Positions 1-64,000 of a stretch of 64,000 nucleotides of DNA are shown here, piece by piece. Made by a program: the position numbers and the translations under genes. Position 1 is the stretch's first letter; each line of letters starts with the position of its first letter. The notes beneath the pieces were generated by a model. The model ran no database searches. It worked only from the letters and a program-made list of their open reading frames with translations, and was not told where the DNA came from. Source of the DNA: Candidatus Nomurabacteria bacterium (GTDB lineage: Bacteria > Patescibacteriota > Minisyncoccia > Phycocordibacterales > UBA9973); NCBI GenBank assembly GCA_943359485.1, contig CALRHR010000002.1, positions 24,992-88,991 on the forward strand, written 5' to 3'.

Positions 1-197
1 AACTTGTAATTTTAGAAACTTATTTACCCAAGATGTTGGAACGAAGCGAAGTTGAGAAAATAATTAAAAGTAAAAAAGAAGAGCTTGCTATTATAGACCC
101 GACAAAAAAGGGTATGCTGATTTCCTCAGTGATGAAAGATTTGAAAGGAAAAGTAGATGGCACTATGGTTAAAGAAATTATAGATTCTCTTTTTTAA
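1..197 (+). CDS. C-terminal end of a GatB/YqeY-domain protein; 5' part lies outside the window
   Basis: The open frame entering at position 3 ends ...YLPKMLERSEVEKIIKSKKEELAIIDPTKKGMLISSVMKDLKGKVDGTMVKEIIDSLF*. This matches the conserved YqeY C-terminal pattern; the stop TAA is at 195-197. Confidence 0.55.
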   Translation, partial: LVILETYLPKMLERSEVEKIIKSKKEELAIIDPTKKGMLISSVMKDLKGKVDGTMVKEIIDSLF

Positions 198-202
198 AAA
201 AA

Positions 203-817
203 ATGTATACAGTAAATATTTTACGACACCTGGTAGAGAATTATCAAGTCTGGATATATTTTTTTATTTTTCTCGGGCTTATGCTTGAGGGAGAATTTGT
301 TTTATTGTCTGTCGGGATATTTCTACACTTAGGTGTTTTGAATTTTTATTTTACTTTATTTTTTATTTGTTTAGGAATGTTGTCTAAAACTATATTTGGT
401 TATTATTTTGGAAGATTTATTGGTGAAAGATGGCGCAATACGAGGTTTTTAAGATATATTGAGAAGCGAGTCTTAAATATAATGCCCCATTTTAATCAGA
501 AACCTTTTTGGTCTATTTTTATTTCTAAATTTATTTTAGGGGTAAATAATTTAGTGATCGTGTTTTCTGGTTATCAAAAGGTTAATTTTAGTAAATATCT
601 TAAAGCGGAGTTTTTTTCTACAATAGTCTGGGCCCCACTTTTGGTATTGTTGGGCTACTTTTTTTCTCATACCGCTATCAATATCAGTCATGAAATTTGG
701 AGATTTTCTTTAATTGTTTTAATTTTAGTAATATTATTTGTTATCTTTGACAAAGTGTTAAGATATATTTATGAAATTTTCGAAGAATTTTATCATGATC
801 ACAATAAAACATTATGA
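203..817 (+). CDS. DedA-family integral membrane protein
   Basis: 204 aa and very hydrophobic, with a DedA-like G-x-x-x-E core and a VLLGYFFS-type C-terminal TM segment. A second DedA paralog lies at 40065. Confidence 0.5.
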   Translation: MYTVNILRHLVENYQVWIYFFIFLGLMLEGEFVLLSVGIFLHLGVLNFYFTLFFICLGMLSKTIFGYYFGRFIGERWRNTRFLRYIEKRVLNIMPHFNQKPFWSIFISKFILGVNNLVIVFSGYQKVNFSKYLKAEFFSTIVWAPLLVLLGYFFSHTAINISHEIWRFSLIVLILVILFVIFDKVLRYIYEIFEEFYHDHNKTL

Positions 818-1710
818 AGAAATTAATAACACATAACGGGTCTTTTCACAGCGATGATATTTTTGCTTGCGCTATTTTGTGTTTAATGTTGGAAAAGAAT
901 AATGAAACTTTTGAAATCATCCGTACTCGAGATGAAGAAATTATAAAGATGGGAGATTTTGTCTTTGATGTAGGTGGAATTTATGATGCCGAAAACAATA
1001 GATTTGACCATCATCAAATTGGTGGTGCTGGACGAAGGCCCGTTGGTAGTATTCAAATAGAATACGCTGCTGTTGGATTGGTTTGGAGAAAATTTGGTAT
1101 AAAACTTTGTGACTCACAAAAGGTGGTTGATTTTGTAGAAAAAAGATTAATTGCTCCTATTGATGCTGGTGACAATGGATTCGATTTAATTCAAAATTTA
1201 TATGAAGTATCACCGTATTTATTACAGCATCTTTTTCTTGCCATGCGACCAACCTGGAGGGAAGAGAGTCTGAAAGAGGATGAAATGTTTCTCAAGTCCT
1301 TAGAAATTGCAAAGCAAATTTTAAAGCGGGAGATAGTTCAAGCAGAAGACTCTGTTTTGGCAGAGGATTTAGTTACTTCAGCGTATCACAATTCATTAGA
1401 CAAAAGAATTATAGTTTTAGAAAAAAATTATCCCTATGAATACACCTTAAATAATTTTTCCGAGCCACTTTTTGTAATTTACCCAAGAGAAGACAATATA
1501 AATTGGGGGATTAAAGCGGTGCGAGAAGATCCAAAGACTTTTATAAACAGGAAAAATTTCCCCAAACTTTGGGCAGGATTGCGGGACGAAGAATTACAAA
1601 ATGTTTCAGGAGTTCGCGATGCCGTATTCTGCCACCGAGGGCTTTTTCTTGCTGTAGCCAAATCCAGAGAAGGCGCTATCAAATTAGCGCAATTAGCATT
1701 AGAGGATTAA
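814..1710 (+). CDS. MYG1/UPF0160-family metal-dependent hydrolase
   Basis: The N-terminus ITHNGSFHSDDIFACAIL is the hallmark of the UPF0160 (MYG1) family. Its ATGA start overlaps the previous stop. Confidence 0.7.
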   Translation: MKKLITHNGSFHSDDIFACAILCLMLEKNNETFEIIRTRDEEIIKMGDFVFDVGGIYDAENNRFDHHQIGGAGRRPVGSIQIEYAAVGLVWRKFGIKLCDSQKVVDFVEKRLIAPIDAGDNGFDLIQNLYEVSPYLLQHLFLAMRPTWREESLKEDEMFLKSLEIAKQILKREIVQAEDSVLAEDLVTSAYHNSLDKRIIVLEKNYPYEYTLNNFSEPLFVIYPREDNINWGIKAVREDPKTFINRKNFPKLWAGLRDEELQNVSGVRDAVFCHRGLFLAVAKSREGAIKLAQLALED

Positions 1711-1761
1711 AAAATGTTATTATGCTAATGCCTAGATCCTAAAGCCTAGTGCCTATTAATT

Positions 1762-2772
1762 ATGGCTTTCATTGATGAAATAAATATATATGCGGAAGCT
1801 GGTAGGGGCGGAGACGGCGTAGTACGCTGGCGGCAGGAGAAGTTCGTTCCTAAGGGTGGACCTTCCGGAGGAGATGCGGGTCGGGGTGGGGACTTTTATG
1901 TTTTGGCAGTGCGAGATGTACATATACTTTCAAAATATAAAGCCAAGAAAAGTTTTGTGGCTGAGCGAGGAGAAGATGGTGGGAATAAAAATTTACATGG
2001 GAAAAATGGAGAAGATTTTGTTTTAGAGTTGCCACTTGGTTCTATTATTACAAATCTGGCGACAGATGAAACTTGGCAGCTCACAGAAGAAGGACAAAAA
2101 ATTCAGTTATTGAAAGGTGGTTACGGAGGATTTGGCAATGAACATTTCAAAAGTTCTATAAACACAACTCCGAAAGAATCTCGCCCAGGACAAGAGGGCG
2201 AGAATGGAAATTTCAAAATCGAGCTCGAACTTTTCGCTGATATTGGACTCATTGGTTTGCCTAATGCTGGTAAAACTTCATTACTAAATACTCTCACCAA
2301 TGCCGATGCAAAAGTGGGAGATTATGCATTTACCACCCTTGATCCCAATCTTGGTGATTTTTATGGATATATTATTGCTGATATTCCAGGAATTATCGAA
2401 GGAGCATCAGAAGGCAGGGGACTTGGAGTAAAATTTTTACGACATATAAAACGCACTAAAATGCTCGCGCACTTGATCTCGTTTGAGAATTTAGCCACTA
2501 GTAGGGCAGGTATGATGAAAGTTTATAAAGAAATCCGCAAAGAGCTATCGAGGTATGACAAGAAATTAAATCTGGGGGATGATGGACTGTCAGAAAAAAA
2601 AGAAATAATAATTTTAACAAAATCTGACGCAATAACTGATGAGAAAATAATAAAGAAACAAATAGAAATATTTAAAAAAGTAAATAAAAAAGTATTTACT
2701 ATCTCGCTTTTTGATGACAAGACAGTAAAAAAGTTTCAAGACGAGCTCTCAAAGATTTTAAAGAAACAATAA
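1762..2772 (+). CDS. obg: GTPase Obg
   Basis: Glycine-rich Obg fold at the N-terminus (AGRGGDGVVRWRQEKFVPKGGPSGGDAGRGGD), the G1 motif GLIGLPNAGKTSLL, and DIPGIIEGAS. Confidence 0.9.
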   Translation: MAFIDEINIYAEAGRGGDGVVRWRQEKFVPKGGPSGGDAGRGGDFYVLAVRDVHILSKYKAKKSFVAERGEDGGNKNLHGKNGEDFVLELPLGSIITNLATDETWQLTEEGQKIQLLKGGYGGFGNEHFKSSINTTPKESRPGQEGENGNFKIELELFADIGLIGLPNAGKTSLLNTLTNADAKVGDYAFTTLDPNLGDFYGYIIADIPGIIEGASEGRGLGVKFLRHIKRTKMLAHLISFENLATSRAGMMKVYKEIRKELSRYDKKLNLGDDGLSEKKEIIILTKSDAITDEKIIKKQIEIFKKVNKKVFTISLFDDKTVKKFQDELSKILKKQ

Positions 2773-2809
2773 TTGTGAAAAAGTTTTTTTGTGTTAAGAT
2801 ATCTTTTGT

Positions 2810-4246
2810 ATGGATAAAATCATTGATTTATTTAATAAATACAAAAAAACATCTATTAGCATAGGTGTAATTTTACTTTTAGCCATAATTTATATGGTTT
2901 TTGGGCGAGGTAATGAGGATGTAGATACTTTCACAGTGGAAAGAACGGATGTGGTCCAATTAGTCATTTTATCTGGAAAAGTACAAACTACTGACAAAGC
3001 AGACCTGGGGTTTGCCTCAAGTGGAAGAATTTCAAATGTTTCAGTAAAAAATAATCAAACAGTCACAAAAGGAGCGGTGCTAGCTCAGTTAGAGATTGAT
3101 GACTTACTGGCAGACTTAAAGATAAAACAAGCAAATTTAAAATCCGCAAATGTAGACATTGAGGCTGCAAAAGAAGAGCTAGATCTTGTCATCAAACAAG
3201 AAGATGCAAAAGTACAAAGTGCTTACCGTACTTTACTCTCGAGTGGGCTTACTTCTGTTCCTCGATCTGATGATTATGATGTGGATCCTCCTACCGTGAG
3301 TGGTATTTATGATGGGCAGGAAGGACAATATAAAATTTTGATTGCCAGAGAAAATAGTACTTTGTCTGATTTTAGTTTGCTTACTTTTGGTTTAGAAAAA
3401 ACAAAAAAAATTATTGATAAAAATAGACCAACCATGCTTGGAACTGGGGGGTTATTTATTTCTTTCGGAGATAATAACATTGATTTATATCATGACACCA
3501 CTTGGTATTTAGATATTCCAAATAAATCTAGTTCTGTGTATCTTTCAAACCTCAACGCGTACAATGAAGCCAAGAAGAATCGTGATCTCATAATTCAAAA
3601 TGCAGAGGCGGAATATAAAAAAATTATAACTGAAGGAGATGATGATAGCTCATCTGTGGCCAAGGCTGAAGTTGAAAAAATAAATGCTGAAATTAGAAAA
3701 AATACAATTTATGCTCCTTTTTCAGGTAAAGTCACAAACATTGAAAAAGAAGTAGGTGAAAATGCTTCAGTCGGAGAAAGGGTCATTTCTATTATCGGAG
3801 GAAACAAATTAGAAATTGTTTTACAAGTGTCCGAACTAGATGTCTCAAGGCTAACTCCTAGAGTGCCTGTTTCTCTAAAATTTGATGCCTTAAAAGAAGA
3901 AGAATTTACAGGGATTCTACAAACCATAAACTCGAGAGAAACAGAGATAGATGGTGTTCCTGTGTATGAAGCTTTTGTGGAATTATCTCCAGACGAGCGA
4001 ATCAAGACAGGTATGAGTGCCACGGGTACAGTAATTCTCGGTGTAAAAACATCCGTACTCGCAATTCCAAAATATTTTGTAACAAAAGTTGAGGGTGAGA
4101 ATATGAAAAATATAGTACAGGTTGTAACTTCAAAAGGCAAGACAGAAGAGCGAGAAATTACTCTCGGCCTTGTCGGTACAGATAGTATGATAGAAGTAAT
4201 TTCTGGATTAGCAGAGGGGGAAAAAATAGTTTCAGCTAAAAAATAA
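2810..4246 (+). CDS. Periplasmic adaptor / membrane-fusion protein (HlyD/MacA-like) of a tripartite efflux system
   Basis: N-terminal TM anchor, a long coiled-coil middle region and a C-terminal beta-barrel-like region. It is immediately followed by an FtsX-type permease and an ABC ATPase. Confidence 0.6.
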   Translation: MDKIIDLFNKYKKTSISIGVILLLAIIYMVFGRGNEDVDTFTVERTDVVQLVILSGKVQTTDKADLGFASSGRISNVSVKNNQTVTKGAVLAQLEIDDLLADLKIKQANLKSANVDIEAAKEELDLVIKQEDAKVQSAYRTLLSSGLTSVPRSDDYDVDPPTVSGIYDGQEGQYKILIARENSTLSDFSLLTFGLEKTKKIIDKNRPTMLGTGGLFISFGDNNIDLYHDTTWYLDIPNKSSSVYLSNLNAYNEAKKNRDLIIQNAEAEYKKIITEGDDDSSSVAKAEVEKINAEIRKNTIYAPFSGKVTNIEKEVGENASVGERVISIIGGNKLEIVLQVSELDVSRLTPRVPVSLKFDALKEEEFTGILQTINSRETEIDGVPVYEAFVELSPDERIKTGMSATGTVILGVKTSVLAIPKYFVTKVEGENMKNIVQVVTSKGKTEEREITLGLVGTDSMIEVISGLAEGEKIVSAKK

Positions 4247-4248
4247 GA

Positions 4249-5538
4249 ATGAGTGAGGATAAACCAAAAAACTTGAGTCGCAAATGGTCACAGGTTATTT
4301 CTGTCGGCTGGTTTTTGGCTTTCAGGCAAATAAAAGGCTCAAACAAATCTACGACTTTTCTCATAATATTTATAATGATGTTGACCTTCTTGAACCTCGT
4401 TGTAGTTTCAGGTATTTTGGTAGGTCTAATAGAAGGTGGAAGAGTTGCAAATAAAAAACAATATTCAGGGGATGTAATTGTGACTACACTAGCTGGTGAA
4501 AATAATATAAAACGCACCAATGAAATAGAAAGTACACTGATTAAGATGAGCGGGGTTCAAAATATCAGCACTAGATACATATCTTCAGGGCAAGTTGAAG
4601 CAAACTATAAAACTCGTCGTGATTTTAGCACTCCAAAAGACATAGCAGGTACACAAGTAACGGGAATAAATATACAAGACGAAGAAGCTTTGTCTGGTAT
4701 TTCGAATTATGTAGATGAGGGTAGTTTTTTAAATGAAACCGAGAGTGGATATATTGTTTTGGGTAAAAATCTACTTCGTAGATATTCTGAAGACTTTGGA
4801 GATGTTTTCGCTTCCATCGAAGGTACTTATCCAGGCGATGAAGTAAAAGTGACAGTGGGTAAAAATACAAAAACTTTTATTGTGAAAGGAATTGTAAGCT
4901 CAAAAGTGAACCAAGTCTCTCTTCGAGCTTTTGTAACCAAGCAAGATTTCTTACGTTTAGTAGACAAGGCAGATTTAAATGCAAATGAAATCGCAATACG
5001 AATAAACCCAAATTCAAAAATTACCCCCGATGGCACAAAGGCCAATTTAATAAATGCTGGTTTTGCGAATGATGGAAAAATCCAGACAGCTGTCGAAGCC
5101 ACCCCTGAATTTCTCAATCAAATTCGAATAGCTTTTGCTCTTCTTGGAAATGTGATAGGTCTGATTGGTATCGTGGTTGCCTCTATCACTATTTTTATTG
5201 TTATTTTTATAAATGCCGTTACTCGCAGAAAGTATATTGGTATTATGAAAGGTATAGGCATATCTGAAAAAGCTATAGAAGTCTCATATATTATTCAATC
5301 CATATTTTATGCCCTAATAGGTGGGCTAATCGGTCTTTTAATTACTTTTGTTCTATTAGTACCTTTCTTTGATGCATATCCATTAAACTTTCCGTTTTCA
5401 GATGGAATATTAGTGGCACCTATTGGCGAAACTATGTTTAAATTCGGATTACTTTTATTAGTGACACTTTTAGCAGGATATATTCCTGCGAGAAATATAG
5501 TTAAGAAAAATACGTTAGATAGTATTTTAGGAAGATAA
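4249..5538 (+). CDS. ABC transporter permease, FtsX/MacB family
   Basis: TM1, a large periplasmic domain, then three C-terminal TM helices. Forms a probable operon with the adaptor upstream and the ATPase downstream. Confidence 0.7.
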   Translation: MSEDKPKNLSRKWSQVISVGWFLAFRQIKGSNKSTTFLIIFIMMLTFLNLVVVSGILVGLIEGGRVANKKQYSGDVIVTTLAGENNIKRTNEIESTLIKMSGVQNISTRYISSGQVEANYKTRRDFSTPKDIAGTQVTGINIQDEEALSGISNYVDEGSFLNETESGYIVLGKNLLRRYSEDFGDVFASIEGTYPGDEVKVTVGKNTKTFIVKGIVSSKVNQVSLRAFVTKQDFLRLVDKADLNANEIAIRINPNSKITPDGTKANLINAGFANDGKIQTAVEATPEFLNQIRIAFALLGNVIGLIGIVVASITIFIVIFINAVTRRKYIGIMKGIGISEKAIEVSYIIQSIFYALIGGLIGLLITFVLLVPFFDAYPLNFPFSDGILVAPIGETMFKFGLLLLVTLLAGYIPARNIVKKNTLDSILGR

Positions 5539-5548
5539 AAATAATTTC

Positions 5549-6226
5549 ATGATAAAAGTAAAAAATTTAACAAAAACATATAAGACTAAAGATATTGAAA
5601 CTCCGGTTTTGCGAGGGATAGATTTAAATGTAGCTCCCGGAGAATTCTTAGGAATTATGGGAAAGTCTGGGGCCGGGAAGTCTACTTTGATGTATCAGAT
5701 AGGATTACTTGATCATCCTACTTCCGGAGAAATTATTTTAAATAGTAAAAATACTGAACAGATGTCTACTGAGGAGCGAACTCAGATGAGATTATCTGAG
5801 CTAGGATATGTCTTCCAAGACTATGCTCTTATTCCAGAATTGACTGCTGTGGAAAATGTAATGATACCACTTTTAATGAAGGGATTTTCTAAATCAGAAT
5901 CATGTGATATCTCAATAAAAATGCTTGAGCGTATTGGACTTTCACATCGAGTAGACAATAAACCTGGTCAATTATCCGGTGGAGAACAACAGAGAGTATC
6001 AATAGCCAGAGCCATGGCCCACAACCCAAAAATTTTATTTGCCGATGAGCCCACTGCCAACCTAGACACCATTTCTGGATACTCAATAATTCAATTATTC
6101 AAAGAATTACACGATAAAGGTCAGACAATCGTAATGGTTACTCATGAAGAAGAATATGCAAAATATTGCGATCGAATAATTTATCTCGAAGATGGAAAGA
6201 TCGTGCGAGAGGTGAAACAAAAATAG
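5549..6226 (+). CDS. ABC transporter ATP-binding protein (MacB/LolD-like)
   Basis: Walker A GIMGKSGAGKSTLM, signature LSGGEQQRVSIARAM, Walker B ILFADEPT, and an H-loop VTHE. Confidence 0.88.
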   Translation: MIKVKNLTKTYKTKDIETPVLRGIDLNVAPGEFLGIMGKSGAGKSTLMYQIGLLDHPTSGEIILNSKNTEQMSTEERTQMRLSELGYVFQDYALIPELTAVENVMIPLLMKGFSKSESCDISIKMLERIGLSHRVDNKPGQLSGGEQQRVSIARAMAHNPKILFADEPTANLDTISGYSIIQLFKELHDKGQTIVMVTHEEEYAKYCDRIIYLEDGKIVREVKQK

Positions 6227-6278
6227 ATAGAAATTGCCTTAGACTTTTAATCTTCTGCTTGGTATACTTTTTTATATT

Positions 6279-7709
6279 ATGGCAAATAAATATTATCCTA
6301 CAATTGGACTTGAAATTCATGCAGAGCTCAAAACAAATACCAAGATGTTTTGTAGTTGCAAGAATGATCCAGATGAGAAGATGCCAAATGTGAATATTTG
6401 TCCAGTTTGTATGGCTCACCCAGGGGCGTTACCGGTGGCAAATAAAAAGGCCATAGAAAATGTTATTAAAGTTGGTCTGGCGCTTGGTGGCAATATTGCT
6501 GATTTTTCAGAATTTGATCGTAAGAATTATTTTTATCCAGACATACCAAAGGGTTATCAGATTTCACAATATAAATTCCCGATAGTTTCTGGTGGGAGTT
6601 TGGCGGGTATGAGAATCACTCGTGTGCATTTAGAAGAAGATACAGCAAACAATAAACACGACAGAGGGGACTTCTCACTTATTGATTTCAATCGTGCGGG
6701 TGTTCCACTCATGGAGCTTGTCACCGAACCACATACATTTGAAAATGCGGAAGAGACAGCAAAAGTAGCAACAAACTTTGCGAAAGAATTGCAGTTGATT
6801 CTGCAGTATTTAGGAGTTTCAGAAGCAAATTTAGAAAAAGGTGAAATGCGTGTGGAGCCAAATATTTCAGTATCTACAGATCCAAAAATTTTAAACACCA
6901 AGGTAGAAATAAAAAATTTAAATTCTTTCAAGAGCGTCGAACGGGCGGTGAAGTATGAGATTGAGAGGATGATAAAACTTTTCGAAGAAGGAAAAGAAAA
7001 AGAAATAGTGCAAGAAACACGAGGCTGGGATGAGTCCAAGCAAAAAACTTTTTCGCAAAGGAAAAAAGAGGGGAGCGCTGATTACAGATATTTCCCAGAC
7101 CCTGACTTACCAAAAATAAAGTTGCACGAAGCTTTCGATTTAGAGCAGTTAAAGAAAGACTTGCTGGAATTACCCGAAGCAAAACGCGAGAGATATAAAA
7201 AAGATTTTGGAATCAAAGAAGAAGATATTGAAGTTTACATAAACGATCCCGTGCTCGCGACTTGGTTTGAAGAAGTGGCGAATATTTTAAAAGATAAAGA
7301 GAAAATTAAAATAGCCTCAAATTACATAACGACAGATTACATTGGACTTAAGAAAAGTTCTGCCAAAGTCGGACTTCCGCAAAGTTCGAATTTCGCAGAA
7401 TTGATAAATATGCTTACTGAGGGCAAGATATCTTCTCGAGTCGCTAAGGATATTTTAGGTGAAATTGTTTTAAATGATGGATCGCCACTTGAAATAATTA
7501 CAACGAAAGGTTTATTGCAAGAAAATGATGAAGAAGCTACAAAGGTGGTTATAGAAAAAATAATTTTAGAGAATCCAGAAATTGTAGCCATTTATAAGTC
7601 TGGGAAGGAAAGTGCTATAATGTCTTTGGTTGGTAAAGTTATTAAAGAAAGTAAAGGCAAGGCGAATCCTAAAATAGTTGTAAAAATTTTAAGAGAGGAA
7701 TTAAAATAA
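6279..7709 (+). CDS. gatB: Asp-tRNA(Asn)/Glu-tRNA(Gln) amidotransferase subunit B
   Basis: MANKYYPTIGLEIHAELKTNTKMFCSC...CPVCMAHPGALP and a C-terminal GatB/YqeY domain. No gatA or gatC is adjacent. Confidence 0.92.
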   Translation: MANKYYPTIGLEIHAELKTNTKMFCSCKNDPDEKMPNVNICPVCMAHPGALPVANKKAIENVIKVGLALGGNIADFSEFDRKNYFYPDIPKGYQISQYKFPIVSGGSLAGMRITRVHLEEDTANNKHDRGDFSLIDFNRAGVPLMELVTEPHTFENAEETAKVATNFAKELQLILQYLGVSEANLEKGEMRVEPNISVSTDPKILNTKVEIKNLNSFKSVERAVKYEIERMIKLFEEGKEKEIVQETRGWDESKQKTFSQRKKEGSADYRYFPDPDLPKIKLHEAFDLEQLKKDLLELPEAKRERYKKDFGIKEEDIEVYINDPVLATWFEEVANILKDKEKIKIASNYITTDYIGLKKSSAKVGLPQSSNFAELINMLTEGKISSRVAKDILGEIVLNDGSPLEIITTKGLLQENDEEATKVVIEKIILENPEIVAIYKSGKESAIMSLVGKVIKESKGKANPKIVVKILREELK

Positions 7710-7711
7710 AA

Positions 7712-8608
7712 ATGAAAACACTGCGTGAATATATAAAACAAGCTGAGGAAAAGGGCGTAGCAATCGGGCATTTTAATATTTCTAATCTTGAAGGATTGCG
7801 TGGTATTTATAATGCAGCAAAGAAAATTTCCGCCCTAGGCGGATCCGCCTTTGGCGGAAAATTGCCAGTAATCATAGGACTTTCGGAAGGAGAAGAAAAG
7901 TTTGTTGGTAGAGCCGAAGGTGTCGCCCTCATTAATGCGATAAGAAACAGAGATAACTACCCTATATTTTTAAATGCGGATCATCATAGTAGTTTTGAAT
8001 CAGTGAAAAATGCTATCGATGCGGGTTTTGATATGGTAATTATTGATGGGGCCAAGCTTAGCTTTGAAGACAATGTAAAAATAACTAAAGAATGTGTGGA
8101 CTATGCTCGTAGTGTAAACAAAGACACAGGTAGAGACGTGTTGGTGGAAGCTGAGCTTGGCTACATAGGTTCTGGTTCTGACATCAAAGACACCATCCCC
8201 GAAGGTGCTGGCATATTAACAACACCCAAAGACGCTTTGAAGTTTGTGCAGGATACAGGGATAGATTTATTTGCACCATCTGTGGGCAGTATTCATGGAC
8301 TCATAAAGTCTGGCAAGCCACATATAAACGCAGATCTTGTAACAGAGATAAAAAAAGTTACAGGTATTCCACTTGTTTTACATGGTGGTTCAGGTTTGCG
8401 TGATGAAGATTTCACAAATGCTATTCAGGCAGGTATTTCTGTAGTACATATAAATTCAGAAATAAGACTCGCAGATAGGGACGCAGTCAAAAAAGCAATC
8501 GAAGAAAACCCAAATGAAATCGTTCCTGCAAAAATTCTCCAACCCGCCGTGGATGCTATCGAGAAAATAGTTTATGAACGACTAAAACTTTTTAATGGGG
8601 TGAAGTAG
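7712..8608 (+). CDS. fba: Class II fructose-bisphosphate aldolase
   Basis: GHFNISNLEG, metal-binding DHHSS, SVGSIHG and LVLHGGSG motifs typical of class II FBA/TBP aldolases. Confidence 0.82.
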   Translation: MKTLREYIKQAEEKGVAIGHFNISNLEGLRGIYNAAKKISALGGSAFGGKLPVIIGLSEGEEKFVGRAEGVALINAIRNRDNYPIFLNADHHSSFESVKNAIDAGFDMVIIDGAKLSFEDNVKITKECVDYARSVNKDTGRDVLVEAELGYIGSGSDIKDTIPEGAGILTTPKDALKFVQDTGIDLFAPSVGSIHGLIKSGKPHINADLVTEIKKVTGIPLVLHGGSGLRDEDFTNAIQAGISVVHINSEIRLADRDAVKKAIEENPNEIVPAKILQPAVDAIEKIVYERLKLFNGVK

Positions 8609-8648
8609 TACTCTATAATTCGTTAGAATTATAGAGTAGAAAAATTAT

Positions 8649-9329
8649 ATGGAATTAAAAATAACAACAGAAAAATTGGAGAAGAATCTTGGTCAAGGTT
8701 TTGATCCTAAAAAAGAACTGACCCCAGAAGAAAAAGAAATAGCACGGTCTTTAGAAACTTTACCGTCTCTCGATATAAGAGCCGAGATTGATTTGATACT
8801 TGTCTGGAGAAACTTAAAAAGTGCTTCTCAATTATTTTTCCCTGCTGGTACAACAGATGCTAATATGGTAAAGATAAAAGAAAGAATTGAGAAAGCTGGA
8901 CTTTTTTTTATTGATGATGGTGTGATTTTAGATAAAATGTATGGAAACGGACTTGTTAGGCTTTGTTTCATAGCCAATAATGAAAAAGACCTATATTTAT
9001 TTGCTGAGTTATGGTTCGGGGATCATATTGCTGATTCGTTGGTGTATAAAGAAATAGGTCGGATGTCGGGTTTCCCACAAAGTGCCATAGACACATATGA
9101 TAAATTTATAATGCTTTCTGGAAAAGAAAGAGATGCTGCTAAAGAAGAATTAACTCTTTCAGAAAACGAAAAGAAAGATTTATTTCCTGCAGATTTATAT
9201 CGACTTTCTTTATTTTTTTATATGTCCAGAGCACATTGGCAGACTGAGCTGGAAACTGTCCGCACATGGGTGGAAGAATTAAAAAGAGTTACACCAAGTT
9301 TATACCAGAGATTTATAGAAGAATTATGA
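8649..9329 (+). CDS. Hypothetical protein
   Basis: 226-aa ORF with no recognisable motif; coding-like composition. It is translationally coupled to the next gene by an ATGA overlap. Confidence 0.4.
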   Translation: MELKITTEKLEKNLGQGFDPKKELTPEEKEIARSLETLPSLDIRAEIDLILVWRNLKSASQLFFPAGTTDANMVKIKERIEKAGLFFIDDGVILDKMYGNGLVRLCFIANNEKDLYLFAELWFGDHIADSLVYKEIGRMSGFPQSAIDTYDKFIMLSGKERDAAKEELTLSENEKKDLFPADLYRLSLFFYMSRAHWQTELETVRTWVEELKRVTPSLYQRFIEEL

Positions 9330-9604
9330 AAAAGAAATTGGAATATAGAAAACTAGAAAGAATAGTAAAAGGATTTGCAAATCATCGAAGATTGCAAGTT
9401 TTAGAGTTGCTTGATAAACAGCCTGAACTTTCTGTGATTGAAGTAGCAGAGGAGTTAAAGTCAGACATGAAGAATATTTCTGCGCACATCAACAAAATGG
9501 CTATCGCGGGTTTGGTTATCAAAAGAAATGATATAAATATGGTGCGTCATAAACTTACAAAAAGAGGAAAAGCTATTCTACAATTCGTTAGAATTTTAGA
9601 ATAA
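9326..9604 (+). CDS. ArsR-family winged-helix transcriptional regulator
   Basis: GFANHRRLQVLELL...LSVIEVAEEL...ISAHINKMAIAGLV fits the ArsR/SmtB HTH pattern. The start was moved to the ATG at 9326 (MKKKLEY) in place of the track start at 9266. Confidence 0.6.
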   Translation: MKKKLEYRKLERIVKGFANHRRLQVLELLDKQPELSVIEVAEELKSDMKNISAHINKMAIAGLVIKRNDINMVRHKLTKRGKAILQFVRILE

Positions 9605-9608
9605 GAAA

Positions 9609-11459
9609 ATGAAAAACGAAATCAAAAAATTTTTTAAGGGGGAAGTGGAAGATGATGAGGAAACGCTTCTCAAATATTCTCATGACGCGAGCCTTTTAGA
9701 GGTGCGACCAAAACTTGTGGTTTTTCCTAAAGACAAAGAAGATGTGAAAACTTTAGTGAAGTGGGTAAATGAAAACAAAACGAAATACCCAAGGCTCTCT
9801 ATTACCGCTCGGTGTGCGGGTACGGATATGTCTGGTGGGGCGATCGGAGAGTCTATTATTATGGATTTTACGCGTTACATGGATAAATTGATCGGTGGGC
9901 CACTACCTATTGATGATAAAAATTATGTAAAAAATAAAAATAGTAAAATAAAAGATAAAATAGATAACTATCCACTAGTTCCTTCTTTCGTTACAGTACA
10001 GCCGGGGATGTTCTACCGAGATTTTGAAAAAATAACTCTGGCCAAAAATTTGATTTTACCTTGCTATACAGCTTCCAAGAGCTTAAACGCTATGGGTGGA
10101 ATGTATGGAAACAATTCTGCGGGAGAGAGGACTTTAAAATATGGAAAAACAGAAGATTATGTTTTGTCGGCCAAAGTTGTTTTTGCTGATGGGAATGAAT
10201 ATGTTGTTAAACCTCTCTCAAAAAATGAATTAGAAAAAAAAATGGTGCAAGGGGATTTTGAGGGTGCTGTTTATAAAAATATTTTTAATTTGATAAGTGA
10301 AAATGAAGGAGAAATACAACAAGCAAAACCTAAAGTACATAAAAATTCTGCGGGGTATTATATTTGGAATGTCGTAGGCCCCAAAGGGCCGAAGATCCCG
10401 AGAGTATTCGAGGGATCAAACAAAGAGTATTTTGACCTCAACAAACTTCTCGTCGGCTCGCAGGGAACGCTCGGGATTGCCACCGAGATAACTTTAAAAA
10501 TAATTCCAGACAATAAATATTCAAAACTGATGGCAATTTTTGTGAATGACCTTGCGCCTCTTGGTCGTTTAGTGGATGAAATATTAACACTTAATCCAGA
10601 AACAGTTGAAGCTTATGATGATAAGACCATGCAGCTAGCCGTGCGGTTTTTCCCGGATTTTTTTAGAAATAAAGGATTCTGGGAGATGTTAAAATTTATG
10701 TGGAGCTTTTTACCCGAATTTAAAATGATGGTAAGTACTTTTTTAGGAGGGATGGGTTTCCCAAAATTAATTATTTTGGCTGAATTTGCCGGCAATACTG
10801 AAGAGGAGGTGCATGCAAAATGTTTGGAACTTGCAAATAAATTGTCTTCCAAAGAGACTATACCTATAACTCTCGGCGGGCAGGAACCAGTCTTGGGTTG
10901 GAACCTAAAGGTTCATATTACCAAAGATAAAATAGAAGCAAATAAATATTGGGATATTAGGAGAGAAAGTTTTGCTTTGTTACGCAAACATGTGAAAGGC
11001 AAAAGAACGGCACCGTTTATAGATGACATCATCGTTCGTCCGGAATTTCTGCCAAAGTTTTTGCCAGAGCTCAATCAAATTTTAAGTAAATATGATTTGA
11101 CTTACACTCTCGCGGGGCATGCCGGGGATGGGAATTTTCACATTATTCCATTGATGGATTTCAAAAATGCTGACACTGGTAAAATAATATTGGAACTTTC
11201 CGAAAAGGTTTATGATTTGGTGGCAAAATATCACGGCTCAATTACAGCTGAACACAATGATGGCATTATTCGTACACCGTATCTTCCAAAAATGTTTGAA
11301 CCGCACATTATTGAAATTTTTACAAATATTAAAAATATTTTTGATCCCAAAAACATTTTTAACCCTGGTAAAAAAATTCCTGCGGGGAACTTTGGTGGCA
11401 CGAAAGAGTACATTTCTTCTCACATTGCAATAGAACACGATATTCATCACAAGGTCTAA
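9609..11459 (+). CDS. FAD-linked oxidase (GlcD / D-lactate dehydrogenase-like, PCMH-type FAD-binding domain)
   Basis: N-terminal FAD-binding region (ITARCAGTDMSGGAIGESIIMDF), 616 aa, C-terminal oxidase domain. Confidence 0.65.
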   Translation: MKNEIKKFFKGEVEDDEETLLKYSHDASLLEVRPKLVVFPKDKEDVKTLVKWVNENKTKYPRLSITARCAGTDMSGGAIGESIIMDFTRYMDKLIGGPLPIDDKNYVKNKNSKIKDKIDNYPLVPSFVTVQPGMFYRDFEKITLAKNLILPCYTASKSLNAMGGMYGNNSAGERTLKYGKTEDYVLSAKVVFADGNEYVVKPLSKNELEKKMVQGDFEGAVYKNIFNLISENEGEIQQAKPKVHKNSAGYYIWNVVGPKGPKIPRVFEGSNKEYFDLNKLLVGSQGTLGIATEITLKIIPDNKYSKLMAIFVNDLAPLGRLVDEILTLNPETVEAYDDKTMQLAVRFFPDFFRNKGFWEMLKFMWSFLPEFKMMVSTFLGGMGFPKLIILAEFAGNTEEEVHAKCLELANKLSSKETIPITLGGQEPVLGWNLKVHITKDKIEANKYWDIRRESFALLRKHVKGKRTAPFIDDIIVRPEFLPKFLPELNQILSKYDLTYTLAGHAGDGNFHIIPLMDFKNADTGKIILELSEKVYDLVAKYHGSITAEHNDGIIRTPYLPKMFEPHIIEIFTNIKNIFDPKNIFNPGKKIPAGNFGGTKEYISSHIAIEHDIHHKV

Positions 11460-11464
11460 GTATT

Positions 11465-11493
11465 TTGACTTTTTAAAAATATTCGGTTATACT
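11465..11493 (+). promoter_or_regulatory. Sigma70-like promoter for rplY (TTGACT, 17-bp spacer, TATACT); predicted near-leaderless transcript
   Basis: TTGACT at 11465-11470, an exact 17-bp spacer, TATACT at 11488-11493, and the ATG at 11501 only 7 nt after the -10 box. Confidence 0.4.
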
Positions 11494-11500
11494 CTTTTTA

Positions 11501-12166
11501 ATGTTTAAAATCAAAGCTGAAAATAGAAGTGAGGGTGAAAAAATAGACGATTTGAGAAAATCCGGGAGAATCCCAGCTGTTTTTTATGGTGCGGGTCAAA
11601 AAACTTCTTCCATTATTCTTTCGACTATTGAATTTAAAAAAATCTGGCGAGAAGCAGGAGAGTCTTCAGCTATTGTGGTTTCTACTCCTTCTGGCGAGAT
11701 CAATGTGATTATCCACGAAGTTCAGGTGGATCCAGTGACCAGCGAGCCGATACATGTGGACTTTTTGGCTATTGATATGAAAAAGAAAATTAAAATTAAA
11801 GTCTCAGTTGTATTTGAAGGAATTTCTAATGCAGTCAAGAACGGTGTGGGTAACCTTGTCAAAGTTCTTCATGAAATAGAAATTGAAGCCCTGCCAGCTG
11901 ATTTACCGCACAACCTTATTGCTGATATTTCTAAACTGGAAACCCTCGAAGACAGTGTTCTTGTTTCTGACATAAAATTACCAGCTGGAGTAACGGTTGT
12001 CACAAATGCGACTGATGTTGTTGCTTCAATCATTGCTCAAGTTGAAGAGAAAGAAGAGGTGGTCGCGCCAGTTGATCTCTCAGCTATCGAAGTGGAGAAG
12101 AAGGGCAAGAAAGAAGAAGAAGGTGAAGTTGGAACCGAAGCTCCTGCTACTCCAGCCAAAGAATAA
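11501..12166 (+). CDS. rplY: 50S ribosomal protein L25 / general stress protein Ctc
   Basis: RSEGEKIDDLRKSGRIPAVFYGAGQ...HEVQVDPVTSEPIHVDFLAI is the L25/Ctc N-domain, followed by a C-terminal extension. Confidence 0.85.
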   Translation: MFKIKAENRSEGEKIDDLRKSGRIPAVFYGAGQKTSSIILSTIEFKKIWREAGESSAIVVSTPSGEINVIIHEVQVDPVTSEPIHVDFLAIDMKKKIKIKVSVVFEGISNAVKNGVGNLVKVLHEIEIEALPADLPHNLIADISKLETLEDSVLVSDIKLPAGVTVVTNATDVVASIIAQVEEKEEVVAPVDLSAIEVEKKGKKEEEGEVGTEAPATPAKE

Positions 12167-12215
12167 AAAACTTAGAAGAAATAAATCCAAACCGAGATAT
12201 GATATAATAGAAGTT

Positions 12216-13625
12216 ATGGTAAAGAAAATCATAACTTTTTTTGTTTTTATTGCAACCCTGTTACCTCTTTCCCCATTTAGGGTAAATGCGGTTTTTGATT
12301 GTTCTAAATTAACAGTTGTCTCCAGTCAAGCAGATAAAAATTATTGCAAAGATGAGCTAAAGCAGATAGAGGCGGAGCTCGCCCGCCTTTTGGATTTACA
12401 AAAACAACAACAGAAAAAAACGGGGACACTTAGCGGAGATGTAAATTACTTAACCAGTCAGATTAATGCGCTTAAAACAAAAATAAAAGCTCGTTCTCTC
12501 GTTATTGCGCAATTGAAAGTAAATATTGCTGAAAAAGTTAGCACTATTAATTCTCTTTCCGAGAAGATAGAGCGAGAACATGAATCCTTGGCTCAGCTTA
12601 TCCGTAACACAAATGAATTTGATGCAAAAACGATAATGCATTTGGTTCTTTCCGACAACAGCCTTTCAAATTTTTATAACGATTTCGAATCTTATGCGTC
12701 AATCAAACAGGCAGTTAAGGCTTCTGCAGACCGTATTCGGGGCATAAAGACTGAAACCGAAGTCGCGAAGATAGACCTTGAGAAAAAACAAAATACGGAA
12801 ACGGATGCAAAAGTTGAACTAGAAAACGCTCAAAAAAAGGTGGCACAATCCGAAGCTGAAAAGAAACAACTTTTGGCCATTTCCAAGCAAACAGAAGTTG
12901 CTTATAAGCAGTTGGCTGCCGAGAAAAAGGCTCGAGCGGACAAAATCCGCGCTGCACTCTTCCCACTTCGTGACTCAGAGGCGATTCCTTTTGGTGTGGC
13001 ATTACAATATGCAGAAGAAGCTGAAAAAAAGACGGGAGTACGAGCTGCATTTATTCTTGCTATCTTGAAACAAGAATCTGACTTAGGGGCAAATGTTGGT
13101 ACATGCAATAGATCTCAAGATGTCAAAAAATGGCAAGATATCATGCCTGGACCAACTCACCTTAGCAACTATTTAAAAAACGGGAAAACATGCAATGGTC
13201 CCAACAGTCCATGTTCTTATCGTGACGACCAATCCGCTTTTTTGAGGATCACGAATTCTCTCGGTATTTCACCAGAGGGGGTTCCTCTTTCGTGTCCATT
13301 GGGTAGTGGTGGTTGGGGTGGTGCCATGGGACCGTCACAATTTATACCAACAACATGGGAGCTTTTTAAGTCAAAAATATCTTTAGTTTTAGATGTCAAA
13401 AATCCAAGCCCATGGAATCCCCGACATGCTATTATGGCCACTGCGATATATATGGATGACTTAGGAGCAGGTGCGGGGACTTTTACAGCAGAACGAGATG
13501 CCGCTTGTAAATATTATTCTGGCAGAAGTTGTTCAGACCCGAGTGTAAAAAATGTTTCTTATGGCAATAGTGTAATGACTATTGTTACGAAAATACAAAA
13601 TGATATAGATTTGCTTTACAACTAA
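12216..13625 (+). CDS. Secreted coiled-coil protein with a C-terminal lytic transglycosylase / lysozyme-like domain
   Basis: The start was moved to ATG 12216 (MVKKIITFFVFIATLLPLSPFRVNA signal peptide). A long coiled coil is followed by ILKQESDLG (catalytic Glu-Ser) ... GAMGPSQFIPTTW, resembling the SLT-domain GLMQ motif. Confidence 0.55.
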   Translation: MVKKIITFFVFIATLLPLSPFRVNAVFDCSKLTVVSSQADKNYCKDELKQIEAELARLLDLQKQQQKKTGTLSGDVNYLTSQINALKTKIKARSLVIAQLKVNIAEKVSTINSLSEKIEREHESLAQLIRNTNEFDAKTIMHLVLSDNSLSNFYNDFESYASIKQAVKASADRIRGIKTETEVAKIDLEKKQNTETDAKVELENAQKKVAQSEAEKKQLLAISKQTEVAYKQLAAEKKARADKIRAALFPLRDSEAIPFGVALQYAEEAEKKTGVRAAFILAILKQESDLGANVGTCNRSQDVKKWQDIMPGPTHLSNYLKNGKTCNGPNSPCSYRDDQSAFLRITNSLGISPEGVPLSCPLGSGGWGGAMGPSQFIPTTWELFKSKISLVLDVKNPSPWNPRHAIMATAIYMDDLGAGAGTFTAERDAACKYYSGRSCSDPSVKNVSYGNSVMTIVTKIQNDIDLLYN

Positions 13626-13695
13626 AATTATGTTAATGTTTTTTTGATAATGACCCATTCGAAAAACTCAGGGTCATGGTGAGTAAGACCGAACC

Positions 13696-13914
13696 ATGAA
13701 AAAAGAAATACATCCACAATACAATATAAAAACTTTAGCCACCTGCGCTTGCGGAGCAGTTTTTTCTGTAGGCTCAACCATGCCTTCAATCGCGATGGAA
13801 ATTTGTAGTCAATGTCATCCTTTCTATACTGGTAATGAAAAAATAATGGATACAGCTGGGCGTGTAGAGCGCTTTAATAAGCGCAAAGCTGCAACTGCAA
13901 AAGTTAAAAAATAA
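13696..13914 (+). CDS. rpmE: 50S ribosomal protein L31
   Basis: MKKEIHPQYNIKTLATCACGAVFSVGST...CSQCHPFYTG matches the L31 zinc-ribbon type. Confidence 0.9.
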   Translation: MKKEIHPQYNIKTLATCACGAVFSVGSTMPSIAMEICSQCHPFYTGNEKIMDTAGRVERFNKRKAATAKVKK

Positions 13915-13957
13915 CATAAATTCTTTCTTGGCACAACTTTTTATAAAGCAATCTATC

Positions 13958-14030
13958 TGGCGCTGATGCGAGAGCGTTCTTCTCGGGCCGTCGCCCTGCG
14001 AAAGGCTTTCTAAAAAGTGCGCCTGCGACG
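13958..14030. repeat. GC-rich island in the rpmE-prfA spacer
   Basis: tggcgctgatgcgagagcgttcttctcgggccgtcgccctgcgaaaggctttctaaaaagtgcgcctgcgacg is much more GC-rich than its surroundings. It may be related to the intragenic elements or may be a structured RNA. Confidence 0.35.
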
Positions 14031-14051
14031 AATTTATGTTATTTTAAATAT

Positions 14052-15014
14052 ATGGACCTAGAAGAACTTAAAAAAGATCACAACACAAGTTATCTGGCAG
14101 ATATGCTAGAGAAACTTTTGCGTGAAGAAAAAGAAGTGCGAGAAATGCTCGCAGGAGATGATACTTTGCATGAATTGGCGGGGAAGGAACTAAAATTTAT
14201 ACAAGAGGAAAGAAGTAGAATTGAAAATCAAGTACAAGATATTTTAGATAAGGATAAAGAAGAGGAAGAGATAACTAATGAAATAGTATTGGAAGTTCGG
14301 GCAGGTGCCGGTGGCGACGAAGCTTCTCTTTTCGCTTTCGAACTTGCGCATATGTATGAAAAGTTTTCTGAAATTGAAGGCTGGAATTGGAAAACTAATT
14401 ATGAATCAAAAAGTGATTTAAATGGTTACAAAGAGGCCTCTTTTGAAATAAAGGGCAAAGGTGTTTATGATAAAATGCGTTATGAGACGGGGGTGCATCG
14501 TGTTCAGAGAATTCCAGCAACAGAAAAGAACGGCCGAGTGCATACTTCTACGGCATCGGTGGCCGTGCTTCCAATAAGGAAAAAAATAAATTTTATTATT
14601 AATCCAGCGGAATTTGAACTGGAATATTCTCGTAGTGGTGGTAAGGGTGGGCAGAATGTGAACAAAGTTGAGACAGCCGTTCGTATAATTCACAAACCGA
14701 CAGGTCTGGATGTCCGTTCCACTAATGAGCGCAGCCAGCTTGCCAACCGTGAGAAAGCCATGATGATATTGACTGCCAAGCTTCAGCAACTCGAGGAAGA
14801 AAAAGAAGCAAAGAAATATGCGGGTGAGCGCAAAGATCAGATAGGTACAGGGGACAGGTCAGAGAAAATCCGTACATACAACTTTGCTCAGGACCGGGTG
14901 ACAGATCATCGGATAAAAAAGTCTTGGCACAATTTGCCGAAAATTCTAGAGGGTGAGATAGGGGACATCATAGCAGATATAAATTCTGGCAATGTTGGTG
15001 ATGAGGAAGAGTAA
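14052..15014 (+). CDS. prfA: Peptide chain release factor 1
   Basis: GGQ motif ([24 protein letters not shown]) and a PAT tripeptide ([14 protein letters not shown]), which is the RF1-type codon-recognition motif. Confidence 0.9.
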
Positions 15015-15213
15015 TTGTAGTAGCAGAGTAGAATTCACTACAGGACGCCTAGTCTTGGCTATTTTGTTTTTTTTGTGCCCTATGTTATACTTATTCATGT
15101 AGGTTCTCATTTAGCGAAAAGAGTTCCTACACCCGCCCAAAAAAATATTTAGTGGGGGAGGGTTTATAAATAGTTTTTTGTCCTTTTTCGTAAAAAAGGA
15201 AGAAGTAAATAGT

Positions 15214-15543
15214 ATGGCTACAAAGCTATATGTAGGGGGACTCCCTTACAGCACCCAAGAGGATGCTCTCAAAGAGCTCTTCGCACAAGCGGGTACAGTT
15301 GTTTCCGCTGTGATTATTATGGATAAGATGTCTGGTCGTTCAAAAGGTTTTGGATTCGTAGAAATGTCTACACAAGAGGAAGCTATGAAAGCTATCTCAA
15401 TGTTCAACGATCAAGAATTTGAAGGACGCAAACTTACTGTCAACGAAGCTCGCCCTATGGAAGCTCGTCCACCTCGTTCTAGTGGAGGAGGCAATGACCG
15501 AGGCGGTTACGGTGGTGGAGGAGGAGGACGCCGAGAATACTAA
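15214..15543 (+). CDS. RRM-type RNA-binding protein with a Gly/Arg-rich tail
   Basis: RNP2 KLYVGGL, RNP1 KGFGFVEM, and a C-terminal RSSGGGNDRGGYGGGGGGRREY tail. The start was moved to ATG 15214, which is preceded by AAGGAAG. Confidence 0.8.
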   Translation: MATKLYVGGLPYSTQEDALKELFAQAGTVVSAVIIMDKMSGRSKGFGFVEMSTQEEAMKAISMFNDQEFEGRKLTVNEARPMEARPPRSSGGGNDRGGYGGGGGGRREY

Positions 15544-15644
15544 TTTTTCTCTTAAACTTAAAAACAAAAAACCGTCTAATAACCTTGGGTGGTTTTTTGT
15601 TTTATTGGTTGTATTTTTAAAAAATATTATTTATAATAATAATT

Positions 15645-16361
15645 ATGGAAGATCCAAATACTTTAGTAAAGAAGGTTGTTGAACCAGTTGAACCAACTGG
15701 AGAAAAATCTCCAGAAATATTAGCACTAGAAGAAAGAATATCAAAATTAGAAATGGAAAAATCTGTGCTTGAAGAAGCCCACGCAGGGCTAGTTGAACAA
15801 GTTGAAACATTGAGCAAGCTGGCTTACCTTGATTTATTAACAGGGTTAAAAAGCAGGCTCGCTTTTGACAATGAAATAAAAATATATTTTGATCGAATTT
15901 ATAAAGAAAGTCACATACCTGAACAACGCAAAGAGGGGATGGAGAGTAATGAAAGTTTGGTTTTTGTTATTTTTGATATAGATAAGTTTAAGACAGTTAA
16001 TGATACTCTTGGACATCAAGCAGGAGATGTTGTGCTTAGGAAGGTAGCCAAGCAAATTAAGGGCTTTACTAGAGGTACTGACATCGTAGCTAGATGGGGA
16101 GGAGAAGAAATCGTGGTGGCTTTCATTGGTATGACCCCGAAAGAGGCTGAAGTAAAAACTGATTTTATTCGAAAACGAATAGCAAAGTTGGAGTTTGACG
16201 AATATCCAGACCTTAGGGTTACAATAAGCGCTGGGTTGGCTCACTCAGTTGATTTTAAAAATTCTAAAGACCTTTTTAAGGCTGCTGACGACGCACTATA
16301 TCTTTCAAAAGATGGTGGTCGCGATAAAGTGACAGTCCACAAACCAACAGAAATTAAATAA
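15645..16361 (+). CDS. GGDEF-domain protein (putative diguanylate cyclase) with an N-terminal coiled coil
   Basis: LLTGLKSRLAF...FDIDKFKTVNDTLGHQAGD...RWGGEEIVVAF. The signature reads GGEEI (GGDEF/GGEEF with F replaced by I). Confidence 0.75.
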   Translation: MEDPNTLVKKVVEPVEPTGEKSPEILALEERISKLEMEKSVLEEAHAGLVEQVETLSKLAYLDLLTGLKSRLAFDNEIKIYFDRIYKESHIPEQRKEGMESNESLVFVIFDIDKFKTVNDTLGHQAGDVVLRKVAKQIKGFTRGTDIVARWGGEEIVVAFIGMTPKEAEVKTDFIRKRIAKLEFDEYPDLRVTISAGLAHSVDFKNSKDLFKAADDALYLSKDGGRDKVTVHKPTEIK

Positions 16362-16420
16362 AAATTATTTTTGAATTGCGTATATAAACTATTTTTGGTA
16401 TAGTTTTTTTATCGTTTATC

Positions 16421-16489
16421 GTGAGCGTAGTTCAGTTTGCCTCGCCAACCACCGCCTGAGCGGGGCGAGGCGGGGTGAAGTAGAACGCT
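16421..16489 (+). pseudogene. 5' fragment of a tRNA-Ile-like gene (acceptor and D-arm) interrupted by a 44-nt GC-rich hairpin insert
   Basis: gtgagcgtagttcagt and tagaacgct match positions 1-16 and 19-27 of the intact tRNA downstream (15/16 identity). The insert ttgcctcgcc...ggcgaggcggggtgaag contains a perfect 8-bp stem gcctcgcc/ggcgaggc. No anticodon or T arm follows. Confidence 0.4.
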
Positions 16490-16513
16490 ATAGTGATTGT
16501 GTTTATAAGATTT

Positions 16514-16585
16514 GCGAGCGTAGTTCAGTGGTAGAACGCTGTCCTGATAAGACAGAGGTCGAAGGTCCGATTCCTTCCGCTCGCA
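16514..16585 (+). tRNA. tRNA-Ile (anticodon GAU)
   Basis: Cloverleaf folded by hand: acceptor gcgagcg/cgctcgc, D-stem gttc/gaac, anticodon stem ctgtc/gacag with loop ctGATaa, T-arm gaagg-tccgatt-ccttc, discriminator A. No encoded CCA. Confidence 0.8.
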
Positions 16586-16592
16586 CAAGGTT

Positions 16593-19500
16593 CTAGTCTC
16601 CTTTTTTGTTTAGATTTCGATATAAAATAGAATAATCCAAAGAATTCACAGTGCCGTCTTTATTTATGTCGTATAGTGGAATATTTTTATTCCAATTTTG
16701 AAAGATGATAGAAGAATCTATGGTGTCGATAACACTATCATTGTTGAAATCTCCGGCGGTGAGTTGTCCATAATCAATTTCCGAAGTTTGATTCAAATCA
16801 ACACCACGAATTATTTTTGGTAAAAATCCTGGCACAACTATGCGGATATCTACCACAGTTGAGGAATTAGAAATACTAGGAGTAGCTTGTCCAGAAGAAT
16901 CAGGGGAAATATTTATTTCTGAAAGTTTAGTGCTTTTACTATAAACCTCAATCTTGCCCGGAATGTTTTTTAAATTAGTTCCTTCTAAACTTAACTTTAT
17001 AGATTTTATTTTGGTAGTAGCTTGTGGTGCGCTCTGGGATGGGGTAGGTGTCGGAGTTGGTACTGGTACTGGGGTCGGTGTGGGTATTGGAGCTGGTACA
17101 GGTGTGGGTGTAGGTGCAGGAGTTGGAATAGGGGTGGGAGCTGGCACAGGTGCTGGGGCAGGAGCTGGTGCAGGTACAGGGGTGGGTGTCGGAGCTGGCA
17201 CAGGTGCTGGGGTGACTACTGGATTTCCAATATAATATTTAAAATCTACTGGCACATATGATGTGCGCGAAATTCCAGTAATGCTGTATCCGCTGCCATT
17301 AAAATACACACCTTTGTTTACAGTGGCTTCAGATTTAGTATTTAAGATTGTGTTGCCGTTGTTGTGCCACTTGTCACTGTCTGTAGTTTCTTGGCTTACT
17401 ATGTAATAAGTAGTATTAGCCAAAAGTCCGAGAGGAGAAGCGAGGTCAGTATATGCAAATTGGCCAGCAGTTTTTCCTGCAGTAGATAATTTTACGGAAC
17501 CTAAGTCCGCATTGTCAGAAGCACGAACTATTTTTATTGTATGCGCCTGATTATTTCCAGATACAATATATCGGCCAAGTGCAGTGATGGTGATAGCTTG
17601 GTTGCCTGTCGTCATGGAAAATCCTACCCAGCCCGTATAGTCATTGCGCAAGATGTCTAAAGAAGAGATTGAAGTTACAAAAGCACCTGGCGAAGTCACG
17701 AGGGGGGAAGGTGATGGTGAAGGTGATGGCTGTGGGTTAGCTACTGTAGTCGGTACTGGTGCCGAAACTGGGGCCGGCGTAGGTGCCACAGCACCGCCAG
17801 TAACATTTATATTACTGCTTACGGCGTTGCCATTTGTAGAAAAAGTATTACCGGAACCAGTTATACCAGAAAATGTGGAACCGCCTGTACCATAAATACC
17901 AAAGGACGCATTTCCTGAAAAATTGTTTCCAGAAATTATTACATTTTGTACTTGAGTAGGAGTATCCCAAAAAGTGATTCCGTCACGACTGTGACCGCTA
18001 AAAATATTATTACTAATATTTACAGTGCTTAGGTTGGCATTTCCACCAAAGACTATTCCTGCATACTGAGGTAGGGGATTGGTGCTCGACATAGTGTTAC
18101 CACTTATAGTTACATTTTGCCCGCCATTGTTGAAGTAAATACCACCAGAGAGATTTGAACTTTTATTATTTCGGATTATATTATTGGAAATTGTAGAGTT
18201 GCGCAAAATTTCAGAAGAATTTGTATCTTCGTTTACTACATAGATACCACTCTGGGTGTTTTCCTCAGCAGTATTTCCTGTGATGGTCACATTGCGTGCA
18301 CCATAATTCAGTGTGAGCTGTAAGCCATGGCAGTCGTTACGGTTGGTAGTATTTCCTGAGTACAATGCAGTACTTGATGGATTGTAATAACCATCCATCA
18401 AGAGTTTTATTCCCGCGCACCCAGTGTTGTTGCTGACATTATTTAGAACTTTAACAGTGCCAGAAGCTTGAACGACTATACCAGAGTGTCCTGTTTTATA
18501 AACATGGTTGTTTTCCACTGTGATATTTTTTTCTATCGCGGATTGCCACCAGTTGCCGAGCCACATACCTCGCATTACGCGTAAATTTGGCACTGGCACA
18601 TTCGAAGTATCTCTGTCGATGGTGATATTTTGGTAAGTATTGCCGGTGTTACCAGATGCTTGAAATACAGCTGAGGCTTGACTATCAGGACCACACTGCA
18701 TATTCATGTTGCGAATATTTAAATTTTCGAAAGTTGTATTTGTGTTGTTTGTGGCCCCAAATGCTGCGGTGCAAAAATTGTTGTTGCCATCAACATTTAG
18801 ATTTTTTATTACACAGTTTGTGCAGCTGCGGACATCAAATAAAATTCCACCTGTTATGCCGTTGCTGGCCGTGCCGACACCTGTAATTCTAAAACCACCT
18901 CCGTTTATGCCTTGGACAGTGATGCCAGTTTTCCCGTTTAGGCTAACAGTGCTTCCTATATCTGCCACACAATCAAAATTTATAGTTCCATTGTCAGCTA
19001 CTGCTCCAAAGGCTTGAGTAATAGCCGCCGCTGCATCTCCAGCACCACAAGCTCCATAGTCACTAATGCTTACGTTTGTGGCTACACCTTTTACAATTCC
19101 GTTGATCGAGGAGTTCATTTTCAGTTTTGTCTTCGGACCTATAAGACCATCCGCCACCAAGCCGTGGTTCTTTTGCCATGTTTTAATAACGTTGATAGTC
19201 TTGGGTCCAAGTACGCCGTCGATCACTAGGCCGAGGTTTAAAACTTGGTTCAGAAATTTCTGCAATTCTTTCACTGCTTCACCTCTACTTCCGTTCTTTA
19301 AAGTTACAGCGCCAAAGTTGTACGCAGTTTTGGTTTCAGCTTTTGGTAATGCATAAGTAGTTGCATTATTTTTTGTAGTGCTCACAGGTGAGTATGTGGA
19401 AACTTTCTTACTTCCACCGCCTCCACCACCCCCTCCGCCACCACTTGAACTACTACTATTTGCATTTTGAACGATTCCAATAATATTGTATTCAGCAGAA

Positions 19501-20015
19501 CTCACAGAAGATAAAACGTCTGCACCATTTGAGGCTATGTTCGTATCTGACGTGCTTCCAGACATAAAATCAAAATACAAATTTGTTTTTCCAATATTTT
19601 TGGGTAAAAAAGTTATGGTGGCCAAGACGCCGTTTCCATTGTAAACACCACTACCAGGGGCTACTTGTGCAAAACTAATTCTTCCGTTGGTAGAGTCTGC
19701 AGAATTTACCACAGTGTTTGACATCAAGCTGCCTGGAGAGATTTGTATTCCGGGTGCACCTCCATCCGCATCTACTACCTCTAAAAAAGATGGATTGTAA
19801 TTTAAATACAAGATGTCTACGCCCTCAACACTCGCGTCTTGTGTGTCGAGAAAGATGCTAACCGTAAAGTTGGAGTTCTGAGTTACATTTTGGGAAGAAG
19901 GAGAAAGGTACAGCGTGGCTGCCTCAGTGTTCGTAGCAAAACATAAAAGCATAAGGCCAAACAAGAATACGAGTAATTTGTCTTTTGAGTTTGATTCTTT
20001 TTTCATTTTATACAC
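16593..20015 (-). CDS. Giant secreted multidomain surface protein: signal peptide, cohesin-like domain, Gly10 linker, PG-binding domain, parallel beta-helix (pectate-lyase/NosD-like), PT-linkers, C-terminal dockerin-like repeats
   Basis: 1140 aa with an N-terminal signal peptide ([19 protein letters not shown]). A cohesin-like segment ([14 protein letters not shown]...[19 protein letters not shown]) is followed by a poly-Gly linker and then PG_binding_1 ([15 protein letters not shown]...DGVLGPKT...ADGLIGPKT). Beta-helix repeats have NxN/GxxxN ladders ([24 protein letters not shown]). Long (P[AT]P)n linkers precede a C-terminal dockerin pattern [12 protein letters not shown]...[12 protein letters not shown]. 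Confidence 0.7.
17017..17222 (-). repeat. Low-complexity coding repeat encoding the (PxP[AT])n Pro-Thr linker of the giant protein
   Basis: The repeated ggtgc(t/a)gg(g/t)g(c/t)agg units translate on the minus strand to [20 protein letters not shown]... Confidence 0.7.
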
Positions 20016-20071
20016 TCATTCTAACGGTTTCGTGTCTTAAAAGCAAACAAAATATAATGTGGACAAGCTGT

Positions 20072-20099
20072 TTACTTGATTTCTTGAATCTGCTAGAAT
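20072..20099 (+). promoter_or_regulatory. Putative promoter (TTACTT, 16-bp spacer, TAGAAT) for the 20106 ORF; leaderless geometry
   Basis: The -10 TAGAAT ends 7 nt before the ATG at 20106, and no SD is present. Confidence 0.3.
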
Positions 20100-20105
20100 G
20101 GAATC

Positions 20106-20423
20106 ATGAAAAAAGTAGCTAAAAAATCAACTGGAAAATATGTAACAGAAAAAACCTTCAATGCTTTTGAAGATAGATTTGATAGTAGTTCGAGAGCTAT
20201 CGCGCAATCATTTGCTGACAATGCTGAAGTTACTTCAAGAATGCTTGTAGAACTTAAAAATATAAATGCCGCTACAACTCTTATTCTAAAAGAAATTACA
20301 GCTATACATGAAGATGGAAAAAAGTTTAGAGAAAATATTTCCAGTTTAAATAGTGATGGTTTATCTTGCGATAGAAGAATTAATAATCTAACTATTCGAG
20401 TGGAAAAGCTGGAGTCTAAGTAA
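20106..20423 (+). CDS. Small hypothetical coiled-coil protein
   Basis: 105-aa ORF, Lys/Glu-rich and predicted helical, with no known motif. It lies inside the putative island. Confidence 0.4.
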   Translation: MKKVAKKSTGKYVTEKTFNAFEDRFDSSSRAIAQSFADNAEVTSRMLVELKNINAATTLILKEITAIHEDGKKFRENISSLNSDGLSCDRRINNLTIRVEKLESK

Positions 20424-20425
20424 AT

Positions 20426-20454
20426 TTGCATGCCTTTCTTCTTTATATTATTAT
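20426..20454 (+). promoter_or_regulatory. Promoter-like element copy 1 (TTGCAT, 17-bp spacer, TATTAT) upstream of hicB-like gene
   Basis: A ~40-bp block aatttgcat(g/c)(c/t)ctttcttctttatattattat is shared with 22628-22668 upstream of atpI. The -35/-10 hexamers have an exact 17-bp spacing. Confidence 0.45.
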
Positions 20455-20465
20455 GATATAAGCAT

Positions 20466-20720
20466 ATGATATCAAAATTTATTGAACAAAAATTAAGAAT
20501 GGCAAAATACAAACTACTTACAGACGGTACTTTTTTTGCTGAGGTACCTTCGATTAGGGGTGTTTGGGCAAATGCTAAAACACTAGAAAAATACAGAGAA
20601 GAACTCGCAGAAGTTCTGGAAGACTGGTTATTTTTAAATATTAGAGAAAAAAGAAGTATCCCGGGCTTTCCAGCTAAAACAAATTTCAAGGTACTTTTCA
20701 AGCCAAGGGCTTATGCTTAA
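20466..20720 (+). CDS. HicB-like antitoxin (UPF0150/DUF1902 fold)
   Basis: KYKLLTDGTFFAEVPSIRGVWANAKTLEKYREELAEVLEDWL fits the HicB N-domain pattern Y..DG...AEVP...G....G.T.EEA. Confidence 0.5.
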   Translation: MISKFIEQKLRMAKYKLLTDGTFFAEVPSIRGVWANAKTLEKYREELAEVLEDWLFLNIREKRSIPGFPAKTNFKVLFKPRAYA

Positions 20721-20746
20721 AAACATCTCGTTCAAGAATCTTGTAA

Positions 20747-20926
20747 TTAAGTTTAAAGACCTTGGTTTTTTCTGGTCCATATGCTGGCGGTAGACATTTA
20801 TTTATGGAGAAAAGAAATTTAAAAATTTATATCCCTAATCCGCAAAAAGGTGATATTCCCAAATCTCTAGTTGCTGAGATTTTGCGCCAGGCTGGGATTT
20901 CGAAAGATGACTGGAATGATGCATAG
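20747..20926 (+). pseudogene. Degenerate HicA-like toxin remnant
   Basis: The frame from the upstream stop translates ...FSGPYAGGRHLFMEKRNLKIYIPNPQKGDIPKSLVAEILRQAGISKDDWNDA*. The C-terminus matches the HicA ...TVP.H..KDL..GTL..ILKQAGL end. The N-terminus is degenerate, and the only ATG (20804) would give a 40-aa product. Confidence 0.35.
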
Positions 20927-21011
20927 TCAAAGAGTCTAACCTGTCCCGTAGCGATCTCTACCGTGTACTGAGCTTGCTCTAGTACTGCGGTTCGCTGTTT
21001 TGTACCGGGAC

Positions 21012-21028
21012 TCCTTCCGCTCGCACAA
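21012..21028 (+). repeat. 17-bp direct repeat of the tRNA-Ile 3' end (attR-like)
   Basis: tccttccgctcgcacaa is identical to 16572-16588 (T-stem 3' half, acceptor 3' strand and 3 nt beyond). Two further upstream matches (ga) extend it to 20 positions with one mismatch. Confidence 0.6.
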
Positions 21029-21076
21029 ATTTGCACTATATTTATTTATAATGTATAGTTATAATGATTTTATCGT

Positions 21077-22588
21077 ATGATTTTAGAAACTTTAAACAAT
21101 CCAGAAAAATCTCCCAAACATCCTGCAGTGACGAGGCTTCTTGAGGCGGCTGAGCATTATGTTTCGCCAAAATATCTTAATAAAAATAGAAACCCATGGA
21201 GGAAGAAAGATGATAGTGTTCTCGAATTCATACCGGAGCAATATGACACCGCAGATCCTTTTAATCACAAGTATGACGGAAAAGTTTGGGTTCCTAAGGG
21301 AAACCCGGATTCTGTTATGCCTGATGCTCTAGATTTGAACAATTTAAAATTTATTTCTAAGGAAAAAGCTCAAGAGGCACTGGATCGTTTAGAAGAGTTT
21401 ACTCGTGATATTAAATCCAGCGAGCAGTTGTCACTAGTAATTGGGACTGGTGGTACTATTGCTATGTCACTTCAAAATGGAGAGCTGATTCCAAAACTAG
21501 ACACTGATGCAATCCTGGAATTTGCTGGACAGCGCTTGAGAAACCAATTCAGATTAACAGGCTTGGAATTTCCCAGAGCCATGGATAGTTCTCAGATGTG
21601 TTCTGATTTTACAATGGATATATTAATAGCGATTTCAGCCATTTGGGATAAAGCTTCAGATAATCTAAAGAAACACTTCGCTGGATTTTTAGTTACGCAC
21701 GGTACTGATACTTTAGCATGGAGCGCTGCTGATATGGCAATGGCACTAGGTCCTAACCCGCCTTTTAGTGTTGCTTTTGTCGGTGCCCAACAAACAACAG
21801 AAGCTACTTTTTCTGATGTTGCATCAAATGTAGCTTTCTCTCTTAAATCACTTTCTAGACTAAAAGAGAATAATATAAATACCGTTATGATTGGAATTGG
21901 GGGTACTGCCGGAGCTGCATACAGCGGTTTGGGTGCCATAAAGGTTAGTGATGTGGATGCTAAAGCCTTTGACACTCCCGGACACAAAGTTTTAATTAAT
22001 TGGTCAGATTTTGGTAAAAGTGGAACCAGTAATGAATTTTTACAAAAATCACCTGCAAAAAAAAGAGAAGATTCCTTCAGACCCTTAATTTTTAGTGGTC
22101 CCAGACCATTTTTCCGCATATCGCCAGACCAAGGAAGCAATCCTAATGCAGAATACCAACGTGTTTTAAATTCACCCGAACCTGTAATTATTTTAGAGTC
22201 ATTTGGTACTGGTACTGCCCATAGAGATATTGTTGAAGCTGTGATGACCGCAGCTAAAGAATCGGGAAAAGTAGTTTTTCTGTCCAGCCCTTTGGCTACC
22301 GGTAGTTTAGATCATAAATATGCAGATGCATTATATGCGGTAGAAAGGGGAGCTATCCCCGTAGAAATGATGCCGGCTGCGTTAGCGGCAAAGATTCATC
22401 TAGCCGTTACTATGATTGGTGTTAAAGATAAAGAACGTTTTGTTGATTTTGTAAAAAATCGAAATTATGCAGGAGAACAGTTCGCGGAATGGAAACCCAA
22501 AAATCGGGGAACATCTCCCGGTAATCCTTTCTTTAGAATTGGAGCACCAAGAGGTTTCTCTGATGTTGCATGGACGGGAACAATGTAG
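21077..22588 (+). CDS. L-asparaginase-family protein (asparaginase/glutaminase fold)
   Basis: The VIGTGGTIAMS threonine motif is the asparaginase N-terminal catalytic signature. 503 aa with an unusual ~110-aa N-terminal extension. Confidence 0.55.
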   Translation: MILETLNNPEKSPKHPAVTRLLEAAEHYVSPKYLNKNRNPWRKKDDSVLEFIPEQYDTADPFNHKYDGKVWVPKGNPDSVMPDALDLNNLKFISKEKAQEALDRLEEFTRDIKSSEQLSLVIGTGGTIAMSLQNGELIPKLDTDAILEFAGQRLRNQFRLTGLEFPRAMDSSQMCSDFTMDILIAISAIWDKASDNLKKHFAGFLVTHGTDTLAWSAADMAMALGPNPPFSVAFVGAQQTTEATFSDVASNVAFSLKSLSRLKENNINTVMIGIGGTAGAAYSGLGAIKVSDVDAKAFDTPGHKVLINWSDFGKSGTSNEFLQKSPAKKREDSFRPLIFSGPRPFFRISPDQGSNPNAEYQRVLNSPEPVIILESFGTGTAHRDIVEAVMTAAKESGKVVFLSSPLATGSLDHKYADALYAVERGAIPVEMMPAALAAKIHLAVTMIGVKDKERFVDFVKNRNYAGEQFAEWKPKNRGTSPGNPFFRIGAPRGFSDVAWTGTM

Positions 22589-22630
22589 GTTGGTCAAGCC
22601 GCATAAACTTTACAAGAAAGTTACTATAAT

Positions 22631-22659
22631 TTGCATCTCTTTCTTCTTTATATTATTAT
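22631..22659 (+). promoter_or_regulatory. Promoter-like element copy 2 (TTGCAT, 17-bp spacer, TATTAT) for the atp operon
   Basis: Same block as 20426-20454. It is followed by the leader aagcccccAGGAGacATG with an SD-like AGGAG before atpI. Confidence 0.5.
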
Positions 22660-22680
22660 AGTAATAAGCCCCCAGGAGAC

Positions 22681-22986
22681 ATGCAGGGCTTTATTTTTGT
22701 GGATAAAGATACCAAAGCAGAAAATTTAGAGGCATGGTGGAAACCGGCCTTAGAGATTTTTACTGAAGTATCTACCTGGATAGTAGTACCCATAGTGTTT
22801 GCTCTGGGTGTGGGTAAAGTCTTGGATAGGTATTTTGGTACTAAGCCCTGGATATTTATTATTTTAGCTATTCTTGGTTTTGTTTTTTCTTCTATGAAAA
22901 TAGTTAGTATTGTAAAGAAATATGTTGAAAATTTAAAAAATAAAGAAATAGAGAAAAATAATATAAAACAAGATGTCGGTAAATAA
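22681..22986 (+). CDS. atpI: ATP synthase protein I / AtpZ-like small membrane protein
   Basis: 101 aa with two TM helices, in the first position of the atp operon directly before atpB. Confidence 0.55.
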   Translation: MQGFIFVDKDTKAENLEAWWKPALEIFTEVSTWIVVPIVFALGVGKVLDRYFGTKPWIFIILAILGFVFSSMKIVSIVKKYVENLKNKEIEKNNIKQDVGK

Positions 22987-23926
22987 AGAAGATACTATAA
23001 TTCAAGAACAAGATCTTAGTGTTGCAAATACAACAGAGACAAAAGATACCAATAGAGAAATATCTCATACGGTGACGCTTTATGCAGAACCCATAATACA
23101 TTTTAAATATTTTACTATTACAAATGCCTTGGCTACTTCTTGGGTAGTAATAATTATAATAGCTATAATAGCTATTACTTTAAATAAAAAAATAAAAGAA
23201 GTTCCAGGTAAATTACAAAACCTGTTTGAAATAATAATAGAAGGAGCGCTTACTTTATGTGATCAAGTGACAAATTCAAGATTGCTATCTCTCCAAATTT
23301 TTCCAATAGCCATTTCTGCTTTCTTTTTTATTTTAATAAATAACTGGTTGGGAATATCTCCCTTTGGTGGATTTGGGTTGCTTGAAGATGGAGATCATGG
23401 ACTTGCTTTTATTCCATTTCTTCGTGGGGGAACAGCTGATTTAAATACCACAATAGCTTTATCAGTTGTCGCTGTATTGGGTGCAAATGTTTTCGGTGTT
23501 ATTTCTATTGGCATGTGGAAAACCATTAATAAATATGTTAATCTAAAAGCGCTGGGGGGGATATATACAAAAATACGAAAAGAGCCGACAGTTATTATCG
23601 TAGCTCCTATCACATTCTTTGTTGGATTGATAGAAATAGCTGGTGAATTTGCCAAGGTTGCTTCTCTGTCCTTTCGTCTTTTTGGTAATATCTTGGCGGG
23701 AGAAGTTCTCCTGGCATCTATTTCTGCTCTCTTGGTGTTTGCCGCTCCGATACCTTTTTTCTTTCTAGAGATATTAGTAGGAGTAGTTCAAGCTTTGATA
23801 TTCTCCATACTTTTAGTTGTTTATTTTACAGTTTCGGCAACCGACCATGACCATGAAGAACACAAAGGTATGTCAAAAGAAGAAGGAGATGAGGTTGAAG
23901 AAATAGAAAATATTGTTCATGCATAA
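22973..23926 (+). CDS. atpB: F0F1 ATP synthase subunit a
   Basis: LSFRLFGNILAGEVLL (with the conserved Arg) and NNWLGI, plus an acidic His-rich C-terminal tail. The true start may be an internal Met. Confidence 0.85.
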   Translation: MSVNKEDTIIQEQDLSVANTTETKDTNREISHTVTLYAEPIIHFKYFTITNALATSWVVIIIIAIIAITLNKKIKEVPGKLQNLFEIIIEGALTLCDQVTNSRLLSLQIFPIAISAFFFILINNWLGISPFGGFGLLEDGDHGLAFIPFLRGGTADLNTTIALSVVAVLGANVFGVISIGMWKTINKYVNLKALGGIYTKIRKEPTVIIVAPITFFVGLIEIAGEFAKVASLSFRLFGNILAGEVLLASISALLVFAAPIPFFFLEILVGVVQALIFSILLVVYFTVSATDHDHEEHKGMSKEEGDEVEEIENIVHA

Positions 23927-23982
23927 TCATTTATTATTAAGTAGTCGAAATTATTATTAATTATTATTTAATCACCGCGTAA

Positions 23983-24204
<222 letters not shown>

Positions 24205-24286
24205 TAGTTAATTGGGTCCTAGTTCTGGGTTCTAGTCTGTAATTTTTTATGGCTAGTACCTAGTCACTAGTACCTAAAATAAAAAC

Positions 24287-24781
24287 ATGGAATCAATTAT
24301 TTCAACATTTCACATAGACTGGAAAATTATTATTGCTCAAGGTATAAATTTCGGGGTAGTTTTTTTTGTATTATATCGTTATGCAATAAAGCCATTACTG
24401 AAGACAATGAATGTTCGTCAAGAAAAGATAGCTCAAGGTTTAAAAGATGCAAAAGATAATGCAGATATTTTACTTGAAACAGAAACAAAACATGAAGAAA
24501 TATTATCTCAAGCTAGATTAGAAGCGCATGAGGTGTTCCAAGATATAAAAAATGAAGCAGAGATTAAAAAAGCGGAAATAATTGAAGAAGCTAAAAAAGA
24601 AGCTATTTATATAGTTGAAAATGGTAAAAAAATATTAGAGAATGAAAAAAGGAAAATGATTTCGGAAGAACATGAAGAAATCATAGGATTAATAATCAAA
24701 GGTACGGAAAAGTTGCTCGGACAAAAATCTGATGCTTCTTTGAATGAAAAAGCTATTAAAGATTTAAGCGCTATATTGTAA
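24287..24781 (+). CDS. atpF: F0F1 ATP synthase subunit b
   Basis: N-terminal TM helix followed by a long charged helix (KPLLKTMNVRQEKIAQGLKDAKD). Confidence 0.8.
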   Translation: MESIISTFHIDWKIIIAQGINFGVVFFVLYRYAIKPLLKTMNVRQEKIAQGLKDAKDNADILLETETKHEEILSQARLEAHEVFQDIKNEAEIKKAEIIEEAKKEAIYIVENGKKILENEKRKMISEEHEEIIGLIIKGTEKLLGQKSDASLNEKAIKDLSAIL

Positions 24782-24787
24782 TCACAT

Positions 24788-25195
24788 ATGGGAATTTTAA
24801 CAAACAACGAAATAGCAGAAAATATTTTTTCTTTAATAAAAAATACAAATCAAAAAGGTTTAGTTGAAATTATAGAAAAAGTTGTATTTTTAGACAGACA
24901 GCGTTTGGCTGGGCAGACTAAAATCATACTCTCTAGTATAAAAGATATTTTATATAAACAAAACAAAATTTTAGAAGTAGATCTCATTAGTGCTATTCTT
25001 TTAGAAAATAGTCAGAAAGAGAAGTTGTCTTTAATTTTAAAAAATAGTTTCGATGCTAATGAAATTATTTTTAATGAAAAAATCGACAAGGATGTATTGG
25101 GAGGATTTAAGATAGAAGTGAAAGATGAAGTCATAGACCTGACTCTTAGAAAAAAAATTTTAAAATTACAAGAACATTTAATAAATAAAATATGA
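24788..25195 (+). CDS. atpH: F0F1 ATP synthase subunit delta (OSCP), short form
   Basis: 135 aa, in the position between atpF and atpA. C-terminal ...[24 protein letters not shown] resembles the delta C-terminus. Confidence 0.6.
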
Positions 25196-26694
25196 GTCAC
25201 GATCAGATTATAGAAAATTTAAAGAAAGACATGCAAAGTTTTACACTAGAAAATAAAGTAGAACATGTTGGTAAAGTTTTGGAACTTTTTGATGGCATTG
25301 CCAAAGTTTCTGGGCTTTCTAATGTTAAGTCTTCCGAAATGGTTACTTTCTCTGGAGGAGAAGTCGGTGTGGTTTTGAACCTCGAAACAGATGTAGTTGG
25401 TATCATTATATTGGGTGACTATTCCAAAATTAAAGAAGGTGATGAAGTAAAGGCGACAGGGAGAATTTTAGAAATTCCTGTTTCAGACAATATTTTAGGA
25501 CGAGTGGTAGATAGTTTGGGTGTTCCGATTGACGGTAAGGGTGTCATTAAAAGTGAGAAAAGCTATCCTATTGAAAAAGTTGCTCCGGGGGTTGTGACCA
25601 GACAAAGCGTCAGTGAACCAGTTGCGACTGGGATAAAAGTTATTGATGCTATCATTCCCGTTGGTCGCGGTCAGCGTGAGCTTATAATAGGTGACAGACA
25701 AACAGGCAAGACTGCTCTCGCTATAGATGCTATTTTAAATCAAAAAGGTCAGAACATGATTTGTGTTTATGTTTCTATTGGGCAAAAAGATTCTAAGCTT
25801 CGTAAACTAGAAGCTCGTCTTGAAGAAGGCGGGGCGATGAAATACACAGTTATCGTATCTGCAGGTGCTTCCGAGCCTGCTTCTATGTCATACATTGCTC
25901 CGTATGCTGGAGTTTCTATTGCAGAATATTTTATGGATCAAGGAAAAGATGTACTTATTATTTATGATGATCTTTCTAAACACGCTGTCGCTTATCGAGA
26001 AATTTCTTTACTACTTCGTCGTCCACCTGGGCGTGAAGCTTATCCGGGAGATGTATTTTATTTACACTCGAGACTTCTTGAGCGCGCTTGCAGGAGGAAT
26101 GAAAAATACGGAGGAGGGTCTATTACTGCATTTCCAATTATTGAAACACAAGCTGGAGATATCTCAGCTTATATTCCCACAAATGTTATTTCTATTACTG
26201 ATGGGCAGATTTTCTTAGAGACTGACCTTTTTTATAAAGGTATACGCCCTGCGGTAAATGTCGGAAGTTCTGTGTCTCGCGTTGGTTCAGCTGCGCAGAT
26301 AAAAGCTATGAAAAAAGTAGCTGGAACACTCAAACTCGACCTTGCGCAGTATCGTGAACTTGAAGCATTTTCTCAGTTCGGTTCAGATCTGGATGATGCC
26401 ACAAAGAAACAATTAGAAAGAGGCAAAAGGTCAGTTGAAGTTTTAAAGCAACTACAGTATGCCCCAGTAAAAACAGAACACCAAGTTGTTGTTTTCTACG
26501 CTTTAACGAAAGGTTTTATGGATGATGTCGCTATTGATAAAATAAAGACTTTTGAAAGTGAGCTGATAGACTACAGTGAAAACAATGCTAAAACTTTTTA
26601 TAAAGAAATTCGTGAGTCAAAAATGTGGACAGAAAAAGGCGAAGAGGAATTGAAGAAAATTATTACAGAATTTAAAACAAGTTTTGTGAAGTAA
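25192..26694 (+). CDS. atpA: F0F1 ATP synthase subunit alpha
   Basis: P-loop GDRQTGKTA and the alpha-type signature ...[26 protein letters not shown]. Confidence 0.95.
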
Positions 26695-26707
26695 AAATAT
26701 AAATATT

Positions 26708-26734
26708 ATTTATGCCCGGAACAAAAGAAATTAA
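26708..26734 (+). repeat. 27-bp direct repeat, copy 1 (duplicate of the atpG 5' end and 8 nt upstream)
   Basis: atttatgcccggaacaaaagaaattaa is identical to 27265-27291. The copy would encode a truncated MPGTKEIKKIEKNINI* peptide. Confidence 0.8.
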
Positions 26735-26771
26735 GAAGATTGAAAAAAACATAAATATATAGTAATATAAA

Positions 26772-27011
26772 GTGGTTATGAAAAAATCAATTCACAATTA
26801 TACAGCCGTATTTGAAAGAAATGAAAACAATGGCTATACTGTTACGGTTCCTTCGCTTCCTGGTCTTGTTACCGAAGGGAGGAACTTAGATGATGCTCGT
26901 AAAATGGCAACCGAAGCTATCGAGTGCTATTTAGCAGGCCTTAAAGTAGACAAGAAGCAACTTCCAGTCGAGGGAGATATTGCCAGCATCAGGCTTTCGG
27001 TATTTGCATAA
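26772..27011 (+). CDS. hicB: HicB-family antitoxin
   Basis: YTAVFERNENNGYTVTVPSLPGLVTEGRNLDDARKMATEAIECYLAG is the canonical HicB/UPF0150 N-domain. Confidence 0.8.
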   Translation: MVMKKSIHNYTAVFERNENNGYTVTVPSLPGLVTEGRNLDDARKMATEAIECYLAGLKVDKKQLPVEGDIASIRLSVFA

Positions 27012-27012
27012 T

Positions 27013-27243
27013 ATGCCTCGACTCAAGCGTCTTACCGCCAAGGATGTATGTAAAATTCTACACAGTTCTGGATTCTTTGTGCATCATACTCATGGTAGCC
27101 ATGTGCACTTACGACATCCTGAAAAATTGCATTTGCGTGTGGTCGTGCCATATCACAACCGAATTCTTGCACCAAAAACATTGAAATCAATCATTGTTCA
27201 AGCAGAATTATCCAGGGAGGAAATTAAGAATTTTTTTAATTAA
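27013..27243 (+). CDS. hicA: HicA-family mRNA interferase toxin
   Basis: MPRLKRLTAKDVCKILHSSGFFVHHTHGSHVHLRHPEKLHLRVVVPYHNRILAPKTLKSIIVQAEL is the YcfA/HicA fold with the conserved His. It starts 2 nt after the hicB stop. Confidence 0.8.
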   Translation: MPRLKRLTAKDVCKILHSSGFFVHHTHGSHVHLRHPEKLHLRVVVPYHNRILAPKTLKSIIVQAELSREEIKNFFN

Positions 27244-27268
27244 AATAAGAAAATGTTAGTATAAATTT

Positions 27269-29616
<2,348 letters not shown>

Positions 29617-29626
29617 TAGGCAACTA

Positions 29627-29682
29627 GGCACTAGGCTCTAGGAAACTAGTTAAAGCCTAACGCCTAAAGCCTAACGCCTATG
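29627..29682 (+). repeat. CTAG-rich intergenic element with a 4x heptamer array (a/c)GCCTAA ending in the atpC start codon
   Basis: ggcactaggctctaggaaactagttaaagcctaa then (c/a)gcctaa repeats ending ..cgcctATG. The 34-bp core is identical to 32725-32758. Confidence 0.7.
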
Positions 29683-30129
29683 AATTCCAAGCAATTAAAA
29701 TTAAAACTAATCACAACAGAGCGTCTCGTCTTAGAAGAGATGGTAGACCAAGTCAGCATACCCACCACTCTTGGCGAGATAACCGTATTGCCGGATCATA
29801 TACCGTTAGTCACTGAGCTTACTTCTGGAGATATGGTAGCATTTCAAGGAAAAGAGCTTGTTCCTTTTGCTGTTGTAGGTGGATTTCTAGAAATAAAAAA
29901 TGGTGAAGATGGTGTGACAGAAGTAGCAATCTTGGCAGATTTTGCTGAACATGTGTCAGAATTGTCTGATGAAAAGATCAAACAGGCAAAAATGCAAGCA
30001 GAAGAACTCAAAAAGCAAAAAGAAAATAATAAGATTGTAGACTTCGAACACTTTGAAGCTGAACTCGAACGCTCACTGACCAGAGTAAAAATCGCGGACA
30101 AGTGGAGGACAAAGAAGTATAGGAGATAG
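29680..30129 (+). CDS. atpC: F0F1 ATP synthase subunit epsilon
   Basis: Beta-sandwich N-domain (LKLITTERLVLEEMVDQVSIPTTLGEITVLPDHIPLVTEL) followed by a helical C-terminus. Confidence 0.85.
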   Translation: MNSKQLKLKLITTERLVLEEMVDQVSIPTTLGEITVLPDHIPLVTELTSGDMVAFQGKELVPFAVVGGFLEIKNGEDGVTEVAILADFAEHVSELSDEKIKQAKMQAEELKKQKENNKIVDFEHFEAELERSLTRVKIADKWRTKKYRR

Positions 30130-30169
30130 AATTTATTTTTTGTTATTATTAATTTAATATATTAAATAT

Positions 30170-30580
30170 ATGGGAAGAGAAGATCTGCTGAAACCAAAAA
30201 AATCTGAAAAAACCCTAGAAAGAAAACCAGAAAGAAAAAAAGTCAGCCAAGAGCAAGCAACTGAGGAAATGATAAGAGAAATTTTTTTAACTTTTTCTGG
30301 GATGGTTTTTGATTTCTTGGAACGTAATCAGCCTGAAGTAGCAATGGTTCTAAAGAATGATTTTGAAAAGTTTACAGTGGTTTTAACTGAAGTAACTGGG
30401 GAAAGTGATTGGTCTCTTGAAGATCTAAGGAAGAGAATTCCAAATAATATGTGGCTTGTCTATTTAGATGGCTATTTATTGAAGCTAAAAACACTAACTG
30501 CTGATGAAATTTCTGAAGAAGATTTAAGAGGATTGAGAGAAGATGTAGAAAAAAGAACTAGCGAGGAAAATAAAAATTAA
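30170..30580 (+). CDS. Hypothetical acidic protein
   Basis: 136-aa ORF, Glu/Lys-rich, with no motif recognised. Confidence 0.35.
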   Translation: MGREDLLKPKKSEKTLERKPERKKVSQEQATEEMIREIFLTFSGMVFDFLERNQPEVAMVLKNDFEKFTVVLTEVTGESDWSLEDLRKRIPNNMWLVYLDGYLLKLKTLTADEISEEDLRGLREDVEKRTSEENKN

Positions 30581-30584
30581 ATAA

Positions 30585-31328
30585 ATGTCTAATTTCTACA
30601 TTGTGGCGACGCCAATAGGAAATATGGGGGACATCACACTCCGGGCAATTGAGACACTTAAAAATGTGGATTTAATTTTATGTGAAGATACCCGCCAGAC
30701 GAAAAAACTTTTAGATAAATATAATATTAATAAACTGACGATGAGCTATCCATCTGATGATGTAGCCGAGAAAAATTCTAGGCAGAGTAATAAATTAGAC
30801 AAAATTTTTGCATTTCTAGAAGAAGGGAAAGATTTAGCCCTAGTGTCAGACGCTGGCACACCGGGTATTTCTGATCCGGGGGCAATGCTCGTGTCAAAAA
30901 TTAAAGAAAGATTCGACCTCTCCCCCAGCCCCTCTCCGAATCTCGGAGAGGGTGGCCGAAGGCCGGGTGAGGTGAATGTGATTCCTATACCCGGCCCCTC
31001 TGCCGTAATCACCGCGCTGTCGGCTTCGGGATTACCAACGCATGAATTCACATTTCTTGGATTTTTGCCACACAAAAAGGGAAGGGAGACATTGTTTAAA
31101 GAAATTGCGCTAGCGAAAAGGACTTTTGCGTTTTACGAATCTCCGCACAGAATTTTAAAAACTTTAGAATCGCTCGTTAAATTCTGTCCAGAGAAAAAAG
31201 TCTGCCTTGCTCGCGAGCTTACGAAAATTTATGAAGAATTCAAAACTGGCTCACCCAGAGAGGTTTTGGAATATCTAGAAAAAAATAAAGAAAAACAAAG
31301 AGGGGAATTCACAGTTATTGTTTCATAG
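30585..31328 (+). CDS. rsmI: 16S rRNA (cytidine1402-2'-O)-methyltransferase
   Basis: YIVATPIGNMGDIT...LALVSDAGTPGISDPG...IPIPGPSAVITALSASGLP...FLGFLP matches RsmI throughout. It carries a ~19-aa in-frame insert (FDLSPSPSPNLGEGGRRPGE). Confidence 0.85.
   Translation: MSNFYIVATPIGNMGDITLRAIETLKNVDLILCEDTRQTKKLLDKYNINKLTMSYPSDDVAEKNSRQSNKLDKIFAFLEEGKDLALVSDAGTPGISDPGAMLVSKIKERFDLSPSPSPNLGEGGRRPGEVNVIPIPGPSAVITALSASGLPTHEFTFLGFLPHKKGRETLFKEIALAKRTFAFYESPHRILKTLESLVKFCPEKKVCLARELTKIYEEFKTGSPREVLEYLEKNKEKQRGEFTVIVS
30915..30977 (+). repeat. GC-rich palindromic mini-element, family A/B, inserted in frame in rsmI
   Basis: gacctctcccccagcccctctccgaatctcggagagggtggccgaaggccgggtgaggtgaat. It shares its 5' and 3' ends (gacctctcccc.a.cccctctcc ... 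ggtgaggtgaat) with 35195-35254 and has stem ctctcc/ggagag. Confidence 0.7.
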
Positions 31329-31333
31329 TATAA

Positions 31334-31657
31334 TTATTTCAACTTATGTTTCAAGCAAGTGATGATAGACCAGTCGAAGCCACCCCGCTCGGCGAGGTAT
31401 TTCATTTTATCCAGCGCCCAGATGCAATCGTCGAGTTCTTCATTACACGCCACATAAAGCTTTTTTGCTTCGCTTGCTAGTTTGTTGTAAGCATATCTAC
31501 CGTTATAAAATGCCTTCGGCATTTTTTCCCAGCCGTTCATTTTGTAGTAACAGTTGACTATTTCATGCACTGGATTTACGGCTTGTTTATGTTTTTTTAA
31601 GTTATCCAAATAGCCTTCAAAGGGATTTTTTAGAGTATCGTTTTCTTTTTGAGTCAT
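31334..31657 (-). CDS. Hypothetical protein (sole minus-strand gene in this neighbourhood)
   Basis: 107-aa ORF with Cys/Trp/Tyr-rich composition and no motif recognised. Confidence 0.35.
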   Translation of the reverse strand: MTQKENDTLKNPFEGYLDNLKKHKQAVNPVHEIVNCYYKMNGWEKMPKAFYNGRYAYNKLASEAKKLYVACNEELDDCIWALDKMKYLAERGGFDWSIITCLKHKLK

Positions 31658-31695
31658 ACTTTGATTTTAGCACAAATATAATATATTATGACCAT

Positions 31696-32709
31696 ATGGG
31701 TATTTTTACTAAAAAGCTAGGAATAGACCTGGGGACAGCCAATACCCTGGTCTTTTTTCCGGGTAAAGGGATTATCTTAAACGAGCCTTCGGTAGTAGCG
31801 GTTTCTGAACGAGACAATAAAATTCTAGCTATAGGTTTCGAAGCCAAGGATATGATAGGCAAAACTCCGGAATCTATAGTAACTTATTTGCCAATGAAAG
31901 ATGGAGTGATTGCGGATTATCGGGTGACAGAAGCGATGCTCCATTATTTTATAAACAAAGTCCTTGGAAGATTTAACTTTTTTAAACCAGATGTAATGAT
32001 TTCTGTGCCGGCGGGAGTAACGAGCACAGAGAGGCGAGCAGTGATAGAGGCGGCGATTCGCGCAGGTGCCAAGAATGCATTCGTTGTGAAAGAGCCAATT
32101 CTTGCAGCTATCGGTGCAGGAATTCCGATTTACGAATCAAAAGGACACATGGTTGTGGATATCGGTGGAGGTACGACAGATGTGGCAGTGATATCACTCG
32201 GAGGAATCGTTGCTTCGACTTCAGTAAAATGCGCCGGTAATAAAATAGATGCTGCAATAGCAGACTATATCAAAAAAACTTTCAACCTAGCCATCGGAGA
32301 CAGAACTGCCGAAGAAGTAAAAATAAAAATCGGCGCAGCAGTGCCACTAGAAGAAGAGCTCAGTGTTACTATAAAAGGAAGGGATTATATCCAAGGTTTA
32401 CCACGTTCAGCCAGAGTCTCGACAAATGAGATAGTAAAAGCTATCGATCCAGAACTTAGGCAAATAATCAAAGCTATCAAGGAAGTTCTACAAGAAACTC
32501 CGCCGGAGCTCGCTTCAGATATTATTGACCAAGGAATTATTATGACTGGTGGGTCATCACTCTTGCGGAATTTTCCTGATTTGGTTTACCGCAAAACCGG
32601 AGTGAAAGCGTCCCTAGCTGAAGATGCCCTATTTTGTGTCGCTAAAGGTACGGGGATAGCCTTAGAACACTTAGATGTCTACAAGAAGACTGTGCTCAGT
32701 AAAAAATAA
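31696..32709 (+). CDS. mreB: Rod-shape-determining actin homolog MreB
   Basis: LGIDLGTANTLVF (phosphate-1), DIGGGTTDVAVISLGG (phosphate-2), and an adenosine motif near the C-terminus. Confidence 0.9.
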   Translation: MGIFTKKLGIDLGTANTLVFFPGKGIILNEPSVVAVSERDNKILAIGFEAKDMIGKTPESIVTYLPMKDGVIADYRVTEAMLHYFINKVLGRFNFFKPDVMISVPAGVTSTERRAVIEAAIRAGAKNAFVVKEPILAAIGAGIPIYESKGHMVVDIGGGTTDVAVISLGGIVASTSVKCAGNKIDAAIADYIKKTFNLAIGDRTAEEVKIKIGAAVPLEEELSVTIKGRDYIQGLPRSARVSTNEIVKAIDPELRQIIKAIKEVLQETPPELASDIIDQGIIMTGGSSLLRNFPDLVYRKTGVKASLAEDALFCVAKGTGIALEHLDVYKKTVLSKK

Positions 32710-32724
32710 TAAATCAGGTCGTTA

Positions 32725-32780
32725 GGCACTAGGCTCTAGGAAACTAGTTAAAGCCTAAAGCCTAAAGCCTAAAGCCTATG
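32725..32780 (+). repeat. CTAG-rich intergenic element with (AGCCTAA)x4 array ending in the start codon of the holB-like gene
   Basis: ggcactaggctctaggaaactagttaaagcctaaagcctaaagcctaaagcctATG. Its core is identical to 29627-29660. Confidence 0.7.
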
Positions 32781-33500
32781 ATTTCAAAACATTTAGATAA
32801 AGATAACCTGCATCACGCCTACCTGATAGAGGGTGCGCGGGAAGAAATTTTACAGGAAGTTTTAGAATTTATTGAAAGCTTAGGAATACAGACTAACGCT
32901 AACCCAGATTTTCTCCATATTTCGTTTGATTCTTTTAAAGTCGATGATGCGCGTGAATTGAAATCTTTAGGAAAAGAAAAAGGTTTTTCTGTTGAAAAAA
33001 ATTCCAAGAAAATATTCATAATTTCTGCCAACAGTTTTCTCCTAGAAGCCCAAAATACTCTCTTAAAGATGTTTGAAGAGCCTATAGAGAACACGCACTT
33101 TTTTGTTATAGTCCCAGACAAGAATGCATTGCTGGACACTTTTGTTTCCAGATTTTATTTGATTTCTCATATATCTAAGATAGGTGAAGGGGTCAAAGAT
33201 GCGGAGAAGTTTATCGCTATGTCGTTGCGTAACAGAATTGATTTTATAAAAGAATTACTGGCTGAACCAGAAGAAGGGGAAGACGAGGGAGAAACTATTA
33301 TTTTGGATTCTACACGCTCAAAAGCTATAAAATTTTTAAATGAGCTTGAATCTATTTTACACCAAAAGTTTGTGTCAAAGACCGTCTTTGACACTAGTTT
33401 ATTTGAACACTTTTTTAAAGTTCGTGAATTCTTGCGTATGCCTGGTAGTTCGACCAAAACTTTAATGGAATCTGTGGCACTCATTATTCCTAATTTTTGA
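32778..33500 (+). CDS. holB: DNA polymerase III delta-prime-like clamp-loader subunit (short)
   Basis: HAYLIEGAREE mirrors the HolB HAYLF.G N-terminal motif. No Walker A (expected for delta prime); 240 aa. Confidence 0.5.
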   Translation: MISKHLDKDNLHHAYLIEGAREEILQEVLEFIESLGIQTNANPDFLHISFDSFKVDDARELKSLGKEKGFSVEKNSKKIFIISANSFLLEAQNTLLKMFEEPIENTHFFVIVPDKNALLDTFVSRFYLISHISKIGEGVKDAEKFIAMSLRNRIDFIKELLAEPEEGEDEGETIILDSTRSKAIKFLNELESILHQKFVSKTVFDTSLFEHFFKVREFLRMPGSSTKTLMESVALIIPNF

Positions 33501-33529
33501 AATTGATATTTTAATGTTATACTAAAACC

Positions 33530-34081
33530 ATGCAATACAATTTTACGACTTTCAAAACGGAATTAAAAAAGGTGGAGGAGTTTTTGGGCAAGGAATATAG
33601 GGAGCTCAATATCGGGCGGGCGTCACCCATGGTTTTGGATAGTATTTCTGTTGAATCATATGGGGCATGGGTGCCACTCAAAAATGTCGCCACGGTGTCC
33701 ATCGAAGATCCGAAGACTTTGCGTATTGCTCCCTGGGACAAGAGCCAAGTAAAAGAAATAGAGAAAGCTATTAATGTTGCAAATCTAGGGTTGTCAGTTG
33801 CGACTGACGACATGGGTATCAGAGTTATTTTTCCGCAGTTGACAACAGAGACCAGGCAAACCTTGGCAAAAGTTTTGAAAGAAAAATTAGAGGAATCGAG
33901 GATTACCGTGCGTCGCGAGCGGGAGAAAATTTCGAAAGATATAGAGGAAAAAGAAAAGTTAGGGGAGATGACGGAAGATGAAAAATTCCGTGCCAAGGAT
34001 GAACTACAAAAAATTATTGATGAAGTAAATAAAAACCTAGAAGCAAGTTTTGAAAAGAAAGAGAAGGAAGTAATGGGCTAA
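33530..34081 (+). CDS. frr: Ribosome recycling factor
   Basis: LNIGRASPMVLDSISVESYGAWVPLKNVATVSIEDPKTLRIAPWDKS...TTETRQTLAKVLK. Confidence 0.9.
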   Translation: MQYNFTTFKTELKKVEEFLGKEYRELNIGRASPMVLDSISVESYGAWVPLKNVATVSIEDPKTLRIAPWDKSQVKEIEKAINVANLGLSVATDDMGIRVIFPQLTTETRQTLAKVLKEKLEESRITVRREREKISKDIEEKEKLGEMTEDEKFRAKDELQKIIDEVNKNLEASFEKKEKEVMG

Positions 34082-34086
34082 AGTAA

Positions 34087-35196
34087 ATGAATATTTTAAT
34101 TTTTGTCATAATTTTATTGGTCTTAGTTTTAGTTCATGAGTTTGGGCATTTTTTTACTGCGAAAAAATTCGGTATTAGGGTGGATGAATTTGGTTTTGGT
34201 TTTCCACCAAAATTATTTGGCATAAAAAAAGGGGAGACCGAATACACATTCAACTTATTACCTATTGGGGGTTTTGTGAAGATTTTCGGTGAGAATCCTG
34301 ATGAAGAAAATACGAATGGGCCAGATAGTAAAAGAAGTTTTGTAAATAAACCAAAATGGAAACAAGCCATAGTTCTTTTTGCTGGAGTTTTCATGAATTT
34401 TATGTTGGCTTGGTTTTTATTTTCTATTGGTTTTATGTCTGGGCTTCCGACTTCAGTCGGTAGTGAACCATGGGGTTATGAGCTTTCTGATGTCAACACA
34501 GTAATAGTTTCTGTATTACCAGATTCTCCTGCTGAAAAAGCAGGATTAAAATCAGGAGATAAAATATTTTCTATGTATTATCCACATCAATCTATTGGTA
34601 TTTCTCCGGGTTCAACAAGTCCAGTTCTTATTAAGGATGCAATAATTAGAAATCCTAACCAAGAAATTGTAATTACATATATTCGTGGTAAAAATCAACT
34701 ATATAAAACAAAAGTAATTCCTGTAGTTAGTTCTACTAGTGGCAAACCCTCAATAGGCATAGCCATGGATCAAATAGGCACAGCCAAATTGCCATTTTTT
34801 ACAGCTTTTAAAGAAGGAATGGCTCTAACTCTATTTGTGACCAAAGGCACTGTGCTAGGGCTTTATGGGCTTATTCTAGATAGCATACAAGGCAAAGGTA
34901 GCTTTGATTCAGTCACGGGGCCTATCGGTATGGTGGGCATAGTGGGGGATGCGTATGAATTTGGTTTTGTGTATTTGCTCAGTTTTGCTGCCCTTATTTC
35001 TATCAACTTGGCAATTATAAATTTACTTCCATTCCCGGCGCTTGATGGTGGACGACTTTTTTTCCTGCTAATTGAAAAAATAAAAGGTTCACGGATGAAT
35101 CCAAAATTTACTAATATGGCAAACATGATCGGTTTTGTGTTACTTATAATTCTAATGCTGGTAGTTACTTATCACGATGTGGTGAAATTGTTTTGA
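34087..35196 (+). CDS. rseP: Site-2 zinc metalloprotease RseP
   Basis: HEFGHFFTAKKFG (HExxH), a PDZ segment (VSVLPDSPAEKAGLKSGDKI), and the C-terminal LPFPALDGG motif. Confidence 0.85.
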   Translation: MNILIFVIILLVLVLVHEFGHFFTAKKFGIRVDEFGFGFPPKLFGIKKGETEYTFNLLPIGGFVKIFGENPDEENTNGPDSKRSFVNKPKWKQAIVLFAGVFMNFMLAWFLFSIGFMSGLPTSVGSEPWGYELSDVNTVIVSVLPDSPAEKAGLKSGDKIFSMYYPHQSIGISPGSTSPVLIKDAIIRNPNQEIVITYIRGKNQLYKTKVIPVVSSTSGKPSIGIAMDQIGTAKLPFFTAFKEGMALTLFVTKGTVLGLYGLILDSIQGKGSFDSVTGPIGMVGIVGDAYEFGFVYLLSFAALISINLAIINLLPFPALDGGRLFFLLIEKIKGSRMNPKFTNMANMIGFVLLIILMLVVTYHDVVKLF

Positions 35197-35254
35197 CCTC
35201 TCCCCAACCCCTCTCCTTGACAAGGAGAGGGGGAAGAAAGGGGTGAGGTGAATT
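35195..35254 (+). repeat. GC-rich palindromic mini-element, family A/B, filling the rseP-M24 peptidase spacer exactly
   Basis: gacctctccccaacccctctccttgacaaggagagggggaagaaaggggtgaggtgaat. It starts inside the rseP stop codon and ends 3 nt before the next ATG. Confidence 0.7.
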
Positions 35255-35257
35255 AAT

Positions 35258-35995
35258 ATGCAAAAAGTAAAGCTAATTCACGAAATTCGTGCAGTTAAAA
35301 ACAAAAAGGAACTTGCGAATATTGTTCGTGCGCAGAGAATAAGTGAGAAAGTACTAAGATATATCATCGGAGAATTAAAGTCTGGCATTACTGAAATACA
35401 AATTGCTAATTTAATTAAAAAAAAGTATATCAGCCATGGCGTAAATGTGTTATCTTTTCCGCCGATAGTTTCTTTTGGCAAAAATACAGCTAATATTCAC
35501 CATGAGCCTTCAAAAACAAAATTAAAAAAGGGAGACATAATAATGTTTGATTTCGGCTGTACGGTGAACCACTATTGTTCAGATATGACCCGAACATATT
35601 TCTGGGGTGATCCCAATATAAAGCAGAAGAAAGTTTATTTAGCGACCTTAGAAGCCATGGACAGAGCAATAAAGAAAATAGAAAGTGGTGAACGACGAGC
35701 AAAAATTATAGATAAATCTGCCAGAAGTTTTCTTGCAAAAAAATACAAAAATAATTTTCAACATGGTTTAGGTCATGGGGTAGGTACAGTTATACACGAG
35801 TGGCCGAATTTCAAACCGAAAAGCGAGGATATTTTGCCGACTGGCTGTGTGATGACTGTTGAGCCGGGGATATACATAAAAGGATTCGGTGGCGTGAGGG
35901 TTGAAGACATGATATTGATTACCCAAAAAAGTTGTAAAAATCTGACTAAAATACCTAAAAACTTGCAAAAAATAATATTAAACCCTATAATATAA
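35258..35995 (+). CDS. M24-family metallopeptidase (methionine aminopeptidase / Xaa-Pro peptidase-like)
   Basis: Pita-bread fold motifs: D..G..NHY.SDMTRT, HGLGHGVGTVIHEWP, and EPGIY...GGVRVED. Confidence 0.7.
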   Translation: MQKVKLIHEIRAVKNKKELANIVRAQRISEKVLRYIIGELKSGITEIQIANLIKKKYISHGVNVLSFPPIVSFGKNTANIHHEPSKTKLKKGDIIMFDFGCTVNHYCSDMTRTYFWGDPNIKQKKVYLATLEAMDRAIKKIESGERRAKIIDKSARSFLAKKYKNNFQHGLGHGVGTVIHEWPNFKPKSEDILPTGCVMTVEPGIYIKGFGGVRVEDMILITQKSCKNLTKIPKNLQKIILNPII

Positions 35996-35997
35996 GG

Positions 35998-38448
35998 GTG
36001 AACAAAAAACAAAATTTTGCAAAAATGCCTAAAAAAAGTCAAATTAGCGTGGCAATATTGTGTGGCGGACCTTCACTCGAACGGGGAATCTCGTTAAATT
36101 CTGCACGCAGTGTTCTTGACCATCTAGGTAGTCAGGGGGTCGAGATTGTACCCATCTATTTTAATGAAAAAAGAACTCCCTATAAAATTTCAAATGCGCA
36201 ACTTTATTCAAACACCCCGTCTGATTTTGATTTTAAGTTAAAAAAAACTGGCAGAGAACTTTCGCAGTCCGCCCTCGTTAAAATTTTAAAAAGTGTAACA
36301 ATTGTTTTCCCTTGCATGCACGGCACATTTGGCGAGGATGGAGAGATTCAAAGTTTTTTAGAAAAACACGGTATTCCTTTTATTGGTTCAGGATCGCAAG
36401 CATGCAAGACGGCTTTTGATAAATTTAGAGCGAACGAATACATTCGCTCGCTTGGGTTTTATGCTCCGCAATCCATTGTACTCAAGATCACCGACACAGA
36501 AAAAGAGATTAGAAAAAAAGTTTATAGTTTTTGGAAAAACGAAAAGATAAAATGCGCTATAGTCAAGCCAGCTTCCGGGGGTTCAAGTATTGGTGTATTT
36601 TCTACAGGAAACATAGATGATAGTATAGACCGAATAAAAAGCCTATTCAGTAAACGCAGAGATACACGCGTGGTAGTGGAGCGTTTTGCGGAAGGAAAAG
36701 AGTTTACGGTAATTATTTTACAAAACAGACTTAATATGCCGGTGGCTATTTTACCCACTGAACAGGAAATGGATTATAGCAAACATCAATTCTTTGATTT
36801 CCGTAAAAAATACTTACCGACCCGTCAGGTTACCTATCATTGTCCACCTCGATTTCCAAACGAAATAATTGAAAAAATACAGATACAGGCCGAACAGCTT
36901 TTTTCTGTTTTTGGCATGACGGACTTTGCTCGTTTTGACGGATTTCTGATGCCCGATGGGAATATTTGGTTTTCAGATTTTAATCCAATTTCTGGCATGG
37001 AGCAGAACAGTTTTCTTTTTCAACAAGCATCTCGTATCGGCATGACCCATCAAGATATTTTGCGTTTTATAGTAAACAACGCCTGTTTACGCCGGGGTAT
37101 TCCGGTGGTATTAGAAAATTTATTTTTACACGAAAATTTAGACAAGAAAAGAAAACCACTGGCTGTGCTTTTCGGTGGGGAAACAGCGGAAAAGCAAGTC
37201 TCGCTCATGAGTGGCACAAACACCTGGCTTAAATTGCGTGGATCTCAAGTATATAAACCATTTCCATATCTTTTAGCAAAAAAAGATGAAATTTGGGAAC
37301 TTCCGTATTCTTACATTCTCAATCACACAGTTGAAGAAATAATAGAAAATGCAGAAAAAGCCCCAAGGGATATAAAAAGATTATTATTTTTACTTGAAAA
37401 GGTGAAAATGAGATTATTCTTAAAAGAATCTGATGCCACAGAAGACTTTTTTATGCCTAGAAAATACACCTTAAATAAAATCCTAGCAAAGCACCCCTTT
37501 ATATTCTTAGCCTTGCATGGTGGAATTGGTGAAGACGGGACAATACAGCGAATTTTGGAAAAAAATAAGATAAAATACAACGGCTCCGACAGCTCAACTT
37601 CCAAACTCTGTATGGACAAATGGTTAACTAATGAAATAATATCGCAGGCGAATTTAAGTGGAGTAAAAACTGCTCCGCATGTACTTCTGAAGGTAGAAGA
37701 TTTTTCTAAACTTTCTATGAGTAAAACACAAGAGGATTACTGGCAAATGCTTTTAGGAACACTCGGAGGAAAAACAGTTATTGCTAAACCTCGAGGTGAT
37801 GGATGTTCGGCTGGAGTGGTGCGACTTTTTAATAAAAAAGATTTAGCTACATATATTTGGTTTATAAAAAATAAATATTCTGTCGCTAAACCCGGTACTT
37901 TTACTAATCAAAATAATTTAATTCAAATGCCAGAAGGTGAGGTCATGGATATTATTTTTGAATCATTTATTGAAACAGATAAATTAAAAATCCATGGAGA
38001 TAAGATTGTGCACATTAGGAAGAGCGGTTTTCTGGAAATGACTGTGGGTGTAGTAGAAGAAAAAAATTCTGGCAATGGCAAAGGTCGCATAAAAGCATTA
38101 TCTCCCTCCATTACTGTGGCTGAAGATACAATACTGTCTGTTGAAGAAAAGTTTCAAGGAGGTACTGGTGTAAATATTACTCCGCCACCAGCTCACATTA
38201 TCTCGCGAAAAAACCTTAATAAAGTTAAAAAGTCTATTGAACTTGTGGCGGAAAAACTTAGAATTCGTGGTTACGCCAGAATTGATATTTTTACCCAAGT
38301 CAAAACTGGGAATATTATTGTAATTGAAATAAATACTCTACCGGCGCTTACTCCGTCAACCGTTATTTATCATCAGGCGTTAGCAGAAAAAGAACCAATT
38401 TTCCCTAAACAATTTATGGAATTAGTTGTAGAAAACAAAGAATCATAA
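35998..38448 (+). CDS. ddl: Tandem-duplicated D-alanine--D-alanine ligase (two Ddl-like ATP-grasp modules fused)
   Basis: Module 1: ISVAILCGGPSLERGISLNSARSV ... KPASGGSSIGVF. Module 2 (from about residue 390): LAVLFGGETAEKQVSLMSGTN ... KPRGDGCSAGVVRLF. Alanine racemase follows immediately. Confidence 0.65.
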   Translation: MNKKQNFAKMPKKSQISVAILCGGPSLERGISLNSARSVLDHLGSQGVEIVPIYFNEKRTPYKISNAQLYSNTPSDFDFKLKKTGRELSQSALVKILKSVTIVFPCMHGTFGEDGEIQSFLEKHGIPFIGSGSQACKTAFDKFRANEYIRSLGFYAPQSIVLKITDTEKEIRKKVYSFWKNEKIKCAIVKPASGGSSIGVFSTGNIDDSIDRIKSLFSKRRDTRVVVERFAEGKEFTVIILQNRLNMPVAILPTEQEMDYSKHQFFDFRKKYLPTRQVTYHCPPRFPNEIIEKIQIQAEQLFSVFGMTDFARFDGFLMPDGNIWFSDFNPISGMEQNSFLFQQASRIGMTHQDILRFIVNNACLRRGIPVVLENLFLHENLDKKRKPLAVLFGGETAEKQVSLMSGTNTWLKLRGSQVYKPFPYLLAKKDEIWELPYSYILNHTVEEIIENAEKAPRDIKRLLFLLEKVKMRLFLKESDATEDFFMPRKYTLNKILAKHPFIFLALHGGIGEDGTIQRILEKNKIKYNGSDSSTSKLCMDKWLTNEIISQANLSGVKTAPHVLLKVEDFSKLSMSKTQEDYWQMLLGTLGGKTVIAKPRGDGCSAGVVRLFNKKDLATYIWFIKNKYSVAKPGTFTNQNNLIQMPEGEVMDIIFESFIETDKLKIHGDKIVHIRKSGFLEMTVGVVEEKNSGNGKGRIKALSPSITVAEDTILSVEEKFQGGTGVNITPPPAHIISRKNLNKVKKSIELVAEKLRIRGYARIDIFTQVKTGNIIVIEINTLPALTPSTVIYHQALAEKEPIFPKQFMELVVENKES

Positions 38449-38449
38449 A

Positions 38450-39619
38450 ATGAAAAAAAGTACGCCGTTGTCTTTTATAGAATTATCCAAAACAAACCTC
38501 ATTTACAATATTAGACAATTTAAAAATTTAGCAAAAAAAGGAACAAAGTTTGGAGTAGCAATCAAAGGGAACGCTTATGGTCATGGACAAAACGAAATAG
38601 CAAAAATTCTAGAGCCTTTCGCTGATTATTTTTTTGTAGATGGCGTAGAGGAACTAGAATTATTACGCAAGGCAAGCAAGAAACAGGTGTTGCTTCTAGG
38701 GTTCGTGCAAAAAAAAGATTTAGAAAAAGCTATCAAGCTCGGTTGTATCCTGGGAGTTTTCTCTCTTGAATCCTTGAAAGAGATATCAGAAGTAGCAAAA
38801 AAATCACAAAGAAGACAAGAAGTGCATATTTCCATAGATGCATTTTTGGGTCGCGAAGGGTTTCTCTTCAATGAGTTAGTTGAATTATTCCTAAAAATAA
38901 AAAATACAGAATATATAAAACTTTCCGGAATTTACGCGCACTTTGCTAATATTGAGGACACTCAGTTGACGGAAAAATCATTTTGGCGTACAAAAAATTC
39001 TACACATGCGTACAAGCAAATCGATAGTTTCTCGCAAGCGGTTGAACTGGCAGAAAAATTCGGCTTCAATAATCTGCAAACCCACATCTCTTCTACTTCA
39101 GGATTTTTGGCTTATGAAAAAAAATTAGGGATTAACCCGATCATTCGGCTTGGTATTGGCATTTACGGCATGTGGCCCTCAAAATATCTGAGGTCAAGAT
39201 ATAGAAATAAAAAATTTAATTTAAAACCGGTTCTGTCCTGGAAAACAAAAGTTGCTCAAATTAAAATTTTACCAGAAGGTCATACCATCGGTTATGGACT
39301 TACCTATAGAACAACAACAGAAACAAAAATTGCTCTTATTCCACAAGGATACTCTGATGGTATTGATAGGGGATTTTCAAACAAGGGAGAGGTTTTGATT
39401 GCTGGCACTAGATGTAAAATTCTCGGTAGGGTTTCAATGAATATGTTTGTAGTTGATGTAAGTCATTTAAAAAATTTAAAACAAGAAGATGAAGTAGTAA
39501 TTTTGGGTAGGCAAGGCAGGATAGAAATTACAGCGGAAGAGATGGCAGATAGAATTGGTACAATAAATTATGAAATAACTACGCGTATTAGTCCACTACT
39601 GCCTCGAGTTTTTGTTTAA
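38450..39619 (+). CDS. alr: Alanine racemase
   Basis: The PLP-binding Lys motif VAIKGNAYGHG near the N-terminus and a C-terminal beta-domain (TKVAQIKILPEGHTIGYG). Confidence 0.85.
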   Translation: MKKSTPLSFIELSKTNLIYNIRQFKNLAKKGTKFGVAIKGNAYGHGQNEIAKILEPFADYFFVDGVEELELLRKASKKQVLLLGFVQKKDLEKAIKLGCILGVFSLESLKEISEVAKKSQRRQEVHISIDAFLGREGFLFNELVELFLKIKNTEYIKLSGIYAHFANIEDTQLTEKSFWRTKNSTHAYKQIDSFSQAVELAEKFGFNNLQTHISSTSGFLAYEKKLGINPIIRLGIGIYGMWPSKYLRSRYRNKKFNLKPVLSWKTKVAQIKILPEGHTIGYGLTYRTTTETKIALIPQGYSDGIDRGFSNKGEVLIAGTRCKILGRVSMNMFVVDVSHLKNLKQEDEVVILGRQGRIEITAEEMADRIGTINYEITTRISPLLPRVFV

Positions 39620-39724
39620 AAAATTTTATTCACAATTTCTACTATATTAAACATATACTTGAGATAGTAGAATAATAGATTGGGGGAATTTGCCTTTTTT
39701 GGGTTTTTAATGTAATATAAAAAT

Positions 39725-39883
39725 ATGTCACAAGATAGACTTATAAAACTTGCCTGTGCCACATGTAAGCGCATAAATTACTGGTCCAGCAAAAACAAGA
39801 AACTCGTCACTAAAAAGATCGAGCTAGAAAAATTCTGCAAATGGTGCAAGAAAGGAGTTAAGCACAAAGAGATTAAGAAATAG
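39725..39883 (+). CDS. rpmG: 50S ribosomal protein L33 (C4 zinc-ribbon type); absent from the ORF track because it is under 60 aa
   Basis: MSQDRLIKLACATCKRINYWSSKNKKLVTKKIELEKFCKWCKKGVKHKEIKK: two CxxC pairs and a TKNKK-like core typical of L33. tRNA-Trp follows, as in the conserved rpmG/tRNA-Trp neighbourhood. Confidence 0.8.
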   Translation: MSQDRLIKLACATCKRINYWSSKNKKLVTKKIELEKFCKWCKKGVKHKEIKK

Positions 39884-39949
39884 AATTTTTTGGTTTTTAT
39901 GCTATACTTAAAGACGGCTCAATGGTCGTTTTTTTGTTATAAAATTTAT

Positions 39950-40020
39950 GGGCGGTTAGTTAAGTGGTATAACTTCTCTCTCCAAAAGAGCGATCGGGGG
40001 TCCGATTCCCTCACCGCCCG
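39950..40020 (+). tRNA. tRNA-Trp (anticodon CCA)
   Basis: Hand fold: acceptor gggcggt/accgccc, D-stem gtta/taac, anticodon loop ctCCAaa, T-arm ggggg-tccgatt-ccctc, discriminator G. One mismatch at pair 27-43. Confidence 0.7.
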
Positions 40021-40064
40021 CAAAAGTGTAACTTTTCCACAAGAAGACATGCTACAATGTTTTC

Positions 40065-40661
40065 ATGACCCAAATTTTTGACATTCCGCACATTATTAGC
40101 ACCTACGGTTATGTGGGCATTTTTATAATTGTTTTCTTCGAATCTGGAATATTTTTTGCTTTACCGGGGGATTCGCTACTTTTTACCGCTGGGCTGCTGG
40201 CTTCTGTGCTCAGTTTAGATATTGCATTTTTAATCCCACTTATTTTTGTCTCTACATTTTTGGGTGGCATTGTGGGTTATGAGATAGGGGTAAACCTAGA
40301 AAGACTGAGGAAATTTTCTTTTTTTCGAAGAATTTTTAAAGATACCTATATAGAAAAAACTCACGAATTTTTCGACAAGCATGGTTCTTTTACAGTCATA
40401 TTTTCACGATTTGTTCCAATTGTGAGAACTTTTGTGCCAATAGTCGCGGGGATAGTGCGCATGCGTTATGGTGTTTTTATTAAATATAGTTTAATAAGTT
40501 CATTTTTGTGGTCCACAACAGTTACACTGCTCGGATATTTCTTGGGGCAAATATTTCCGCATATCAAAAATTACATGTCTTGGATTATAATTTTGATTAT
40601 CATAGCTTCGATTTTGCCAATAATTTATGAATATACAAAAAAGCCGAAGCAGGATTTGTAA
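40065..40661 (+). CDS. DedA-family membrane protein
   Basis: GYVGIFIIVFFESGIFFALPGDSLLFTAG ... F.RFVPIVRTFVPIVAG is the canonical DedA/SNARE-associated core. Confidence 0.7.
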   Translation: MTQIFDIPHIISTYGYVGIFIIVFFESGIFFALPGDSLLFTAGLLASVLSLDIAFLIPLIFVSTFLGGIVGYEIGVNLERLRKFSFFRRIFKDTYIEKTHEFFDKHGSFTVIFSRFVPIVRTFVPIVAGIVRMRYGVFIKYSLISSFLWSTTVTLLGYFLGQIFPHIKNYMSWIIILIIIASILPIIYEYTKKPKQDL

Positions 40662-41562
40662 ACCATTTTATTTCTTTGTCGCGCTTAAACCAGGTCATCT
40701 GGCGTTTAGCGTATTTTAAAGTTTCGGAAATCACTTTATCGTGGGTTGGATTGTTGTATTCAAAGCCGAGCTCACGAAATCTTTTTTTTGAGACTCCAGA
40801 CTTTTTTAATTTTTTTATTTCACGAAGCAATCCAAACTGAAACATTCCTTTTACTCTTTTTTCTATTTTTTTCCTTAATTCATTTTCGGGTAAATATAAA
40901 CCAATTTTAATAAATTTATAACTTGAAGGAACAGTCTCCAAGCAGGGGACTCTGCCTAATGCCTTGGCTATCTCAATCGCTCGGATTAGTCTAACTTTAT
41001 TATTCTGTTCACTTTTATTTCTGATGTCTTGTGCTCTTTTTTGGTCTAGTTTTTTTAATGTTAGAAATAATGCTATCGCAGAAAATCTAACAAGTTGCTT
41101 ACGCAGTTTATTGTTTGGCGGGACTTCTGGGAAAATTGTGCCCCTAGTTACGGCATCAATATAAAATCCTGTGCCCCCGCAGATGATCGGGATATTTTTT
41201 CTATCAATAATTTCTTTTATTTTTTCTTCGGCAAGTTTTTTATATTCTGAAACGGTAAATTGCTTTTTTGGATTTGCGACATCCAATAAATGATGCGGTA
41301 TACCCTTCATTTCTTTTTTAGAAATTTTTCCCGTACCAATATCCAGGCCTTTGTAAACCTGCCTTGAGTCCGCAGAAATTATTTCTCCGCCAAATTTTTG
41401 AGCCGAAGGTCTCATCGAGCCTGAGGGCTTCTCAGAGCCTGAACGGCCTGAGCGAAGTCGAAGGGCAATTTTTACTGCCAAACTACTTTTTCCTGTGGCA
41501 GTTTGACCTAAAACTACAATAACTTTTTTTCTCATTTGATTTGGCGAAATCATGCCGCGCAA
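40600..41562 (-). CDS. miaA: tRNA dimethylallyltransferase
   Basis: P-loop VLGQTATGKS, GEIISADSRQVYKGLDIGTGK, and LIRAIE. It carries a ~20-aa GC-rich in-frame insert (RSGRSGSEKPSGSMRPSAQ) directly after the P-loop helix. The 3' end overlaps the DedA gene by 62 bp in convergent orientation. Confidence 0.85.
   Translation of the reverse strand: MRGMISPNQMRKKVIVVLGQTATGKSSLAVKIALRLRSGRSGSEKPSGSMRPSAQKFGGEIISADSRQVYKGLDIGTGKISKKEMKGIPHHLLDVANPKKQFTVSEYKKLAEEKIKEIIDRKNIPIICGGTGFYIDAVTRGTIFPEVPPNNKLRKQLVRFSAIALFLTLKKLDQKRAQDIRNKSEQNNKVRLIRAIEIAKALGRVPCLETVPSSYKFIKIGLYLPENELRKKIEKRVKGMFQFGLLREIKKLKKSGVSKKRFRELGFEYNNPTHDKVISETLKYAKRQMTWFKRDKEIKWFTNPASAFLYIHKLLAKSKL
41401..41468. repeat. GC-rich element inside miaA (in-frame insertion)
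   Basis: gagccgaaggtctcatcgagcctgagggcttctcagagcctgaacggcctgagcgaagtcgaagggca has internal gagcctga-type repeats and is far more GC-rich than the flanking sequence. Confidence 0.55.
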
Positions 41563-41569
41563 TCGTCCA

Positions 41570-42916
41570 TTAAAGCGCGGCCTTCAAAATTTTAATATCC
41601 GCGCCAATAGAATTTAATCTCGTAGCTATTTCTTCATAACCACGATTTATCATATAAACATTACGTAAAATAGAAATTCCTTTAGCGGCAAGCATACAAA
41701 TAAAGATTACCATTGATGGACGTAAAGCAGGTGGACAAACGACTTGGGCTGGTTTAAGGGGCGTACCACCTTGAATATAAAGACGATGTGGATCTGCTAG
41801 GGTAACATTAGCACCCAAGCGATTTAATTCAGTCATGTAAATCATTCGTACTTCATAAAACCAATCATGAATCATTGTTGTACCCTTGGCTTTGATAGCA
41901 ATTGGTACGAAAAAGGGTAGATTGTCTATATTTATTCCTGGATAAATATTGGCATGGATTTTATCTTCTAGGGCTTTTAATGTGCTAGGTAAAATTTCTA
42001 TATCAACAAGTTTAGTCCGACCATTATATGAATAATAATTTTTTGAAATTTTATATTTTAAATTCATTCTTTTTAATTTTTCCATTTCAAGAGAAAGAAA
42101 ATCTATTGGAACTCGAGTAATGGTCAGGTGTGAGTCAGTAACTATTCCAGCTGAAATAAACATCATTGATTCAATAGGATCTTCACTATTCCAATATTCA
42201 ATATTTTTATTTATTTCACTTACTCCATGTACAACAAGGGTTGAAGTGCCAATGCCATCTATTTTTATTCCTAATTTTTCTAAAAAGAAACAAACTTCTT
42301 GGACCATATAGTTATTGCTCATAAAACTTACCGTTGTATTTCCGGGAATTAAACTAGAAGCAAATAAAACATTTTCGCATGCAGTTTCCCCAGTCTCATA
42401 CATGACTATATCTCTTTCTTTGTTTTTTATTTTTTTCACAATTATTTCATAATTTTTTTCTGTTGTTTTTATTCTTACTCCAAGATCACTTAGAGCATAT
42501 ATATGGGCAGCAATAGTTCGTTTACCTAAATGGCATCCATGTGAATGAGGAATAGAAAAGTTGGATAGTTTATGAATGAGCGGACCAATTAGCATTATGA
42601 TCGAACGAGTTTTTGTTGCCGATTCAACATTAATATTTTCTAAAGTAAATTTCTTCGGAGGGGTAATCGTCACCGTGTTCTGGTCAAGCCACGATACTTT
42701 CACTCCAATACTTTCCAAAATTTCAATTACTCGATAGACTTCCTCAATGCGAGCAATGCCGTGCAGAGTCGTCGTGCCACTATTTAAAAGAGAAGCACAA
42801 AGCAAACCCACTGAACCATTTTTAGAAAAATTCGTCTTGATACTGCCACTTAATTTTTTCCCGCCATTTACTTCAAAATCGATAGAACTGTTTAATTGTA
42901 TTTTTGATTTTTTCAT
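41570..42916 (-). CDS. murA: UDP-N-acetylglucosamine 1-carboxyvinyltransferase
   Basis: EPT-fold two-domain protein with the N-terminal FEVNGGKKLSGSIKTNFSKNGSVGLLCASLL and a Cys-containing catalytic loop. Confidence 0.88.
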   Translation of the reverse strand: MKKSKIQLNSSIDFEVNGGKKLSGSIKTNFSKNGSVGLLCASLLNSGTTTLHGIARIEEVYRVIEILESIGVKVSWLDQNTVTITPPKKFTLENINVESATKTRSIIMLIGPLIHKLSNFSIPHSHGCHLGKRTIAAHIYALSDLGVRIKTTEKNYEIIVKKIKNKERDIVMYETGETACENVLFASSLIPGNTTVSFMSNNYMVQEVCFFLEKLGIKIDGIGTSTLVVHGVSEINKNIEYWNSEDPIESMMFISAGIVTDSHLTITRVPIDFLSLEMEKLKRMNLKYKISKNYYSYNGRTKLVDIEILPSTLKALEDKIHANIYPGINIDNLPFFVPIAIKAKGTTMIHDWFYEVRMIYMTELNRLGANVTLADPHRLYIQGGTPLKPAQVVCPPALRPSMVIFICMLAAKGISILRNVYMINRGYEEIATRLNSIGADIKILKAAL

Positions 42917-42932
42917 TTATTTATATTTTTTG

Positions 42933-43016
42933 TGCCGGAGGGGAGACTCGAACTCCCAAGGGGTTGCCCCCGATTGATTTTGAGTCAATTGCGGTTACCA
43001 ATTTCGCCACTCCGGC
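42933..43016 (-). tRNA. tRNA-Leu (anticodon CAA), type II with a long variable arm
   Basis: Reverse complement gccggag-tg-gcgaaattggtaaccgc-attga-ctCAAaa-tcaat-cgggggcaaccccttg-ggagttcgagtctccc-ctccggc-a. Confidence 0.8.
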
Positions 43017-43111
43017 AATTTTTTAAACATTCCGAACAAGCCAATACAATATACTAAGAAATCAACACAAAATCAACATTCGATTTTTAAAAAGTATGTT
43101 AAGATAAACCT

Positions 43112-44089
43112 ATGTCCAATTTGTATTCCAATTCAATTTTCTGGATAGATACTGACAAGATCAAACCAAATCCTTTTCAGCCAAGGCGGGATTTTGACGA
43201 AGCACGCTTGCGGGATTTGGCAGATTCTATAAAACAATACGGAGTGCTACAGCCATTGACAGTTTCTCGAACTGAATTAGAAAAAGAAGACGGTGGTCTT
43301 GTGACTGAATACGAATTGATTGCCGGAGAACGCAGACTTCGCGCTGCCAAGATGGCTGGAGTCTCGCAGGTGCCGGCAATTATCCGAGTTGGCGATACCG
43401 CCATGATGAAGCTCGAACTGGCCATCATCGAGAATCTCCAGCGTGAAGATTTGAATGTAGTTGACCGCGCTCGGGCCTTTTTTCGTTTGTATCATGAATT
43501 TAAATTTACCCACAATGAAATAGCTAAAAAAATGGGTAAAAGCAGGGAATATGTTTCCAACTCGCTACGCATTTTAACCTTGCCGGAAGAAATAATCGTT
43601 GGGGTATCAGAAGGTAAAATCACTGATGGGCATACTCGACCACTTTTGATGCTGGCTGACCATCCAGAGGAGCAGATGGTGCTTTTTAAAGAAATTATTT
43701 ACAAGAAAATCACTGTACGCGAAGCGGAAAGGCTGGCTCGCAAGATTGCCTATGACCGAGTACGCAAGAAAGAGTTTATGCCTGACCCAGAGATTACAGA
43801 ACTTGAAGAAGAATTTCAAGAAAAGCTCGGAACTCGCGTGCATATAGACAGAAAGGAATCAGGCGGACAAATTAAGATAGATTATTTTTCCACCGAAGAC
43901 TTGCGTACTATTCTAGAATTGATTCAAAAAGGAGATTCCATAAAAAACACTACAGAACTACTAGATAATCATATTGCCAAAAGCACCCTTCTAGAAGAAG
44001 TTCTAGAAACACCCGTAGATGACAGAAGTAAAGAGGAGATAAGGTCAGATGATGAAGACCTGTATAATATTTCTAATTTTAGCGTCTAA
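43112..44089 (+). CDS. parB: ParB/Spo0J-family partition protein
   Basis: ParB N-domain GVLQPLTV...ELIAGERRLRAAKMAGV..VPAIIR and an HTH NEIAKKMGKSREYVSNSLRIL. No parA is adjacent. Confidence 0.8.
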   Translation: MSNLYSNSIFWIDTDKIKPNPFQPRRDFDEARLRDLADSIKQYGVLQPLTVSRTELEKEDGGLVTEYELIAGERRLRAAKMAGVSQVPAIIRVGDTAMMKLELAIIENLQREDLNVVDRARAFFRLYHEFKFTHNEIAKKMGKSREYVSNSLRILTLPEEIIVGVSEGKITDGHTRPLLMLADHPEEQMVLFKEIIYKKITVREAERLARKIAYDRVRKKEFMPDPEITELEEEFQEKLGTRVHIDRKESGGQIKIDYFSTEDLRTILELIQKGDSIKNTTELLDNHIAKSTLLEEVLETPVDDRSKEEIRSDDEDLYNISNFSV

Positions 44090-45579
44090 GATTGCCCGAA
44101 AGATTTTAGCTTTGAAAGTAAGCTATTTTTTTCCAGATATGATTTTATATGTTTTTTAGCAATGGTTGTCTTTGTATATTCTAGCCATTTTGTAGATGGG
44201 TGAGCATCTTTTTTATTAATTATTTCTACTATATCTCCATTTTTTAATTTAGAGAAAATTTGCGACATTTTTCCATTTATTTTTGCGCCAGAAATATGGT
44301 TACCGATATCTGTGTGTATCGAATAAGCAAAGTCTATTGGATTTGAGTCTTCTGGTAAATCGACGACATCACCTTTTGGCGTGTAGATAAAAATACGGTC
44401 ATTAAAAAAATCCATTTTAAGATGTTCGAGAAACTTCTTTGGTTCATCTGGCGAATAATTTAATTCTTTTAATTCTTCGATCCAGTTAAATTTACTTAAA
44501 TCATTTTGAATTTTATAAGAGACTTTCTTGTTACCTTGTTCCTTGTAGGCAAAGTGCGCGGCAATACCATAGGCAGCTTCTGCGTGCATTTCTTTTGTTC
44601 TTATTTGAATTTCCGCTGTTCCACCATTGCCTGTAAAAATAGTAGTATGAATAGATCGGTAGCCATTTGGCTTAGGGACTGCAATATAGTCTTTAATCCT
44701 CCCAGGCAGGGGTTTCCAGATAGAATGTACTAGTCCTAAAACCCTATAACATTCTTCAATATTTTCGACAACGACACGCAAAGCCACGACATCAAATATT
44801 TTTTCAATATCCATTTCACGCTTGGAAAGTTTTTTCCATAAGCTATATTTATGTTTCAATCGGTAGTTAATTTCAACTACTTTGATTTTATTTTTATTTA
44901 ATTCTTTTTCAAGCTCTCTTTGTACTTCTGATAAATTTTTCTCATATACATCTTTTTTTTCTTTTAGTATTTCTTCTATCTGCTCGTATTCTTTTGTATA
45001 AGCATAAGGAAAAGCAGCATCTTCTAGTTCGCCTTTTAATTTTCCCATTCCGAGACGGTTGGCAAGCGGAGCATAAACTTCGATAGATTCGATAGCAATT
45101 CTTGTTCTTTTATCAGGGCGCACGAATTCCAGTGTTCTTAAATTATGTAGTCGGTCAGCAAATTTTACGATTACTACTCGTAGGTCATTAGCCATAGCCA
45201 CAAAGAATTTTCGCAGAGATTCCACATGGCGCTCATGTCCACGATATTTTAGAGTTCCCAATTTTGTTACACCCTTTATCAAAAATAAAATATCATCACC
45301 AAATATTTTTTGTATTTCTTCTTCTGTTGTTTTTGTATCTTCGAGCACATCGTGTAGCAACCCAGTAGCAATAGTTTGTATATCCATTCCCATCTTAGCT
45401 AAAATTTTTGCAGTTTCAAAAACATGGATAAAATAAGGTTCTCCACTTAATCTTTTTTGTCCTAAATGCGCATTCTCGGCAAAAACAAAAGCTTTATTTA
45501 GAAGTTCTACTTCTTTTTTACTTAATCCGTTTTCTATAAGATCAATGATTTCAGTTACATTTTTTGTGGTATTCGGCAT
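44086..45579 (-). CDS. rel: Short RelA/SpoT-family (p)ppGpp synthetase/hydrolase (HD, synthetase and TGS domains; no ACT)
   Basis: HD motif HLGQKRLSGEPYFIHVFETA...LLHDVLEDT, synthetase motif RIKDYIAVPKPNGYRSIHTTI, and a TGS domain (IFIYTPKGDVVDLPEDSNPIDFAYSIHTDIG). 497 aa. Confidence 0.8.
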   Translation of the reverse strand: MPNTTKNVTEIIDLIENGLSKKEVELLNKAFVFAENAHLGQKRLSGEPYFIHVFETAKILAKMGMDIQTIATGLLHDVLEDTKTTEEEIQKIFGDDILFLIKGVTKLGTLKYRGHERHVESLRKFFVAMANDLRVVIVKFADRLHNLRTLEFVRPDKRTRIAIESIEVYAPLANRLGMGKLKGELEDAAFPYAYTKEYEQIEEILKEKKDVYEKNLSEVQRELEKELNKNKIKVVEINYRLKHKYSLWKKLSKREMDIEKIFDVVALRVVVENIEECYRVLGLVHSIWKPLPGRIKDYIAVPKPNGYRSIHTTIFTGNGGTAEIQIRTKEMHAEAAYGIAAHFAYKEQGNKKVSYKIQNDLSKFNWIEELKELNYSPDEPKKFLEHLKMDFFNDRIFIYTPKGDVVDLPEDSNPIDFAYSIHTDIGNHISGAKINGKMSQIFSKLKNGDIVEIINKKDAHPSTKWLEYTKTTIAKKHIKSYLEKNSLLSKLKSFGQS

Positions 45580-45602
45580 ATTGTCATTATACCTTTTTTT
45601 AT

Positions 45603-47849
45603 TCAGGATTCAATTTTAGGTATTTTATGAGGATTATGCATAATACAAGCTTTATTACTACAGCGTTCAGGTATAGTTTTTGTGCCTTCCATCATTAAAG
45701 ACCCACATTCTTTGCAAATATTTCCTGTTGGTTTGGCTTTGATAGCAAATTTACAATCTGGATAATTTGAGCAAGAATAAAAAATGCCAAATCTGCCTCG
45801 TCTTTCAGAGATGTCACCTACTTTGCAAGTCGGACACAGTACCCCTGTTCTTTTTTTAGCTTCACTTGCTTCGTCTTTTTTAATAAATTTACATTTTGGA
45901 TAACGAGAACAAGAGATGAAACTACCAGTGCCGTCGCGACGCTCCTTGATGACGAGTTTTCCTCCCATATCTTTCTTTCTTTTCCCCCCAGCCTCTGCTT
46001 TCGCTACGGCGGGCGCAGAACACTCTGGGCACGGTTCGCCAGTTTCTTCAGGTCCTTTTAATTCTGTACCATCCAACATTAATGCTCCATCACATTCTGG
46101 ATATTTTGAACAAGAATAAAATTTTCCTCCGCGCGAAAGTTTTATAATCATTTTTTCTCCACATTTTGGACATTTTGTACCTTCCGGTGCATCACCGAGG
46201 TTAGTAGCTTTTTCTAATTTTTCCTTCAACTTAACATCTTTTAAAAATGGTCCATAGAAATCTCTAAGTGTTTTTTCATATTCGCGTTCACCTCGAGAAA
46301 TTTCATCTAACTCATTTTCCATCTCGGCGGTAAAAGTGTCCGAAATATAATTAGCGAAATGTTTTTCCAAGAAATCAGACACCACTTCGCCTGTATCTGT
46401 CGGGAATAAAGTTTTTCCCTCTTTTTTTACATAACCTCGTTCTTCGATTGTTTTCATAATAGACGCATAAGTGGAAGGCCTACCGATGTCTCTCGCTTCC
46501 AGTTCTTTAATAAGTCCAGCTTCACTATACCTGCCGAGTGGTTCAGTAAATTTTTCTTCGTTTTGTAGGTCTAAAAGTTTTAATTCTTCTCCGAGGGCAC
46601 ACTTTGGTAGTTCGACATCTTCACCTCGAGCACCTGTATCTACTGCGAGCCAACCAGGGAAAAGAAGACGGGAACCAGTAACCCCAAAGTCCGGAAGGTC
46701 TTCATGATCTACTATTTGAGCACTTACTTTTGTTTTTAATAATTTTGCATCAGACATTTGTGATGAGACAGCTCGCTCCCAGATGAGTTTGTAGAGTCTG
46801 TCTTGTTCGTCATTTCCTGTGTGAAGTTTGTCTATATGGGTTGGACGGATGGCCTCATGGGCTTCTTGGGCGTTTTTGGATTTTGTTTTATAAATTCTTG
46901 ATTGCATATAAGTTTCTCCATATTCTTTTTTTATAAAAGCTAAAATAGCATTCTGAGCGACCACGCCGAGAGTTGTGCTGTCTGTCCTCATATATGTTAT
47001 GTGTCCTCCCTCATAGAGTTTTTGGGCTATTTGCATTGTGCGTGAAGGGGAGTAGCCAAGGCGTGAACTCGCAGTCTGCTGTAGGGTCGAAGTTGTGAAA
47101 GGTGCGCGCGGAGTTCGTTTTTGTTCAGATTCTTTTACTTCAGAAATTTTCCAACTTCCATTATTTCCAGCTTCCATTATTTCTGTGACCAGTTTTGAAT
47201 CGCGTGGCTCTTTGGAACAAGTTAGAGTAATTTGATCTTTTTTAAGAGTTTGGAATAAACCAAAAATTCTCCAATATTTTTCGGGGACAAAAGCACGAAT
47301 TTCTCTTTCACGCTCCATAATGATCCGAAGTGCCGGAGACTGTACTCGTCCAGCTGAAAGTCCATAGCGAACTTTTTTCCAAATGAGTCCAGAGAGATCG
47401 TAACCAACTAATCGATCCAGCACTCGACGCGCTTCTTGTGCCTTGCGCAGATTTGTGTCAATTTTCCGTGGATGTTGCAGGGCTTCTTTTACAGCTTCTT
47501 TGGTAATTTCATGAAATGCCACTCGCTCAATAGAAGCTTTGACTTTTGGGTCTTCATTTAAAAGTGTCTCTATGTGCCAAGCAATCGCTTCGCCTTCACG
47601 GTCTGGGTCAGTCGCGAGAATTATTTCATTTGCTTTTTCTGCCAAGTGCTGAAGTTCGTGTACAATTTTTTCTTTTCCTTTTGAAATTTCATAATGCGGA
47701 ACAAAACCGCCCTCAATGTCTATGGCTGTTTTGTTTGATTTTGGTAAATCACGAATGTGCCCCACTGACGCGCGTACAGTGAATTCTCCCTCGAGATATT
47801 TCTCTATAGTTTTTGCTTTTGATGGTGACTCAACGATAAGAAGTTTCAT
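45603..47849 (-). CDS. topA: DNA topoisomerase I
   Basis: Toprim domain (KLLIVESPSKAKTIEKYL...RASVGHIRDLP), the catalytic Tyr region, and C-terminal repeated C4 zinc ribbons. Confidence 0.95.
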   Translation of the reverse strand: MKLLIVESPSKAKTIEKYLEGEFTVRASVGHIRDLPKSNKTAIDIEGGFVPHYEISKGKEKIVHELQHLAEKANEIILATDPDREGEAIAWHIETLLNEDPKVKASIERVAFHEITKEAVKEALQHPRKIDTNLRKAQEARRVLDRLVGYDLSGLIWKKVRYGLSAGRVQSPALRIIMEREREIRAFVPEKYWRIFGLFQTLKKDQITLTCSKEPRDSKLVTEIMEAGNNGSWKISEVKESEQKRTPRAPFTTSTLQQTASSRLGYSPSRTMQIAQKLYEGGHITYMRTDSTTLGVVAQNAILAFIKKEYGETYMQSRIYKTKSKNAQEAHEAIRPTHIDKLHTGNDEQDRLYKLIWERAVSSQMSDAKLLKTKVSAQIVDHEDLPDFGVTGSRLLFPGWLAVDTGARGEDVELPKCALGEELKLLDLQNEEKFTEPLGRYSEAGLIKELEARDIGRPSTYASIMKTIEERGYVKKEGKTLFPTDTGEVVSDFLEKHFANYISDTFTAEMENELDEISRGEREYEKTLRDFYGPFLKDVKLKEKLEKATNLGDAPEGTKCPKCGEKMIIKLSRGGKFYSCSKYPECDGALMLDGTELKGPEETGEPCPECSAPAVAKAEAGGKRKKDMGGKLVIKERRDGTGSFISCSRYPKCKFIKKDEASEAKKRTGVLCPTCKVGDISERRGRFGIFYSCSNYPDCKFAIKAKPTGNICKECGSLMMEGTKTIPERCSNKACIMHNPHKIPKIES

Positions 47850-47958
47850 ATAAATTAGTTTCTAGGTGCTAGTGACCAGTTGCTAGTGAAAATTTTACAA
47901 ACTAGAACCTAATTCACAGTATTACATGAAATAGTTTTTCAATGCAAATTTAGAGAAA

Positions 47959-48822
47959 TTAAGCTAGCCTAATCTCACCCATTTCTTCTTTTATCAATCC
48001 TTTGATTTCCATGACAGAAAGCAGGGCATTAGCTTGTGCTGTACTTTTTTGCATCATTCTGATCAGATCATCTCTGGCTTGAGGTTCGCGAAGAAGTTTC
48101 ATGACCTCTTTTTCTTCTGGCCGTGCGTCCGCAAATAGACTTTCTTGTTTACTTTGTTCATCCACTTTAAATCCGAGAGCTCTTAAAATATCCTCCGGGG
48201 AAGTTATAGGGGTCGCTCCATTTTGGATAAGTTTATTTGTGCCTTTTGAATTTGGAGAATAAATATTTCCCGGTACTGCCAATACTTCTCGATTATAATC
48301 GAGAGCCATGCGCGCCGTTATGAGAGTTCCAGATTTTTCTTCGGCTTCTATTATCAGAGCCGCTTTTGAAATGCCTGCTACGAGCCTGTTACGCATCGGA
48401 AAAGTATAATACTGCGCCTTCATGTCCGGTTCAAATTCAGAAAGTATGCAACCGCCCGCCTCAATTATCCTGTGAGCTAGTTTTAAACTAGTCGGAGGAA
48501 AGAATACTTCATCAGAAATTCCCGATCCAGGAAATGCTACAGCCAAGAGTCCCGCATTTAGGGCTGCTTCATGTGAAAGAGAATCTATGCCCATAGCCAG
48601 GCCGGAAACAATAGCAATAGGGTAACCTCGCAATCCCTCGATTAATTTTCTGACAATATCTTTACCATAAGTAGTACACTTACGCGAACCGACGACTGCC
48701 AAGCACACAGTCCCTGGGGGCGGAAGTTTCCCCGCGATGTATAATTTTGTCGGTGGTTGTGGAATTTCTTTTAAACCTTCGGGAATATCTTTTCCCTCAA
48801 GAATTTTCAAATCGAATTTCAT
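47959..48822 (-). CDS. dprA: DNA processing protein DprA (Smf)
   Basis: Rossmann-like core AVVGSRKCTTYGK...GLAMGIDSLSHEAAL. It lies upstream of topA, as is commonly conserved. Confidence 0.85.
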   Translation of the reverse strand: MKFDLKILEGKDIPEGLKEIPQPPTKLYIAGKLPPPGTVCLAVVGSRKCTTYGKDIVRKLIEGLRGYPIAIVSGLAMGIDSLSHEAALNAGLLAVAFPGSGISDEVFFPPTSLKLAHRIIEAGGCILSEFEPDMKAQYYTFPMRNRLVAGISKAALIIEAEEKSGTLITARMALDYNREVLAVPGNIYSPNSKGTNKLIQNGATPITSPEDILRALGFKVDEQSKQESLFADARPEEKEVMKLLREPQARDDLIRMMQKSTAQANALLSVMEIKGLIKEEMGEIRLA

Positions 48823-48860
48823 ATTTTGTAATTTTATTAATTTTATTATATACTACTTAT

Positions 48861-50129
48861 ATGCTAGACATCAAATTCATTCGGGAGAATAAAAACATCG
48901 TGCAGGCCGGCGCCAAAAAGAAGCATGTCGAGATAGATATTGAAAAGCTTATTACGCTGGATGATGAACGGCTAAAAGTCTTAAAAGAAGTCGAGGACTT
49001 ACGCGCAGAAGTAAACAGGGTTTCGAGTGGAATCTCTCGCGACCAAGAATCCTCGCACAAGGTTCAGCTCATCGAAGAGATGAGGATTGTCAAAGAAGAA
49101 ATAAAAGAGAAAGAAGAAAAATTAAAACAAATAATCGAAGAGTGGCAAAAATTAATGCTACAAGTACCAAATGTGCCGGATATTTCTGTTCCAGATGGCG
49201 AAACAGACGCAGAAAACCAGGAGGTAAAAGTTTGGGGGGAAATTCCTAAATTTGATTTTACTCCAAAAAGTCATGTGGAACTTATGTTGCTTCATGATAT
49301 GGCAGATTTTGAACGCGGGAGTAAGGTGGCTGGCTTTCGTGGATATTTTATGAAAAATGATGGGGCTCGTTTGGAATGGGCATTAATGCGTTTTGTTGAA
49401 GATCGTTTTATAGACCGCGAAGGTTTTACTCCGATGATTGTACCATCTCTTTTGCGTCGCGAGTCTTTTGTGGGCACAGGATATTTACCTCAAAGCGAAG
49501 ATGATTTATACAAAACTCAAGATGACACTTATCTTGCGGGGACAGCCGAAGTAGCTATGATGGGTTATTATATGAATGAGGTATTGGATAAGAAAAATCT
49601 ACCCCTTAAATTTTTCTGTTTCTCTCCATGTTTTCGTCGTGAAGCTGGAAGTCACGGAAAAGACACCAAGGGGATATTCAGAATTCACGAATTTGTAAAA
49701 TATGAGCAAGTTGTTTTATGTGAGGCTTCTCACGAAGAGTCTAGGCGTCTGCACGAAGAACTTACCGCAAACTCCGAAGCCCTTTTACAAGAGCTACAGC
49801 TTCCATATCATGTGGTTGTAAATTGTGGTGGAGATCTGGGCTTGGGTCAGGTAAAAAAATATGACATAGAGGCATGGATGCCAAGCGATAATAAATATAG
49901 AGAGACTCACTCGTCTTCTTACTTTCATGATTTTCAAACGAGGAGGCTTGGTATCAGATATAAAGACGAAAATGGTAAACTACACTTTGTTCATTCTTTA
50001 AACAACACAGCGCTCGCCATGCCTCGTATAATGTGCCAAATAGTTGAAAACTATCAACAGGCTGACGGTTCAATAAAAATTCCAGAAGTCTTACGAAAAT
50101 ACATGGGAGGGAGGGAGTTTATAAAATAA
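48861..50129 (+). CDS. serS: Seryl-tRNA synthetase
   Basis: N-terminal coiled coil; class II motifs FRREAGSHGKDTKGIFRIHEF (motif 2) and GLG...RTL-like (motif 3). The start was moved to ATG 48861 (MLDIKFIRENK). Confidence 0.9.
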   Translation: MLDIKFIRENKNIVQAGAKKKHVEIDIEKLITLDDERLKVLKEVEDLRAEVNRVSSGISRDQESSHKVQLIEEMRIVKEEIKEKEEKLKQIIEEWQKLMLQVPNVPDISVPDGETDAENQEVKVWGEIPKFDFTPKSHVELMLLHDMADFERGSKVAGFRGYFMKNDGARLEWALMRFVEDRFIDREGFTPMIVPSLLRRESFVGTGYLPQSEDDLYKTQDDTYLAGTAEVAMMGYYMNEVLDKKNLPLKFFCFSPCFRREAGSHGKDTKGIFRIHEFVKYEQVVLCEASHEESRRLHEELTANSEALLQELQLPYHVVVNCGGDLGLGQVKKYDIEAWMPSDNKYRETHSSSYFHDFQTRRLGIRYKDENGKLHFVHSLNNTALAMPRIMCQIVENYQQADGSIKIPEVLRKYMGGREFIK

Positions 50130-50132
50130 ATA

Positions 50133-50171
50133 CAAGGCAAGACCTTGTATTTTGTACAAGGTCTTGCCTTG
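50133..50171. other. Perfect 17-bp inverted repeat hairpin 4 nt after the serS stop
   Basis: caaggcaagaccttgta-ttttg-tacaaggtcttgccttg. There is no downstream U-tract, and the next ATG is 7 nt beyond the hairpin. Confidence 0.5.
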
Positions 50172-50177
50172 ATAACT

Positions 50178-51026
50178 ATGCAAAAAAAAATTATTTTAAA
50201 TTCTCCACGGCTTTTGGAATTAAAAAAGCATAAACGAAAGATTTTTTTGAGTAAATTCTGTTTCGTGCTTATTGGGCTGATAATAATTTTTGTTGGTCTT
50301 GGATTTCTATCTCGGATAAACAGATTAAATATCACGAATATTAATATTAATGGTAATAAAATAGTGGAGGTTGAAGAAATAAAAGAAAAAGTGGACCAAA
50401 ACCTTTTAGGTTATTATTTATGGCTTTTTCCAAAAACAAATATATTTTTCTATCCGAAAAGTAAAATAATACAAAGTTTATCCACAGAAATCAAAAGATT
50501 AAAAGATATCAACCTCACTATTAATGACAGTGGGACGCTGGAGGTTTTAGTTAAAGAGCGCACTGGTTTGTATACCTGGTGTGGTGTAATATTTGAGCCG
50601 GTTAGTGATAAAAGTAGTATGTGTTATTTTTTAGACGAAGATGGTTTTATGTTTGATGAGGCACCGTATTTTTCAGGGGAAGTTTATTTTAAATTTTATG
50701 GGGAAACAGTCGATTCTTATTTTGCAAAAAATAATTTTACTAAATTAGTTTTATTTAAAGAGATCTTGCAGCAAATGGGGTTAAAACCTGTCATGCTATA
50801 TAAAATGGGGAACAGTGATGTTAAAATTTTACTTTCAGCCACAAAATTCTCTACTACTAACCCGGAAATAATTTTCAAAACAGATGCTGATTTAGACATT
50901 ATGGCTGAAAATTTAGATGCTGCTCTAGACACTGAACCATTAAAAACCGATTTCCCAAAAAAGTATTCCTCACTTTTGTATATTGATTTACGGTATGGAA
51001 ATAAAGTAGTCTACAAATTCAAGTGA
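50178..51026 (+). CDS. Membrane-anchored FtsQ/DivIB-like (POTRA) protein
   Basis: N-terminal TM anchor (FCFVLIGLIIIFVGLGFL) followed by an ITNININGNKIVEVEEIKEKV POTRA-like start. The start was moved to ATG 50178. Confidence 0.4.
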   Translation: MQKKIILNSPRLLELKKHKRKIFLSKFCFVLIGLIIIFVGLGFLSRINRLNITNININGNKIVEVEEIKEKVDQNLLGYYLWLFPKTNIFFYPKSKIIQSLSTEIKRLKDINLTINDSGTLEVLVKERTGLYTWCGVIFEPVSDKSSMCYFLDEDGFMFDEAPYFSGEVYFKFYGETVDSYFAKNNFTKLVLFKEILQQMGLKPVMLYKMGNSDVKILLSATKFSTTNPEIIFKTDADLDIMAENLDAALDTEPLKTDFPKKYSSLLYIDLRYGNKVVYKFK

Positions 51027-52066
51027 GTAATTTCTGGGAAAAACTTAAAAAACCAATTTTTGCCCTAGCGCCAATGGCTGATGTTACTGACTGCGCTTTC
51101 AGACAAATAATTGCAAAATACGGCAAACCGGATATTTTCTGGACTGAATTCGTTTCAGCGGATGGCCTCGCTCATCCTATAGCCAGAGAAAAACTTTTGA
51201 TTGATTTAAAATATGGAGAGAATGAAAGGCCTATCGTGGCGCAAATTTTCGGAGGGAAGCCGGAGAATATAAAAATTGCCGCGGCCTTATGCAAAGATCT
51301 TGGCTTTGATGGTATAGACATAAATATGGGTTGCCCAGATAAGTCTGTTGAAAAGCAGTGCGCTGGCGCCGCGATGATGAAAAATCCCAAATTAGCTCGA
51401 GAAATTATTCGTGCAGCGCGCGAGGGTGGAGGCGGACTGCCGATTTCCGTGAAAACTCGGGTTGGTTATAATAGAAACGAAATTGAAACTTGGATTCCAG
51501 AACTTTTAAAAGAAAATTTAGCGGCGCTTACTGTGCATCTGCGTACTCGTAAAGAAATGTCGGATGTGCCGGCGCATTGGGAGATGATGAAAAGAATTGT
51601 AGAAATACGGGATGAGATGGGTGTGGAGACTTTAATTTTAGGAAATGGAGACATTATGAATTTAAAAGAAGCCGAAGAAAAAGTAAAAGAAACTGGATGC
51701 GATGGAGTGATGCTCGGTCGAGCAATTTTTGGGAATCCATTTTTATTCGCCCCCTGTGAAGGGGGAGATGCCAAAGGCAGAGGGGGTAAAGATGAAAAAA
51801 GAAAACTTGAAGTACTAATCGAGCACACAAAGCTTTTTGAAGAAATGCTTGGGAACAACCCCCTTCGCCCTCGCTACGCCAAGGCTACGCCGGGCGAGCA
51901 AGGCTTCGGCGGGTCAAGTAAAAATTTTGCTATTATGAAAAAGCATTTCAAGGCTTATGTCAATGGTTTTGACGGCGCCAAAGAACTGCGCATGAAATTA
52001 ATGGAGACTGAAAATGCTGCACAAGTAGAAGAAATAGTAAGTGATTTTTTAACCCGCCTTCGCTAA
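51023..52066 (+). CDS. dus: tRNA-dihydrouridine synthase
   Basis: ALAPMADVTDCAFRQI, INMGCP, and VMLGR. It contains two GC-rich in-frame inserts (APCEGGDAKGRGGKD and NPLRPRYAKATPGEQGFGGSS). Confidence 0.85.
   Translation: MSNFWEKLKKPIFALAPMADVTDCAFRQIIAKYGKPDIFWTEFVSADGLAHPIAREKLLIDLKYGENERPIVAQIFGGKPENIKIAAALCKDLGFDGIDINMGCPDKSVEKQCAGAAMMKNPKLAREIIRAAREGGGGLPISVKTRVGYNRNEIETWIPELLKENLAALTVHLRTRKEMSDVPAHWEMMKRIVEIRDEMGVETLILGNGDIMNLKEAEEKVKETGCDGVMLGRAIFGNPFLFAPCEGGDAKGRGGKDEKRKLEVLIEHTKLFEEMLGNNPLRPRYAKATPGEQGFGGSSKNFAIMKKHFKAYVNGFDGAKELRMKLMETENAAQVEEIVSDFLTRLR
51747..51787 (+). repeat. GC-rich palindromic mini-element, family E/F, inserted in frame in dus
   Basis: tcgccccctgtgaagggggagatgccaaaggcagagggggta is near-identical to 28182-28226. 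Confidence 0.65.
51857..51915 (+). repeat. Second GC-rich element inserted in frame in dus
   Basis: acccccttcgccctcgctacgccaaggctacgccgggcgagcaaggcttcggcgggtc shares cccttcgccct with the dnaX element. Confidence 0.55.
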
Positions 52067-52107
52067 AAGCTATGGCGAGGCAAGATAAAATTTGCTAAGA
52101 TTAAACT

Positions 52108-53211
52108 ATGCACGATTTAGCACTATACAGAAAATATAGACCTAAAACTTTCAAAGAGGTTTTAGGGCAAGACCATATAGTAAAAGTCTTAGAAAGTTCA
52201 ATAGAAACGAATAAAGTTTCTCACGCCTACCTTTTTGTCGGCTCGCGTGGTACAGGCAAGACTTCTGTTGCCAGAATTTTTGCGAATGAAATTGGTGTAT
52301 CTCCAAATGACCTTTATGAAATTGATGCCGCTTCCAACAGGGGAATCGAGGACATAAAAGAACTGCGCGATGGCGCAAGAGTTCTGCCTTTTGATTCGAA
52401 ATACAAAATTTACATAATTGATGAAGTGCATATGCTTTCCAAAGACGCCTGGGGCGCGCTCTTGAAAACTCTCGAAGAACCACCCAAGCATGTAATTTTT
52501 ATTTTGGCGACAACCGAACTCCAAAAAGTTCCAGAGACGATAATTTCTCGTTGTCAGGTTTTTTCTTTTAAAAAAGCGTCGGACGCAATCTGTAAAAAAA
52601 TGTTGATTGATGTAGCCAAGAGTGAGGGCTTCGAACTCGATCCCGGAAGCGCTGAGCTTTTGACAATCTTAGCCGATGGGTCATTTCGTGATGGACTAGG
52701 AGAGCTACAGAAGGTCTTGAATTTTCACCCCACCCTTCGCCCTCCCCTTGTTAAGGGGAGGGTTGGGGAGGGGTCTAAAAAAATTACTCGAGAAGATGTG
52801 GAGAAAATAACCGGTGCGCCAAAGACGATCCTGGTGAATGATTTTATTTCAGCTATTGTCGAGAAAAATTTAGAAAGGGGAATTCAGACTGTTAAACATG
52901 CTTCGGAGATGAATTTAGATATGAAACTATATCTCAAACTTATTATCACAAAATTTCGCATGGCCATAATTCTTCGCTATGCGCCAAAACTCATAAGTGA
53001 CCCTTCGAATGAACTCAGGGCAAGCATGGCAGAGGATTTAAGTGAGACGGATTTGAATTTTTTGAAAACTTTAGTAAAAGAAGACCACGAAGGAATGATC
53101 CGTTCACCCGGGTTGGCGATACTGCTTGAAGCATATCAAAACATAGATTCGGCGTTTATCGCTGAGTTGCCACTCGAGCTTGCGTTGGTGAAGATTTTGG
53201 GGCAAGATTAA
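52108..53211 (+). CDS. dnaX: DNA polymerase III subunit gamma/tau (short form)
   Basis: YRPKTFKEVLGQDHIVKVL..HAYLFVGSRGTGKTSVARIFANE (Walker A), DEVHMLS, and the SRC motif (SRCQVFSF). It carries a ~17-aa GC-rich in-frame insert. Confidence 0.85.
   Translation: MHDLALYRKYRPKTFKEVLGQDHIVKVLESSIETNKVSHAYLFVGSRGTGKTSVARIFANEIGVSPNDLYEIDAASNRGIEDIKELRDGARVLPFDSKYKIYIIDEVHMLSKDAWGALLKTLEEPPKHVIFILATTELQKVPETIISRCQVFSFKKASDAICKKMLIDVAKSEGFELDPGSAELLTILADGSFRDGLGELQKVLNFHPTLRPPLVKGRVGEGSKKITREDVEKITGAPKTILVNDFISAIVEKNLERGIQTVKHASEMNLDMKLYLKLIITKFRMAIILRYAPKLISDPSNELRASMAEDLSETDLNFLKTLVKEDHEGMIRSPGLAILLEAYQNIDSAFIAELPLELALVKILGQD
52727..52775 (+). repeat. GC-rich palindromic mini-element, family C/D, inserted in frame in dnaX
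   Basis: caccccacccttcgccctccccttgttaaggggagggttggggaggggtc, with stem ccctcccc/ggggaggg. It is homologous to 60916-60966. Confidence 0.65.
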
Positions 53212-53225
53212 AAGAATAACTTAAT

Positions 53226-53296
53226 TTGGGATATCGTCTAATGGTAGGACAGAGGCCTTTGAAGCCTTTAATCGTGGTTCGAATCCATGTATCCCA
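53226..53296 (+). tRNA. tRNA-Gln (anticodon UUG)
   Basis: Hand fold: acceptor tgggata/tatccca, D-stem gtct/ggac, anticodon stem gaggc/gcctt with loop ctTTGaa, T-arm cgtgg-ttcgaat-ccatg. Confidence 0.7.
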
Positions 53297-53367
53297 GCAC
53301 TTCTTCGCCTTCGCATCAAGCTCCCAGTCGGTGTTTTTTAACCCAATAAGGTGTATAATGTAATTAT

Positions 53368-53721
53368 ATGATTATATTTTTTATAGTTGGACTGTCGCTG
53401 GGAGTGGTCTCTGTTATTTTTGCATTACAAAATACCGTAGTGGTAACAATTTCTTTTTTCTCTTGGCATTTCACGGGCTCTCTGGCTTTAATTTTATTAA
53501 TAACTATTACTTCCGGAATACTCATTACCACACTTCTCTTACTTCCAGAATTTATTAACAACTATCTTAAATATAAAAATTTAAAAAAAGAAAATAAAGA
53601 TCTTGCTGAAGAACTTCGAAAACAAAAAGAACTGACTGTTTTTGCTAAAAATACACCTCCAACTGAAGAAGAAATTTCAAAAATAGAACATGGGGCTGTT
53701 GATGATACAGTTCATCAATAA
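53368..53721 (+). CDS. LapA/YciS-like (DUF1049) small inner-membrane protein
   Basis: Two TM helices followed by a charged helical tail (KENKDLAEELRKQKEL). Confidence 0.45.
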   Translation: MIIFFIVGLSLGVVSVIFALQNTVVVTISFFSWHFTGSLALILLITITSGILITTLLLLPEFINNYLKYKNLKKENKDLAEELRKQKELTVFAKNTPPTEEEISKIEHGAVDDTVHQ

Positions 53722-53834
53722 AAAAAGTAGCCGGACGCAGAAATTAACCCTTATTTTCTGACAAAGTGGTTCCAACTTCGCACCAAACAGCAACAGCAAA
53801 TGAATTTTAAGTTTATTTTTGTTATACTATTCTC

Positions 53835-54206
53835 ATGATTAAAAGAATAGATTTAGTTAAAGCATTTCATAAAAAATTCAAAGCCCCTGTACTTAAAAAG
53901 CCATCATTAATTCCAAAAGATAGGTCAAACTTTAGATACGAGTTAATGAAAGAAGAAGTGGAAGAATACCTGCTTGGAGTCAAGAATGGCGACTTAGAAA
54001 ACATAGCAAAAGAATTAGTAGATATACTGTATGGAGTATACGGAACCATTCTTGAACATGGGTTACAAGATAAGATAGACGCAGTGTTTAAAGAAGTGCA
54101 TCTTTCCCATATGAGTAAAGATTATAGTAAATATAAAATGATAAAGGGCAAGAATTACTTTAAACCCAAACTTAAGAAGATTTTAGGTAGATATGCAAAA
54201 AATTAA
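53835..54206 (+). CDS. MazG-like nucleotide pyrophosphohydrolase-family protein
   Basis: The helical EE..E pattern R..L.KEEVEEYL.....GDLENIAKELVDILYGVYGT resembles the MazG/HisE all-alpha NTP-PPase core. Confidence 0.4.
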   Translation: MIKRIDLVKAFHKKFKAPVLKKPSLIPKDRSNFRYELMKEEVEEYLLGVKNGDLENIAKELVDILYGVYGTILEHGLQDKIDAVFKEVHLSHMSKDYSKYKMIKGKNYFKPKLKKILGRYAKN

Positions 54207-54486
54207 TTTTGGAAAATTAAAAGGCACTTTGTTTCAGAAAAAAGTCTGGAGAGAAATTTTGAAAATTCCAAAAGGGGAAACCATAACTTACAAAGAACTT
54301 GCGAGAAAGATTGGTAAACCTCTAGCCGTACGAGTGGTGGAAAATGCCGTCGGGGCAAATCCACTTCCGATAACTATTCCTTGTCATCGAGTCATTCGGA
54401 GTGATGGAGCCTTGGGTGGATATTCGGGAAAGGGTGGAGCTAAAATCAAGAAAACTCTTTTACGCAAAGAAGGTGTTATAATTTAA
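54193..54486 (+). CDS. ogt: Methylated-DNA--protein-cysteine methyltransferase, C-terminal (active-site) domain only
   Basis: TYKELARKIGKPLAVRVVENAVGANPLPITIPCHRVIRSDGALGGY contains the PCHRV active-site motif. 97 aa. Confidence 0.75.
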   Translation: MQKINFGKLKGTLFQKKVWREILKIPKGETITYKELARKIGKPLAVRVVENAVGANPLPITIPCHRVIRSDGALGGYSGKGGAKIKKTLLRKEGVII

Positions 54487-54491
54487 CTCTC

Positions 54492-55061
54492 ATGAATATA
54501 ATAACGACCACAGATGCCAAAGACCCTTCCGAATTTATTGCATCTAAAATTTTAAAACAACTGGAACAGGGCAAAAAAGTTTTGTGGCTTATCCCGGGCG
54601 GATCGGCGGAGAAGGTAGCTCTACTCTCAATAGAGACGATTTCTCGACATCCGCATGAAAATTTAACAGTCAGCTTAACCGACGAGAGATTGGGTAAAGT
54701 CGGACATCAGGATTCCAACTGGCGGGAGTGGAATTTGCCCGAAGCGAAGCTCATACCGGTTTTAGGTACAGGAAATTGGCTTAAAGTTTTAGCACGGGAA
54801 ATTGAAAATAATGATTACAAAATAGGACTCTTTGGTATAGGCGAAGATGGTCATACTGCCGGTTTGCTACCTGAAAAAAGTGTGTCAAAATGGAAAAGGG
54901 TCAGCATAACTCCCGAACTCATTAAAAAACTAGACGAAGCAGTTTTGTATGCAGAAGGGAAAAACAAACAGCCTATTTTGGACAGTTTCCAAAAAGGGAT
55001 GTCCATGCCAGCTCAAGTTTTAAAAGAAGTTCCTAAGCTTAAAATTTTTTATGCCAAATAA
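54492..55061 (+). CDS. pgl: 6-phosphogluconolactonase (compact)
   Basis: WLIPGGSAEKV...LTDERLG...GIGEDGHTAGLLPE is typical of the Pgl/NagB superfamily. It sits directly upstream of zwf. Confidence 0.65.
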   Translation: MNIITTTDAKDPSEFIASKILKQLEQGKKVLWLIPGGSAEKVALLSIETISRHPHENLTVSLTDERLGKVGHQDSNWREWNLPEAKLIPVLGTGNWLKVLAREIENNDYKIGLFGIGEDGHTAGLLPEKSVSKWKRVSITPELIKKLDEAVLYAEGKNKQPILDSFQKGMSMPAQVLKEVPKLKIFYAK

Positions 55062-56070
55062 TAAAACAACTTATGTAATTTTCGGCGCTTCTGGAGACTT
55101 AGCTAAACGCTACCTGTTTCCTGCACTTAAAAATATGAATTTTGAAGGCGCAGTTGTTCCTGTTTCTAGAAAGGATTACGGAAATTTAAAAAATTTAGTT
55201 AAAGGGGAAGGGGAAAAAATATTTCATTTAGCCATTCCACCCGAAGCAGTTAGTGACGCGGTAAAACTAATCAGCGATAATTTTGGAAATGTAGGTATTA
55301 AAATATTACTAGAGAAACCATTTGGAGGGGGTCTAAAGTCAGCACAGGATTTAATCAAACATATTGCTAAATATTTTAAGGAAGATCAGATATTTAGAGT
55401 TGATCATTATTTAGCCAAGCAATCACTTCATGCTGTAATAACTGAAACATGGAGTAAAGATGATGTATTTAGTATCGAAATTGTCGCCAGTGAGAAAATA
55501 GATATCGAGGGACGGATAAATTTTTACGAACAAACTGGCGCGCTTAAAGACTTTGTGCAGAGCCATCTCCTCGAGATGACGGCTGTGGTTTTGTCGGGGT
55601 CATTTGAAACAGCCCGTAGATATGAAGCTTTACAAAAAGCTTCTGTCGTTTGTGATATAACCAAAGAAAAATGCGTCAAGCGCGGGCAGTATGAGGGTTA
55701 CAGGCAAGAAGTTGGGAATAGAGAAAGTATGACGGAAACTTTTGTCTACATAAACACAGCATCAAATGATCCCAGATGGAGAGGTGTACAAATACTACTC
55801 ACTACCGGCAAAGGTTTGGCCGAAAAATTGACCCAAATTAAAATTACATATAAAAATGGAACCGTTAGGGTTTTTGATATTAAACATGAACCGAATGCCT
55901 ACCAGCGGGTAATTTCTGCGGCTATAGAAGGGAATCACGACTTATTTATCGGGAGCGGTGAAGTACTCGAGAGTTGGCGGATTTTGGATGCGATTATGCA
56001 GACTTGGAAAAACTCAAAAGATGATTTAATAATTTATCCCAAAGGCAGTTACATTAATGACATAAAGTAG
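55051..56070 (+). CDS. zwf: Glucose-6-phosphate dehydrogenase (compact, 339 aa)
   Basis: YVIFGASGDLAKRYLFPAL (NAD(P)-binding), the EKPFG region, and RVDHYLAKQ, which corresponds to the conserved RIDHYLGK active-site motif. Confidence 0.78.
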   Translation: MPNNKTTYVIFGASGDLAKRYLFPALKNMNFEGAVVPVSRKDYGNLKNLVKGEGEKIFHLAIPPEAVSDAVKLISDNFGNVGIKILLEKPFGGGLKSAQDLIKHIAKYFKEDQIFRVDHYLAKQSLHAVITETWSKDDVFSIEIVASEKIDIEGRINFYEQTGALKDFVQSHLLEMTAVVLSGSFETARRYEALQKASVVCDITKEKCVKRGQYEGYRQEVGNRESMTETFVYINTASNDPRWRGVQILLTTGKGLAEKLTQIKITYKNGTVRVFDIKHEPNAYQRVISAAIEGNHDLFIGSGEVLESWRILDAIMQTWKNSKDDLIIYPKGSYINDIK

Positions 56071-56103
56071 ATAAACCTATTAATTGACTCGAAATATTTT
56101 TCC

Positions 56104-57600
56104 ATGTATAGTGAAACCAAGATGAAGAAAAATACCAACTCTAAAAACCTAAAAAACTTAGGGCAAGGATTAACATTTGACGATGTGCTTTTGGTGCCAA
56201 ATCATAGTGAAGTTTTACCGCGCAATGTCATTACAAAAACCCGCCTGACGAAAAATATAGCTCTCCATATTCCTCTGATGTCCGCGGCAATGGACACAGT
56301 GACTGAGGGAGCTATGGCCATAGCCATGGCAGAGCAAGGTGGTATTGGCATCATTCATAAAAATTTATCGATCGAAGATCAGGCTAAGGAAGTCGAACGA
56401 GTAAAGCGTTATGAATCTGGCCGAATATCAAATCCAATTACTCTCACGGTGGGGCAGACGGTGGGAGATGTTTTGAAAATAAAAGCCAAATATCATTTTG
56501 GAGGATTCCCTGTTTTAGATAAGAGTGGTAAGTTGGTGGGCATTATTACGAATCGCGATCTTCGATTTCAAAAAAATAACTCTACTTTGGTAGAGAAAAT
56601 TATGACAATCAAGCTTGTTACCGGCGGACCACACACAACCATTGAAGAAGCCAATGACTTATTTCAAAAATACGGTATTGAAAAACTTCCACTCGTAGAT
56701 AAGATGGGTAAATTAGTCGGGCTGATTACCTATCGTGATACGGAAAAAAGCAAAGAACACCCAAACGCTACCAAGGACAAAGAAGGAAGGCTTTGCGTAG
56801 GGGCGGCAGTAGGCGCGGGCAGTGATGTTCTCTCTCAAGTTGAAGCCCTTGTTAAAGCTGGGATAGACATTATATGTGTAGACACAGCTCATGGACATTC
56901 CAAGGGTGTGATTGAAACAGTAAAAAAAATTCGTAAAGCTTATCCAAAACTCGACATTATTGCTGGAAATATCGCTACCGGCGAAGCCGCGCTCGCGCTT
57001 ATAACTGCTGGAGCGAATGCGGTAAAAGTCGGCATTGGTCCTGGTTCGATTTGTACCACGCGGGTTGTCTCAGGCGTCGGAGTACCACAACTCTCTGCTG
57101 TTTCTTCTGTGTATGAAGTTTGTAAGAAATTAAATATTCCAGTTATTGCTGACGGCGGGATAAAACATAGCGGAGATGTGGTCAAGGCTCTCGCTTTTGG
57201 CGCCGATGTAGTAATGGGTGGCAGTATGTTTGCTGGGACAGATGAATCTCCGGGCGACATAATTACACTAAACGACCAAAAATTTAAAAAATATCGAGGC
57301 ATGGGTAGTCTCGGCGCGATGCAGAGAGGTTCCAAGGATCGTTATTTTCAAGAAGATCAGTATGATCTGACCAAGCTCGTACCCGAAGGTGTTTCTGGGC
57401 ATGTGTCTTATAAAGGCCCAGTATCTGGTATAATTCATCAATACATTGGTGGACTTCGCGCAGGCATGGGCTATCTGGGAGCCGAAAACATTCAAACTAT
57501 GCGCAACGCTTCTTTTTATACTATTACTTCGGCTGGCCTATCAGAAAGTCATATACATGATGTTTTTATGGTAAAGTCTGCGCCAAATTACAAGAAATAG
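56104..57600 (+). CDS. guaB: IMP dehydrogenase
   Basis: [14 protein letters not shown], a CBS pair, the catalytic [11 protein letters not shown] loop, and GGIKHSGD. Confidence 0.92.
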
Positions 57601-57634
57601 GTTTTAGTTGCTAGCTTCTAGGTTCTAGAAAAAA

Positions 57635-59065
57635 ATGAATAAAAATAAAAATTTAAAAGTTACCCCTTTAATTGGTCTACAATGGGGAGATGAAGGCAAG
57701 GGTAAGGGCGTAGCGCGCATCGCGTCGAGTTTATCGAAAAATGATTTAGTCACTAGATTCCAGGGTGGGAATAACGCAGGGCATACTATTTTTCACAAAG
57801 GCAAATCATATGTGTTTCAATTAATTCCTTCGGGTGTGTTCGGCAAGGTCAAGATTCACCTCGGCGCTGGAATGGTTATAAATCCCTACGCCTTTTTAAA
57901 AGAAACGGAAAGAATTCCGGAAGAAATTTCATTCTTATCACGGCTTTCTGTCTCACCTCATGCTGTACTGGTAATGCCGACACATCTATTTCTAGATTCT
58001 ATTTCTGAAAAGTCTAAAGGCAAGAAAAAAATTGGCTCGACCGGAAAAGGAATCTCGCCTTCATATACTGACCTAGTTATGCGTCGGGCTCTGCGCATTG
58101 GGGATATTTCACAACGAGACTTCAAAAATAGATATAAAATACTCCGCGATGAACATAAGAAAATTCTAAAAAATATTTTTCAGTATAAAGTTTCCGACAA
58201 GGAATTAAGAGAGAGTGAAAGAAATTTTTGGCAGGGAATAAAATTCATCCGCAGTCTTATAATTAAAAACTCAGCAGAACTAGTGGCAGAAACACTTGCA
58301 AAAAATGGGAAAGTTATCGCCGAAGGTGCGCAGGGGACTTTGCATGATATCAGATTCGGCAATTATCCATTTGTGACTTCTTCACATACCTTTGCCGGAG
58401 GGGTAGCTACTGGCTTGGGAATCCCGCCAGCTCTTATTGGCGGTTCAATTGGAATTTTAAAAGCATACTCGACGCGAGTTGGAGAAGGACCTTTCCCCAC
58501 AGAACTTGGGGGTGAAAAATCAGCGGTCTGGTGTAGAGATAAAAAAGTTATTGATGAAAAAGAGAAATTTCCACATCCCCAAATAGGCAGTATGCTAAAT
58601 AGTAAAGATGAATTCATACAGGGCGTGGCCCTCCGTAAGGCGGGATCAGAGATTGGCGCGGTCACAGGAAGACTGCGTCGCACTGGTTGGCTGGATATTC
58701 CTTTAGTTAAATTTGCTATGAAGATAAATAATACCACCGAACTTGTTCTGACCAAGCTGGATGTTTTTAACAACTTTAAAAAAATAAAAGTTTGTACGCA
58801 TTACATCATAGACGGTAAAGCAACTACAAAAATTCCATTTGATCTTTCGCGAGAAAAAATAAAGTGTATCTATAAGTCGTTTCCTATTTGGAAAGGGAAG
58901 TTGTCTGACTATCATGGTAAACCCACCCGACTGAACAGTCGTTCGGGCGAGCTTCCCAAAGAAGCCATAAATTACATAAAATATTTAGAAAAAACTCTCG
59001 GCGCCAAAATTATCTATGTCTGCACTGGTCCCGAAGAGCATGAGTGTATCGAACGGTATTGGTAG
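57635..59065 (+). CDS. purA: Adenylosuccinate synthetase
   Basis: GLQWGDEGKGK (P-loop), GGNNAGHT, TGKGISPSY, and GTTGRRCGWLD-like VTGRLRRTGWLD. Confidence 0.92.
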   Translation: MNKNKNLKVTPLIGLQWGDEGKGKGVARIASSLSKNDLVTRFQGGNNAGHTIFHKGKSYVFQLIPSGVFGKVKIHLGAGMVINPYAFLKETERIPEEISFLSRLSVSPHAVLVMPTHLFLDSISEKSKGKKKIGSTGKGISPSYTDLVMRRALRIGDISQRDFKNRYKILRDEHKKILKNIFQYKVSDKELRESERNFWQGIKFIRSLIIKNSAELVAETLAKNGKVIAEGAQGTLHDIRFGNYPFVTSSHTFAGGVATGLGIPPALIGGSIGILKAYSTRVGEGPFPTELGGEKSAVWCRDKKVIDEKEKFPHPQIGSMLNSKDEFIQGVALRKAGSEIGAVTGRLRRTGWLDIPLVKFAMKINNTTELVLTKLDVFNNFKKIKVCTHYIIDGKATTKIPFDLSREKIKCIYKSFPIWKGKLSDYHGKPTRLNSRSGELPKEAINYIKYLEKTLGAKIIYVCTGPEEHECIERYW

Positions 59066-59128
59066 AGATTAAAAGTTGAACCTAGCTCTGTGATGGTAAA
59101 ATACTATGAATTAGTATAATATACCTAT

Positions 59129-62053
59129 ATGATTTCTCGTATTTATGTGGTGCCTAAATCTGGAGCAACTAGGGCGGATTCTTATTTGCTTGACTCAAAA
59201 TTATCCAAAAAAGAGATCAAGAAACTGGCTGAGGCACTCGCCAATCCAATACTAGAAAACTACTATATAGATGAATCCCCAACAGTGGGGAATTTTTCTT
59301 TTGCGATCGAAATAGGTTTTAAGCCAGGGGTAACGGACAATGTTGGGAACACCGTGAAAGAAATTGCCAAAGATTTACTGCGCACAAAAAATAATTCTGA
59401 ATTTCAGGTTTACACTTCAAAAATTTTCTTCGTCTCCGGTTCAAAAAAAGATGCGGAGGAATTTGCCAGTTCGCTATATAACCCACTGATTGAGCGCGCC
59501 ACAGTTGTGTCAGTAAAAAATGGAACAATAAATTTCCCCACCCAAATGCCAAAAGTAATTCTCAAAAAAAGAAAGTCTGTGATAAATGTTTCCCTGAATG
59601 TTCCCAATGAAGAACTGATAAGAATAGGCAAAGAGGGGGTAATGGATCCAGATGGTACAAGAAGGGGTCCTTTGGCACTTGATTTATCGAGTATGCAGGT
59701 GATTCGTGATTATTTTAAAAAATTAAAGAGGAGCCCAACAGATATCGAGCTCGAATCTTTAGCACAAACATGGTCTGAACACTGCAAACACACGATTTTT
59801 GCAAATCCAATTGACGATATCAAAGATGGTTTGTATAAAACTTACATCAAAGGCGCGACAAATTTAATCCGCAAGCAAAAAAGCCAGAGAGGTCAGCAGG
59901 ATTTTTGTGTTTCTGTTTTCAGTGATAATTCCGGTGGAATAATTTTTGAAAAAGATTATTTAATCACGCATAAAGTAGAAACTCATAATAGTCCTTCCGC
60001 GCTCGACCCATTTGGTGGGGCCATCACCGGCATCGTAGGAGTGAATCGGGACACTATCGGCTTTGGATTAGGTGCTAAGCCCGTAGCAAATACTTATGGA
60101 TTTTGTTTTGGGTATCCAGAAGATAAAAGAAAATTATTCAAAAATAAAGACAAGAATGGCAACCCAACAAACCTCATGCTACCTCCGAGTAGAATCATGG
60201 ATGGAGTAATTAAGGGCATCAATGCTGGCGGAAACTGTTCCGGAATTCCGACTCTCAATGGATTTGTAAAATATGACGACAGGTATCGAGGTAAACCTCT
60301 GGTCTTCGCTGGAACTGTGGGGTTGATTCCACGAAAGTTGGGGACAAAATTTTTACACGAAAAAAAAGCCCGAGTTGGGGACTATATAGTGGTAGTTGGC
60401 GGAAAAGTTGGCCTCGACGGAGTGCATGGCGCTACATTTTCATCAGTGGCACTTGATTCAAATTCTCCAGCAACCGCAGTGCAGATAGGTGATCCGATTA
60501 CACAAAAAAAATTAAGTGACGCAATAGTAAAAGAAGCACGCGACATGAATTTATACCACAGCATCACCGACAACGGTGCAGGAGGAATTTCCTGTTCAGT
60601 AGCCGAAATGGCCAAGGAGTGTGGAGGAGCTGAAGTAAATCTTGAAAAAGTTCCGCTTAAATATCTTGGTCTGCGTCCTTGGGAAATTTGGATTTCAGAG
60701 TCCCAAGAGCGCATGACGCTTGCTGTACCTCCAAAAAAGTGGAAAAAATTTAAAGCGTTACTAGAGAGCCGTGGAGTTGAAGCGATGGCAATCGGGGAAT
60801 TTACGAATTCCAGAAAATGCGTAGTAAATTACAACGGCAAAAAAATAATGGATATGGATATGGAATTTCTACATAATGGATTACCAAAACAGCACTTACA
60901 AACAGAAAAAATTATACCCCCTCCTTTCTCCTCCCCCTACAGTAGGGGGAGGTTGGGTAGGGGTAATGATTACACCAAAACTTTGGAAACTCTACTTGGA
61001 AATATTAATTTAAGTGGATTTTCATTTATTTCACAACAATACGATCATGAAGTGCAAGGCTCTTCTGTGCTAAAACCTCTTTCCGGAAAGGGGCGTATAA
61101 ATACGGATGCGCAAATTTTTAAACCAGTTTTAAATTCAAACAAAGGAGTTGTCTTATCATCTGCGCTGTATCCTTCATATGGTGATATCAGCACTTACGA
61201 TATGGCTGCTTGCGCGCTCGACACTGCTGTCCGAAATACGATAGCTTGTGGCGGTAAATTGTCGCACTTGGCAATTTTAGATAATTTTTGCTGGTGCTCT
61301 TCTCACGACCCAAAACGGCTAGCGCAACTCGTGGATTCTGTAAAAGCTTGTTATGACTACGCGGTCGGCTACGGTACACCTTTTATCTCTGGTAAGGATA
61401 GCATGTTTAATGATTTTAAAGGTTATGACGAGAAAGGAAATCCTATCGCGATCTCTATTCCACCGACACTTCTGATATCTTCCATTGGAGTAATGCCCGA
61501 CATTTACAAAACTGTTTCGCCAGAATTTAAAAATAGTGGAGATATAATTTATTTACTCGGAGAGACAAAAGACGAACTTGGTGGTAGTAAATATTTAAAA
61601 ATGCTTACCCGCCGTAGCCTTGGCGAAGGCCGGGTCCCACAAGTTGATATTCAGAAGAATTTGAAAACTTACAAAGCTCTAGAGCAAGTTATAGAGCAGG
61701 AATTGGTAGCTTCGGCACTTTCTGTGACTTCGGGAGGTCTTGCAATAGCGCTCGCCAAAGCTTGCATAGGTGGAATGCTCGGCGCTAAAATTAGTGCGAC
61801 AAGCATACTGGAAGAATCAACCTCCTCTGAGGTAAAACTTTTTTCCGAAAGCCAGGGAAGAATTTTAGTATCTGTCTCGCCCAAAAATGTAAAAGAATTT
61901 GAAAAAATGATGAAAGGAGTTCCTTGTGCGAAGCTAGGAAAAGTTTCCAAAGGTAAAGAAGTAGTAGTTACTGATGGGAAGAATAAAATAATCAACACAA
62001 CCGTTAAAAATTTATACAAAATTTACCATAGATTTTCTAATTCTCAAAAATGA
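59129..62053 (+). CDS. purL: Phosphoribosylformylglycinamidine synthase (PurL, with N-terminal PurS-like domain)
   Basis: AIR-synthase-related duplicated domains (WSEHCKH, HNSPSALDPFGGAITG, DNGAGG). 974 aa. It contains a GC-rich in-frame insert (PPPFSSPYSRGRLGRGN). Confidence 0.88.
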   Translation: MISRIYVVPKSGATRADSYLLDSKLSKKEIKKLAEALANPILENYYIDESPTVGNFSFAIEIGFKPGVTDNVGNTVKEIAKDLLRTKNNSEFQVYTSKIFFVSGSKKDAEEFASSLYNPLIERATVVSVKNGTINFPTQMPKVILKKRKSVINVSLNVPNEELIRIGKEGVMDPDGTRRGPLALDLSSMQVIRDYFKKLKRSPTDIELESLAQTWSEHCKHTIFANPIDDIKDGLYKTYIKGATNLIRKQKSQRGQQDFCVSVFSDNSGGIIFEKDYLITHKVETHNSPSALDPFGGAITGIVGVNRDTIGFGLGAKPVANTYGFCFGYPEDKRKLFKNKDKNGNPTNLMLPPSRIMDGVIKGINAGGNCSGIPTLNGFVKYDDRYRGKPLVFAGTVGLIPRKLGTKFLHEKKARVGDYIVVVGGKVGLDGVHGATFSSVALDSNSPATAVQIGDPITQKKLSDAIVKEARDMNLYHSITDNGAGGISCSVAEMAKECGGAEVNLEKVPLKYLGLRPWEIWISESQERMTLAVPPKKWKKFKALLESRGVEAMAIGEFTNSRKCVVNYNGKKIMDMDMEFLHNGLPKQHLQTEKIIPPPFSSPYSRGRLGRGNDYTKTLETLLGNINLSGFSFISQQYDHEVQGSSVLKPLSGKGRINTDAQIFKPVLNSNKGVVLSSALYPSYGDISTYDMAACALDTAVRNTIACGGKLSHLAILDNFCWCSSHDPKRLAQLVDSVKACYDYAVGYGTPFISGKDSMFNDFKGYDEKGNPIAISIPPTLLISSIGVMPDIYKTVSPEFKNSGDIIYLLGETKDELGGSKYLKMLTRRSLGEGRVPQVDIQKNLKTYKALEQVIEQELVASALSVTSGGLAIALAKACIGGMLGAKISATSILEESTSSEVKLFSESQGRILVSVSPKNVKEFEKMMKGVPCAKLGKVSKGKEVVVTDGKNKIINTTVKNLYKIYHRFSNSQK
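60916..60966 (+). repeat. GC-rich palindromic mini-element, family C/D, inserted in frame in purL
   Basis: accccctcctttctcctccccctacagtagggggaggttgggtaggggta, with stem ctccccc/gggggag. Confidence 0.65.
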
Positions 62054-63756
62054 AAACTGAAACTAGGAATTGCCAAAACTGTAAAAAAGACTTTGTAATA
62101 GAGACGGACGATTTTTCTTTTTACGAAAAAATAAAAGTGCCACCTCCAACTTTTTGCCCTGAATGCCGTTCCGTAAGACGCATGAGCAGCACAAATGAAC
62201 GTGTTTTATATAAAAGAAAATGTGATCTTACAGGCGAGCCGATTTTTAGTATGTACACTGAAGATGCCCCGTTTCCTGTATATAAAACCAGCAAGTGGTA
62301 TTCTGACGAATGGGATCCATACCAATACGGGCAAGAATACAACTTTTCTAAATCATTTTTTGAGCAATTTTTAGAGTTGAGAAATAAAGTGCCAAAGATG
62401 GCGCTTGTTCGGCAAGGATTCTCTGCTAATAGTGAATATACCCATCGTGTTACTGATATGAAGAATTCATACATGGTTTTTCGTATGACTCGCAGTACTG
62501 ATTCTATGTACAGCTATATCGGGAAAGACCTGATGGATTCAGCTGACTGTTTTACGATTTCGGCAGTTGAATTGTGTTACGAATGTATTGACTGCAATAA
62601 ATGCTATAAGACAAGATTTGCGCAAGAATGCGTAGAATGCCGCGAATCAATGTTTTTGTATGCCTGCAAAAATTGCTCTAACTGTGTTGGTTGTGTAAAT
62701 TTAATAAACAAAGAATATCATATTTTTAATGAGCCATATACCAGAGAAGTATATCTTGAAAAATTAAAGGAATTGAGACTAAATACATATTCGGGGATTG
62801 AAGAGATGAAGGGAAAATTTGAAGAATTTAGAAAGAAATTTCCACAGCGTGCAATAATGTCTCTAAAATCTAACAATGTTTCGGGCAACTGGTTCACTAA
62901 CTGCGAGAATGTTAAAAATTCTTTTTGGTGTTTGGACTTGAAAGATTGTAGATATATTTATTTCTCTTTTTCAGCACAAGATTGTATGGATTATTTTCAA
63001 TGGGGTAACGCTTCCGAACTTGTATACGAGTCCGAAAACTGCGGTATAAATTGTTCGAGAATTTATTTTTGTACTCAATGCTGGACTGGCGCACATGATT
63101 TATTCTATTGCGATTCTTGCCCAAGCTCTAGTAACTGTTTCGGTTGTATAGGATTAAAAAAGGGAGAATATGCGATTTTGAATAAAAGATATACAAAAGA
63201 GGAATACGAAAAAATGCTACCGCAAGTAATTGAACATATGAAAACTATGCCTTATATAGATAAAAGAGGGATAGAATATAAATTTGGAGAACATTTTCCT
63301 TACGAGCTTTCACCCTTTGCTTATAACGAAACGGCAGCTATTGATTTTTATCCATTATCCAAAGAAGAAGCGATTTCCCGAGGGTATAAATGGAAAGAAA
63401 AAGAAAAGAAAAATTATACGACTACCATGAAAGGTTCTGCCTTACCTGAAACAATAAACGAAGTGAGCGACTCTATCTTAAACGAAGTGATTGAGTGTGC
63501 TGATAAAGATCAGCCATATTCTGTCGGTGCTTATCGTATTACACAAAACGAGCTTTCTTTTTATCGCAGAATGGATTTACCGCTACCGAGAGTCTGTTTT
63601 GATGTTCGTCACACACGTCGTCTATACAAGCGCCCACCACTTCGCACAATCAAACGCTTGTGCTCAAAATGCAATGTGGAAGTAGAAACAGTTTACGATG
63701 AAAAATACTCCCCGATAGTTTATTGTGAAAAATGTTATCAGCAAGAAATATATTAA
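62050..63756 (+). CDS. Cys-rich protein of unknown function (multiple CxxC / zinc-ribbon-like motifs) wedged between purL and purQ
   Basis: 568 aa. It has an N-terminal CQNCKK...CPECRS, central clusters CYECIDCNKCYK, CVECRES..CKNCSNCVGC and CTQC...CDSCPSSSNCFGC, and a C-terminal CSKCN...CEKC. Its ATGA start overlaps the purL stop, and purQ starts 3 nt after its stop. Confidence 0.6.
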   Translation: MKTETRNCQNCKKDFVIETDDFSFYEKIKVPPPTFCPECRSVRRMSSTNERVLYKRKCDLTGEPIFSMYTEDAPFPVYKTSKWYSDEWDPYQYGQEYNFSKSFFEQFLELRNKVPKMALVRQGFSANSEYTHRVTDMKNSYMVFRMTRSTDSMYSYIGKDLMDSADCFTISAVELCYECIDCNKCYKTRFAQECVECRESMFLYACKNCSNCVGCVNLINKEYHIFNEPYTREVYLEKLKELRLNTYSGIEEMKGKFEEFRKKFPQRAIMSLKSNNVSGNWFTNCENVKNSFWCLDLKDCRYIYFSFSAQDCMDYFQWGNASELVYESENCGINCSRIYFCTQCWTGAHDLFYCDSCPSSSNCFGCIGLKKGEYAILNKRYTKEEYEKMLPQVIEHMKTMPYIDKRGIEYKFGEHFPYELSPFAYNETAAIDFYPLSKEEAISRGYKWKEKEKKNYTTTMKGSALPETINEVSDSILNEVIECADKDQPYSVGAYRITQNELSFYRRMDLPLPRVCFDVRHTRRLYKRPPLRTIKRLCSKCNVEVETVYDEKYSPIVYCEKCYQQEIY

Positions 63757-63758
63757 TT

Positions 63759-64000
63759 ATGAGAAAAAAACCAATACATTCGCATAGCTCAGCATCTTCG
63801 GCTAAAAAGCCTCGAATTATAATCATGTCCGGATACGGACTCAATTGCGAAGAGGAGACCAAATTTGCTTTTGAAACTGCGGGCGGGGCCGCGGACATTG
63901 TGCATATTAACGACTTAATCAAGAAACCGAAAATACTCTCAAGCTACCAGATATTGGTTTTTCCTGGTGGATTTTCTTATGGCGATGACACAGGCAGTGG
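63759..64000 (+). CDS. purQ: Phosphoribosylformylglycinamidine synthase glutamine amidotransferase subunit PurQ (5' part; continues beyond the window)
   Basis: MRKKPIHS...PRIIIMSGYGLNCEEETKFAFETAGG...ILVFPGGFSYGDD is the class I GATase N-terminus of PurQ. Confidence 0.8.
   Translation, partial: MRKKPIHSHSSASSAKKPRIIIMSGYGLNCEEETKFAFETAGGAADIVHINDLIKKPKILSSYQILVFPGGFSYGDDTGS

Follow-up and report, generated by a model that had tools for sequence, protein, structure and literature searches.

The window, by which we mean the whole 64,000-nucleotide stretch analysed here, comes from an uncultured bacterium of the Patescibacteria (CPR) and contains an intact tRNA-Ile(GAU) gene, recognised in an earlier note on this DNA and found in agreement by ARAGORN and Rfam, whose 5′ and 3′ acceptor strands pair without a mismatch. 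It is followed by a 4.4-kb segment with a surface-protein gene, a small helical ORF and a hicB–hicA pair, by a second copy of the tRNA 3′ end, and by an asparaginase-family gene and the atp operon (Table 1). A tRNA-Ile gene preceding the atp operon is a common CPR arrangement, found at 15 loci. Upstream of the tRNA lie a partial 5′ copy of the same tRNA and a GGDEF domain gene.

Table 1. Features of the tRNA-Ile(GAU) locus, with positions in the window.
Feature	Position	Strand	Evidence
GGDEF diguanylate cyclase gene, upstream of the tRNA, outside the island, within the variable region	15645-16361	+	Pfam GGDEF, E = 2e-34
tRNA-Ile 5′ pseudo-fragment	16421-16510	+	Repeat families; alignment to tRNA
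Intact tRNA-Ile(GAU), attL side	16514-16585	+	ARAGORN (16514-16586); Rfam, 72.8 bits (16514-16585)
17-bp direct repeat, left copy (final 14 nt of tRNA-Ile + CAA)	16572-16588	+	Repeat search
Secreted surface protein gene, 1140 aa	16593-20015	-	Pfam PG_binding_1, Beta_helix, NosD, Dockerin_1
ORF105, 105 aa, predicted single long helix	20106-20423	+	Homolog search; AlphaFold2
hicB antitoxin gene, apparently intact	20466-20720	+	Pfam UPF0150-like, E = 7e-23, profile positions 1-64/64
hicA toxin pseudogene, one frameshift at T6 run 20766-20771	20713-20926	+	Three-frame translation; C-terminal part Pfam HicA_toxin
Non-coding GC-richer long hairpin, abutting the displaced tRNA 3′ end	20943-21011	+	Folding of 20927-21030
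17-bp direct repeat, right copy (displaced tRNA 3′ end), attR side	21012-21028	+	Repeat search; spacer alignment with L003
Asparaginase-family gene, conserved right flank, preceding the atp operon	21077-22588	+	Pfam Asparaginase; contexts of relatives

The surface-protein gene is the sole minus-strand gene within 40 kb, the neighbourhood being otherwise uniformly plus as judged by ORF orientation, and its stop codon lies 4 nt from the left repeat, so that no att arm is left on the tRNA side. The core of the protein is 71% identical to P0016, which is encoded in a cluster of surface-protein genes away from any tRNA gene. ORF105 belongs to a small conserved family with 34 representative homologs, and its AlphaFold2 model consists of one 90-residue helix (residues 15–104, pLDDT 90). 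A homolog lies 52 nt after tRNA-Ile at locus L185, with a conserved promoter and in the order RRM gene, tRNA, ORF105, atp operon; another is found beside tRNA-Ile at L105 and L107. Because an ORF105 homolog adjoins tRNA-Ile at L185, not all of the cargo need be foreign, and this part of it may be a long-standing neighbour of the tRNA.

The hicB–hicA pair resembles type II HicAB toxin–antitoxin modules in gene order, in the overlap of the hicA start with the end of hicB and in the detection of both domains, but differs from them in the frameshift of hicA; after repair of the frameshift, hicA matches PHROG 353, annotated as a toxin. The pair had been described as degenerate, which is true of hicA but not of hicB, where the full profile is covered. 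Since only one of the two adjacent genes is whole and hicA is frameshifted, the module is probably inactive. The frameshift would fit decay of an island, and the module with its broken toxin and the lone minus-strand surface gene were both counted in favour of reading the segment as such. Beyond hicA, the region that folds into the long hairpin reaches -34.2 kcal/mol (z = -3.6), a value equalled by none of 200 shuffles. In tetranucleotide composition the segment stands out more strongly than any other part of the window, its distance being reached by none of 128 comparison windows, possibly owing to the repetitive Pro/Thr/Gly-rich surface protein; the cargo genes have an ordinary GC3.

Could the second copy of the tRNA end be a coincidence within ordinary chromosome? 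The 17-bp repeat, TCCTTCCGCTCGCACAA, occurs in two exact copies, and a check for copies at many unrelated places returned, within the window, only these two even with up to 2 mismatches permitted. With one mismatch permitted, the identity of the right copy reaches back to 21009 (GAcTCC...); the 3′ fragment begins in the T-loop, a breakpoint class that recurs in our survey of CPR loci. The CAA behind the discriminator base is common after tRNA-Ile elsewhere (L134, L151), which makes 3 of the 17 bases weakly informative. Yet the chance expectation for the repeat is 0.01, two matches were obtained in 0 of 100 shuffles, the breakpoint coincides with the recurrent class, and the copy occupies, relative to the asparaginase gene, the exact position of the tRNA 3′ end in a relative, L003. 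A chance match, to which we assign a negligible probability, is effectively refuted by the shuffles and the L003 alignment, and the exact copy reported previously stands.

L003 also provides a view of the site without the segment. There an RRM gene, a terminator, tRNA-Ile, 35 nt and the asparaginase gene follow one another, with nothing between tRNA and asparaginase gene, and the L003 spacer from tRNA 3′ end to ATG aligns with the stretch of the window that runs from the right repeat copy to the start codon of the asparaginase gene. Because of this short distance and the homology of the two spacers, we take L003 to represent the unoccupied site. No presence/absence polymorphism of the segment was seen, every contig with this locus being identical. 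The earlier note had predicted an empty site in which the GGDEF gene abuts the asparaginase gene; the site exists, but what meets the asparaginase gene there is the tRNA, preceded by the RRM gene. None of the four relatives with a known upstream side (L003, L213, L132 and L185) has a GGDEF gene between RRM gene and tRNA-Ile; the gene is lineage-specific and not the stable left flank. Positions 16589–21011 very probably represent an insertion into the 3′ region of the tRNA-Ile gene, hereafter the island.

Searches that included Pfam domain contexts detected no recombinase of the tyrosine or serine type in the island, the 64-kb window or the ~5 kb of contig beyond, in line with the earlier observation for the segment, and neither island nor window contains a remnant; inspection of roughly 70 kb of the 102-kb contig gave no cognate integrase, nor did searches return an attP or a second copy of the island. 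Relatives at L213, L214 and L132, which share the window's neighbourhood, carry a Xer-like tyrosine integrase ~125 nt after the same tRNA-Ile. In L213 the neighbourhood L25-SLT-L31-prfB-RRM is as in the window, with PrfB 88% identical, and besides the integrase there is ~6.7 kb of copper-resistance cargo, encoded on the opposite strand, before the atp operon; L214 independently confirms this junction. In L132 the same integrase arm follows tRNA-Ile, and the acceptor stem of this tRNA is a mismatched hybrid, as expected where an element supplies the tRNA 3′ end. The integrase family is widespread in the CPR (2338 matches) and also occurs directly after tRNA-Thr in L215, L217 and L218.

We favour the following course of events. 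A small genomic island would have entered the tRNA-Ile(GAU) gene in its 3′ part, within the T-loop/acceptor region, and supplied a tRNA 3′ end of its own, such that the tRNA stayed intact (attL) and the original 3′ end (attR) came to lie 4.4 kb downstream, still ahead of the asparaginase promoter. We consider a Xer-like tyrosine integrase the most likely agent, since this type adjoins the same tRNA in related genomes, and an integrase origin strikes us as reasonably probable. The integrase gene and the att arm beside the tRNA would have been lost later, and the island would now be fixed, or mobilisable only in trans. It is thus best read as an ordinary kind of genomic island that lacks its integrase and is either decayed or trans-dependent in the manner of a CIME. 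The attL/attR geometry of an integrase-less tRNA-targeting element, as proposed in the earlier note, is borne out by the empty site at L003 and by the integrases at L213, L214 and L132; we infer that an integrase made the window's own insertion and was subsequently deleted. Counted against an integrase origin were the missing integrase or remnant, the missing att arm at the surface-gene side, the failure to find an attP or second copy, the identity of all contigs with the locus, the ordinary GC3 of the cargo, the ORF105 homolog at L185, and locus L189, where an insert with the same T-loop breakpoint has a GIY-YIG nuclease gene and no integrase.

L189 is the starting point for a different explanation, in which a small GIY-YIG nuclease element cut the tRNA gene within its T-loop and, on being copied in, brought along a substitute tRNA 3′ end, the nuclease gene being lost and cargo accumulating afterwards. 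At that locus an intact tRNA-Ile, a 140-nt spacer, an 80-aa GIY-YIG ORF and 30 nt precede a 3′ fragment whose start (GATTCC...) falls on the T-loop position where the window's fragment (GAcTCC...) also begins, and L103, whose insert measures 126 nt, shares the breakpoint. In the window a stable GC hairpin borders directly on the 3′ fragment, as GC hairpins do in the small elements, and the window's own 5′ scar is of the small-element type. The window, however, contains neither a GIY-YIG ORF nor a remnant, all GIY-YIG or hairpin inserts seen are shorter than 0.5 kb as against 4.4 kb, the closest relatives with an occupied site have integrases and not GIY-YIG genes, and both the activity and the target specificity of the GIY-YIG nucleases are putative. 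We regard a homing-type origin of the island as unlikely.

Somewhat less likely still is that the segment never was one mobile unit. ORF105, perhaps with hicBA, would then be an old neighbour, the 17-bp copy and hairpin would have been left behind by a separate, small insertion in the T-loop or by a local duplication, and the surface gene would have arrived by ordinary recombination. The ORF105 homologs beside tRNA-Ile at L185, with its conserved promoter, and at L105 and L107 speak for this, as do the surface-protein homolog in an ordinary surface-protein cluster elsewhere, the ordinary GC3 of the cargo and the several independent events evident at the locus (GGDEF gene, 5′ scar, hairpin). 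But ORF105 and hicBA lie on the tRNA side of the displaced 3′ end, which adjoins the ancestral promoter, so that everything between this end and the tRNA must have entered at or after the split; moreover, ORF105 is missing at the tRNA-Ile site of L003 and L213, and more events are required than for a single insertion.

How does the island compare with known systems? Islands integrated into tRNA genes by tyrosine integrases, including P4-like islands, ICEs and IMEs, fall into sublocation classes according to where within the tRNA gene they integrate. The window shares with them the regenerated tRNA, the displaced 3′ copy at the far end, the empty site in a relative, the toxin–antitoxin cargo and, in relatives, the integrase right after the same tRNA. 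Unlike them, it has no integrase gene and no non-coding att arm on the tRNA side, the island measures only 4.4 kb, and neither evidence of excision nor a second copy was found. CIMEs, described for streptococcal ICEs, are cis-mobilisable, att-flanked islands without recombination genes; the island likewise lies between att-like direct repeats, at the 3′ end of a tRNA gene, and has no recombinase of its own, but differs in that the roughly 70 kb of contig inspected hold no cognate integrase and its mobilisation in trans is only putative.

Free-standing GIY-YIG homing endonuclease genes are known, for example, from phage T4, whose segB lies in a tRNA gene cluster (PMC2330249). Small GIY-YIG ORFs likewise occur in or beside tRNA genes at the CPR loci L135, L179, L189, L193 and L154, but these elements restore the target gene by duplicating its tRNA partly or wholly, and they carry GC hairpins; their nucleases are putative, and the window holds only an ORF-less scar (16421–16510). 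Group I introns in Patescibacteria have identified CPR tRNA genes, notably the anticodon loop, as frequent insertion targets (PMC13011429), and that paper mentions neither tRNA fragments nor GIY-YIG genes. An intron-like insert is present in the tRNA-Thr gene of L215. The inserts considered here, in contrast, are something other than introns: the gene copy that they interrupt is dead, and the working tRNA is a complete duplicate.

The scar itself begins with tRNA bases 1–16, with one substitution (16421–16436), followed by a 43-nt GC-rich insert (16437–16479; stem 16439–16446/16464–16471), by tRNA bases 18–27 (16480–16489) and by a degenerate stretch to about base 39 that ends at 16510, 3 nt ahead of the intact tRNA. 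Its hairpin is unique in the window, but L094 has the same hairpin type at the same tRNA position, with a 22-nt exact match to the window's stem (16439–16471), and L213, L133 and L135 have other GC hairpins there. The earlier note had taken this partial copy as a sign of an integration hotspot; the alignment upholds the fragment, but it appears to be the separate, older scar of a small hairpin/GIY-YIG-type insertion and not of an integrase element. That tRNA-Ile is a recurrent hotspot is borne out by our survey, in which fragments of the own tRNA flank 26 of 113 CPR tRNA-Ile loci (0 in a reversed-sequence control). Breakpoints fall in the D-loop, anticodon loop or T-loop, the window's 5′ fragment breaking after base 16 and its 3′ fragment starting from the T-loop, and some loci are nested, tRNA in tRNA. 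Small GIY-YIG ORFs accompany the fragments at 5 of the 26 loci; only 5 of 120 surveyed loci have such an ORF inside the insert, and the remaining inserts have no ORF. We found no description in the literature of recurrent own-tRNA fragments at CPR tRNA-Ile loci.

From L135, L179, L189 and L154 we defined a target-restoring insertion type, with which the window shares a fragment beside an intact copy and GC hairpins at the junctions (16439–16471 and 20943–21011), but not a GIY-YIG ORF. Such elements would be GC-hairpin modules, with or without an 80–90-aa GIY-YIG nuclease, that bring along the missing part of the tRNA or a whole replacement, yielding a 'tRNA inside a split tRNA'. Their targets would be CPR tRNA genes, as seen for tRNA-Ile(GAU) and once for tRNA-Ala. 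It is doubtful that the island, too, is a cargo-loaded T-loop derivative of this undescribed class, with the 5′ scar as a further member, instead of an integrase island. A class of target-restoring selfish elements in CPR tRNA genes nevertheless probably exists and probably includes the window's 5′ scar, and the tRNA-Ile gene is hit unusually often by small mobile DNA across the CPR.

Our analyses of the tRNA-Ile locus revealed a 17-mer, TCCTTCCGCTCGCACAA, composed of the 3′-most 14 nt of the tRNA-Ile(GAU) gene followed by CAA, that occurs at only two sites in the window with up to two mismatches permitted: at the end of the intact gene and beyond a surface protein gene, a 105-aa ORF (ORF105) and a hicB/hicA pair. 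Its expected count is 0.01, and two matches arose in none of 100 shuffles; with one mismatch permitted, the similarity of the displaced 3′ copy begins at 21009, within the T-loop. The arrangement that the earlier note had described, a tRNA followed by cargo and a 17-bp repeat of the tRNA 3′ end, is thereby confirmed by ARAGORN, Rfam and the repeat search with shuffles. A degenerate remainder of the tRNA upstream of the 3′ fragment appeared in permissive local alignment only, and was not accepted because blastn-short recovers just bases 59–75. The window, whose genes are almost all housekeeping genes on the plus strand, is identical in sequence to the 102-kb ENA contig ERZ27280328:k141_2273450, and a Logan contig starting within the tRNA is likewise identical.

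Coordinates of features in the window and in loci of other CPR genomes or metagenomes (handles beginning with L)
Feature	Locus	Position	Strand	Remarks
tRNA-Ile(GAU)	window	16514–16586		ARAGORN; Rfam score 72.8 bits
Copies of the 17-mer	window	16572–16588 and 21012–21028		
5′ pseudo-copy of tRNA-Ile	window	16421–16510		
Surface protein gene	window	16593–20015	minus	1140 aa; signal peptide, PG_binding_1, beta-helix, dockerin
ORF105	window	20106–20423	plus	105 aa; between the two repeat copies
hicB	window			between repeat copies
hicA	window			start 8 nt inside hicB end
GGDEF gene	window	15645–16361		
GC-rich non-coding stretch	window	13950–14040		
Second hicB/hicA pair	window	26778–27243		
ORF105 homolog	L185	6246–6518		
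ORF105 homolog	L107	3109–3420	minus	
Surface protein homolog	L089	3988–6474		aligned with window 16593–20015
tRNA-Ile	L132	99–171		
Inverted tRNA repeat	L213	4873–4939 and 11684–11750		
tRNA-Thr(GGU)	L215	about 7530–7990		
tRNA-Thr(GGU)	L217	7889–7963		
GIY-YIG ORF	L135	1313–1594		tRNA set on plus strand
GIY-YIG ORF	L179	2182–2547		tRNA set on plus strand
GIY-YIG ORF	L189	601–1020		tRNA set on plus strand
GIY-YIG ORF	L193	13729–14052		tRNA set on plus strand
GIY-YIG ORF	L154	464–763		tRNA set on plus strand; same design in tRNA-Ala

An empty tRNA-Ile site, which the earlier note had proposed to seek in relatives, is present in L003, where the terminator of the RRM gene is followed by tRNA-Ile and, 35 nt on, by the asparaginase ATG, with nothing between. 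The L003 spacer from tRNA 3′ end to ATG aligns with the window spacer from 3′ fragment to ATG, TATAAT box included; the displaced copy therefore stands where the tRNA ended ancestrally, and all DNA between it and the intact tRNA arrived at or after the split. The L003 site may never have been occupied or may have been precisely excised, and either history is compatible with an island. The upstream order L25–SLT–L31–prfB–RRM is common to three relatives, with PrfB 87–88% and L25 74–76% identical to those of the window. As a single-protein query against GTDB species representatives the asparaginase returned nothing close, and its alignment, run against the genome collection, returned distant matches only, at ≤36% identity, from Patescibacteria and Peregrinibacteria. 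These matches, with the NCBI label of the relative L213, assign the window to a CPR bacterium. Immediately downstream of tRNA-Ile, 15 of 120 CPR loci carry the atp operon, and this order appears to be the ancestral arrangement.

The other side of the tRNA is less stable than had been supposed. The GGDEF gene, previously taken as a fixed flank, is missing between RRM gene and tRNA in L003, L213, L132 and L185 and is therefore lineage-specific, a second such insertion at the tRNA-Ile locus; a search for a repeat flanking it in the window found none. This gene, encoding a diguanylate cyclase, sits between the RRM-gene terminator and the tRNA. Elsewhere in the window, the interval from the L31 gene to prfB includes a GC-rich non-coding stretch of ~90 nt that matches nothing in Rfam at the gathering threshold; upstream of prfB, the CTTTGA frameshift motif is absent. 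A second, apparently intact hicB/hicA pair interrupts the ATP synthase operon, with atpA on one side and atpG on the other.

Within the island, the stop codon of the surface protein gene lies 4 nt from the repeat. The hicB/hicA pair had been called degenerate, which holds for hicA, with a single frameshift at a run of six T, but not for hicB, which is intact. The 85 non-coding nt after hicA form a long hairpin (−34.2 kcal/mol, z = −3.6) directly adjoining the 3′ copy; a 15-nt match between it and L126/L140 (E = 0.05) is probably chance. Composition, a kind of check also suggested in the earlier note, is ambiguous: by tetranucleotides the island is the strongest outlier (0 of 128 windows), yet its GC3 is unremarkable, and the gene for the surface protein is highly repetitive. 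ORF105, modelled as a single 90-residue helix, belongs to a small family of ~34 representative clusters. Homologs that differ in orientation adjoin tRNA-Ile at three further CPR loci: in L185, 52 nt past the tRNA in the order RRM, tRNA, ORF105, atp operon and with a recognisably conserved promoter (0 of 300 shuffles), and in L105 and L107; a further homolog occurs in L219. It follows that ORF105 either marks the elements that use this site, as their signature gene, or has long stood beside the tRNA. In L185, a CTCCTTCC... stretch downstream of ORF105 falls short of significance, with 20 of 300 shuffles scoring equally.

The beta-helix core and following domain of the surface protein are 71% identical to those of a protein in another CPR MAG (L089). 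The two proteins do not agree in their N-terminal modules (cohesin-like, PG-binding) or at the C terminus (dockerin), a pattern suggesting that CPR surface proteins shuffle domains. The neighbourhood of this closest homolog contains no tRNA and no repeat.

How did the segment reach the tRNA? Neither the island nor the 64-kb window contains a recombinase, a GIY-YIG gene or a remnant of either, and tblastn at E up to 20 found no integrase or GIY-YIG remnants, bearing out the absence of an integrase remarked on before. In IMG/VR, TCCTTCCGCTCGCACAA as a candidate attP gave three matches, judged chance because their surroundings are GC-rich, unrelated and free of tRNAs, and ORF105 and HicB gave no match. 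Integrases do occur after the same tRNA in relatives. L213, labelled Candidatus Pacebacteria by NCBI, has a Xer-like tyrosine integrase ~125 nt past tRNA-Ile, then, on the opposite strand, copper-resistance genes spanning ~6.7 kb, with the atp operon farther on; an independent assembly (L214) has the same tRNA–integrase junction. In L132, a homologous integrase arm and a methylase-like ORF follow tRNA-Ile. This integrase family has 2338 CPR matches, the best 120 listed being 63–92% identical, and it also lies immediately after tRNA-Thr, beside island-like cargo, in L215, L217 and L218; among the 120 CPR tRNA-Ile loci scanned, L132 alone carries an integrase. On the strength of the integrases in relatives, the window segment is read as the same kind of island minus its integrase. 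A different comparison comes from the T-loop breakpoint of the 3′ copy, which L189 and L103 share; the L189 segment separating fragment from intact tRNA encodes an 80-aa GIY-YIG ORF and no integrase.

Weighing these observations, we consider it highly probable that the island was inserted into the 3′ region of the tRNA, and we lean towards an integrase origin. The integrase and adjacent att arm would then have been lost, leaving an island that may now be fixed or may rely on integrase supplied in trans, in the manner of a cis-mobilisable element (CIME). The insertion geometry and integrase-less tRNA island advanced in the earlier note are supported by the empty L003 site and the integrase islands of relatives, and the island belongs to a known kind, the tRNA-integrated island without integrase.

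Several of the comparison loci have peculiarities of their own. In L213, a 67-nt inverted repeat of the tRNA, without a mismatch, bounds the island; its left copy, at the junction that L214 independently supports, lacks the final 5 nt of the tRNA, and only the inverted copy at the opposite boundary is an intact tRNA-Ile, an arrangement that may reflect inversion or an element-borne replacement tRNA. In L132, the tRNA-Ile just ahead of the integrase has an acceptor stem of hybrid make-up (5′ GAGTGTG / 3′ CAGACAC, two mismatches), as expected if the tRNA 3′ end came from an element. That 3′ strand also matches the foreign inner tRNA of L171. The L132 gene would be a recombinant tRNA or else an assembly join. 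The tRNA-Thr(GGU) genes of L215 and L217 precede the integrase, and that of L215 has a ~230-nt intron-like insert in its anticodon loop and is itself preceded by a duplicated 5′ half.

The suspicion that this tRNA is a recurrent integration hotspot is well founded. The conserved 39-nt core of tRNA-Ile, used as query against metagenomes, returned the 120 CPR loci, 113 with a complete gene; same-strand self-fragments within 700 nt accompany 26 of these 113 (19 upstream, 13 downstream) and none in a reversed-sequence control. Breakpoints cluster after bases 12–21 (D-loop), at ~30–36 (anticodon stem/loop) and at 55–56 (T-loop), and D-loop junctions bear GC-rich hairpins. At five loci, four of tRNA-Ile and one of tRNA-Ala, the insert contains a GIY-YIG ORF of 80–90 aa (Pfam PF01541), placed between tRNA fragment and intact tRNA with GC hairpins flanking. 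These inserts look like homing elements that bring a replacement for the gene part they interrupt. L118 and L135 are nested, with an outer 5′ part, an insert, a complete inner tRNA, an insert and an outer 3′ part; joined, the outer parts give a valid tRNA-Ile identical to the inner copy at 71/72 and 72/72 positions, respectively. In L171 the acceptor stem of the inner tRNA is unlike that of the outer, so the inner tRNA came from elsewhere. Fragments or nesting are exemplified by L118, L135, L171, L155, L189 and L103, from the L090–L209 set.

The window has its own example in the 5′ pseudo-copy, which ends 3 nt ahead of the intact gene and comprises bases 1–16, a 43-nt GC hairpin, bases 18–27 and a degenerate stretch to about base 39. 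The hairpin is unique in the window, which disposes of a multi-copy repeat, and shares 22 nt with a hairpin in L094. By its make-up the fragment is assigned, provisionally, to the hairpin/GIY-YIG insertion class as an ORF-less member, and it and the 4.4-kb insertion are separate events. Fragments do not flank the window's other tRNAs (Trp, Leu, Gln). A literature search on GIY-YIG genes and tRNA fragments in CPR found no matching description, and a survey of tRNA introns in Patescibacteria mentions neither (PMC13011429). The nested tRNA genes and putatively target-restoring hairpin/GIY-YIG insertions of CPR form a more novel lead than the island itself.

The island on its own represents a routine case of tRNA-targeted gene acquisition, modestly interesting because, to our knowledge, such islands and Xer-like integrases are little documented in reduced CPR genomes. 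It delivers the gene of a large cell-surface protein, and such proteins are thought important for the episymbiotic lifestyle of CPR bacteria. The tRNA-Ile context is the more valuable lead: an essential and probably single-copy gene is repeatedly broken and restored, by small hairpin/GIY-YIG insertions and integrase islands. If this holds up, it would represent a homing element of a new type, one sparing the host gene by carrying its replacement, would account for tRNA pseudo-fragments in CPR genomes, and would provide a marker for locating their variable regions.

Follow-up and report, generated by a model that had tools for sequence, protein, structure and literature searches.

The open reading frame at positions 16593..20015 (minus strand) of the window, i.e. 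the whole 64-kb stretch of DNA analysed here, appears to encode a wall-tethered, dockable and polysaccharide-directed surface protein, which would be a fusion of an anchor and a cargo unit, belong to a cellulosome-like system and be carried on an insert at a tRNA-Ile gene; we hold this explanation as a whole with slightly better than even confidence. From the N-terminus, the chain is composed of a signal peptide, a cohesin, a Gly10 linker, a PG_binding_1 module and a 436-aa right-handed beta-helix. After a Pro/Thr linker comes a DUF4082-like beta-sandwich, and another such linker leads to a small beta-rich module and a type I dockerin. A preliminary description made from the sequence had proposed this domain order, and its four module assignments (cohesin, PG_binding_1, beta-helix and dockerin) all scored above the Pfam cut-offs, while the translation directly shows the Gly10 run together with the DGVLGPKT / DGLIGPKT pair and both Pro/Thr linkers. 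Since the cohesin and the dockerin were both supported by profile HMMs, the HMM failure that the description had named as speaking against it did not occur. One chain joins a predicted wall anchor, a cohesin, a dockerin and a polysaccharide-type beta-helix. The frame comprises 1140 aa counted from GTG, and the true start is likely to be the ATG at 20006, which gives 1137 aa, the same as the database copy P0001, which begins at this ATG three codons inside the GTG.

All features of the target lie on the minus strand. A putative signal peptide (residues 1-32, 19920..20015) was read by eye from a Lys-rich N-region, a hydrophobic stretch and a TEA|A cleavage-type site. We take the product, with slightly better than even confidence, to be a protein of several modules that a Patescibacteria-type bacterium exports by Sec to its cell surface. 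The cohesin (residues 33-180, 19476..19919) was defined by Pfam, AlphaFold2 and Foldseek. The Pfam match (PF00963; 32.2 bits against a cut-off of 24.1, E 1.4e-7) surfaces only when the isolated N-terminal 159 aa (residues 33-191) are scanned and is absent from the whole-protein scan. The preliminary description had suggested structure prediction as a check, and the AlphaFold2 model of residues 32-188 (pLDDT 82, pTM 0.78, 12 strands) bears the cohesin out: its best 50 Foldseek matches in the PDB are without exception cohesins, types I to III being represented, at TM about 0.7 (up to 0.73) and E down to 4e-7. The cohesin fold is a nine-stranded jelly-roll beta-sandwich, and the predicted model conforms to it. 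Among the 15 cohesins nearest to that of the target, 13 are "terminal/anchor" by their position in the related operons described below, and by sequence the target cohesin falls into this class.

The linker that follows (residues 181-230, 19326..19475) reads in the sequence as Ser5-Gly10 and then a Ser/Thr/Lys-rich part; a comparable Gly-run linker precedes PG_binding_1 in P0017. The PG_binding_1 module (residues 231-302, 19110..19325) carries the DGVLGPKT / DGLIGPKT pair, and its Pfam match (PF01471; 45.7 bits against a cut-off of 23) covers residues 244-297 and profile positions 1-54 of 57. A tether to the wall of a partner cell had been suggested for the protein. For PG_binding_1, we favour the bacterium's own wall as the more likely attachment, because modules 70-75% identical to it, mostly C-terminal, end many Paceibacterota surface proteins and because the window and contig encode peptidoglycan synthesis (Ddl, alanine racemase, a MurA-family enzyme of the EPSP-synthase fold, a Mur ligase and PBPs). 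The module could equally bind the wall of a host.

The right-handed parallel beta-helix (residues 310-745, 17781..19088) was delimited by Pfam, the family alignment and an AlphaFold2 model with pLDDT >85 across about 430 residues. Beta_helix (49.7-62.7 bits against a cut-off of 25.9) and NosD (24.5-29.6 bits, counted among the matches above cut-off) were the only Pfam families found at E<=1, and the pectate-lyase families PF00544 and PF12708, the latter once called Pectate_lyase_3, did not match the target; PF12708 matches seven of 37 members of the beta-helix family, the target not being among them. The Asn ladder (N526, N555, N581, N612, N640, N670 and N697, at a spacing of 26-31) is invariant in the 37 family members, and 166 PDB matches of the model were found by Foldseek at E<=1e-3, with RbmB and AlgE4 leading. 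By its modelled fold, the domain is placed in the pectin-lyase-like right-handed beta-helix superfamily. The family profile recovered AlgE6 (1e-17), AlgE4 (4e-16) and RbmB (1e-11), and also GH87 and GH110. The catalytic motif of AlgE is reportedly YG(F/I)DPH(D/E) (attributed to Rozeboom et al. 2008). This motif is missing from the target, which was therefore rejected as an AlgE-type mannuronan C5-epimerase; the family profile leaves the motif stretch, residues 116-181 of AlgE4, unaligned, and the family has R-G-x-W-x-G-N ... E and H-G-x-Q instead. The A-modules of AlgE4 and AlgE6 and the Vibrio cholerae RbmB lyase (PMC12993940) are the best profile and structural relatives, and they share an N-terminal cap and C-terminal coils with the target beta-helix. 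In the target alignment, no position was assigned to the catalytic Lys227 of RbmB. As the nearest solved relatives are AlgE and RbmB and the AlgE motif is missing, the earlier term "pectate-lyase-type" holds for the fold, as supported by the PDB matches and the Asn ladder, and does not extend to the pectate-lyase family. Some of the nearest folds are adhesins with no catalytic activity, e.g. the beta-helix protein PfbA, which is also found by the family profile. Given such neighbours, the missing AlgE motif and the absence of a match to any CAZy-type Pfam family, catalysis by the beta-helix is putative.

Linker 1 (residues 746-784, 17664..17780), rich in Pro/Thr/Ser/Ala and with pLDDT <50, leads to the DUF4082-like beta-sandwich (residues 785-932, 17220..17663), which is followed by the Pro/Thr/Ala/Val-rich linker 2 (residues 933-1010, 16986..17219), recognised from its sequence. 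A second beta-rich domain had been noticed here before; it is indeed present and is described as DUF4082-like by homology to copies in P0002 and P0037, the score of the target itself lying under the cut-off (PF13313; 18.3 bits against 28.4) and the AlphaFold2 model being poor in this region. An HMM of the target and P0002 copies recovers those of P0037, one of which scores 34.1 bits in Pfam. Weak CBM36 and lectin matches were also obtained, and the domain is probably a carbohydrate-binding-type module. The small beta-rich module (residues 1011-1086, 16758..16985) has no Pfam match; it adjoins the dockerin and is conserved with it in related proteins. The two together are 35% identical to residues 548-665 of P0004, and in many of the operon proteins a home-made HMM of the pair finds a stretch of about 100-110 aa.

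The type I dockerin (residues 1087-1136, 16608..16757) was identified by two Ca-loop motifs and by Pfam (Dockerin_1, PF00404; 36.4-39.8 bits against a cut-off of 22.9), and nearly all matches of the segment to PDB sequences were dockerin modules or dockerin-bearing enzymes. The 12-residue Ca-binding loops lie at 1089-1100 and 1116-1127, each with a 10-residue stretch after it, and in sequence terms this is the duplicated loop-then-helix pattern of a type I dockerin. Of the two DxNxDGxVNxxD loops reported before, the second is exact, whereas the first has Ser for Gly6 and Asp for Asn9. A generic EF-hand at the C-terminus was considered and rejected, EF-hand_1 reaching just 13.3 bits against a cut-off of 25.4. 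The 64-kb window holds no further dockerin loops beyond these two.

Cohesins related to that of the target were found in 47 loci; of the 36 closest, 34 carry labels of Patescibacteria-group taxa. In 35 of these 36 loci, two to five cohesin or dockerin genes are adjacent and co-directional, and separate cohesin scaffolds and dockerin partners occur together, whereas for the target, neither the window nor the part of its 102-kb contig that was covered (about 84 kb) showed a partner cohesin or dockerin gene. The operon set consists of a dockerin protein, a small cohesin, a cohesin-dockerin protein and a cohesin-PG_binding_1 protein, and the modules were confirmed with Pfam on samples. A cohesin-dockerin gene is present in 21 of the 36 loci and a cohesin-PG_binding_1 gene in 14-15, so that a cohesin followed by PG_binding_1 as a wall-anchoring module is seen in the target and in these 14-15 genes. 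The operon cohesins cluster by operon position across genomes (adaptor with adaptor in 23 of 25 cases, terminal with terminal in 26 of 34). The two halves of the target also occur on their own. The cohesin-PG_binding_1 half was found in L015, L017 and L019 (about 340 aa); the cargo half is represented by P0059 (beta-helix, Big_7, DUF4082-like domain and dockerin) and, as beta-helix plus dockerin, by P0031 and P0038. P0002 (71% identical) and P0025 (59%) have the beta-helix of the target without cohesin or dockerin. Among the 87 family proteins and 47 loci sampled, the target alone joins anchor and cargo in one chain. It would be a fusion of an anchor (signal peptide, cohesin and PG_binding_1) with a cargo (beta-helix, DUF4082 and dockerin), a view that shares the slightly better than even confidence of the whole explanation. 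Because these units are separate in its relatives, the target appears to be part of a system that assembles surface proteins through cohesins and dockerins in the manner of a cellulosome, and the gene arrangement points to such an assembly kit, with a conserved operon in many Patescibacteria. Our literature search found no paper describing this cohesin-dockerin operon or its link to PG_binding_1.

Clostridial scaffoldins include SdbA and OlpB of C. thermocellum, which have SLH modules, and the ScaA-ScaB-ScaC system of A. cellulolyticus. Like these, the Patescibacteria operons are three-tiered (a wall-fixed cohesin, a cohesin-dockerin adaptor and dockerin-ended proteins), and in its fold the target cohesin resembles cohesins of both type I and type II, with a TM of about 0.7. 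They differ in the wall anchor, which is PG_binding_1 instead of SLH or sortase, in having one or two cohesins per protein instead of many, and in an identity to clostridial cohesins of just 12-18%; the target further merges the scaffold tiers into a single chain, unlike the clostridial proteins. Surveys of non-cellulosomal cohesin and dockerin proteins are said to predate CPR genomes. Such proteins (Peer et al. 2009, as cited in PMC10066038), including one of Archaeoglobus fulgidus with both modules (as cited in PMC4611034), are similar to the present case in that the modules occur in non-cellulolytic organisms, at times in one protein, with partners not known.

In the mechanism proposed here, the signal peptide would be cut off and PG_binding_1 would hold the chain non-covalently on the bacterium's own peptidoglycan, with the N-terminal cohesin close to the wall as a putative socket for a dockerin-bearing protein. 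The remaining chain would reach outward via the Pro/Thr linkers, and the beta-helix and DUF4082 sandwich would bind, and possibly cleave, a polysaccharide, e.g. a host envelope glycan or a matrix polymer. At the tip, the small beta module and the Ca-dependent dockerin may plug into a cohesin of another surface protein, of another target copy or of the target itself. Self-assembly and host attachment, both proposed in the preliminary description, are putative. The dockerin consensus does not separate "adaptor" from "cargo" proteins, so the cohesin preferred by the target dockerin is not predictable. A wider reading, which we put forward tentatively and with clearly less confidence, is that Patescibacteria, and distantly some Anaerolineae, share a conserved peptidoglycan-fixed scaffold that shows host-contact molecules, the target being a fused plug-in on integrase-less tRNA-Ile cassettes with a common hairpin-forming right end; as an equally tentative part of it, its three tiers would be an anchor made of cohesin and PG_binding_1, an adaptor made of cohesin and dockerin, and adhesins or enzymes that have a dockerin at the tip. 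Little is understood of how ultra-small episymbiotic bacteria form their surface and hold their hosts; in the epibiont Southlakia, the only member that is open to genetics, a protein with a dockerin domain is essential (PMC10633639). The parts supplied by the target are a predicted cohesin/dockerin pair, a module predicted to tether it to peptidoglycan and a beta-helix of a rare family with conserved candidate ligand residues, and as many Patescibacteria species have the same parts in a conserved operon, surface assembly becomes a question for binding assays.

The chain may instead be a self-polymerising adhesin or fibre, joined head to tail by cohesin and dockerin into a wall-bound network or stalk in which the beta-helix is a rigid, non-catalytic spacer or lectin-like element, an alternative that we regard as unlikely and yet the strongest of those considered. 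One end of the chain holds the cohesin and the other the dockerin, with long linkers between them, the dockerin consensus common to all operon classes suggests promiscuity, no glycoside-hydrolase or lyase family was matched, and the resemblance to PfbA fits a non-catalytic role. A precedent, for the preferred explanation as well, is Ruminococcus bromii Amy4, in which a catalytic module is combined with both a cohesin and a dockerin and whose own cohesin binds its own dockerin in experiments (PMC4611034); this bacterium also has separate cohesin-bearing scaffold proteins (PMC4611034). Like the target, Amy4 is one secreted chain that has a carbohydrate-directed module and a cohesin and ends in a dockerin, a layout that allows multimers and docking onto a wall-anchored cohesin, and this potential would be common to both. 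Amy4 is, in contrast, a GH13 amylase, while the beta-helix of the target is not characterised; it has no wall module of its own and is anchored via the sortase-linked Sca2, where the target has PG_binding_1 in the same chain; and its self-binding has been demonstrated, while that of the target is putative. Against polymerisation, the positional classes of cohesins conserved across genomes suggest differentiated partners. In the beta-helix family, R482, W485, N488, E495 and Q566 are invariant or at least 90% conserved (H563 is the consensus at <90%), within the motifs given above, and such conservation of R482, W485, E495 and Q566 is what a site for a defined ligand, or an active site, typically shows. 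Family members also bear Malectin, CBM60, Laminin_G_3 and Ig-like modules, CBM-type modules being found likewise in secreted enzymes.

These modules and the profile matches to AlgE6, AlgE4, RbmB, GH87 and GH110 speak for a link to polysaccharides, and a wall-tethered, polysaccharide-directed protein is preferred to a fibre. A nutritional complex similar to the cellulosome, which degrades environmental plant or algal polymers as food with no host link, is a less probable proposal still, and we give it a low chance. The cohesin, dockerin, pectin-lyase-like beta-helix and CBM-like module follow the classical cellulosomal grammar, and cohesin/dockerin expression in a CPR bacterium has been interpreted in this way (PMC9123182). 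However, the neighbouring genes are housekeeping genes, with no glycoside-hydrolase, lyase or sugar-uptake genes alongside, the dockerin proteins sampled in related operons carry fn3 and Ig-like modules where clostridial systems have cellulases, and the beta-helix family is rare (85 matches in 1.84 billion representatives) and lacks a named CAZy-type Pfam match. Slightly less probable again is an autolysin-like enzyme with which the bacterium remodels its wall or its secondary wall polymers; PG_binding_1 would then target the substrate, with cohesin and dockerin as vestiges. PG_binding_1 is frequent in wall hydrolases, an SLT-type transglycosylase gene lies 3 kb off, and weak NCBIfam matches to SleB, an L,D-transpeptidase and a muramidase were obtained; these matches, however, span PG_binding_1 alone and are far under the cut-off (36 against 236 bits), no beta-helix muramidase or amidase family was matched, and the target cohesin and dockerin, being 44-60% identical to the operon copies, are not decayed.

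The target gene lies in a repeat-bounded segment at tRNA-Ile(GAT) (16514..16586, plus strand), whose 3' end is 6 nt from the target stop codon. The left 17-nt direct repeat TCCTTCCGCTCGCACAA (16572..16588, plus strand) equals the tRNA 3' end, and its exact right copy (21012..21028, plus strand) closes a segment of 4.44 kb; two copies of this 17-mer occur in the window against 0.01 expected by chance. Besides the target, the segment contains only plus-strand genes, namely a 105-aa ORF with no assigned function, oriented divergently from the target (20106..20423), a UPF0150 / HicB-like antitoxin gene (20466..20720; Pfam 80.7 bits) and a frameshifted hicA toxin remnant (20717..20927), which scores 28.7 bits for HicA_toxin against a cut-off of 27 when its two frames are joined. 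We consider it very improbable that the fusion arose through an error of assembly or gene calling, or that the gene is a pseudogene decaying on a dead island: the architecture is unique in the sample and the adjacent hicA is broken, but the identical 1137-aa product is found on four contigs in ENA, NCBI and Logan, one an independent Logan assembly, the frame is open over 3.4 kb without a break, and every module scores as intact.

The segment is absent from the syntenic relatives L062 and L067, where the empty site has the gene order RF1, RRM protein, tRNA-Ile (100% nt), atpI at +56 and atpB, and this comparison shows such surface modules to belong to the flexible genome. The putative island of the preliminary description is supported by the tRNA-end repeat and the empty sites, and not by base composition. 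The GC3 of the target (0.332) is ordinary within the window range of 0.16-0.40, and its raised GC is due to codon position 2 (0.47), i.e. to amino-acid content. No integrase was found in the segment or among the Pfam-annotated genes of the window, nor does the segment have an excisionase, and given the ordinary GC3 its recent mobility stays putative. That the gene arrived on, or sits in, an integrase-less insert at the tRNA-Ile 3' end is again, within the whole explanation, a little more probable than the contrary. The segment resembles att-flanked tRNA islets and cis-mobilisable elements, which insert at tRNA 3' ends, have a repeat that rebuilds the tRNA end, carry toxin-antitoxin cargo, are absent from syntenic relatives and lack a recombinase of their own. 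Next to the right repeat lies a conserved, hairpin-forming sequence (20939..21011, plus strand) with no Rfam match. Positions 20939-21027 are 84% identical to the right end of L068, another repeat-bounded insert at the same tRNA, and this 89-nt right end is all that the two elements have in common.

The open reading frame on the reverse strand at 16593..20015 encodes 1140 aa from its GTG codon, as had been described, and gene callers place the start at an ATG three codons downstream, giving a product of 1137 aa (P0001). The anatomy of the preliminary description was correct, i.e., signal peptide, cohesin, Gly10 linker, PG_binding_1, beta-helix, a second beta-rich domain and a C-terminal dockerin, and the Gly10 run, the DGVLGPKT/DGLIGPKT pair and the two Pro/Thr linkers are all readable in the translation. 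The Pfam scan of the whole protein returned Beta_helix (49.7 bits), PG_binding_1 (45.7 bits), Dockerin_1 (36.4 bits) and NosD (24.5 bits), all above the curated cut-offs, and Cohesin was not among the matches; it scored 32.2 bits against a cut-off of 24.1 (E 1.4e-7) when the N-terminal piece was scanned alone. The protein was modelled as two domain-level pieces, and a whole-protein alignment built from fragments was dropped because the cohesin and dockerin fragments were misplaced in it. The top PDB sequence matches of the N-terminal piece were scaffoldin cohesins, at weak scores, and the AlphaFold2 model of residues 32-188, built from six related sequences, reached a pLDDT of 82 and a pTM of 0.78; its top 50 PDB matches in Foldseek were all cohesins, with TM values of about 0.7. 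The PDB matches of the C-terminal piece were nearly all dockerin modules or dockerin-bearing enzymes, and the generic EF-hand model scored far under its cut-off on this piece. These results thus uphold both the cohesin and the dockerin assignment. As for the two calcium-binding loops, the second fits the dockerin pattern described earlier, and the first carries Ser for Gly and Asp for Asn.

The beta-helix belongs to a rare family. When residues 305-750 were searched exhaustively against 1.84 billion representative proteins, only 85 relatives came up at E<=1e-3 and just six at E<=1e-30. Searching the PDB with the single beta-helix sequence gave leucine-rich-repeat noise only, and a profile of 37 family members was needed to obtain matches. 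In the 37-member alignment the seven Asn of the ladder, 26-31 residues apart, and part of the R-G-x-W-x-G-N motif (residues 482-488) are invariant, conservation reaches at least 90% at E495 and Q566, and position 563 has His as its consensus. Among solved structures the profile matches the mannuronan C5-epimerases AlgE6 (1e-17) and AlgE4 (4e-16). It also matches further alginate epimerases, the polysaccharide lyase RbmB, PfbA, which is an adhesin, and enzymes of GH87 and GH110. The AlphaFold2 model of the beta-helix has a pLDDT >85 across about 430 residues, and its best Foldseek matches were RbmB and AlgE4, then PfbA, phage tailspikes and polygalacturonases. The catalytic motif of AlgE is absent from the protein, the AlgE stretch that bears it is left unaligned by the family profile, and no pectate-lyase profile matches; the term pectate-lyase-type used previously is therefore correct at the level of the fold alone, and pectate lyase is too specific. 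Of RbmB, the family profile aligns only the N-terminal cap, which leaves the catalytic residues of that lyase (PMC12993940) outside the aligned part. The accessory modules of the family, which include Malectin, CBM60, Laminin_G_3, Ig-like and DUF4082 domains and in three cases a dockerin, correspond to the set found in secreted proteins directed at carbohydrates. With DUF4082 of Pfam, the second beta-rich domain (residues 785-932) reaches 18.3 bits, under the cut-off of 28.4; it is homologous to copies in the related proteins P0002 and P0037, one of which passes DUF4082 at 34.1 bits. For this DUF4082-like part the AlphaFold2 model is too unreliable (pLDDT 25-60) to serve for a fold search.

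The nearest relatives match parts of the protein only. P0002 is 71% identical across the beta-helix and DUF4082 region, carries two DUF4082-like copies, and is without cohesin, PG_binding_1 and dockerin; P0025 is a beta-helix alone, P0004 consists of two cohesins and one dockerin, and P0003 combines one cohesin with Ig-like and PKD modules and a pair of PG_binding_1. Modules 70-75% identical to the PG_binding_1 of the protein studied here, mostly C-terminal, occur in many large proteins that are otherwise unrelated to it, including ones labelled Paceibacterota or Pacebacteria. The anchor half, composed of signal peptide, cohesin and PG_binding_1 (about 340 aa), stands alone in three related loci (L015, L017 and L019), and the cargo half stands alone in P0059, which has a beta-helix, Big_7, DUF4082-like domain and dockerin, and in P0031 and P0038, with beta-helix and dockerin. 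Cohesin, PG_binding_1 and dockerin are found together in a single chain in none of the 87 proteins of the beta-helix family and in none of 47 loci with related cohesins; the fusion is unique within this sample. No other dockerin loop or cohesin occurs in the window, and neither was found in two stretches of the contig read beyond it.

The protein is of interest both for this fusion and for where its cohesin led, namely to a conserved, peptidoglycan-anchored cohesin-dockerin operon in Patescibacteria that is apparently undescribed. A four-sequence cohesin alignment, used in place of a six-sequence version that was too diverse, was scanned against species-representative genomes and gave the 47 loci. 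The 36 closest (L003-L038) share 43-55% identity and nearly all carry labels of Patescibacteria-group taxa, and the remainder are mainly Anaerolineae. All open reading frames of the loci were scored with home-made HMMs and samples were checked by Pfam. Two to five adjoining, co-directional cohesin or dockerin genes are present in 35 of the 36 closest loci, e.g., L014 (1927-7015), L036 (788-5134) and L011 (2350-5092). In the recurrent order a dockerin-ended protein comes first; next are a cohesin-only protein of small size (about 215 aa) and a cohesin(-cohesin)-fn3-dockerin protein, and the row closes with a terminal cohesin protein, which ends in one to three PG_binding_1 modules in 14-15 of the 36. 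Looser or more distant versions (L039-L049) were found in Anaerolineae and Thermoflexia. The cohesins group by operon position and not by genome (adaptor with adaptor 23/25, terminal with terminal 26/34, small with small 15/21), and the dockerins do so less sharply. The cohesin of the fusion protein falls into the terminal or anchor class (13 of 15 nearest neighbours). A call of its dockerin as adaptor-type or cargo-type was dropped, the class consensus sequences being indistinguishable; the dockerin fits a consensus common to all classes, so its preferred partner is not predictable. Our literature search found no description of the cohesin-dockerin operon or of its link to PG_binding_1, and only passing mentions, namely that cohesin and dockerin genes are expressed in a Shapirobacterales genome (PMC9123182) and that a dockerin-domain protein is essential in Southlakia (PMC10633639).

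What we observed is the modules and their order, their family ties, the operon setting found in relatives, and the insert; how the protein might work we infer as follows. It would be exported by the Sec pathway and tethered by PG_binding_1 to the cell's own wall, where its cohesin would form a wall-proximal socket. That the organism makes peptidoglycan is judged from its genes for Ddl, alanine racemase, a MurA-family enzyme, a Mur ligase and PBPs. The unit of beta-helix and DUF4082-like domain would project outward and bind, and possibly cleave, a polysaccharide by way of Arg, Trp, Glu, His and Gln residues that are conserved in the beta-helix. The partner of the distal dockerin may be a cohesin elsewhere in the same surface system, one on a second copy of the protein, or the one in its own molecule. 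Amy4 of R. bromii, which combines an enzyme with a cohesin and a dockerin and whose own cohesin binds its own dockerin (PMC4611034), is by analogy the best experimental precedent. A purely structural, self-polymerising adhesin is the likeliest of the alternatives. Part of a nutritional mini-cellulosome, or an autolysin on the cell's own wall, fits the data less well. An artefact also fits less well: the P0001 product is recorded on four contigs in ENA, NCBI and Logan (the longest, k141_2273450, has 102,483 bp), so the fused frame does not stem from a single assembly. The protein is best named a variant form of non-cellulosomal cohesin-dockerin protein, and host attachment or host-wall remodelling, as proposed for it previously, is a plausible candidate role.

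The gene lies among housekeeping genes (RF1, L31, L25, GatB and the ATP synthase operon, with purine synthesis further on), all on the opposite strand. Its stop codon is 6 nt from the 3' end of tRNA-Ile(GAT), and the final 17 nt of the tRNA region, TCCTTCCGCTCGCACAA, are repeated exactly at 21012-21028, so that the window holds two copies where 0.01 would be expected. The 4.44-kb segment bounded by this repeat contains the fusion gene, a 105-aa open reading frame, a UPF0150/HicB-like gene and a frameshifted hicA, and no integrase. Composition gives no island signal, as the GC3 of the gene (0.332) is inside the window range and its raised GC stems from codon position 2 (0.47). The predicted empty-site sequence is ...GATTCCTTCCGCTCGCACAAATTTGCAC.... 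The 3' half of this tRNA occurs in sixteen metagenome contigs, of which four are informative. In the long syntenic contigs L062 and L067 (RF1 80-84%, RRM protein 86% and atpB 72% identical in amino acids, tRNA 100% in nucleotides) the tRNA leads directly into atpI at +56, and the fusion gene is missing together with the hic genes, the asparaginase-like gene and, upstream, the GGDEF gene. These contigs and the repeat support the island suspected earlier. In the closest relative, L059, whose RRM protein is 92% identical, another open reading frame (172 aa) follows the tRNA, and L068 has a 736-bp segment with the same bounding repeat and a nucleotidyltransferase/HEPN-like pair inside. Because two of these contigs are empty and two carry other contents, the tRNA-Ile-atpI spacer is, on comparative grounds, an insertion hotspot, and the fusion gene occupies one member of a family of small inserts with bounding repeats. 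The 89-nt right end (20939-21027) is 84% identical to positions 697-783 of L068, in two different repeat-bounded inserts; its first 70 nt or so fold into a long hairpin in both copies (-30 and -34 kcal/mol) and are followed by the 17-nt repeat. This right end has no match in Rfam and may be the recombination site of an integrase-less cassette family.

Several minor features were noted around this site. In L056, L060, L063 and L065, from other lineages whose tRNA-Ile has the same 3' half, the core of the tRNA 3' end occurs a second time about 109 nt after the gene, which suggests further small insert scars. Directly upstream of the tRNA, at 16421-16492, is a partial copy of its 5' half (GTGAGCGTAGTTCAGT ... 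GTAGAACGCT), split by a roughly 40-nt hairpin rich in GC; this region is partly conserved in L059 (81% over 202 nt). A GGDEF diguanylate-cyclase gene (15645-16361) lies between the RRM-protein gene and tRNA-Ile; as it is absent from the equivalent position in L059, L062 and L067, it marks a second indel, across the tRNA from the first. Just beyond the right repeat is a 503-aa asparaginase-family gene (21077-22588), missing in L062 and L067; no relative of this gene turned up when JGI metagenomes were searched by pattern. A promoter-like sequence of 31 nt (TTGCAT ... TATATTATTAT) stands upstream of both hicB (20424-20454) and atpI (22629-22660) and is conserved at 93-94% in L059 (1126-1157).

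Elsewhere in the window, an intact hicB-hicA pair (26778-27243) sits inside the ATP synthase operon, between the genes of the alpha (25192-26694) and gamma (27269-28177) subunits. A long run of de novo purine biosynthesis genes, unusual in a reduced Patescibacteria genome, extends over 56104-64000 and continues on contig L051 up to 20875. It includes IMPDH, adenylosuccinate synthetase and PurL-type AIRS-domain (FGAM-synthase-like) genes, amidotransferase-, formyltransferase- and GARS-domain genes, AIRC, SAICAR-synthase and Lyase_1 family genes, and a 568-aa open reading frame (62050-63756) with no Pfam match. The D-Ala-D-Ala ligase gene at 35998-38448 is of double length (816 aa). It matches the N-domain and the C-domain twice each, as a tandem fusion would, and is followed by the alanine racemase gene.

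Follow-up and report, generated by a model that had tools for sequence, protein, structure and literature searches.

Start-proximal and dispersed repeats in bacteria

Direct repeats of the heptamer TAACTGA lie in intergenic regions of marine Beggiatoaceae, some cyanobacteria and Bacteroidetes (MacGregor 2015, PMC4679880). They consist of stop-containing 7-nt units in two to six or more tandem copies and point forward, with the largest class ending about 1 nt before a start codon. They fill spacers without a ribosome-binding site (RBS) in front of essential genes, those for ribosomal proteins among them, and are suspected of spreading horizontally (PMC4679880). In these respects they resemble the CTAG-heptamer elements described here, of which they are the closest described analogue. 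The repeat unit differs, being CTAGGCN or NGCCTAA in the CTAG elements. Furthermore, the CTAG elements carry two facing, complementary arrays that are predicted to form a hairpin (z about -4.5), whereas no structure is predicted for TAACTGA arrays (PMC4679880). The CTAG elements also fill operon-internal stop-start junctions of a CPR host, while the hosts of TAACTGA belong to other phyla.

Several families of dispersed repeats share other properties with the CTAG elements. Like them, MITEs (e.g. Neisseria Correia/NEMIS, ERIC and RUP) are short, non-coding, dispersed inverted repeats that lie near genes and are present or absent at orthologous sites; their co-transcription with these genes (PMC3184786) is presumably shared by the CTAG elements as well. 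REP, BIME and REPIN sequences, which are associated with the RAYT transposase (PMC3337134), are likewise many-copy extragenic imperfect palindromes that are often intercistronic. REP elements can stabilize upstream mRNA, as does the malE-malF REP (PMC5927463). Neisseria REP2 and Borrelia inverted-repeat sequences, again like the CTAG elements, sit immediately upstream of genes and run into the ATG; REP2 contains a promoter and an RBS (PMC3184786), whereas the CTAG element has neither. The inverted arms of short subrepeats, variable in number, also recall the Drosophila FB foldback transposons, although these are kilobases long and eukaryotic, whereas the CTAG elements measure about 60 nt, and homology is not implied.

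Architecture and distribution of the CTAG-heptamer elements

Nomurabacteria are uncultured CPR bacteria. The window analysed here is a 64-kb (64,000-nt) stretch of a Candidatus Nomurabacteria contig, in which two long copies of a repeat precede atpC (copy A) and a holB-like gene (copy B). Both are members of a dispersed foldback-repeat family in Candidatus Nomurabacteria, for which no earlier description was found in the literature searched. Each element consists of two tandem heptamer arrays in inverted order, built around the core CTAG / CCTA(A/G) and separated by a short loop. The 5′ arm reads (CTAGGCN)n or (CTAGGTN)n and the 3′ arm (NGCCTAA)n or (NACCTAG)n; elements with TAGGC/GCCTA arms are called GC-type below. 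The elements occupy the entire stop-to-start gap between neighbouring operon genes (Table 1).

A sequence-only reading of the window had described an identical 34-bp core in both long copies. This 34-mer (GGCACTAGGCTCTAGGAAACTAGTTAAAGCCTAA) is exact at 29627-29660 and 32725-32758 on the plus strand, with no match in shuffled sequences, but it is not a separate unit: it comprises the 5′ arm, the loop and the first 3′ unit of the hairpin. In the independent Logan assembly of ERR5863119, a contig starts within copy A and stops within copy B, the break expected from a real repeat. The same reading had both copies end in heptamer arrays running into gcctATG, and this was borne out. Tandem Repeats Finder reports 4.3 period-7 copies at 29651-29680 in copy A (86% matches, or 100% as period 14) and 4.3 copies at 32749-32778 in copy B (100% matches), ending at the starts of atpC (29680) and the holB-like gene (32778), and a GGAG-type Shine-Dalgarno (SD) sequence is absent from both, as had been stated. 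The proposal that the repeat supplies the start codon is weakened: only the A of the ATG is common to the last unit, and relatives without the element keep the same ATG, abutting or overlapping the upstream stop. The ATG is thus already present in empty junctions and is not delivered by the repeat.

Table 1. Elements in the window and the genes flanking copies A and B
Feature	Position	Strand	Details
Single-arm 5-unit array before obg	1725..1756	+	CTAATGC CTAGATC CTAAAGC CTAGTGC CTAT; stops 5 nt short of obg ATG (1762); no significant hairpin (z -0.39)
GT/AC-type ladder hairpin, atpE to atpF spacer	24212..24277	+	MFE -29.9, z -4.64; 5′ arm 24212-24242, G/T-rich CTAG/CTGG units; 3′ arm 24247-24277, CTAGTAC CTAGTCA CTAGTAC CTAA; atpF ATG at 24287
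atpD (ATP synthase beta), upstream of copy A	28252..29616	+	Pfam ATP-synt_ab; stop codon 29614-29616
Copy A 5′ arm (atpD to atpC)	29616..29642	+	TAGGCAA/CTAGGCA/CTAGGCT/CTAGG; starts on last base of atpD stop codon
Copy A loop	29643..29655	+	AAACUAGUUAAAG
Copy A 3′ arm	29656..29681	+	(A/C)GCCTAA x4, ends GCCU-AUG
atpC (ATP synthase epsilon), downstream of copy A	29680..30129	+	PF02823
mreB, upstream of copy B	31696..32709	+	PF06723
Copy B (mreB to holB-like)	32711..32784	+	5′ arm 32711-32740; loop 32741-32753; 3′ arm 32754-32784, (AGCCTAA)x4 leading into ATG 32778-32780
holB-like gene (DNA pol III delta'), downstream of copy B	32778..33500	+	PF13177
Weaker element, dprA-topA (both minus strand)	47855..47915	-	z -1.55; transcript sense UUAGGUUCUAG...CACUAGCAACUGGUCACUAGCACCUAGAAACUAA; stops 6 nt short of topA AUG (47849)
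Single-arm 4-unit array, guaB (IMPDH) to purA	57597..57628	+	TAGTTGC TAGCTTC TAGGTTC TAG; stops 6 nt short of ATG 57635; z +0.16

The concentration of CTAG in spacers, also noted by the sequence-only reading, exceeds the compositional expectation. Genes contain 112 CTAGs in 60.9 kb (1.84/kb) and spacers 24 in 3.5 kb (6.8/kb), a 3.7-fold higher density, where 10.9 (mononucleotide) or 12.6 (Markov) would be expected in spacers (binomial p 1e-7 against the genic rate; Poisson p 0.003 against the Markov expectation). The three tetramers most enriched in spacers are GCCT, CCTA and CTAG. The six spacers that had been listed (1711-1761, 24205-24286, 29617-29679, 32710-32777, 47850-47958 and 57601-57634) account for 21 of these 24 CTAGs. 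The step from one CTA(A/G) motif to the next is exactly 7 nt in 17 of 26 cases in spacers versus 3 of 40 in genes, and the arrays are, like TAACTGA repeats, stop-containing 7-nt units in at least two tandem copies.

Nor are the two long copies the only instances. We counted seven elements over 84 kb of the contig, the seventh outside the window between ftsI and a mur ligase gene, and 36 metagenome contigs carry the same 23-nt core. Across these contigs at least 11 junction types are occupied: before atpC, holB, nusA, folD, an ftsQ-like gene, atpF and murE/F, and before rpmI (after infC), ssb (after rpsF), rpsR (after ssb) and pyrG. Because many copies are orthologous, counts within the family are not statistically independent. 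At the orthologous atpE to atpF junction, CTAG hairpins are present in about 17 relatives.

All 36 core-bearing copies are oriented toward the downstream gene. Spacers with at least three CTAGs make up 35 of 708 co-directional spacers versus 2 of 196 divergent or convergent ones, and as both exceptions are missed calls of small atpE/atpF genes, the elements lie between co-directional genes only. A purely selfish insert would not be expected to be missing from convergent spacers, as these are. In 30 of 94 arrays the A of the ATG is also the last base of the terminal CCTA; of the other arrays, most end within 20 nt of the start. In their forward orientation, closeness to the start and lack of an RBS, the arrays are positioned like TAACTGA repeats.

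Predicted structure

The long copies are predicted to fold into one imperfect ladder hairpin, with helices of 4-6 bp and small internal loops between them. Copy A (MFE -26.2 kcal/mol, z -4.15) was not equalled in stability by any of 200 shuffles, copy B has an MFE of -26.9 (z -4.52), and z ranges from about -4.2 to -4.6 over the three long copies in the window (A, B and atpE-atpF). Over 68 elements, spacers have a median length of 64 nt and folds a median dG of -25.8 kcal/mol. The helix begins within 8 nt of the stop codon in 64 of them, and the last helix pair includes or touches the ATG in 26, while in many copies the helix stops 3-16 nt short of the ATG. In copy A, A29680 of the atpC start is predicted to pair with U29617, and U29681 with A29616, so that the helix would join the U of the AUG to the last base of the upstream stop codon. 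The ladder hairpin is thus predicted to bring the stop codon next to the start codon at the foot of the stem and to bury the latter.

The arms covary at the family level, TAGGC occurring with GCCTA and TAGGT with ACCTA (51 concordant elements versus 1 discordant). The two strands fold equally well (mean -23.6 kcal/mol sense versus -23.2 antisense, p = 0.64), and arm mismatches on the sense strand of GC-type elements are A.C in 76 cases versus G.U in 9; the elements therefore bear no RNA-level signature. Moreover, three copies in the window are single-arm with no significant fold, so the hairpin is not the whole story. The loop GGAAACTAG(C/T)TAAAG is kept across species and junctions, which together with the strict CTAG core suggests that a putative sequence-specific factor recognizes the element. 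An intrinsic terminator was rejected, as the hairpin runs straight into the AUG or an A-rich stretch with no U-run. A known RNA family was rejected as well: the elements drew only chance-level matches in Rfam 15 (E > 1), and matches at gathering score in the window were confined to 4 tRNAs.

Translation setting

That this is an SD-poor genome, as the sequence-only reading held, agrees with our count of about 3-5 SD sites among 74 starts. At least 14 of the 74 starts are preceded by TGnTAnnnT, an extended -10 box with its 3′ end 7 nt upstream of the ATG, and by this signal most other genes of the organism seem to be leaderless. The element junctions have neither an SD nor this box. No rRNA genes were present in any retrieved locus; the anti-SD motif is reported to be missing from about half of Parcubacteria 16S rRNAs (PMC9297842).

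Turnover and possible mobility

When empty, the same junctions have stop and start overlapping as TAATG or ATGA, or separated by at most 10 nt. When filled junctions are compared with empty ones, the insert lies immediately 5′ of the ATG, and no target-site duplication can be read there without ambiguity. GC-type carriers at atpD to atpC occur in at least five separate places on the AtpD+AtpC tree, with empty sisters. Species that agree at 30% of four-fold sites share 77% identity in the element arms, a conservation estimate that is biased by the 23-nt search core. Of the three roles that the sequence-only reading had offered, a small mobile repeat fits best, given the number of junction types, the patchy occurrence on the host tree, and arms this similar where synonymous sites are saturated. 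The number of heptamers per arm varies from 2 to 8 between species but is identical within six sets of same-sequence contigs from different assemblies, unlike a fast contingency locus; the suggested slipped-strand variation is thereby weakened, and a phase-variable simple sequence repeat was rejected because unit number differs between species only. Overall, that reading is partly supported: it stands on recurrence, CTAG enrichment, lack of SD and mobile repeat, and is weakened on the supplied start codon and slipped-strand variation. It had missed the pairing of the two parts into one ladder hairpin, the restriction to co-directional genes and the leaderless-type box of most other genes.

The termini read TTAGG...CCTAA and the arms are complementary, as in the inverted repeats of MITEs. 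MITEs, however, have fixed terminal inverted repeats (PMC3184786), whereas the CTAG arms are tandem heptamers, with no demonstrable TA duplication and no known parent IS, and are confined to co-directional junctions in one orientation. A classical MITE was rejected, as length is not uniform and a related autonomous IS or transposase was not found on the 84 kb. Neither a transposase nor a RAYT (Y1 transposase) gene is among the genes annotated there, and our search for an unambiguous target-site duplication and a parent element found none. REP/REPIN was also rejected: the elements start with (T)TAGG and have no conserved GTAG head, their ladder helices are about 45% G+C and not G+C-rich, no RAYT was seen on the 84 kb, and they are absent from operon ends, where REPs are common.

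Proposed mechanism and alternatives

The best explanation, to which we give an even chance of being right, is a mobile or turnover-prone foldback repeat, co-transcribed with its operon, that would mask and bridge the stop-start junction and make downstream translation dependent on upstream ribosomes. The family may spread and turn over as a non-autonomous mobile element, of a foldback or MITE/REP-like kind, surviving only at harmless sites. Tight stop-start junctions would qualify, because a stop codon every 7 nt provides stops in all three frames and the downstream ATG is left intact. Since the genes that follow the elements (ATP synthase subunits, pol III delta', topA, ribosomal proteins) are presumably essential, the element has to leave them translatable. 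As initiation is mostly leaderless and seldom uses an SD, we infer that the downstream gene is served by ribosomes from the upstream cistron. A terminating ribosome would melt the 5′ arm, freeing the A-rich 3′ arm and the neighbouring AUG and so making reinitiation possible, while free ribosomes would largely be kept off the downstream start.

Coupling of this kind is known from E. coli atpHA and the phage MS2 coat-replicase pair, where a fold hides the downstream start and upstream ribosomes open it; one of these classical cases lies in an atp operon, as do some CTAG elements. These folds are unique local sequences with an SD, whereas the CTAG fold is a portable repeat without one, for which coupling is proposed. 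The boldest reading, which we consider unlikely, is that of a 'stop-start bridge' that is portable and needs no SD, in which the fold of a mobile cassette would hold the downstream AUG against the ribosome terminating upstream, enabling reinitiation or leaderless processing. As the 7-nt unit guarantees stops in every frame, such a cassette could land in any tight junction.

The elements might instead be a selected cis-regulatory mRNA hairpin and not selfish, with the intercistronic stem-loop blocking 3′-5′ decay of the upstream message and damping downstream initiation, thereby fixing how strongly adjacent cistrons are expressed relative to each other (c-subunit over b, beta over epsilon, MreB over pol III delta'). 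We think this improbable. E. coli and Rhodobacter operons offer documented examples of protective hairpins between cistrons (PMC5927463), and some hairpin (CTAG ladder, GC-rich or AT-rich) is present at atpE to atpF in nearly every relative. Elements are conserved far above neutral sites. In the window, the upstream partner is of higher stoichiometry or more abundant at atpE/atpF, atpD/atpC and mreB/holB, going by F1Fo stoichiometry for the ATP synthase. The same sequence, however, recurs at its many unrelated junctions, the atpD to atpC or mreB to holB junction is empty and tightly coupled in most relatives, and operon ends and convergent spacers, where a 3′ stabilizer would be equally useful, have no elements; a hairpin alone also leaves the invariant CTAG core and the single-arm arrays unexplained. 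The dominance of leaderless-type promoters and the commonest geometry, with the last helix pair directly at the ATG, would suit a punctuation site, in which a structure-specific endonuclease cuts the hairpin base and the downstream mRNA, beginning at or beside the AUG, is translated leaderless. There is precedent in the tRNA punctuation model of human mitochondrial mRNAs and in the RNase III sites between phage T7 early genes. We nevertheless judge this distinctly unlikely, as no candidate nuclease was identified, the helix often ends short of the ATG, and single-arm copies have no helix to cut.

Binding sites for a sequence-specific protein, tying several essential operons into one regulon, are a very doubtful reading, even though the CTA(G/A) core is invariant, it recurs at a strict 7-nt interval in single-arm arrays too, the loop is conserved, sequence conservation lies well above neutral, and MacGregor proposed protein binding for TAACTGA repeats (PMC4679880). 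The protein could be a HutP-like RNA-binding oligomer reading UAG/UAA every 7 nt, or an omega-repressor-like, DNA-binding ribbon-helix-helix protein that recognizes heptads both as direct and as inverted repeats. The Bacillus hut operon site, (UAG-N4)x3, has the UAG spacing of the CTAG 5′ arm, and omega-repressor operators have heptads in both orders, as the elements do; the elements, however, lie at operon junctions and not at a terminator or promoter. A HutP-type RNA site, which has two sets of three UAG at 4-nt separation overlapping a terminator, was rejected, since the 3′ arm carries UAA and not UAG, there is no terminator, and no HutP family occurs on the 84 kb; among the genes annotated there, we found neither a HutP or omega homologue nor a TRAP or CsrA Pfam family. 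Other species have differently sequenced ladder repeats (of the ACTTTATA type) at the same junctions, which favours architecture over sequence, and absence from promoter-bearing divergent spacers argues against an operator role. Finally, the A-rich 3′ arm, (AGCCUAA)n, could be a direct initiation enhancer that replaces the SD by pairing with a non-canonical 16S tail or binding S1. Elements do abut the start codon in one consistent orientation, SD sites are rare, and many Parcubacteria lack the anti-SD (PMC9297842), but we hold this to be most improbable: in the same genomes, GC-rich elements place a canonical GGTGAGGTGA 5-8 nt upstream of the ATG, implying a normal anti-SD, the 3′ arm is sequestered within the predicted hairpin, and elements precede only about 7 of 74 genes.

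Implications

If a stop-start bridge does operate at these junctions, translational coupling would gain a new mechanism, and a transferable one, in a lineage largely without SD-led initiation. Such a bridge may also offer a shared explanation for the start-proximal heptamer repeats of other SD-poor bacteria, such as TAACTGA.

A repeat of seven-nucleotide units

The CTAG-heptamer feature is real and statistically solid. The 34-mer GGCACTAGGCTCTAGGAAACTAGTTAAAGCCTAA has exactly two matches in the window, where chance predicts none, one between atpD and atpC (copy A) and one between mreB and the holB-like gene (copy B). Each runs into a period-7 array that ends in gcctATG at the downstream start, and no GGAG-type Shine–Dalgarno (SD) motif precedes either gene. 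This bears out two observations of the sequence-only reading, an identical 34-bp core and tandem heptamers leading into SD-less starts. Its proposed concentration of CTAG in spacers also stands: in an observed-versus-expected count, ORFs (60.9 kb) hold 112 occurrences, or 1.84/kb, and spacers (3.5 kb) hold 24, or 6.8/kb, against 10.9–12.6 expected in the latter (p = 1e-7 versus the genic rate, p = 0.003 versus the Markov expectation). GCCT, CCTA and CTAG are the top three spacer-enriched tetramers, and 21 of the 24 spacer CTAGs fall within the six spacers named in that reading, two with the long copies and four with related clusters. Successive CTA(A/G) motifs are exactly 7 nt apart in 17/26 cases in spacers versus 3/40 in genes.

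The same organism was also assembled independently in Logan from another run (ERR5863119), giving a 3.1-kb contig, L002, that starts within copy A and ends within copy B. The edges of this short-read contig lie inside the two 34-mers (L002 1–50 and 3090–3122), which is the break pattern of a true repeat and makes the element a source of contig fragmentation in Nomurabacteria MAGs.

Coordinates and properties of the elements and neighboring features (window positions unless a locus is named; dG in kcal/mol, from RNAfold)
Feature	Position	Properties
Element, MYG1-like to obg
Element, atpE to atpF	24212–24277	dG −29.9, z −4.64
Element, atpD to atpC (copy A)		dG −26.2, z −4.15
34-mer, copy A	29627–29660
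Period-7 array, copy A	29651–29680	4.3 copies, A/C alternating; atpC start at 29680
Element, mreB to holB (copy B)		dG −26.9, z −4.52
34-mer, copy B	32725–32758
Period-7 array, copy B	32749–32778	4.3 copies, perfect; holB-like start at 32778
Element, dprA to topA		minus strand
Element, guaB to purA
Seventh element, PBP (ftsI-like) gene to mur ligase gene	same contig, just beyond the window
CTAG heptamer arrays before a tRNA gene	L046 3654–3678; L072 3290–3314
Extended −10 boxes (examples)	2791–2799, 11480–11488, 27254–27262, 33515–33523, 43097–43105, 52093–52101, 53820–53828
Spacer related to the ~100–130-nt repeat	13915–14051
G+C-rich palindrome before M24 peptidase gene	35197–35257
G+C-rich element within TP_methylase gene	30915–30980
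Partial tRNA duplicate	16430–16513	intact tRNA at 16514–16585
HicB/HicA pair	26772–27243	PF15919, PF07927
Double D-Ala-D-Ala ligase ORF	35998–38448	816 aa
Tandem duplication at holB	L003 ~16382–16440	contains a start

Two arms of a ladder hairpin

What had looked like a core and a heptamer array are the two halves of a single structure, with a 5′ arm of CTAGGCN units and a 3′ arm of complementary NGCCTAA units. Pairing of UAGGC with GCCUA, with a 2x2 internal loop in every 7 nt, produces a ladder hairpin. None of 200 shuffles folded as well as copy A, copy B or the atpE–atpF element. The base of the predicted helix in copy A joins the final A of the atpD stop to the U of the AUG that starts atpC, and U29617 to the A of that AUG, which would make the stop and start codons neighbors across the helix. 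Weak folds or single arms occupy the spacers at 1711 (z −0.4), 57601 (z +0.2) and 47850 (z −1.6).

The element comes in two sequence subfamilies: GC-type, in which TAGGC pairs with GCCTA around a conserved loop, GGAAACTAG(C/T)TAAAG, and GT/AC-type, in which TAGGT pairs with ACCTA. Arm types covary across 94 arrays (51 concordant, 1 discordant; Spearman 0.73). Sense and antisense strands fold with equal stability, and the mismatch spectra of the subfamilies are opposite: on the GC-type sense strand A·C outnumbers G·U (76:9), whereas GT/AC-type arms lean to G·U (18:8). These arms therefore show no clean RNA-level signature of the kind that selection for G·U pairs would leave.

A dispersed family at co-directional junctions

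The window comes from a 102-kb metagenome contig in ENA, on which elements occur at a density of 7 per 84 kb. The closest 80 AtpC loci in GTDB genomes belong to Candidatus Nomurabacteria / Paceibacterota (CPR bacteria). Among 906 spacers of 10–400 nt from the window and these loci, three or more CTAGs occur in 35/708 co-directional junctions versus 2/196 divergent or convergent ones; the latter two reflect small atpE/atpF genes that the annotation missed. When metagenomes were scanned for the 23-nt core CTAGGAAACTAGNTAAAGCCTAA, it turned up in 36 contigs, which extends the element's recurrence well beyond the two long copies. All 36 core-bearing copies are oriented toward the downstream gene, most with an agcctATG terminus, and they represent at least 11 junction types: before atpC, holB, nusA, folD, an ftsQ-like gene, atpF, a mur ligase gene, rpmI (after infC), ssb (after rpsF), rpsR (after ssb) and pyrG. 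This one-way orientation may come from selection for the weaker fold and an A-rich arm before the start, or from strand-specific insertion.

The 3′ arm has 2 to 8 units among copies, and this number does not vary within six sets of contigs that have the same sequence but come from different assemblies. Such constancy within a population speaks against a contingency locus and against the slipped-strand copy-number variation that had been suggested. The A of the ATG is the last A of the terminal CCTA in 30/94 arrays, and most of the remainder end within 20 nt of the start. A few arrays lie off start codons, before a tRNA or a leaderless promoter; in two relatives, a CTAG heptamer array lies ~10–15 nt ahead of a tRNA gene, which shows that copies are not limited to protein starts. 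Stop and start codons could be identified for 68 elements, whose spacers have a median length of 64 nt and whose folds have a median dG of −25.8 kcal/mol. The helix starts ≤8 nt from the stop in 64 of them, and touches or includes the ATG in 26.

Empty sites and turnover

In most relatives, stop and start at the atpD–atpC and mreB–holB junctions overlap as TAATG or ATGA or lie ≤10 nt apart. Because the same ATG is found with and without the element, the repeat abuts the start and shares one base with it; it does not supply the start codon, as had been proposed. At several filled sites, the first TAG of the element is the new end of the upstream gene. Comparisons of filled and empty junctions across species revealed no readable target duplication. 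In a neighbor-joining tree of AtpD and AtpC, carriers of GC-type elements at atpD–atpC appear in at least five separate places, and their sisters are empty or differently filled. Outside the ascertained core, arm identity between species is 77%, where the AtpC four-fold sites of the same species are just 30% identical. High turnover of elements that keep their sequence so well is what a copy-and-spread repeat family shows, and would not be expected of a uniquely evolved regulatory site, though an element that is functional, conserved and often lost may also be at work.

At holB, the first codons (ATGAACCTA or ATGAACTTA) extend the repeat unit, AACCTAT followed directly by GAACCTA, in relatives L003, L016, L057, L015, L024 and L058. 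L003 also carries a tandem duplication, aacctATGaacctagaacctATGAACCTA, creating an in-frame upstream ATG.

Other inserts at the same junctions

In other species, an analogous ladder family of ACTTTATA/AAAGT units, ending in aactttATG, fills the same junctions. Its 5′ arm consists of (T)AGAAAGT/AAAGTNN units and its 3′ arm of (AACTTTAT)n; it shares the architecture and junction types of the CTAG element with different units, and was seen from atpD to atpC (L031, L032, L067), from mreB to holB (L065, L067, L074) and ahead of obg (L087).

Further inserts are G+C-rich palindromes carrying an SD, GGTGAGGTGA, and a ~100-nt structured element. One such palindrome (cctc.cc...ggtgaggtga) fills the spacer before an M24 peptidase gene and gives it its SD. 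The same G+C-rich element lies in frame within a TP_methylase (rsmI-like) gene, where it encodes ...SPSPSPNLGEGGRRPGEVNV...; these 14–15 residues are absent from the TP_methylase of L056 and L060, and other relatives use another frame (LSLSRRGVGGEV), an arrangement that resembles an RPE-like insertion into a protein. A ~43-nt G+C-rich palindrome (ttgcctcgcc...ggcgaggcggggtgaa) interrupts a duplicate of the first ~26 nt of a tRNA (gagcgtagttcagt...gtagaacgct) upstream of the intact gene. The structured element (~100–130 nt, core aagcaatctatctggc...gcgaactgctcg) has no Rfam match and occurs at several operon junctions of relatives in both orientations, including upstream of atpC (L015, L030, L033, L038, L082 and others) and of holB (L008, L011, L078). 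A related sequence lies in a window spacer.

Translation initiation on the contig

An SD is present at only ~3–5 of the 74 annotated starts on the contig. At least 14 of these 74 genes, including the operon-internal atpG, frr and purE, have an extended −10 box (TGnTAnnnT) with its TG at −15 from the ATG. This places the end of the hexamer 7 nt from the ATG, as is characteristic of leaderless transcripts, and the sequence pattern implies that leaderless mRNAs would be the main initiation mode in this organism. Many other genes overlap or adjoin the preceding stop, and element junctions on the contig lack both promoter and SD. The anti-SD motif is reportedly lacking in about half of Parcubacteria 16S rRNAs (PMC9297842); a search for 16S complementarity met no rRNA genes in the window or in 121 loci.

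A HicB/HicA toxin–antitoxin pair with its own leaderless-type promoter sits within the ATP synthase operon, flanked by atpA and atpG. Elsewhere in the window, a single ORF holds two complete tandem D-Ala-D-Ala ligase modules (Dala_Dala_lig_N/C twice), with alanine racemase next after it.

A possible route to reinitiation

From sequence, predicted fold, position, orientation, distribution and conservation, we propose that the element family is, or recently was, mobile and is kept only in tight stop–start junctions. With stops every 7 nt in all three frames, the upstream protein would terminate correctly, and the downstream ATG would be left untouched. Downstream genes, presumably essential and with neither promoter nor SD, would thus be translated by ribosomes that come off the upstream cistron. 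On reaching the stop, a ribosome would cover and melt the first ~10 nt of the 5′ arm, freeing the A-rich 3′ end and the paired AUG; the fold would thereby gate reinitiation and bring stop and start side by side. We consider the chances of this combination, a mobile repeat with fold-gated reinitiation, to be about even, and a dispersed foldback repeat in operon junctions is a much firmer claim than the coupling part. Structure-gated coupling exists in E. coli atpHA and MS2, to which the proposed mechanism would be analogous, except that here the fold is carried by a portable repeat.

A selected intercistronic stabilizer or attenuator that sets stoichiometry would fit the near-universal hairpin after atpE, but is unlikely given that elements are not at operon ends and empty junctions are common. 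More doubtful still is a punctuation site that would be processed into leaderless mRNA, for which the modal class, with its helix ending at the AUG, and the leaderless setting speak. Slightly less probable again is an array bound by a sequence-specific protein, by analogy with HutP-like UAG-N4 spacing or omega-like heptads: the core is invariant and single-arm arrays exist, but no candidate protein was found, and other sequence families fill the same junctions. Direct enhancement through rRNA or S1 appears the least probable of these; the element adjoins the start in an SD-poor genome, yet GC-rich elements supply canonical SDs, which points to a normal anti-SD.

Several other candidates were rejected. 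The element matches no known RNA family in Rfam, and its core is not in 2.9 million viral contigs, against a phage origin. It has no TAnnnT box at −12 to −7 and no extended −10 box to serve as an internal promoter, and the hairpin has no following U-run as in an intrinsic terminator. A T4 gene 60-like translational bypass at copy A, with take-off at CUA-UAA, would land at the CUA of GCCUAUGA and meet an immediate UGA. Units of 7 nt without spacers do not correspond to TIGR or CRISPR-like arrays, and a DNA-uptake sequence is unlikely, as the motif is nearly limited to co-directional spacers rather than spread over genes and operon ends.

Relation to known repeats and significance

Of the repeats described so far, the TAACTGA heptamer direct repeats of Beggiatoaceae, cyanobacteria and Bacteroidetes come closest: these are stop-containing, forward 7-mers that end ~1 nt before start codons without a ribosome-binding site (RBS), with no function assigned (PMC4679880). 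The CTAG element is likewise a forward, stop-containing, start-proximal 7-mer repeat without RBS, but differs in sequence, host and the inverted array pair that folds. In its mode of working it may resemble a MITE or a REP-type mRNA hairpin (PMC3184786, PMC3337134); unlike these, it has no GTAG head, no uniform length, no target duplication that could be read and no transposase among the annotated genes (84 kb). Neisseria REP2 also runs into the ATG, yet has a promoter and RBS. In the literature searched, the coverage of which is incomplete, we found no prior account of such elements in CPR, Parcubacteria or Nomurabacteria. The element is a variant of start-proximal heptamer repeats and foldback miniature repeats.

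CPR bacteria account for much of bacterial diversity, and their translation start is poorly known. The element lies between stop and start codons in operons that are presumably essential (ATP synthase, ribosomal proteins, pol III, topA). This exact position means that it must be compatible with, or aid, internal cistron expression, and provides a concrete, sequence-defined handle on SD-independent reinitiation. In practical terms, the repeat breaks assemblies, confuses start-codon calling and marks Nomurabacteria contigs. Even if it is merely a tolerated selfish element, it would still be among the few repeat families characterized in streamlined genomes, and would reveal which junctions tolerate insertions.
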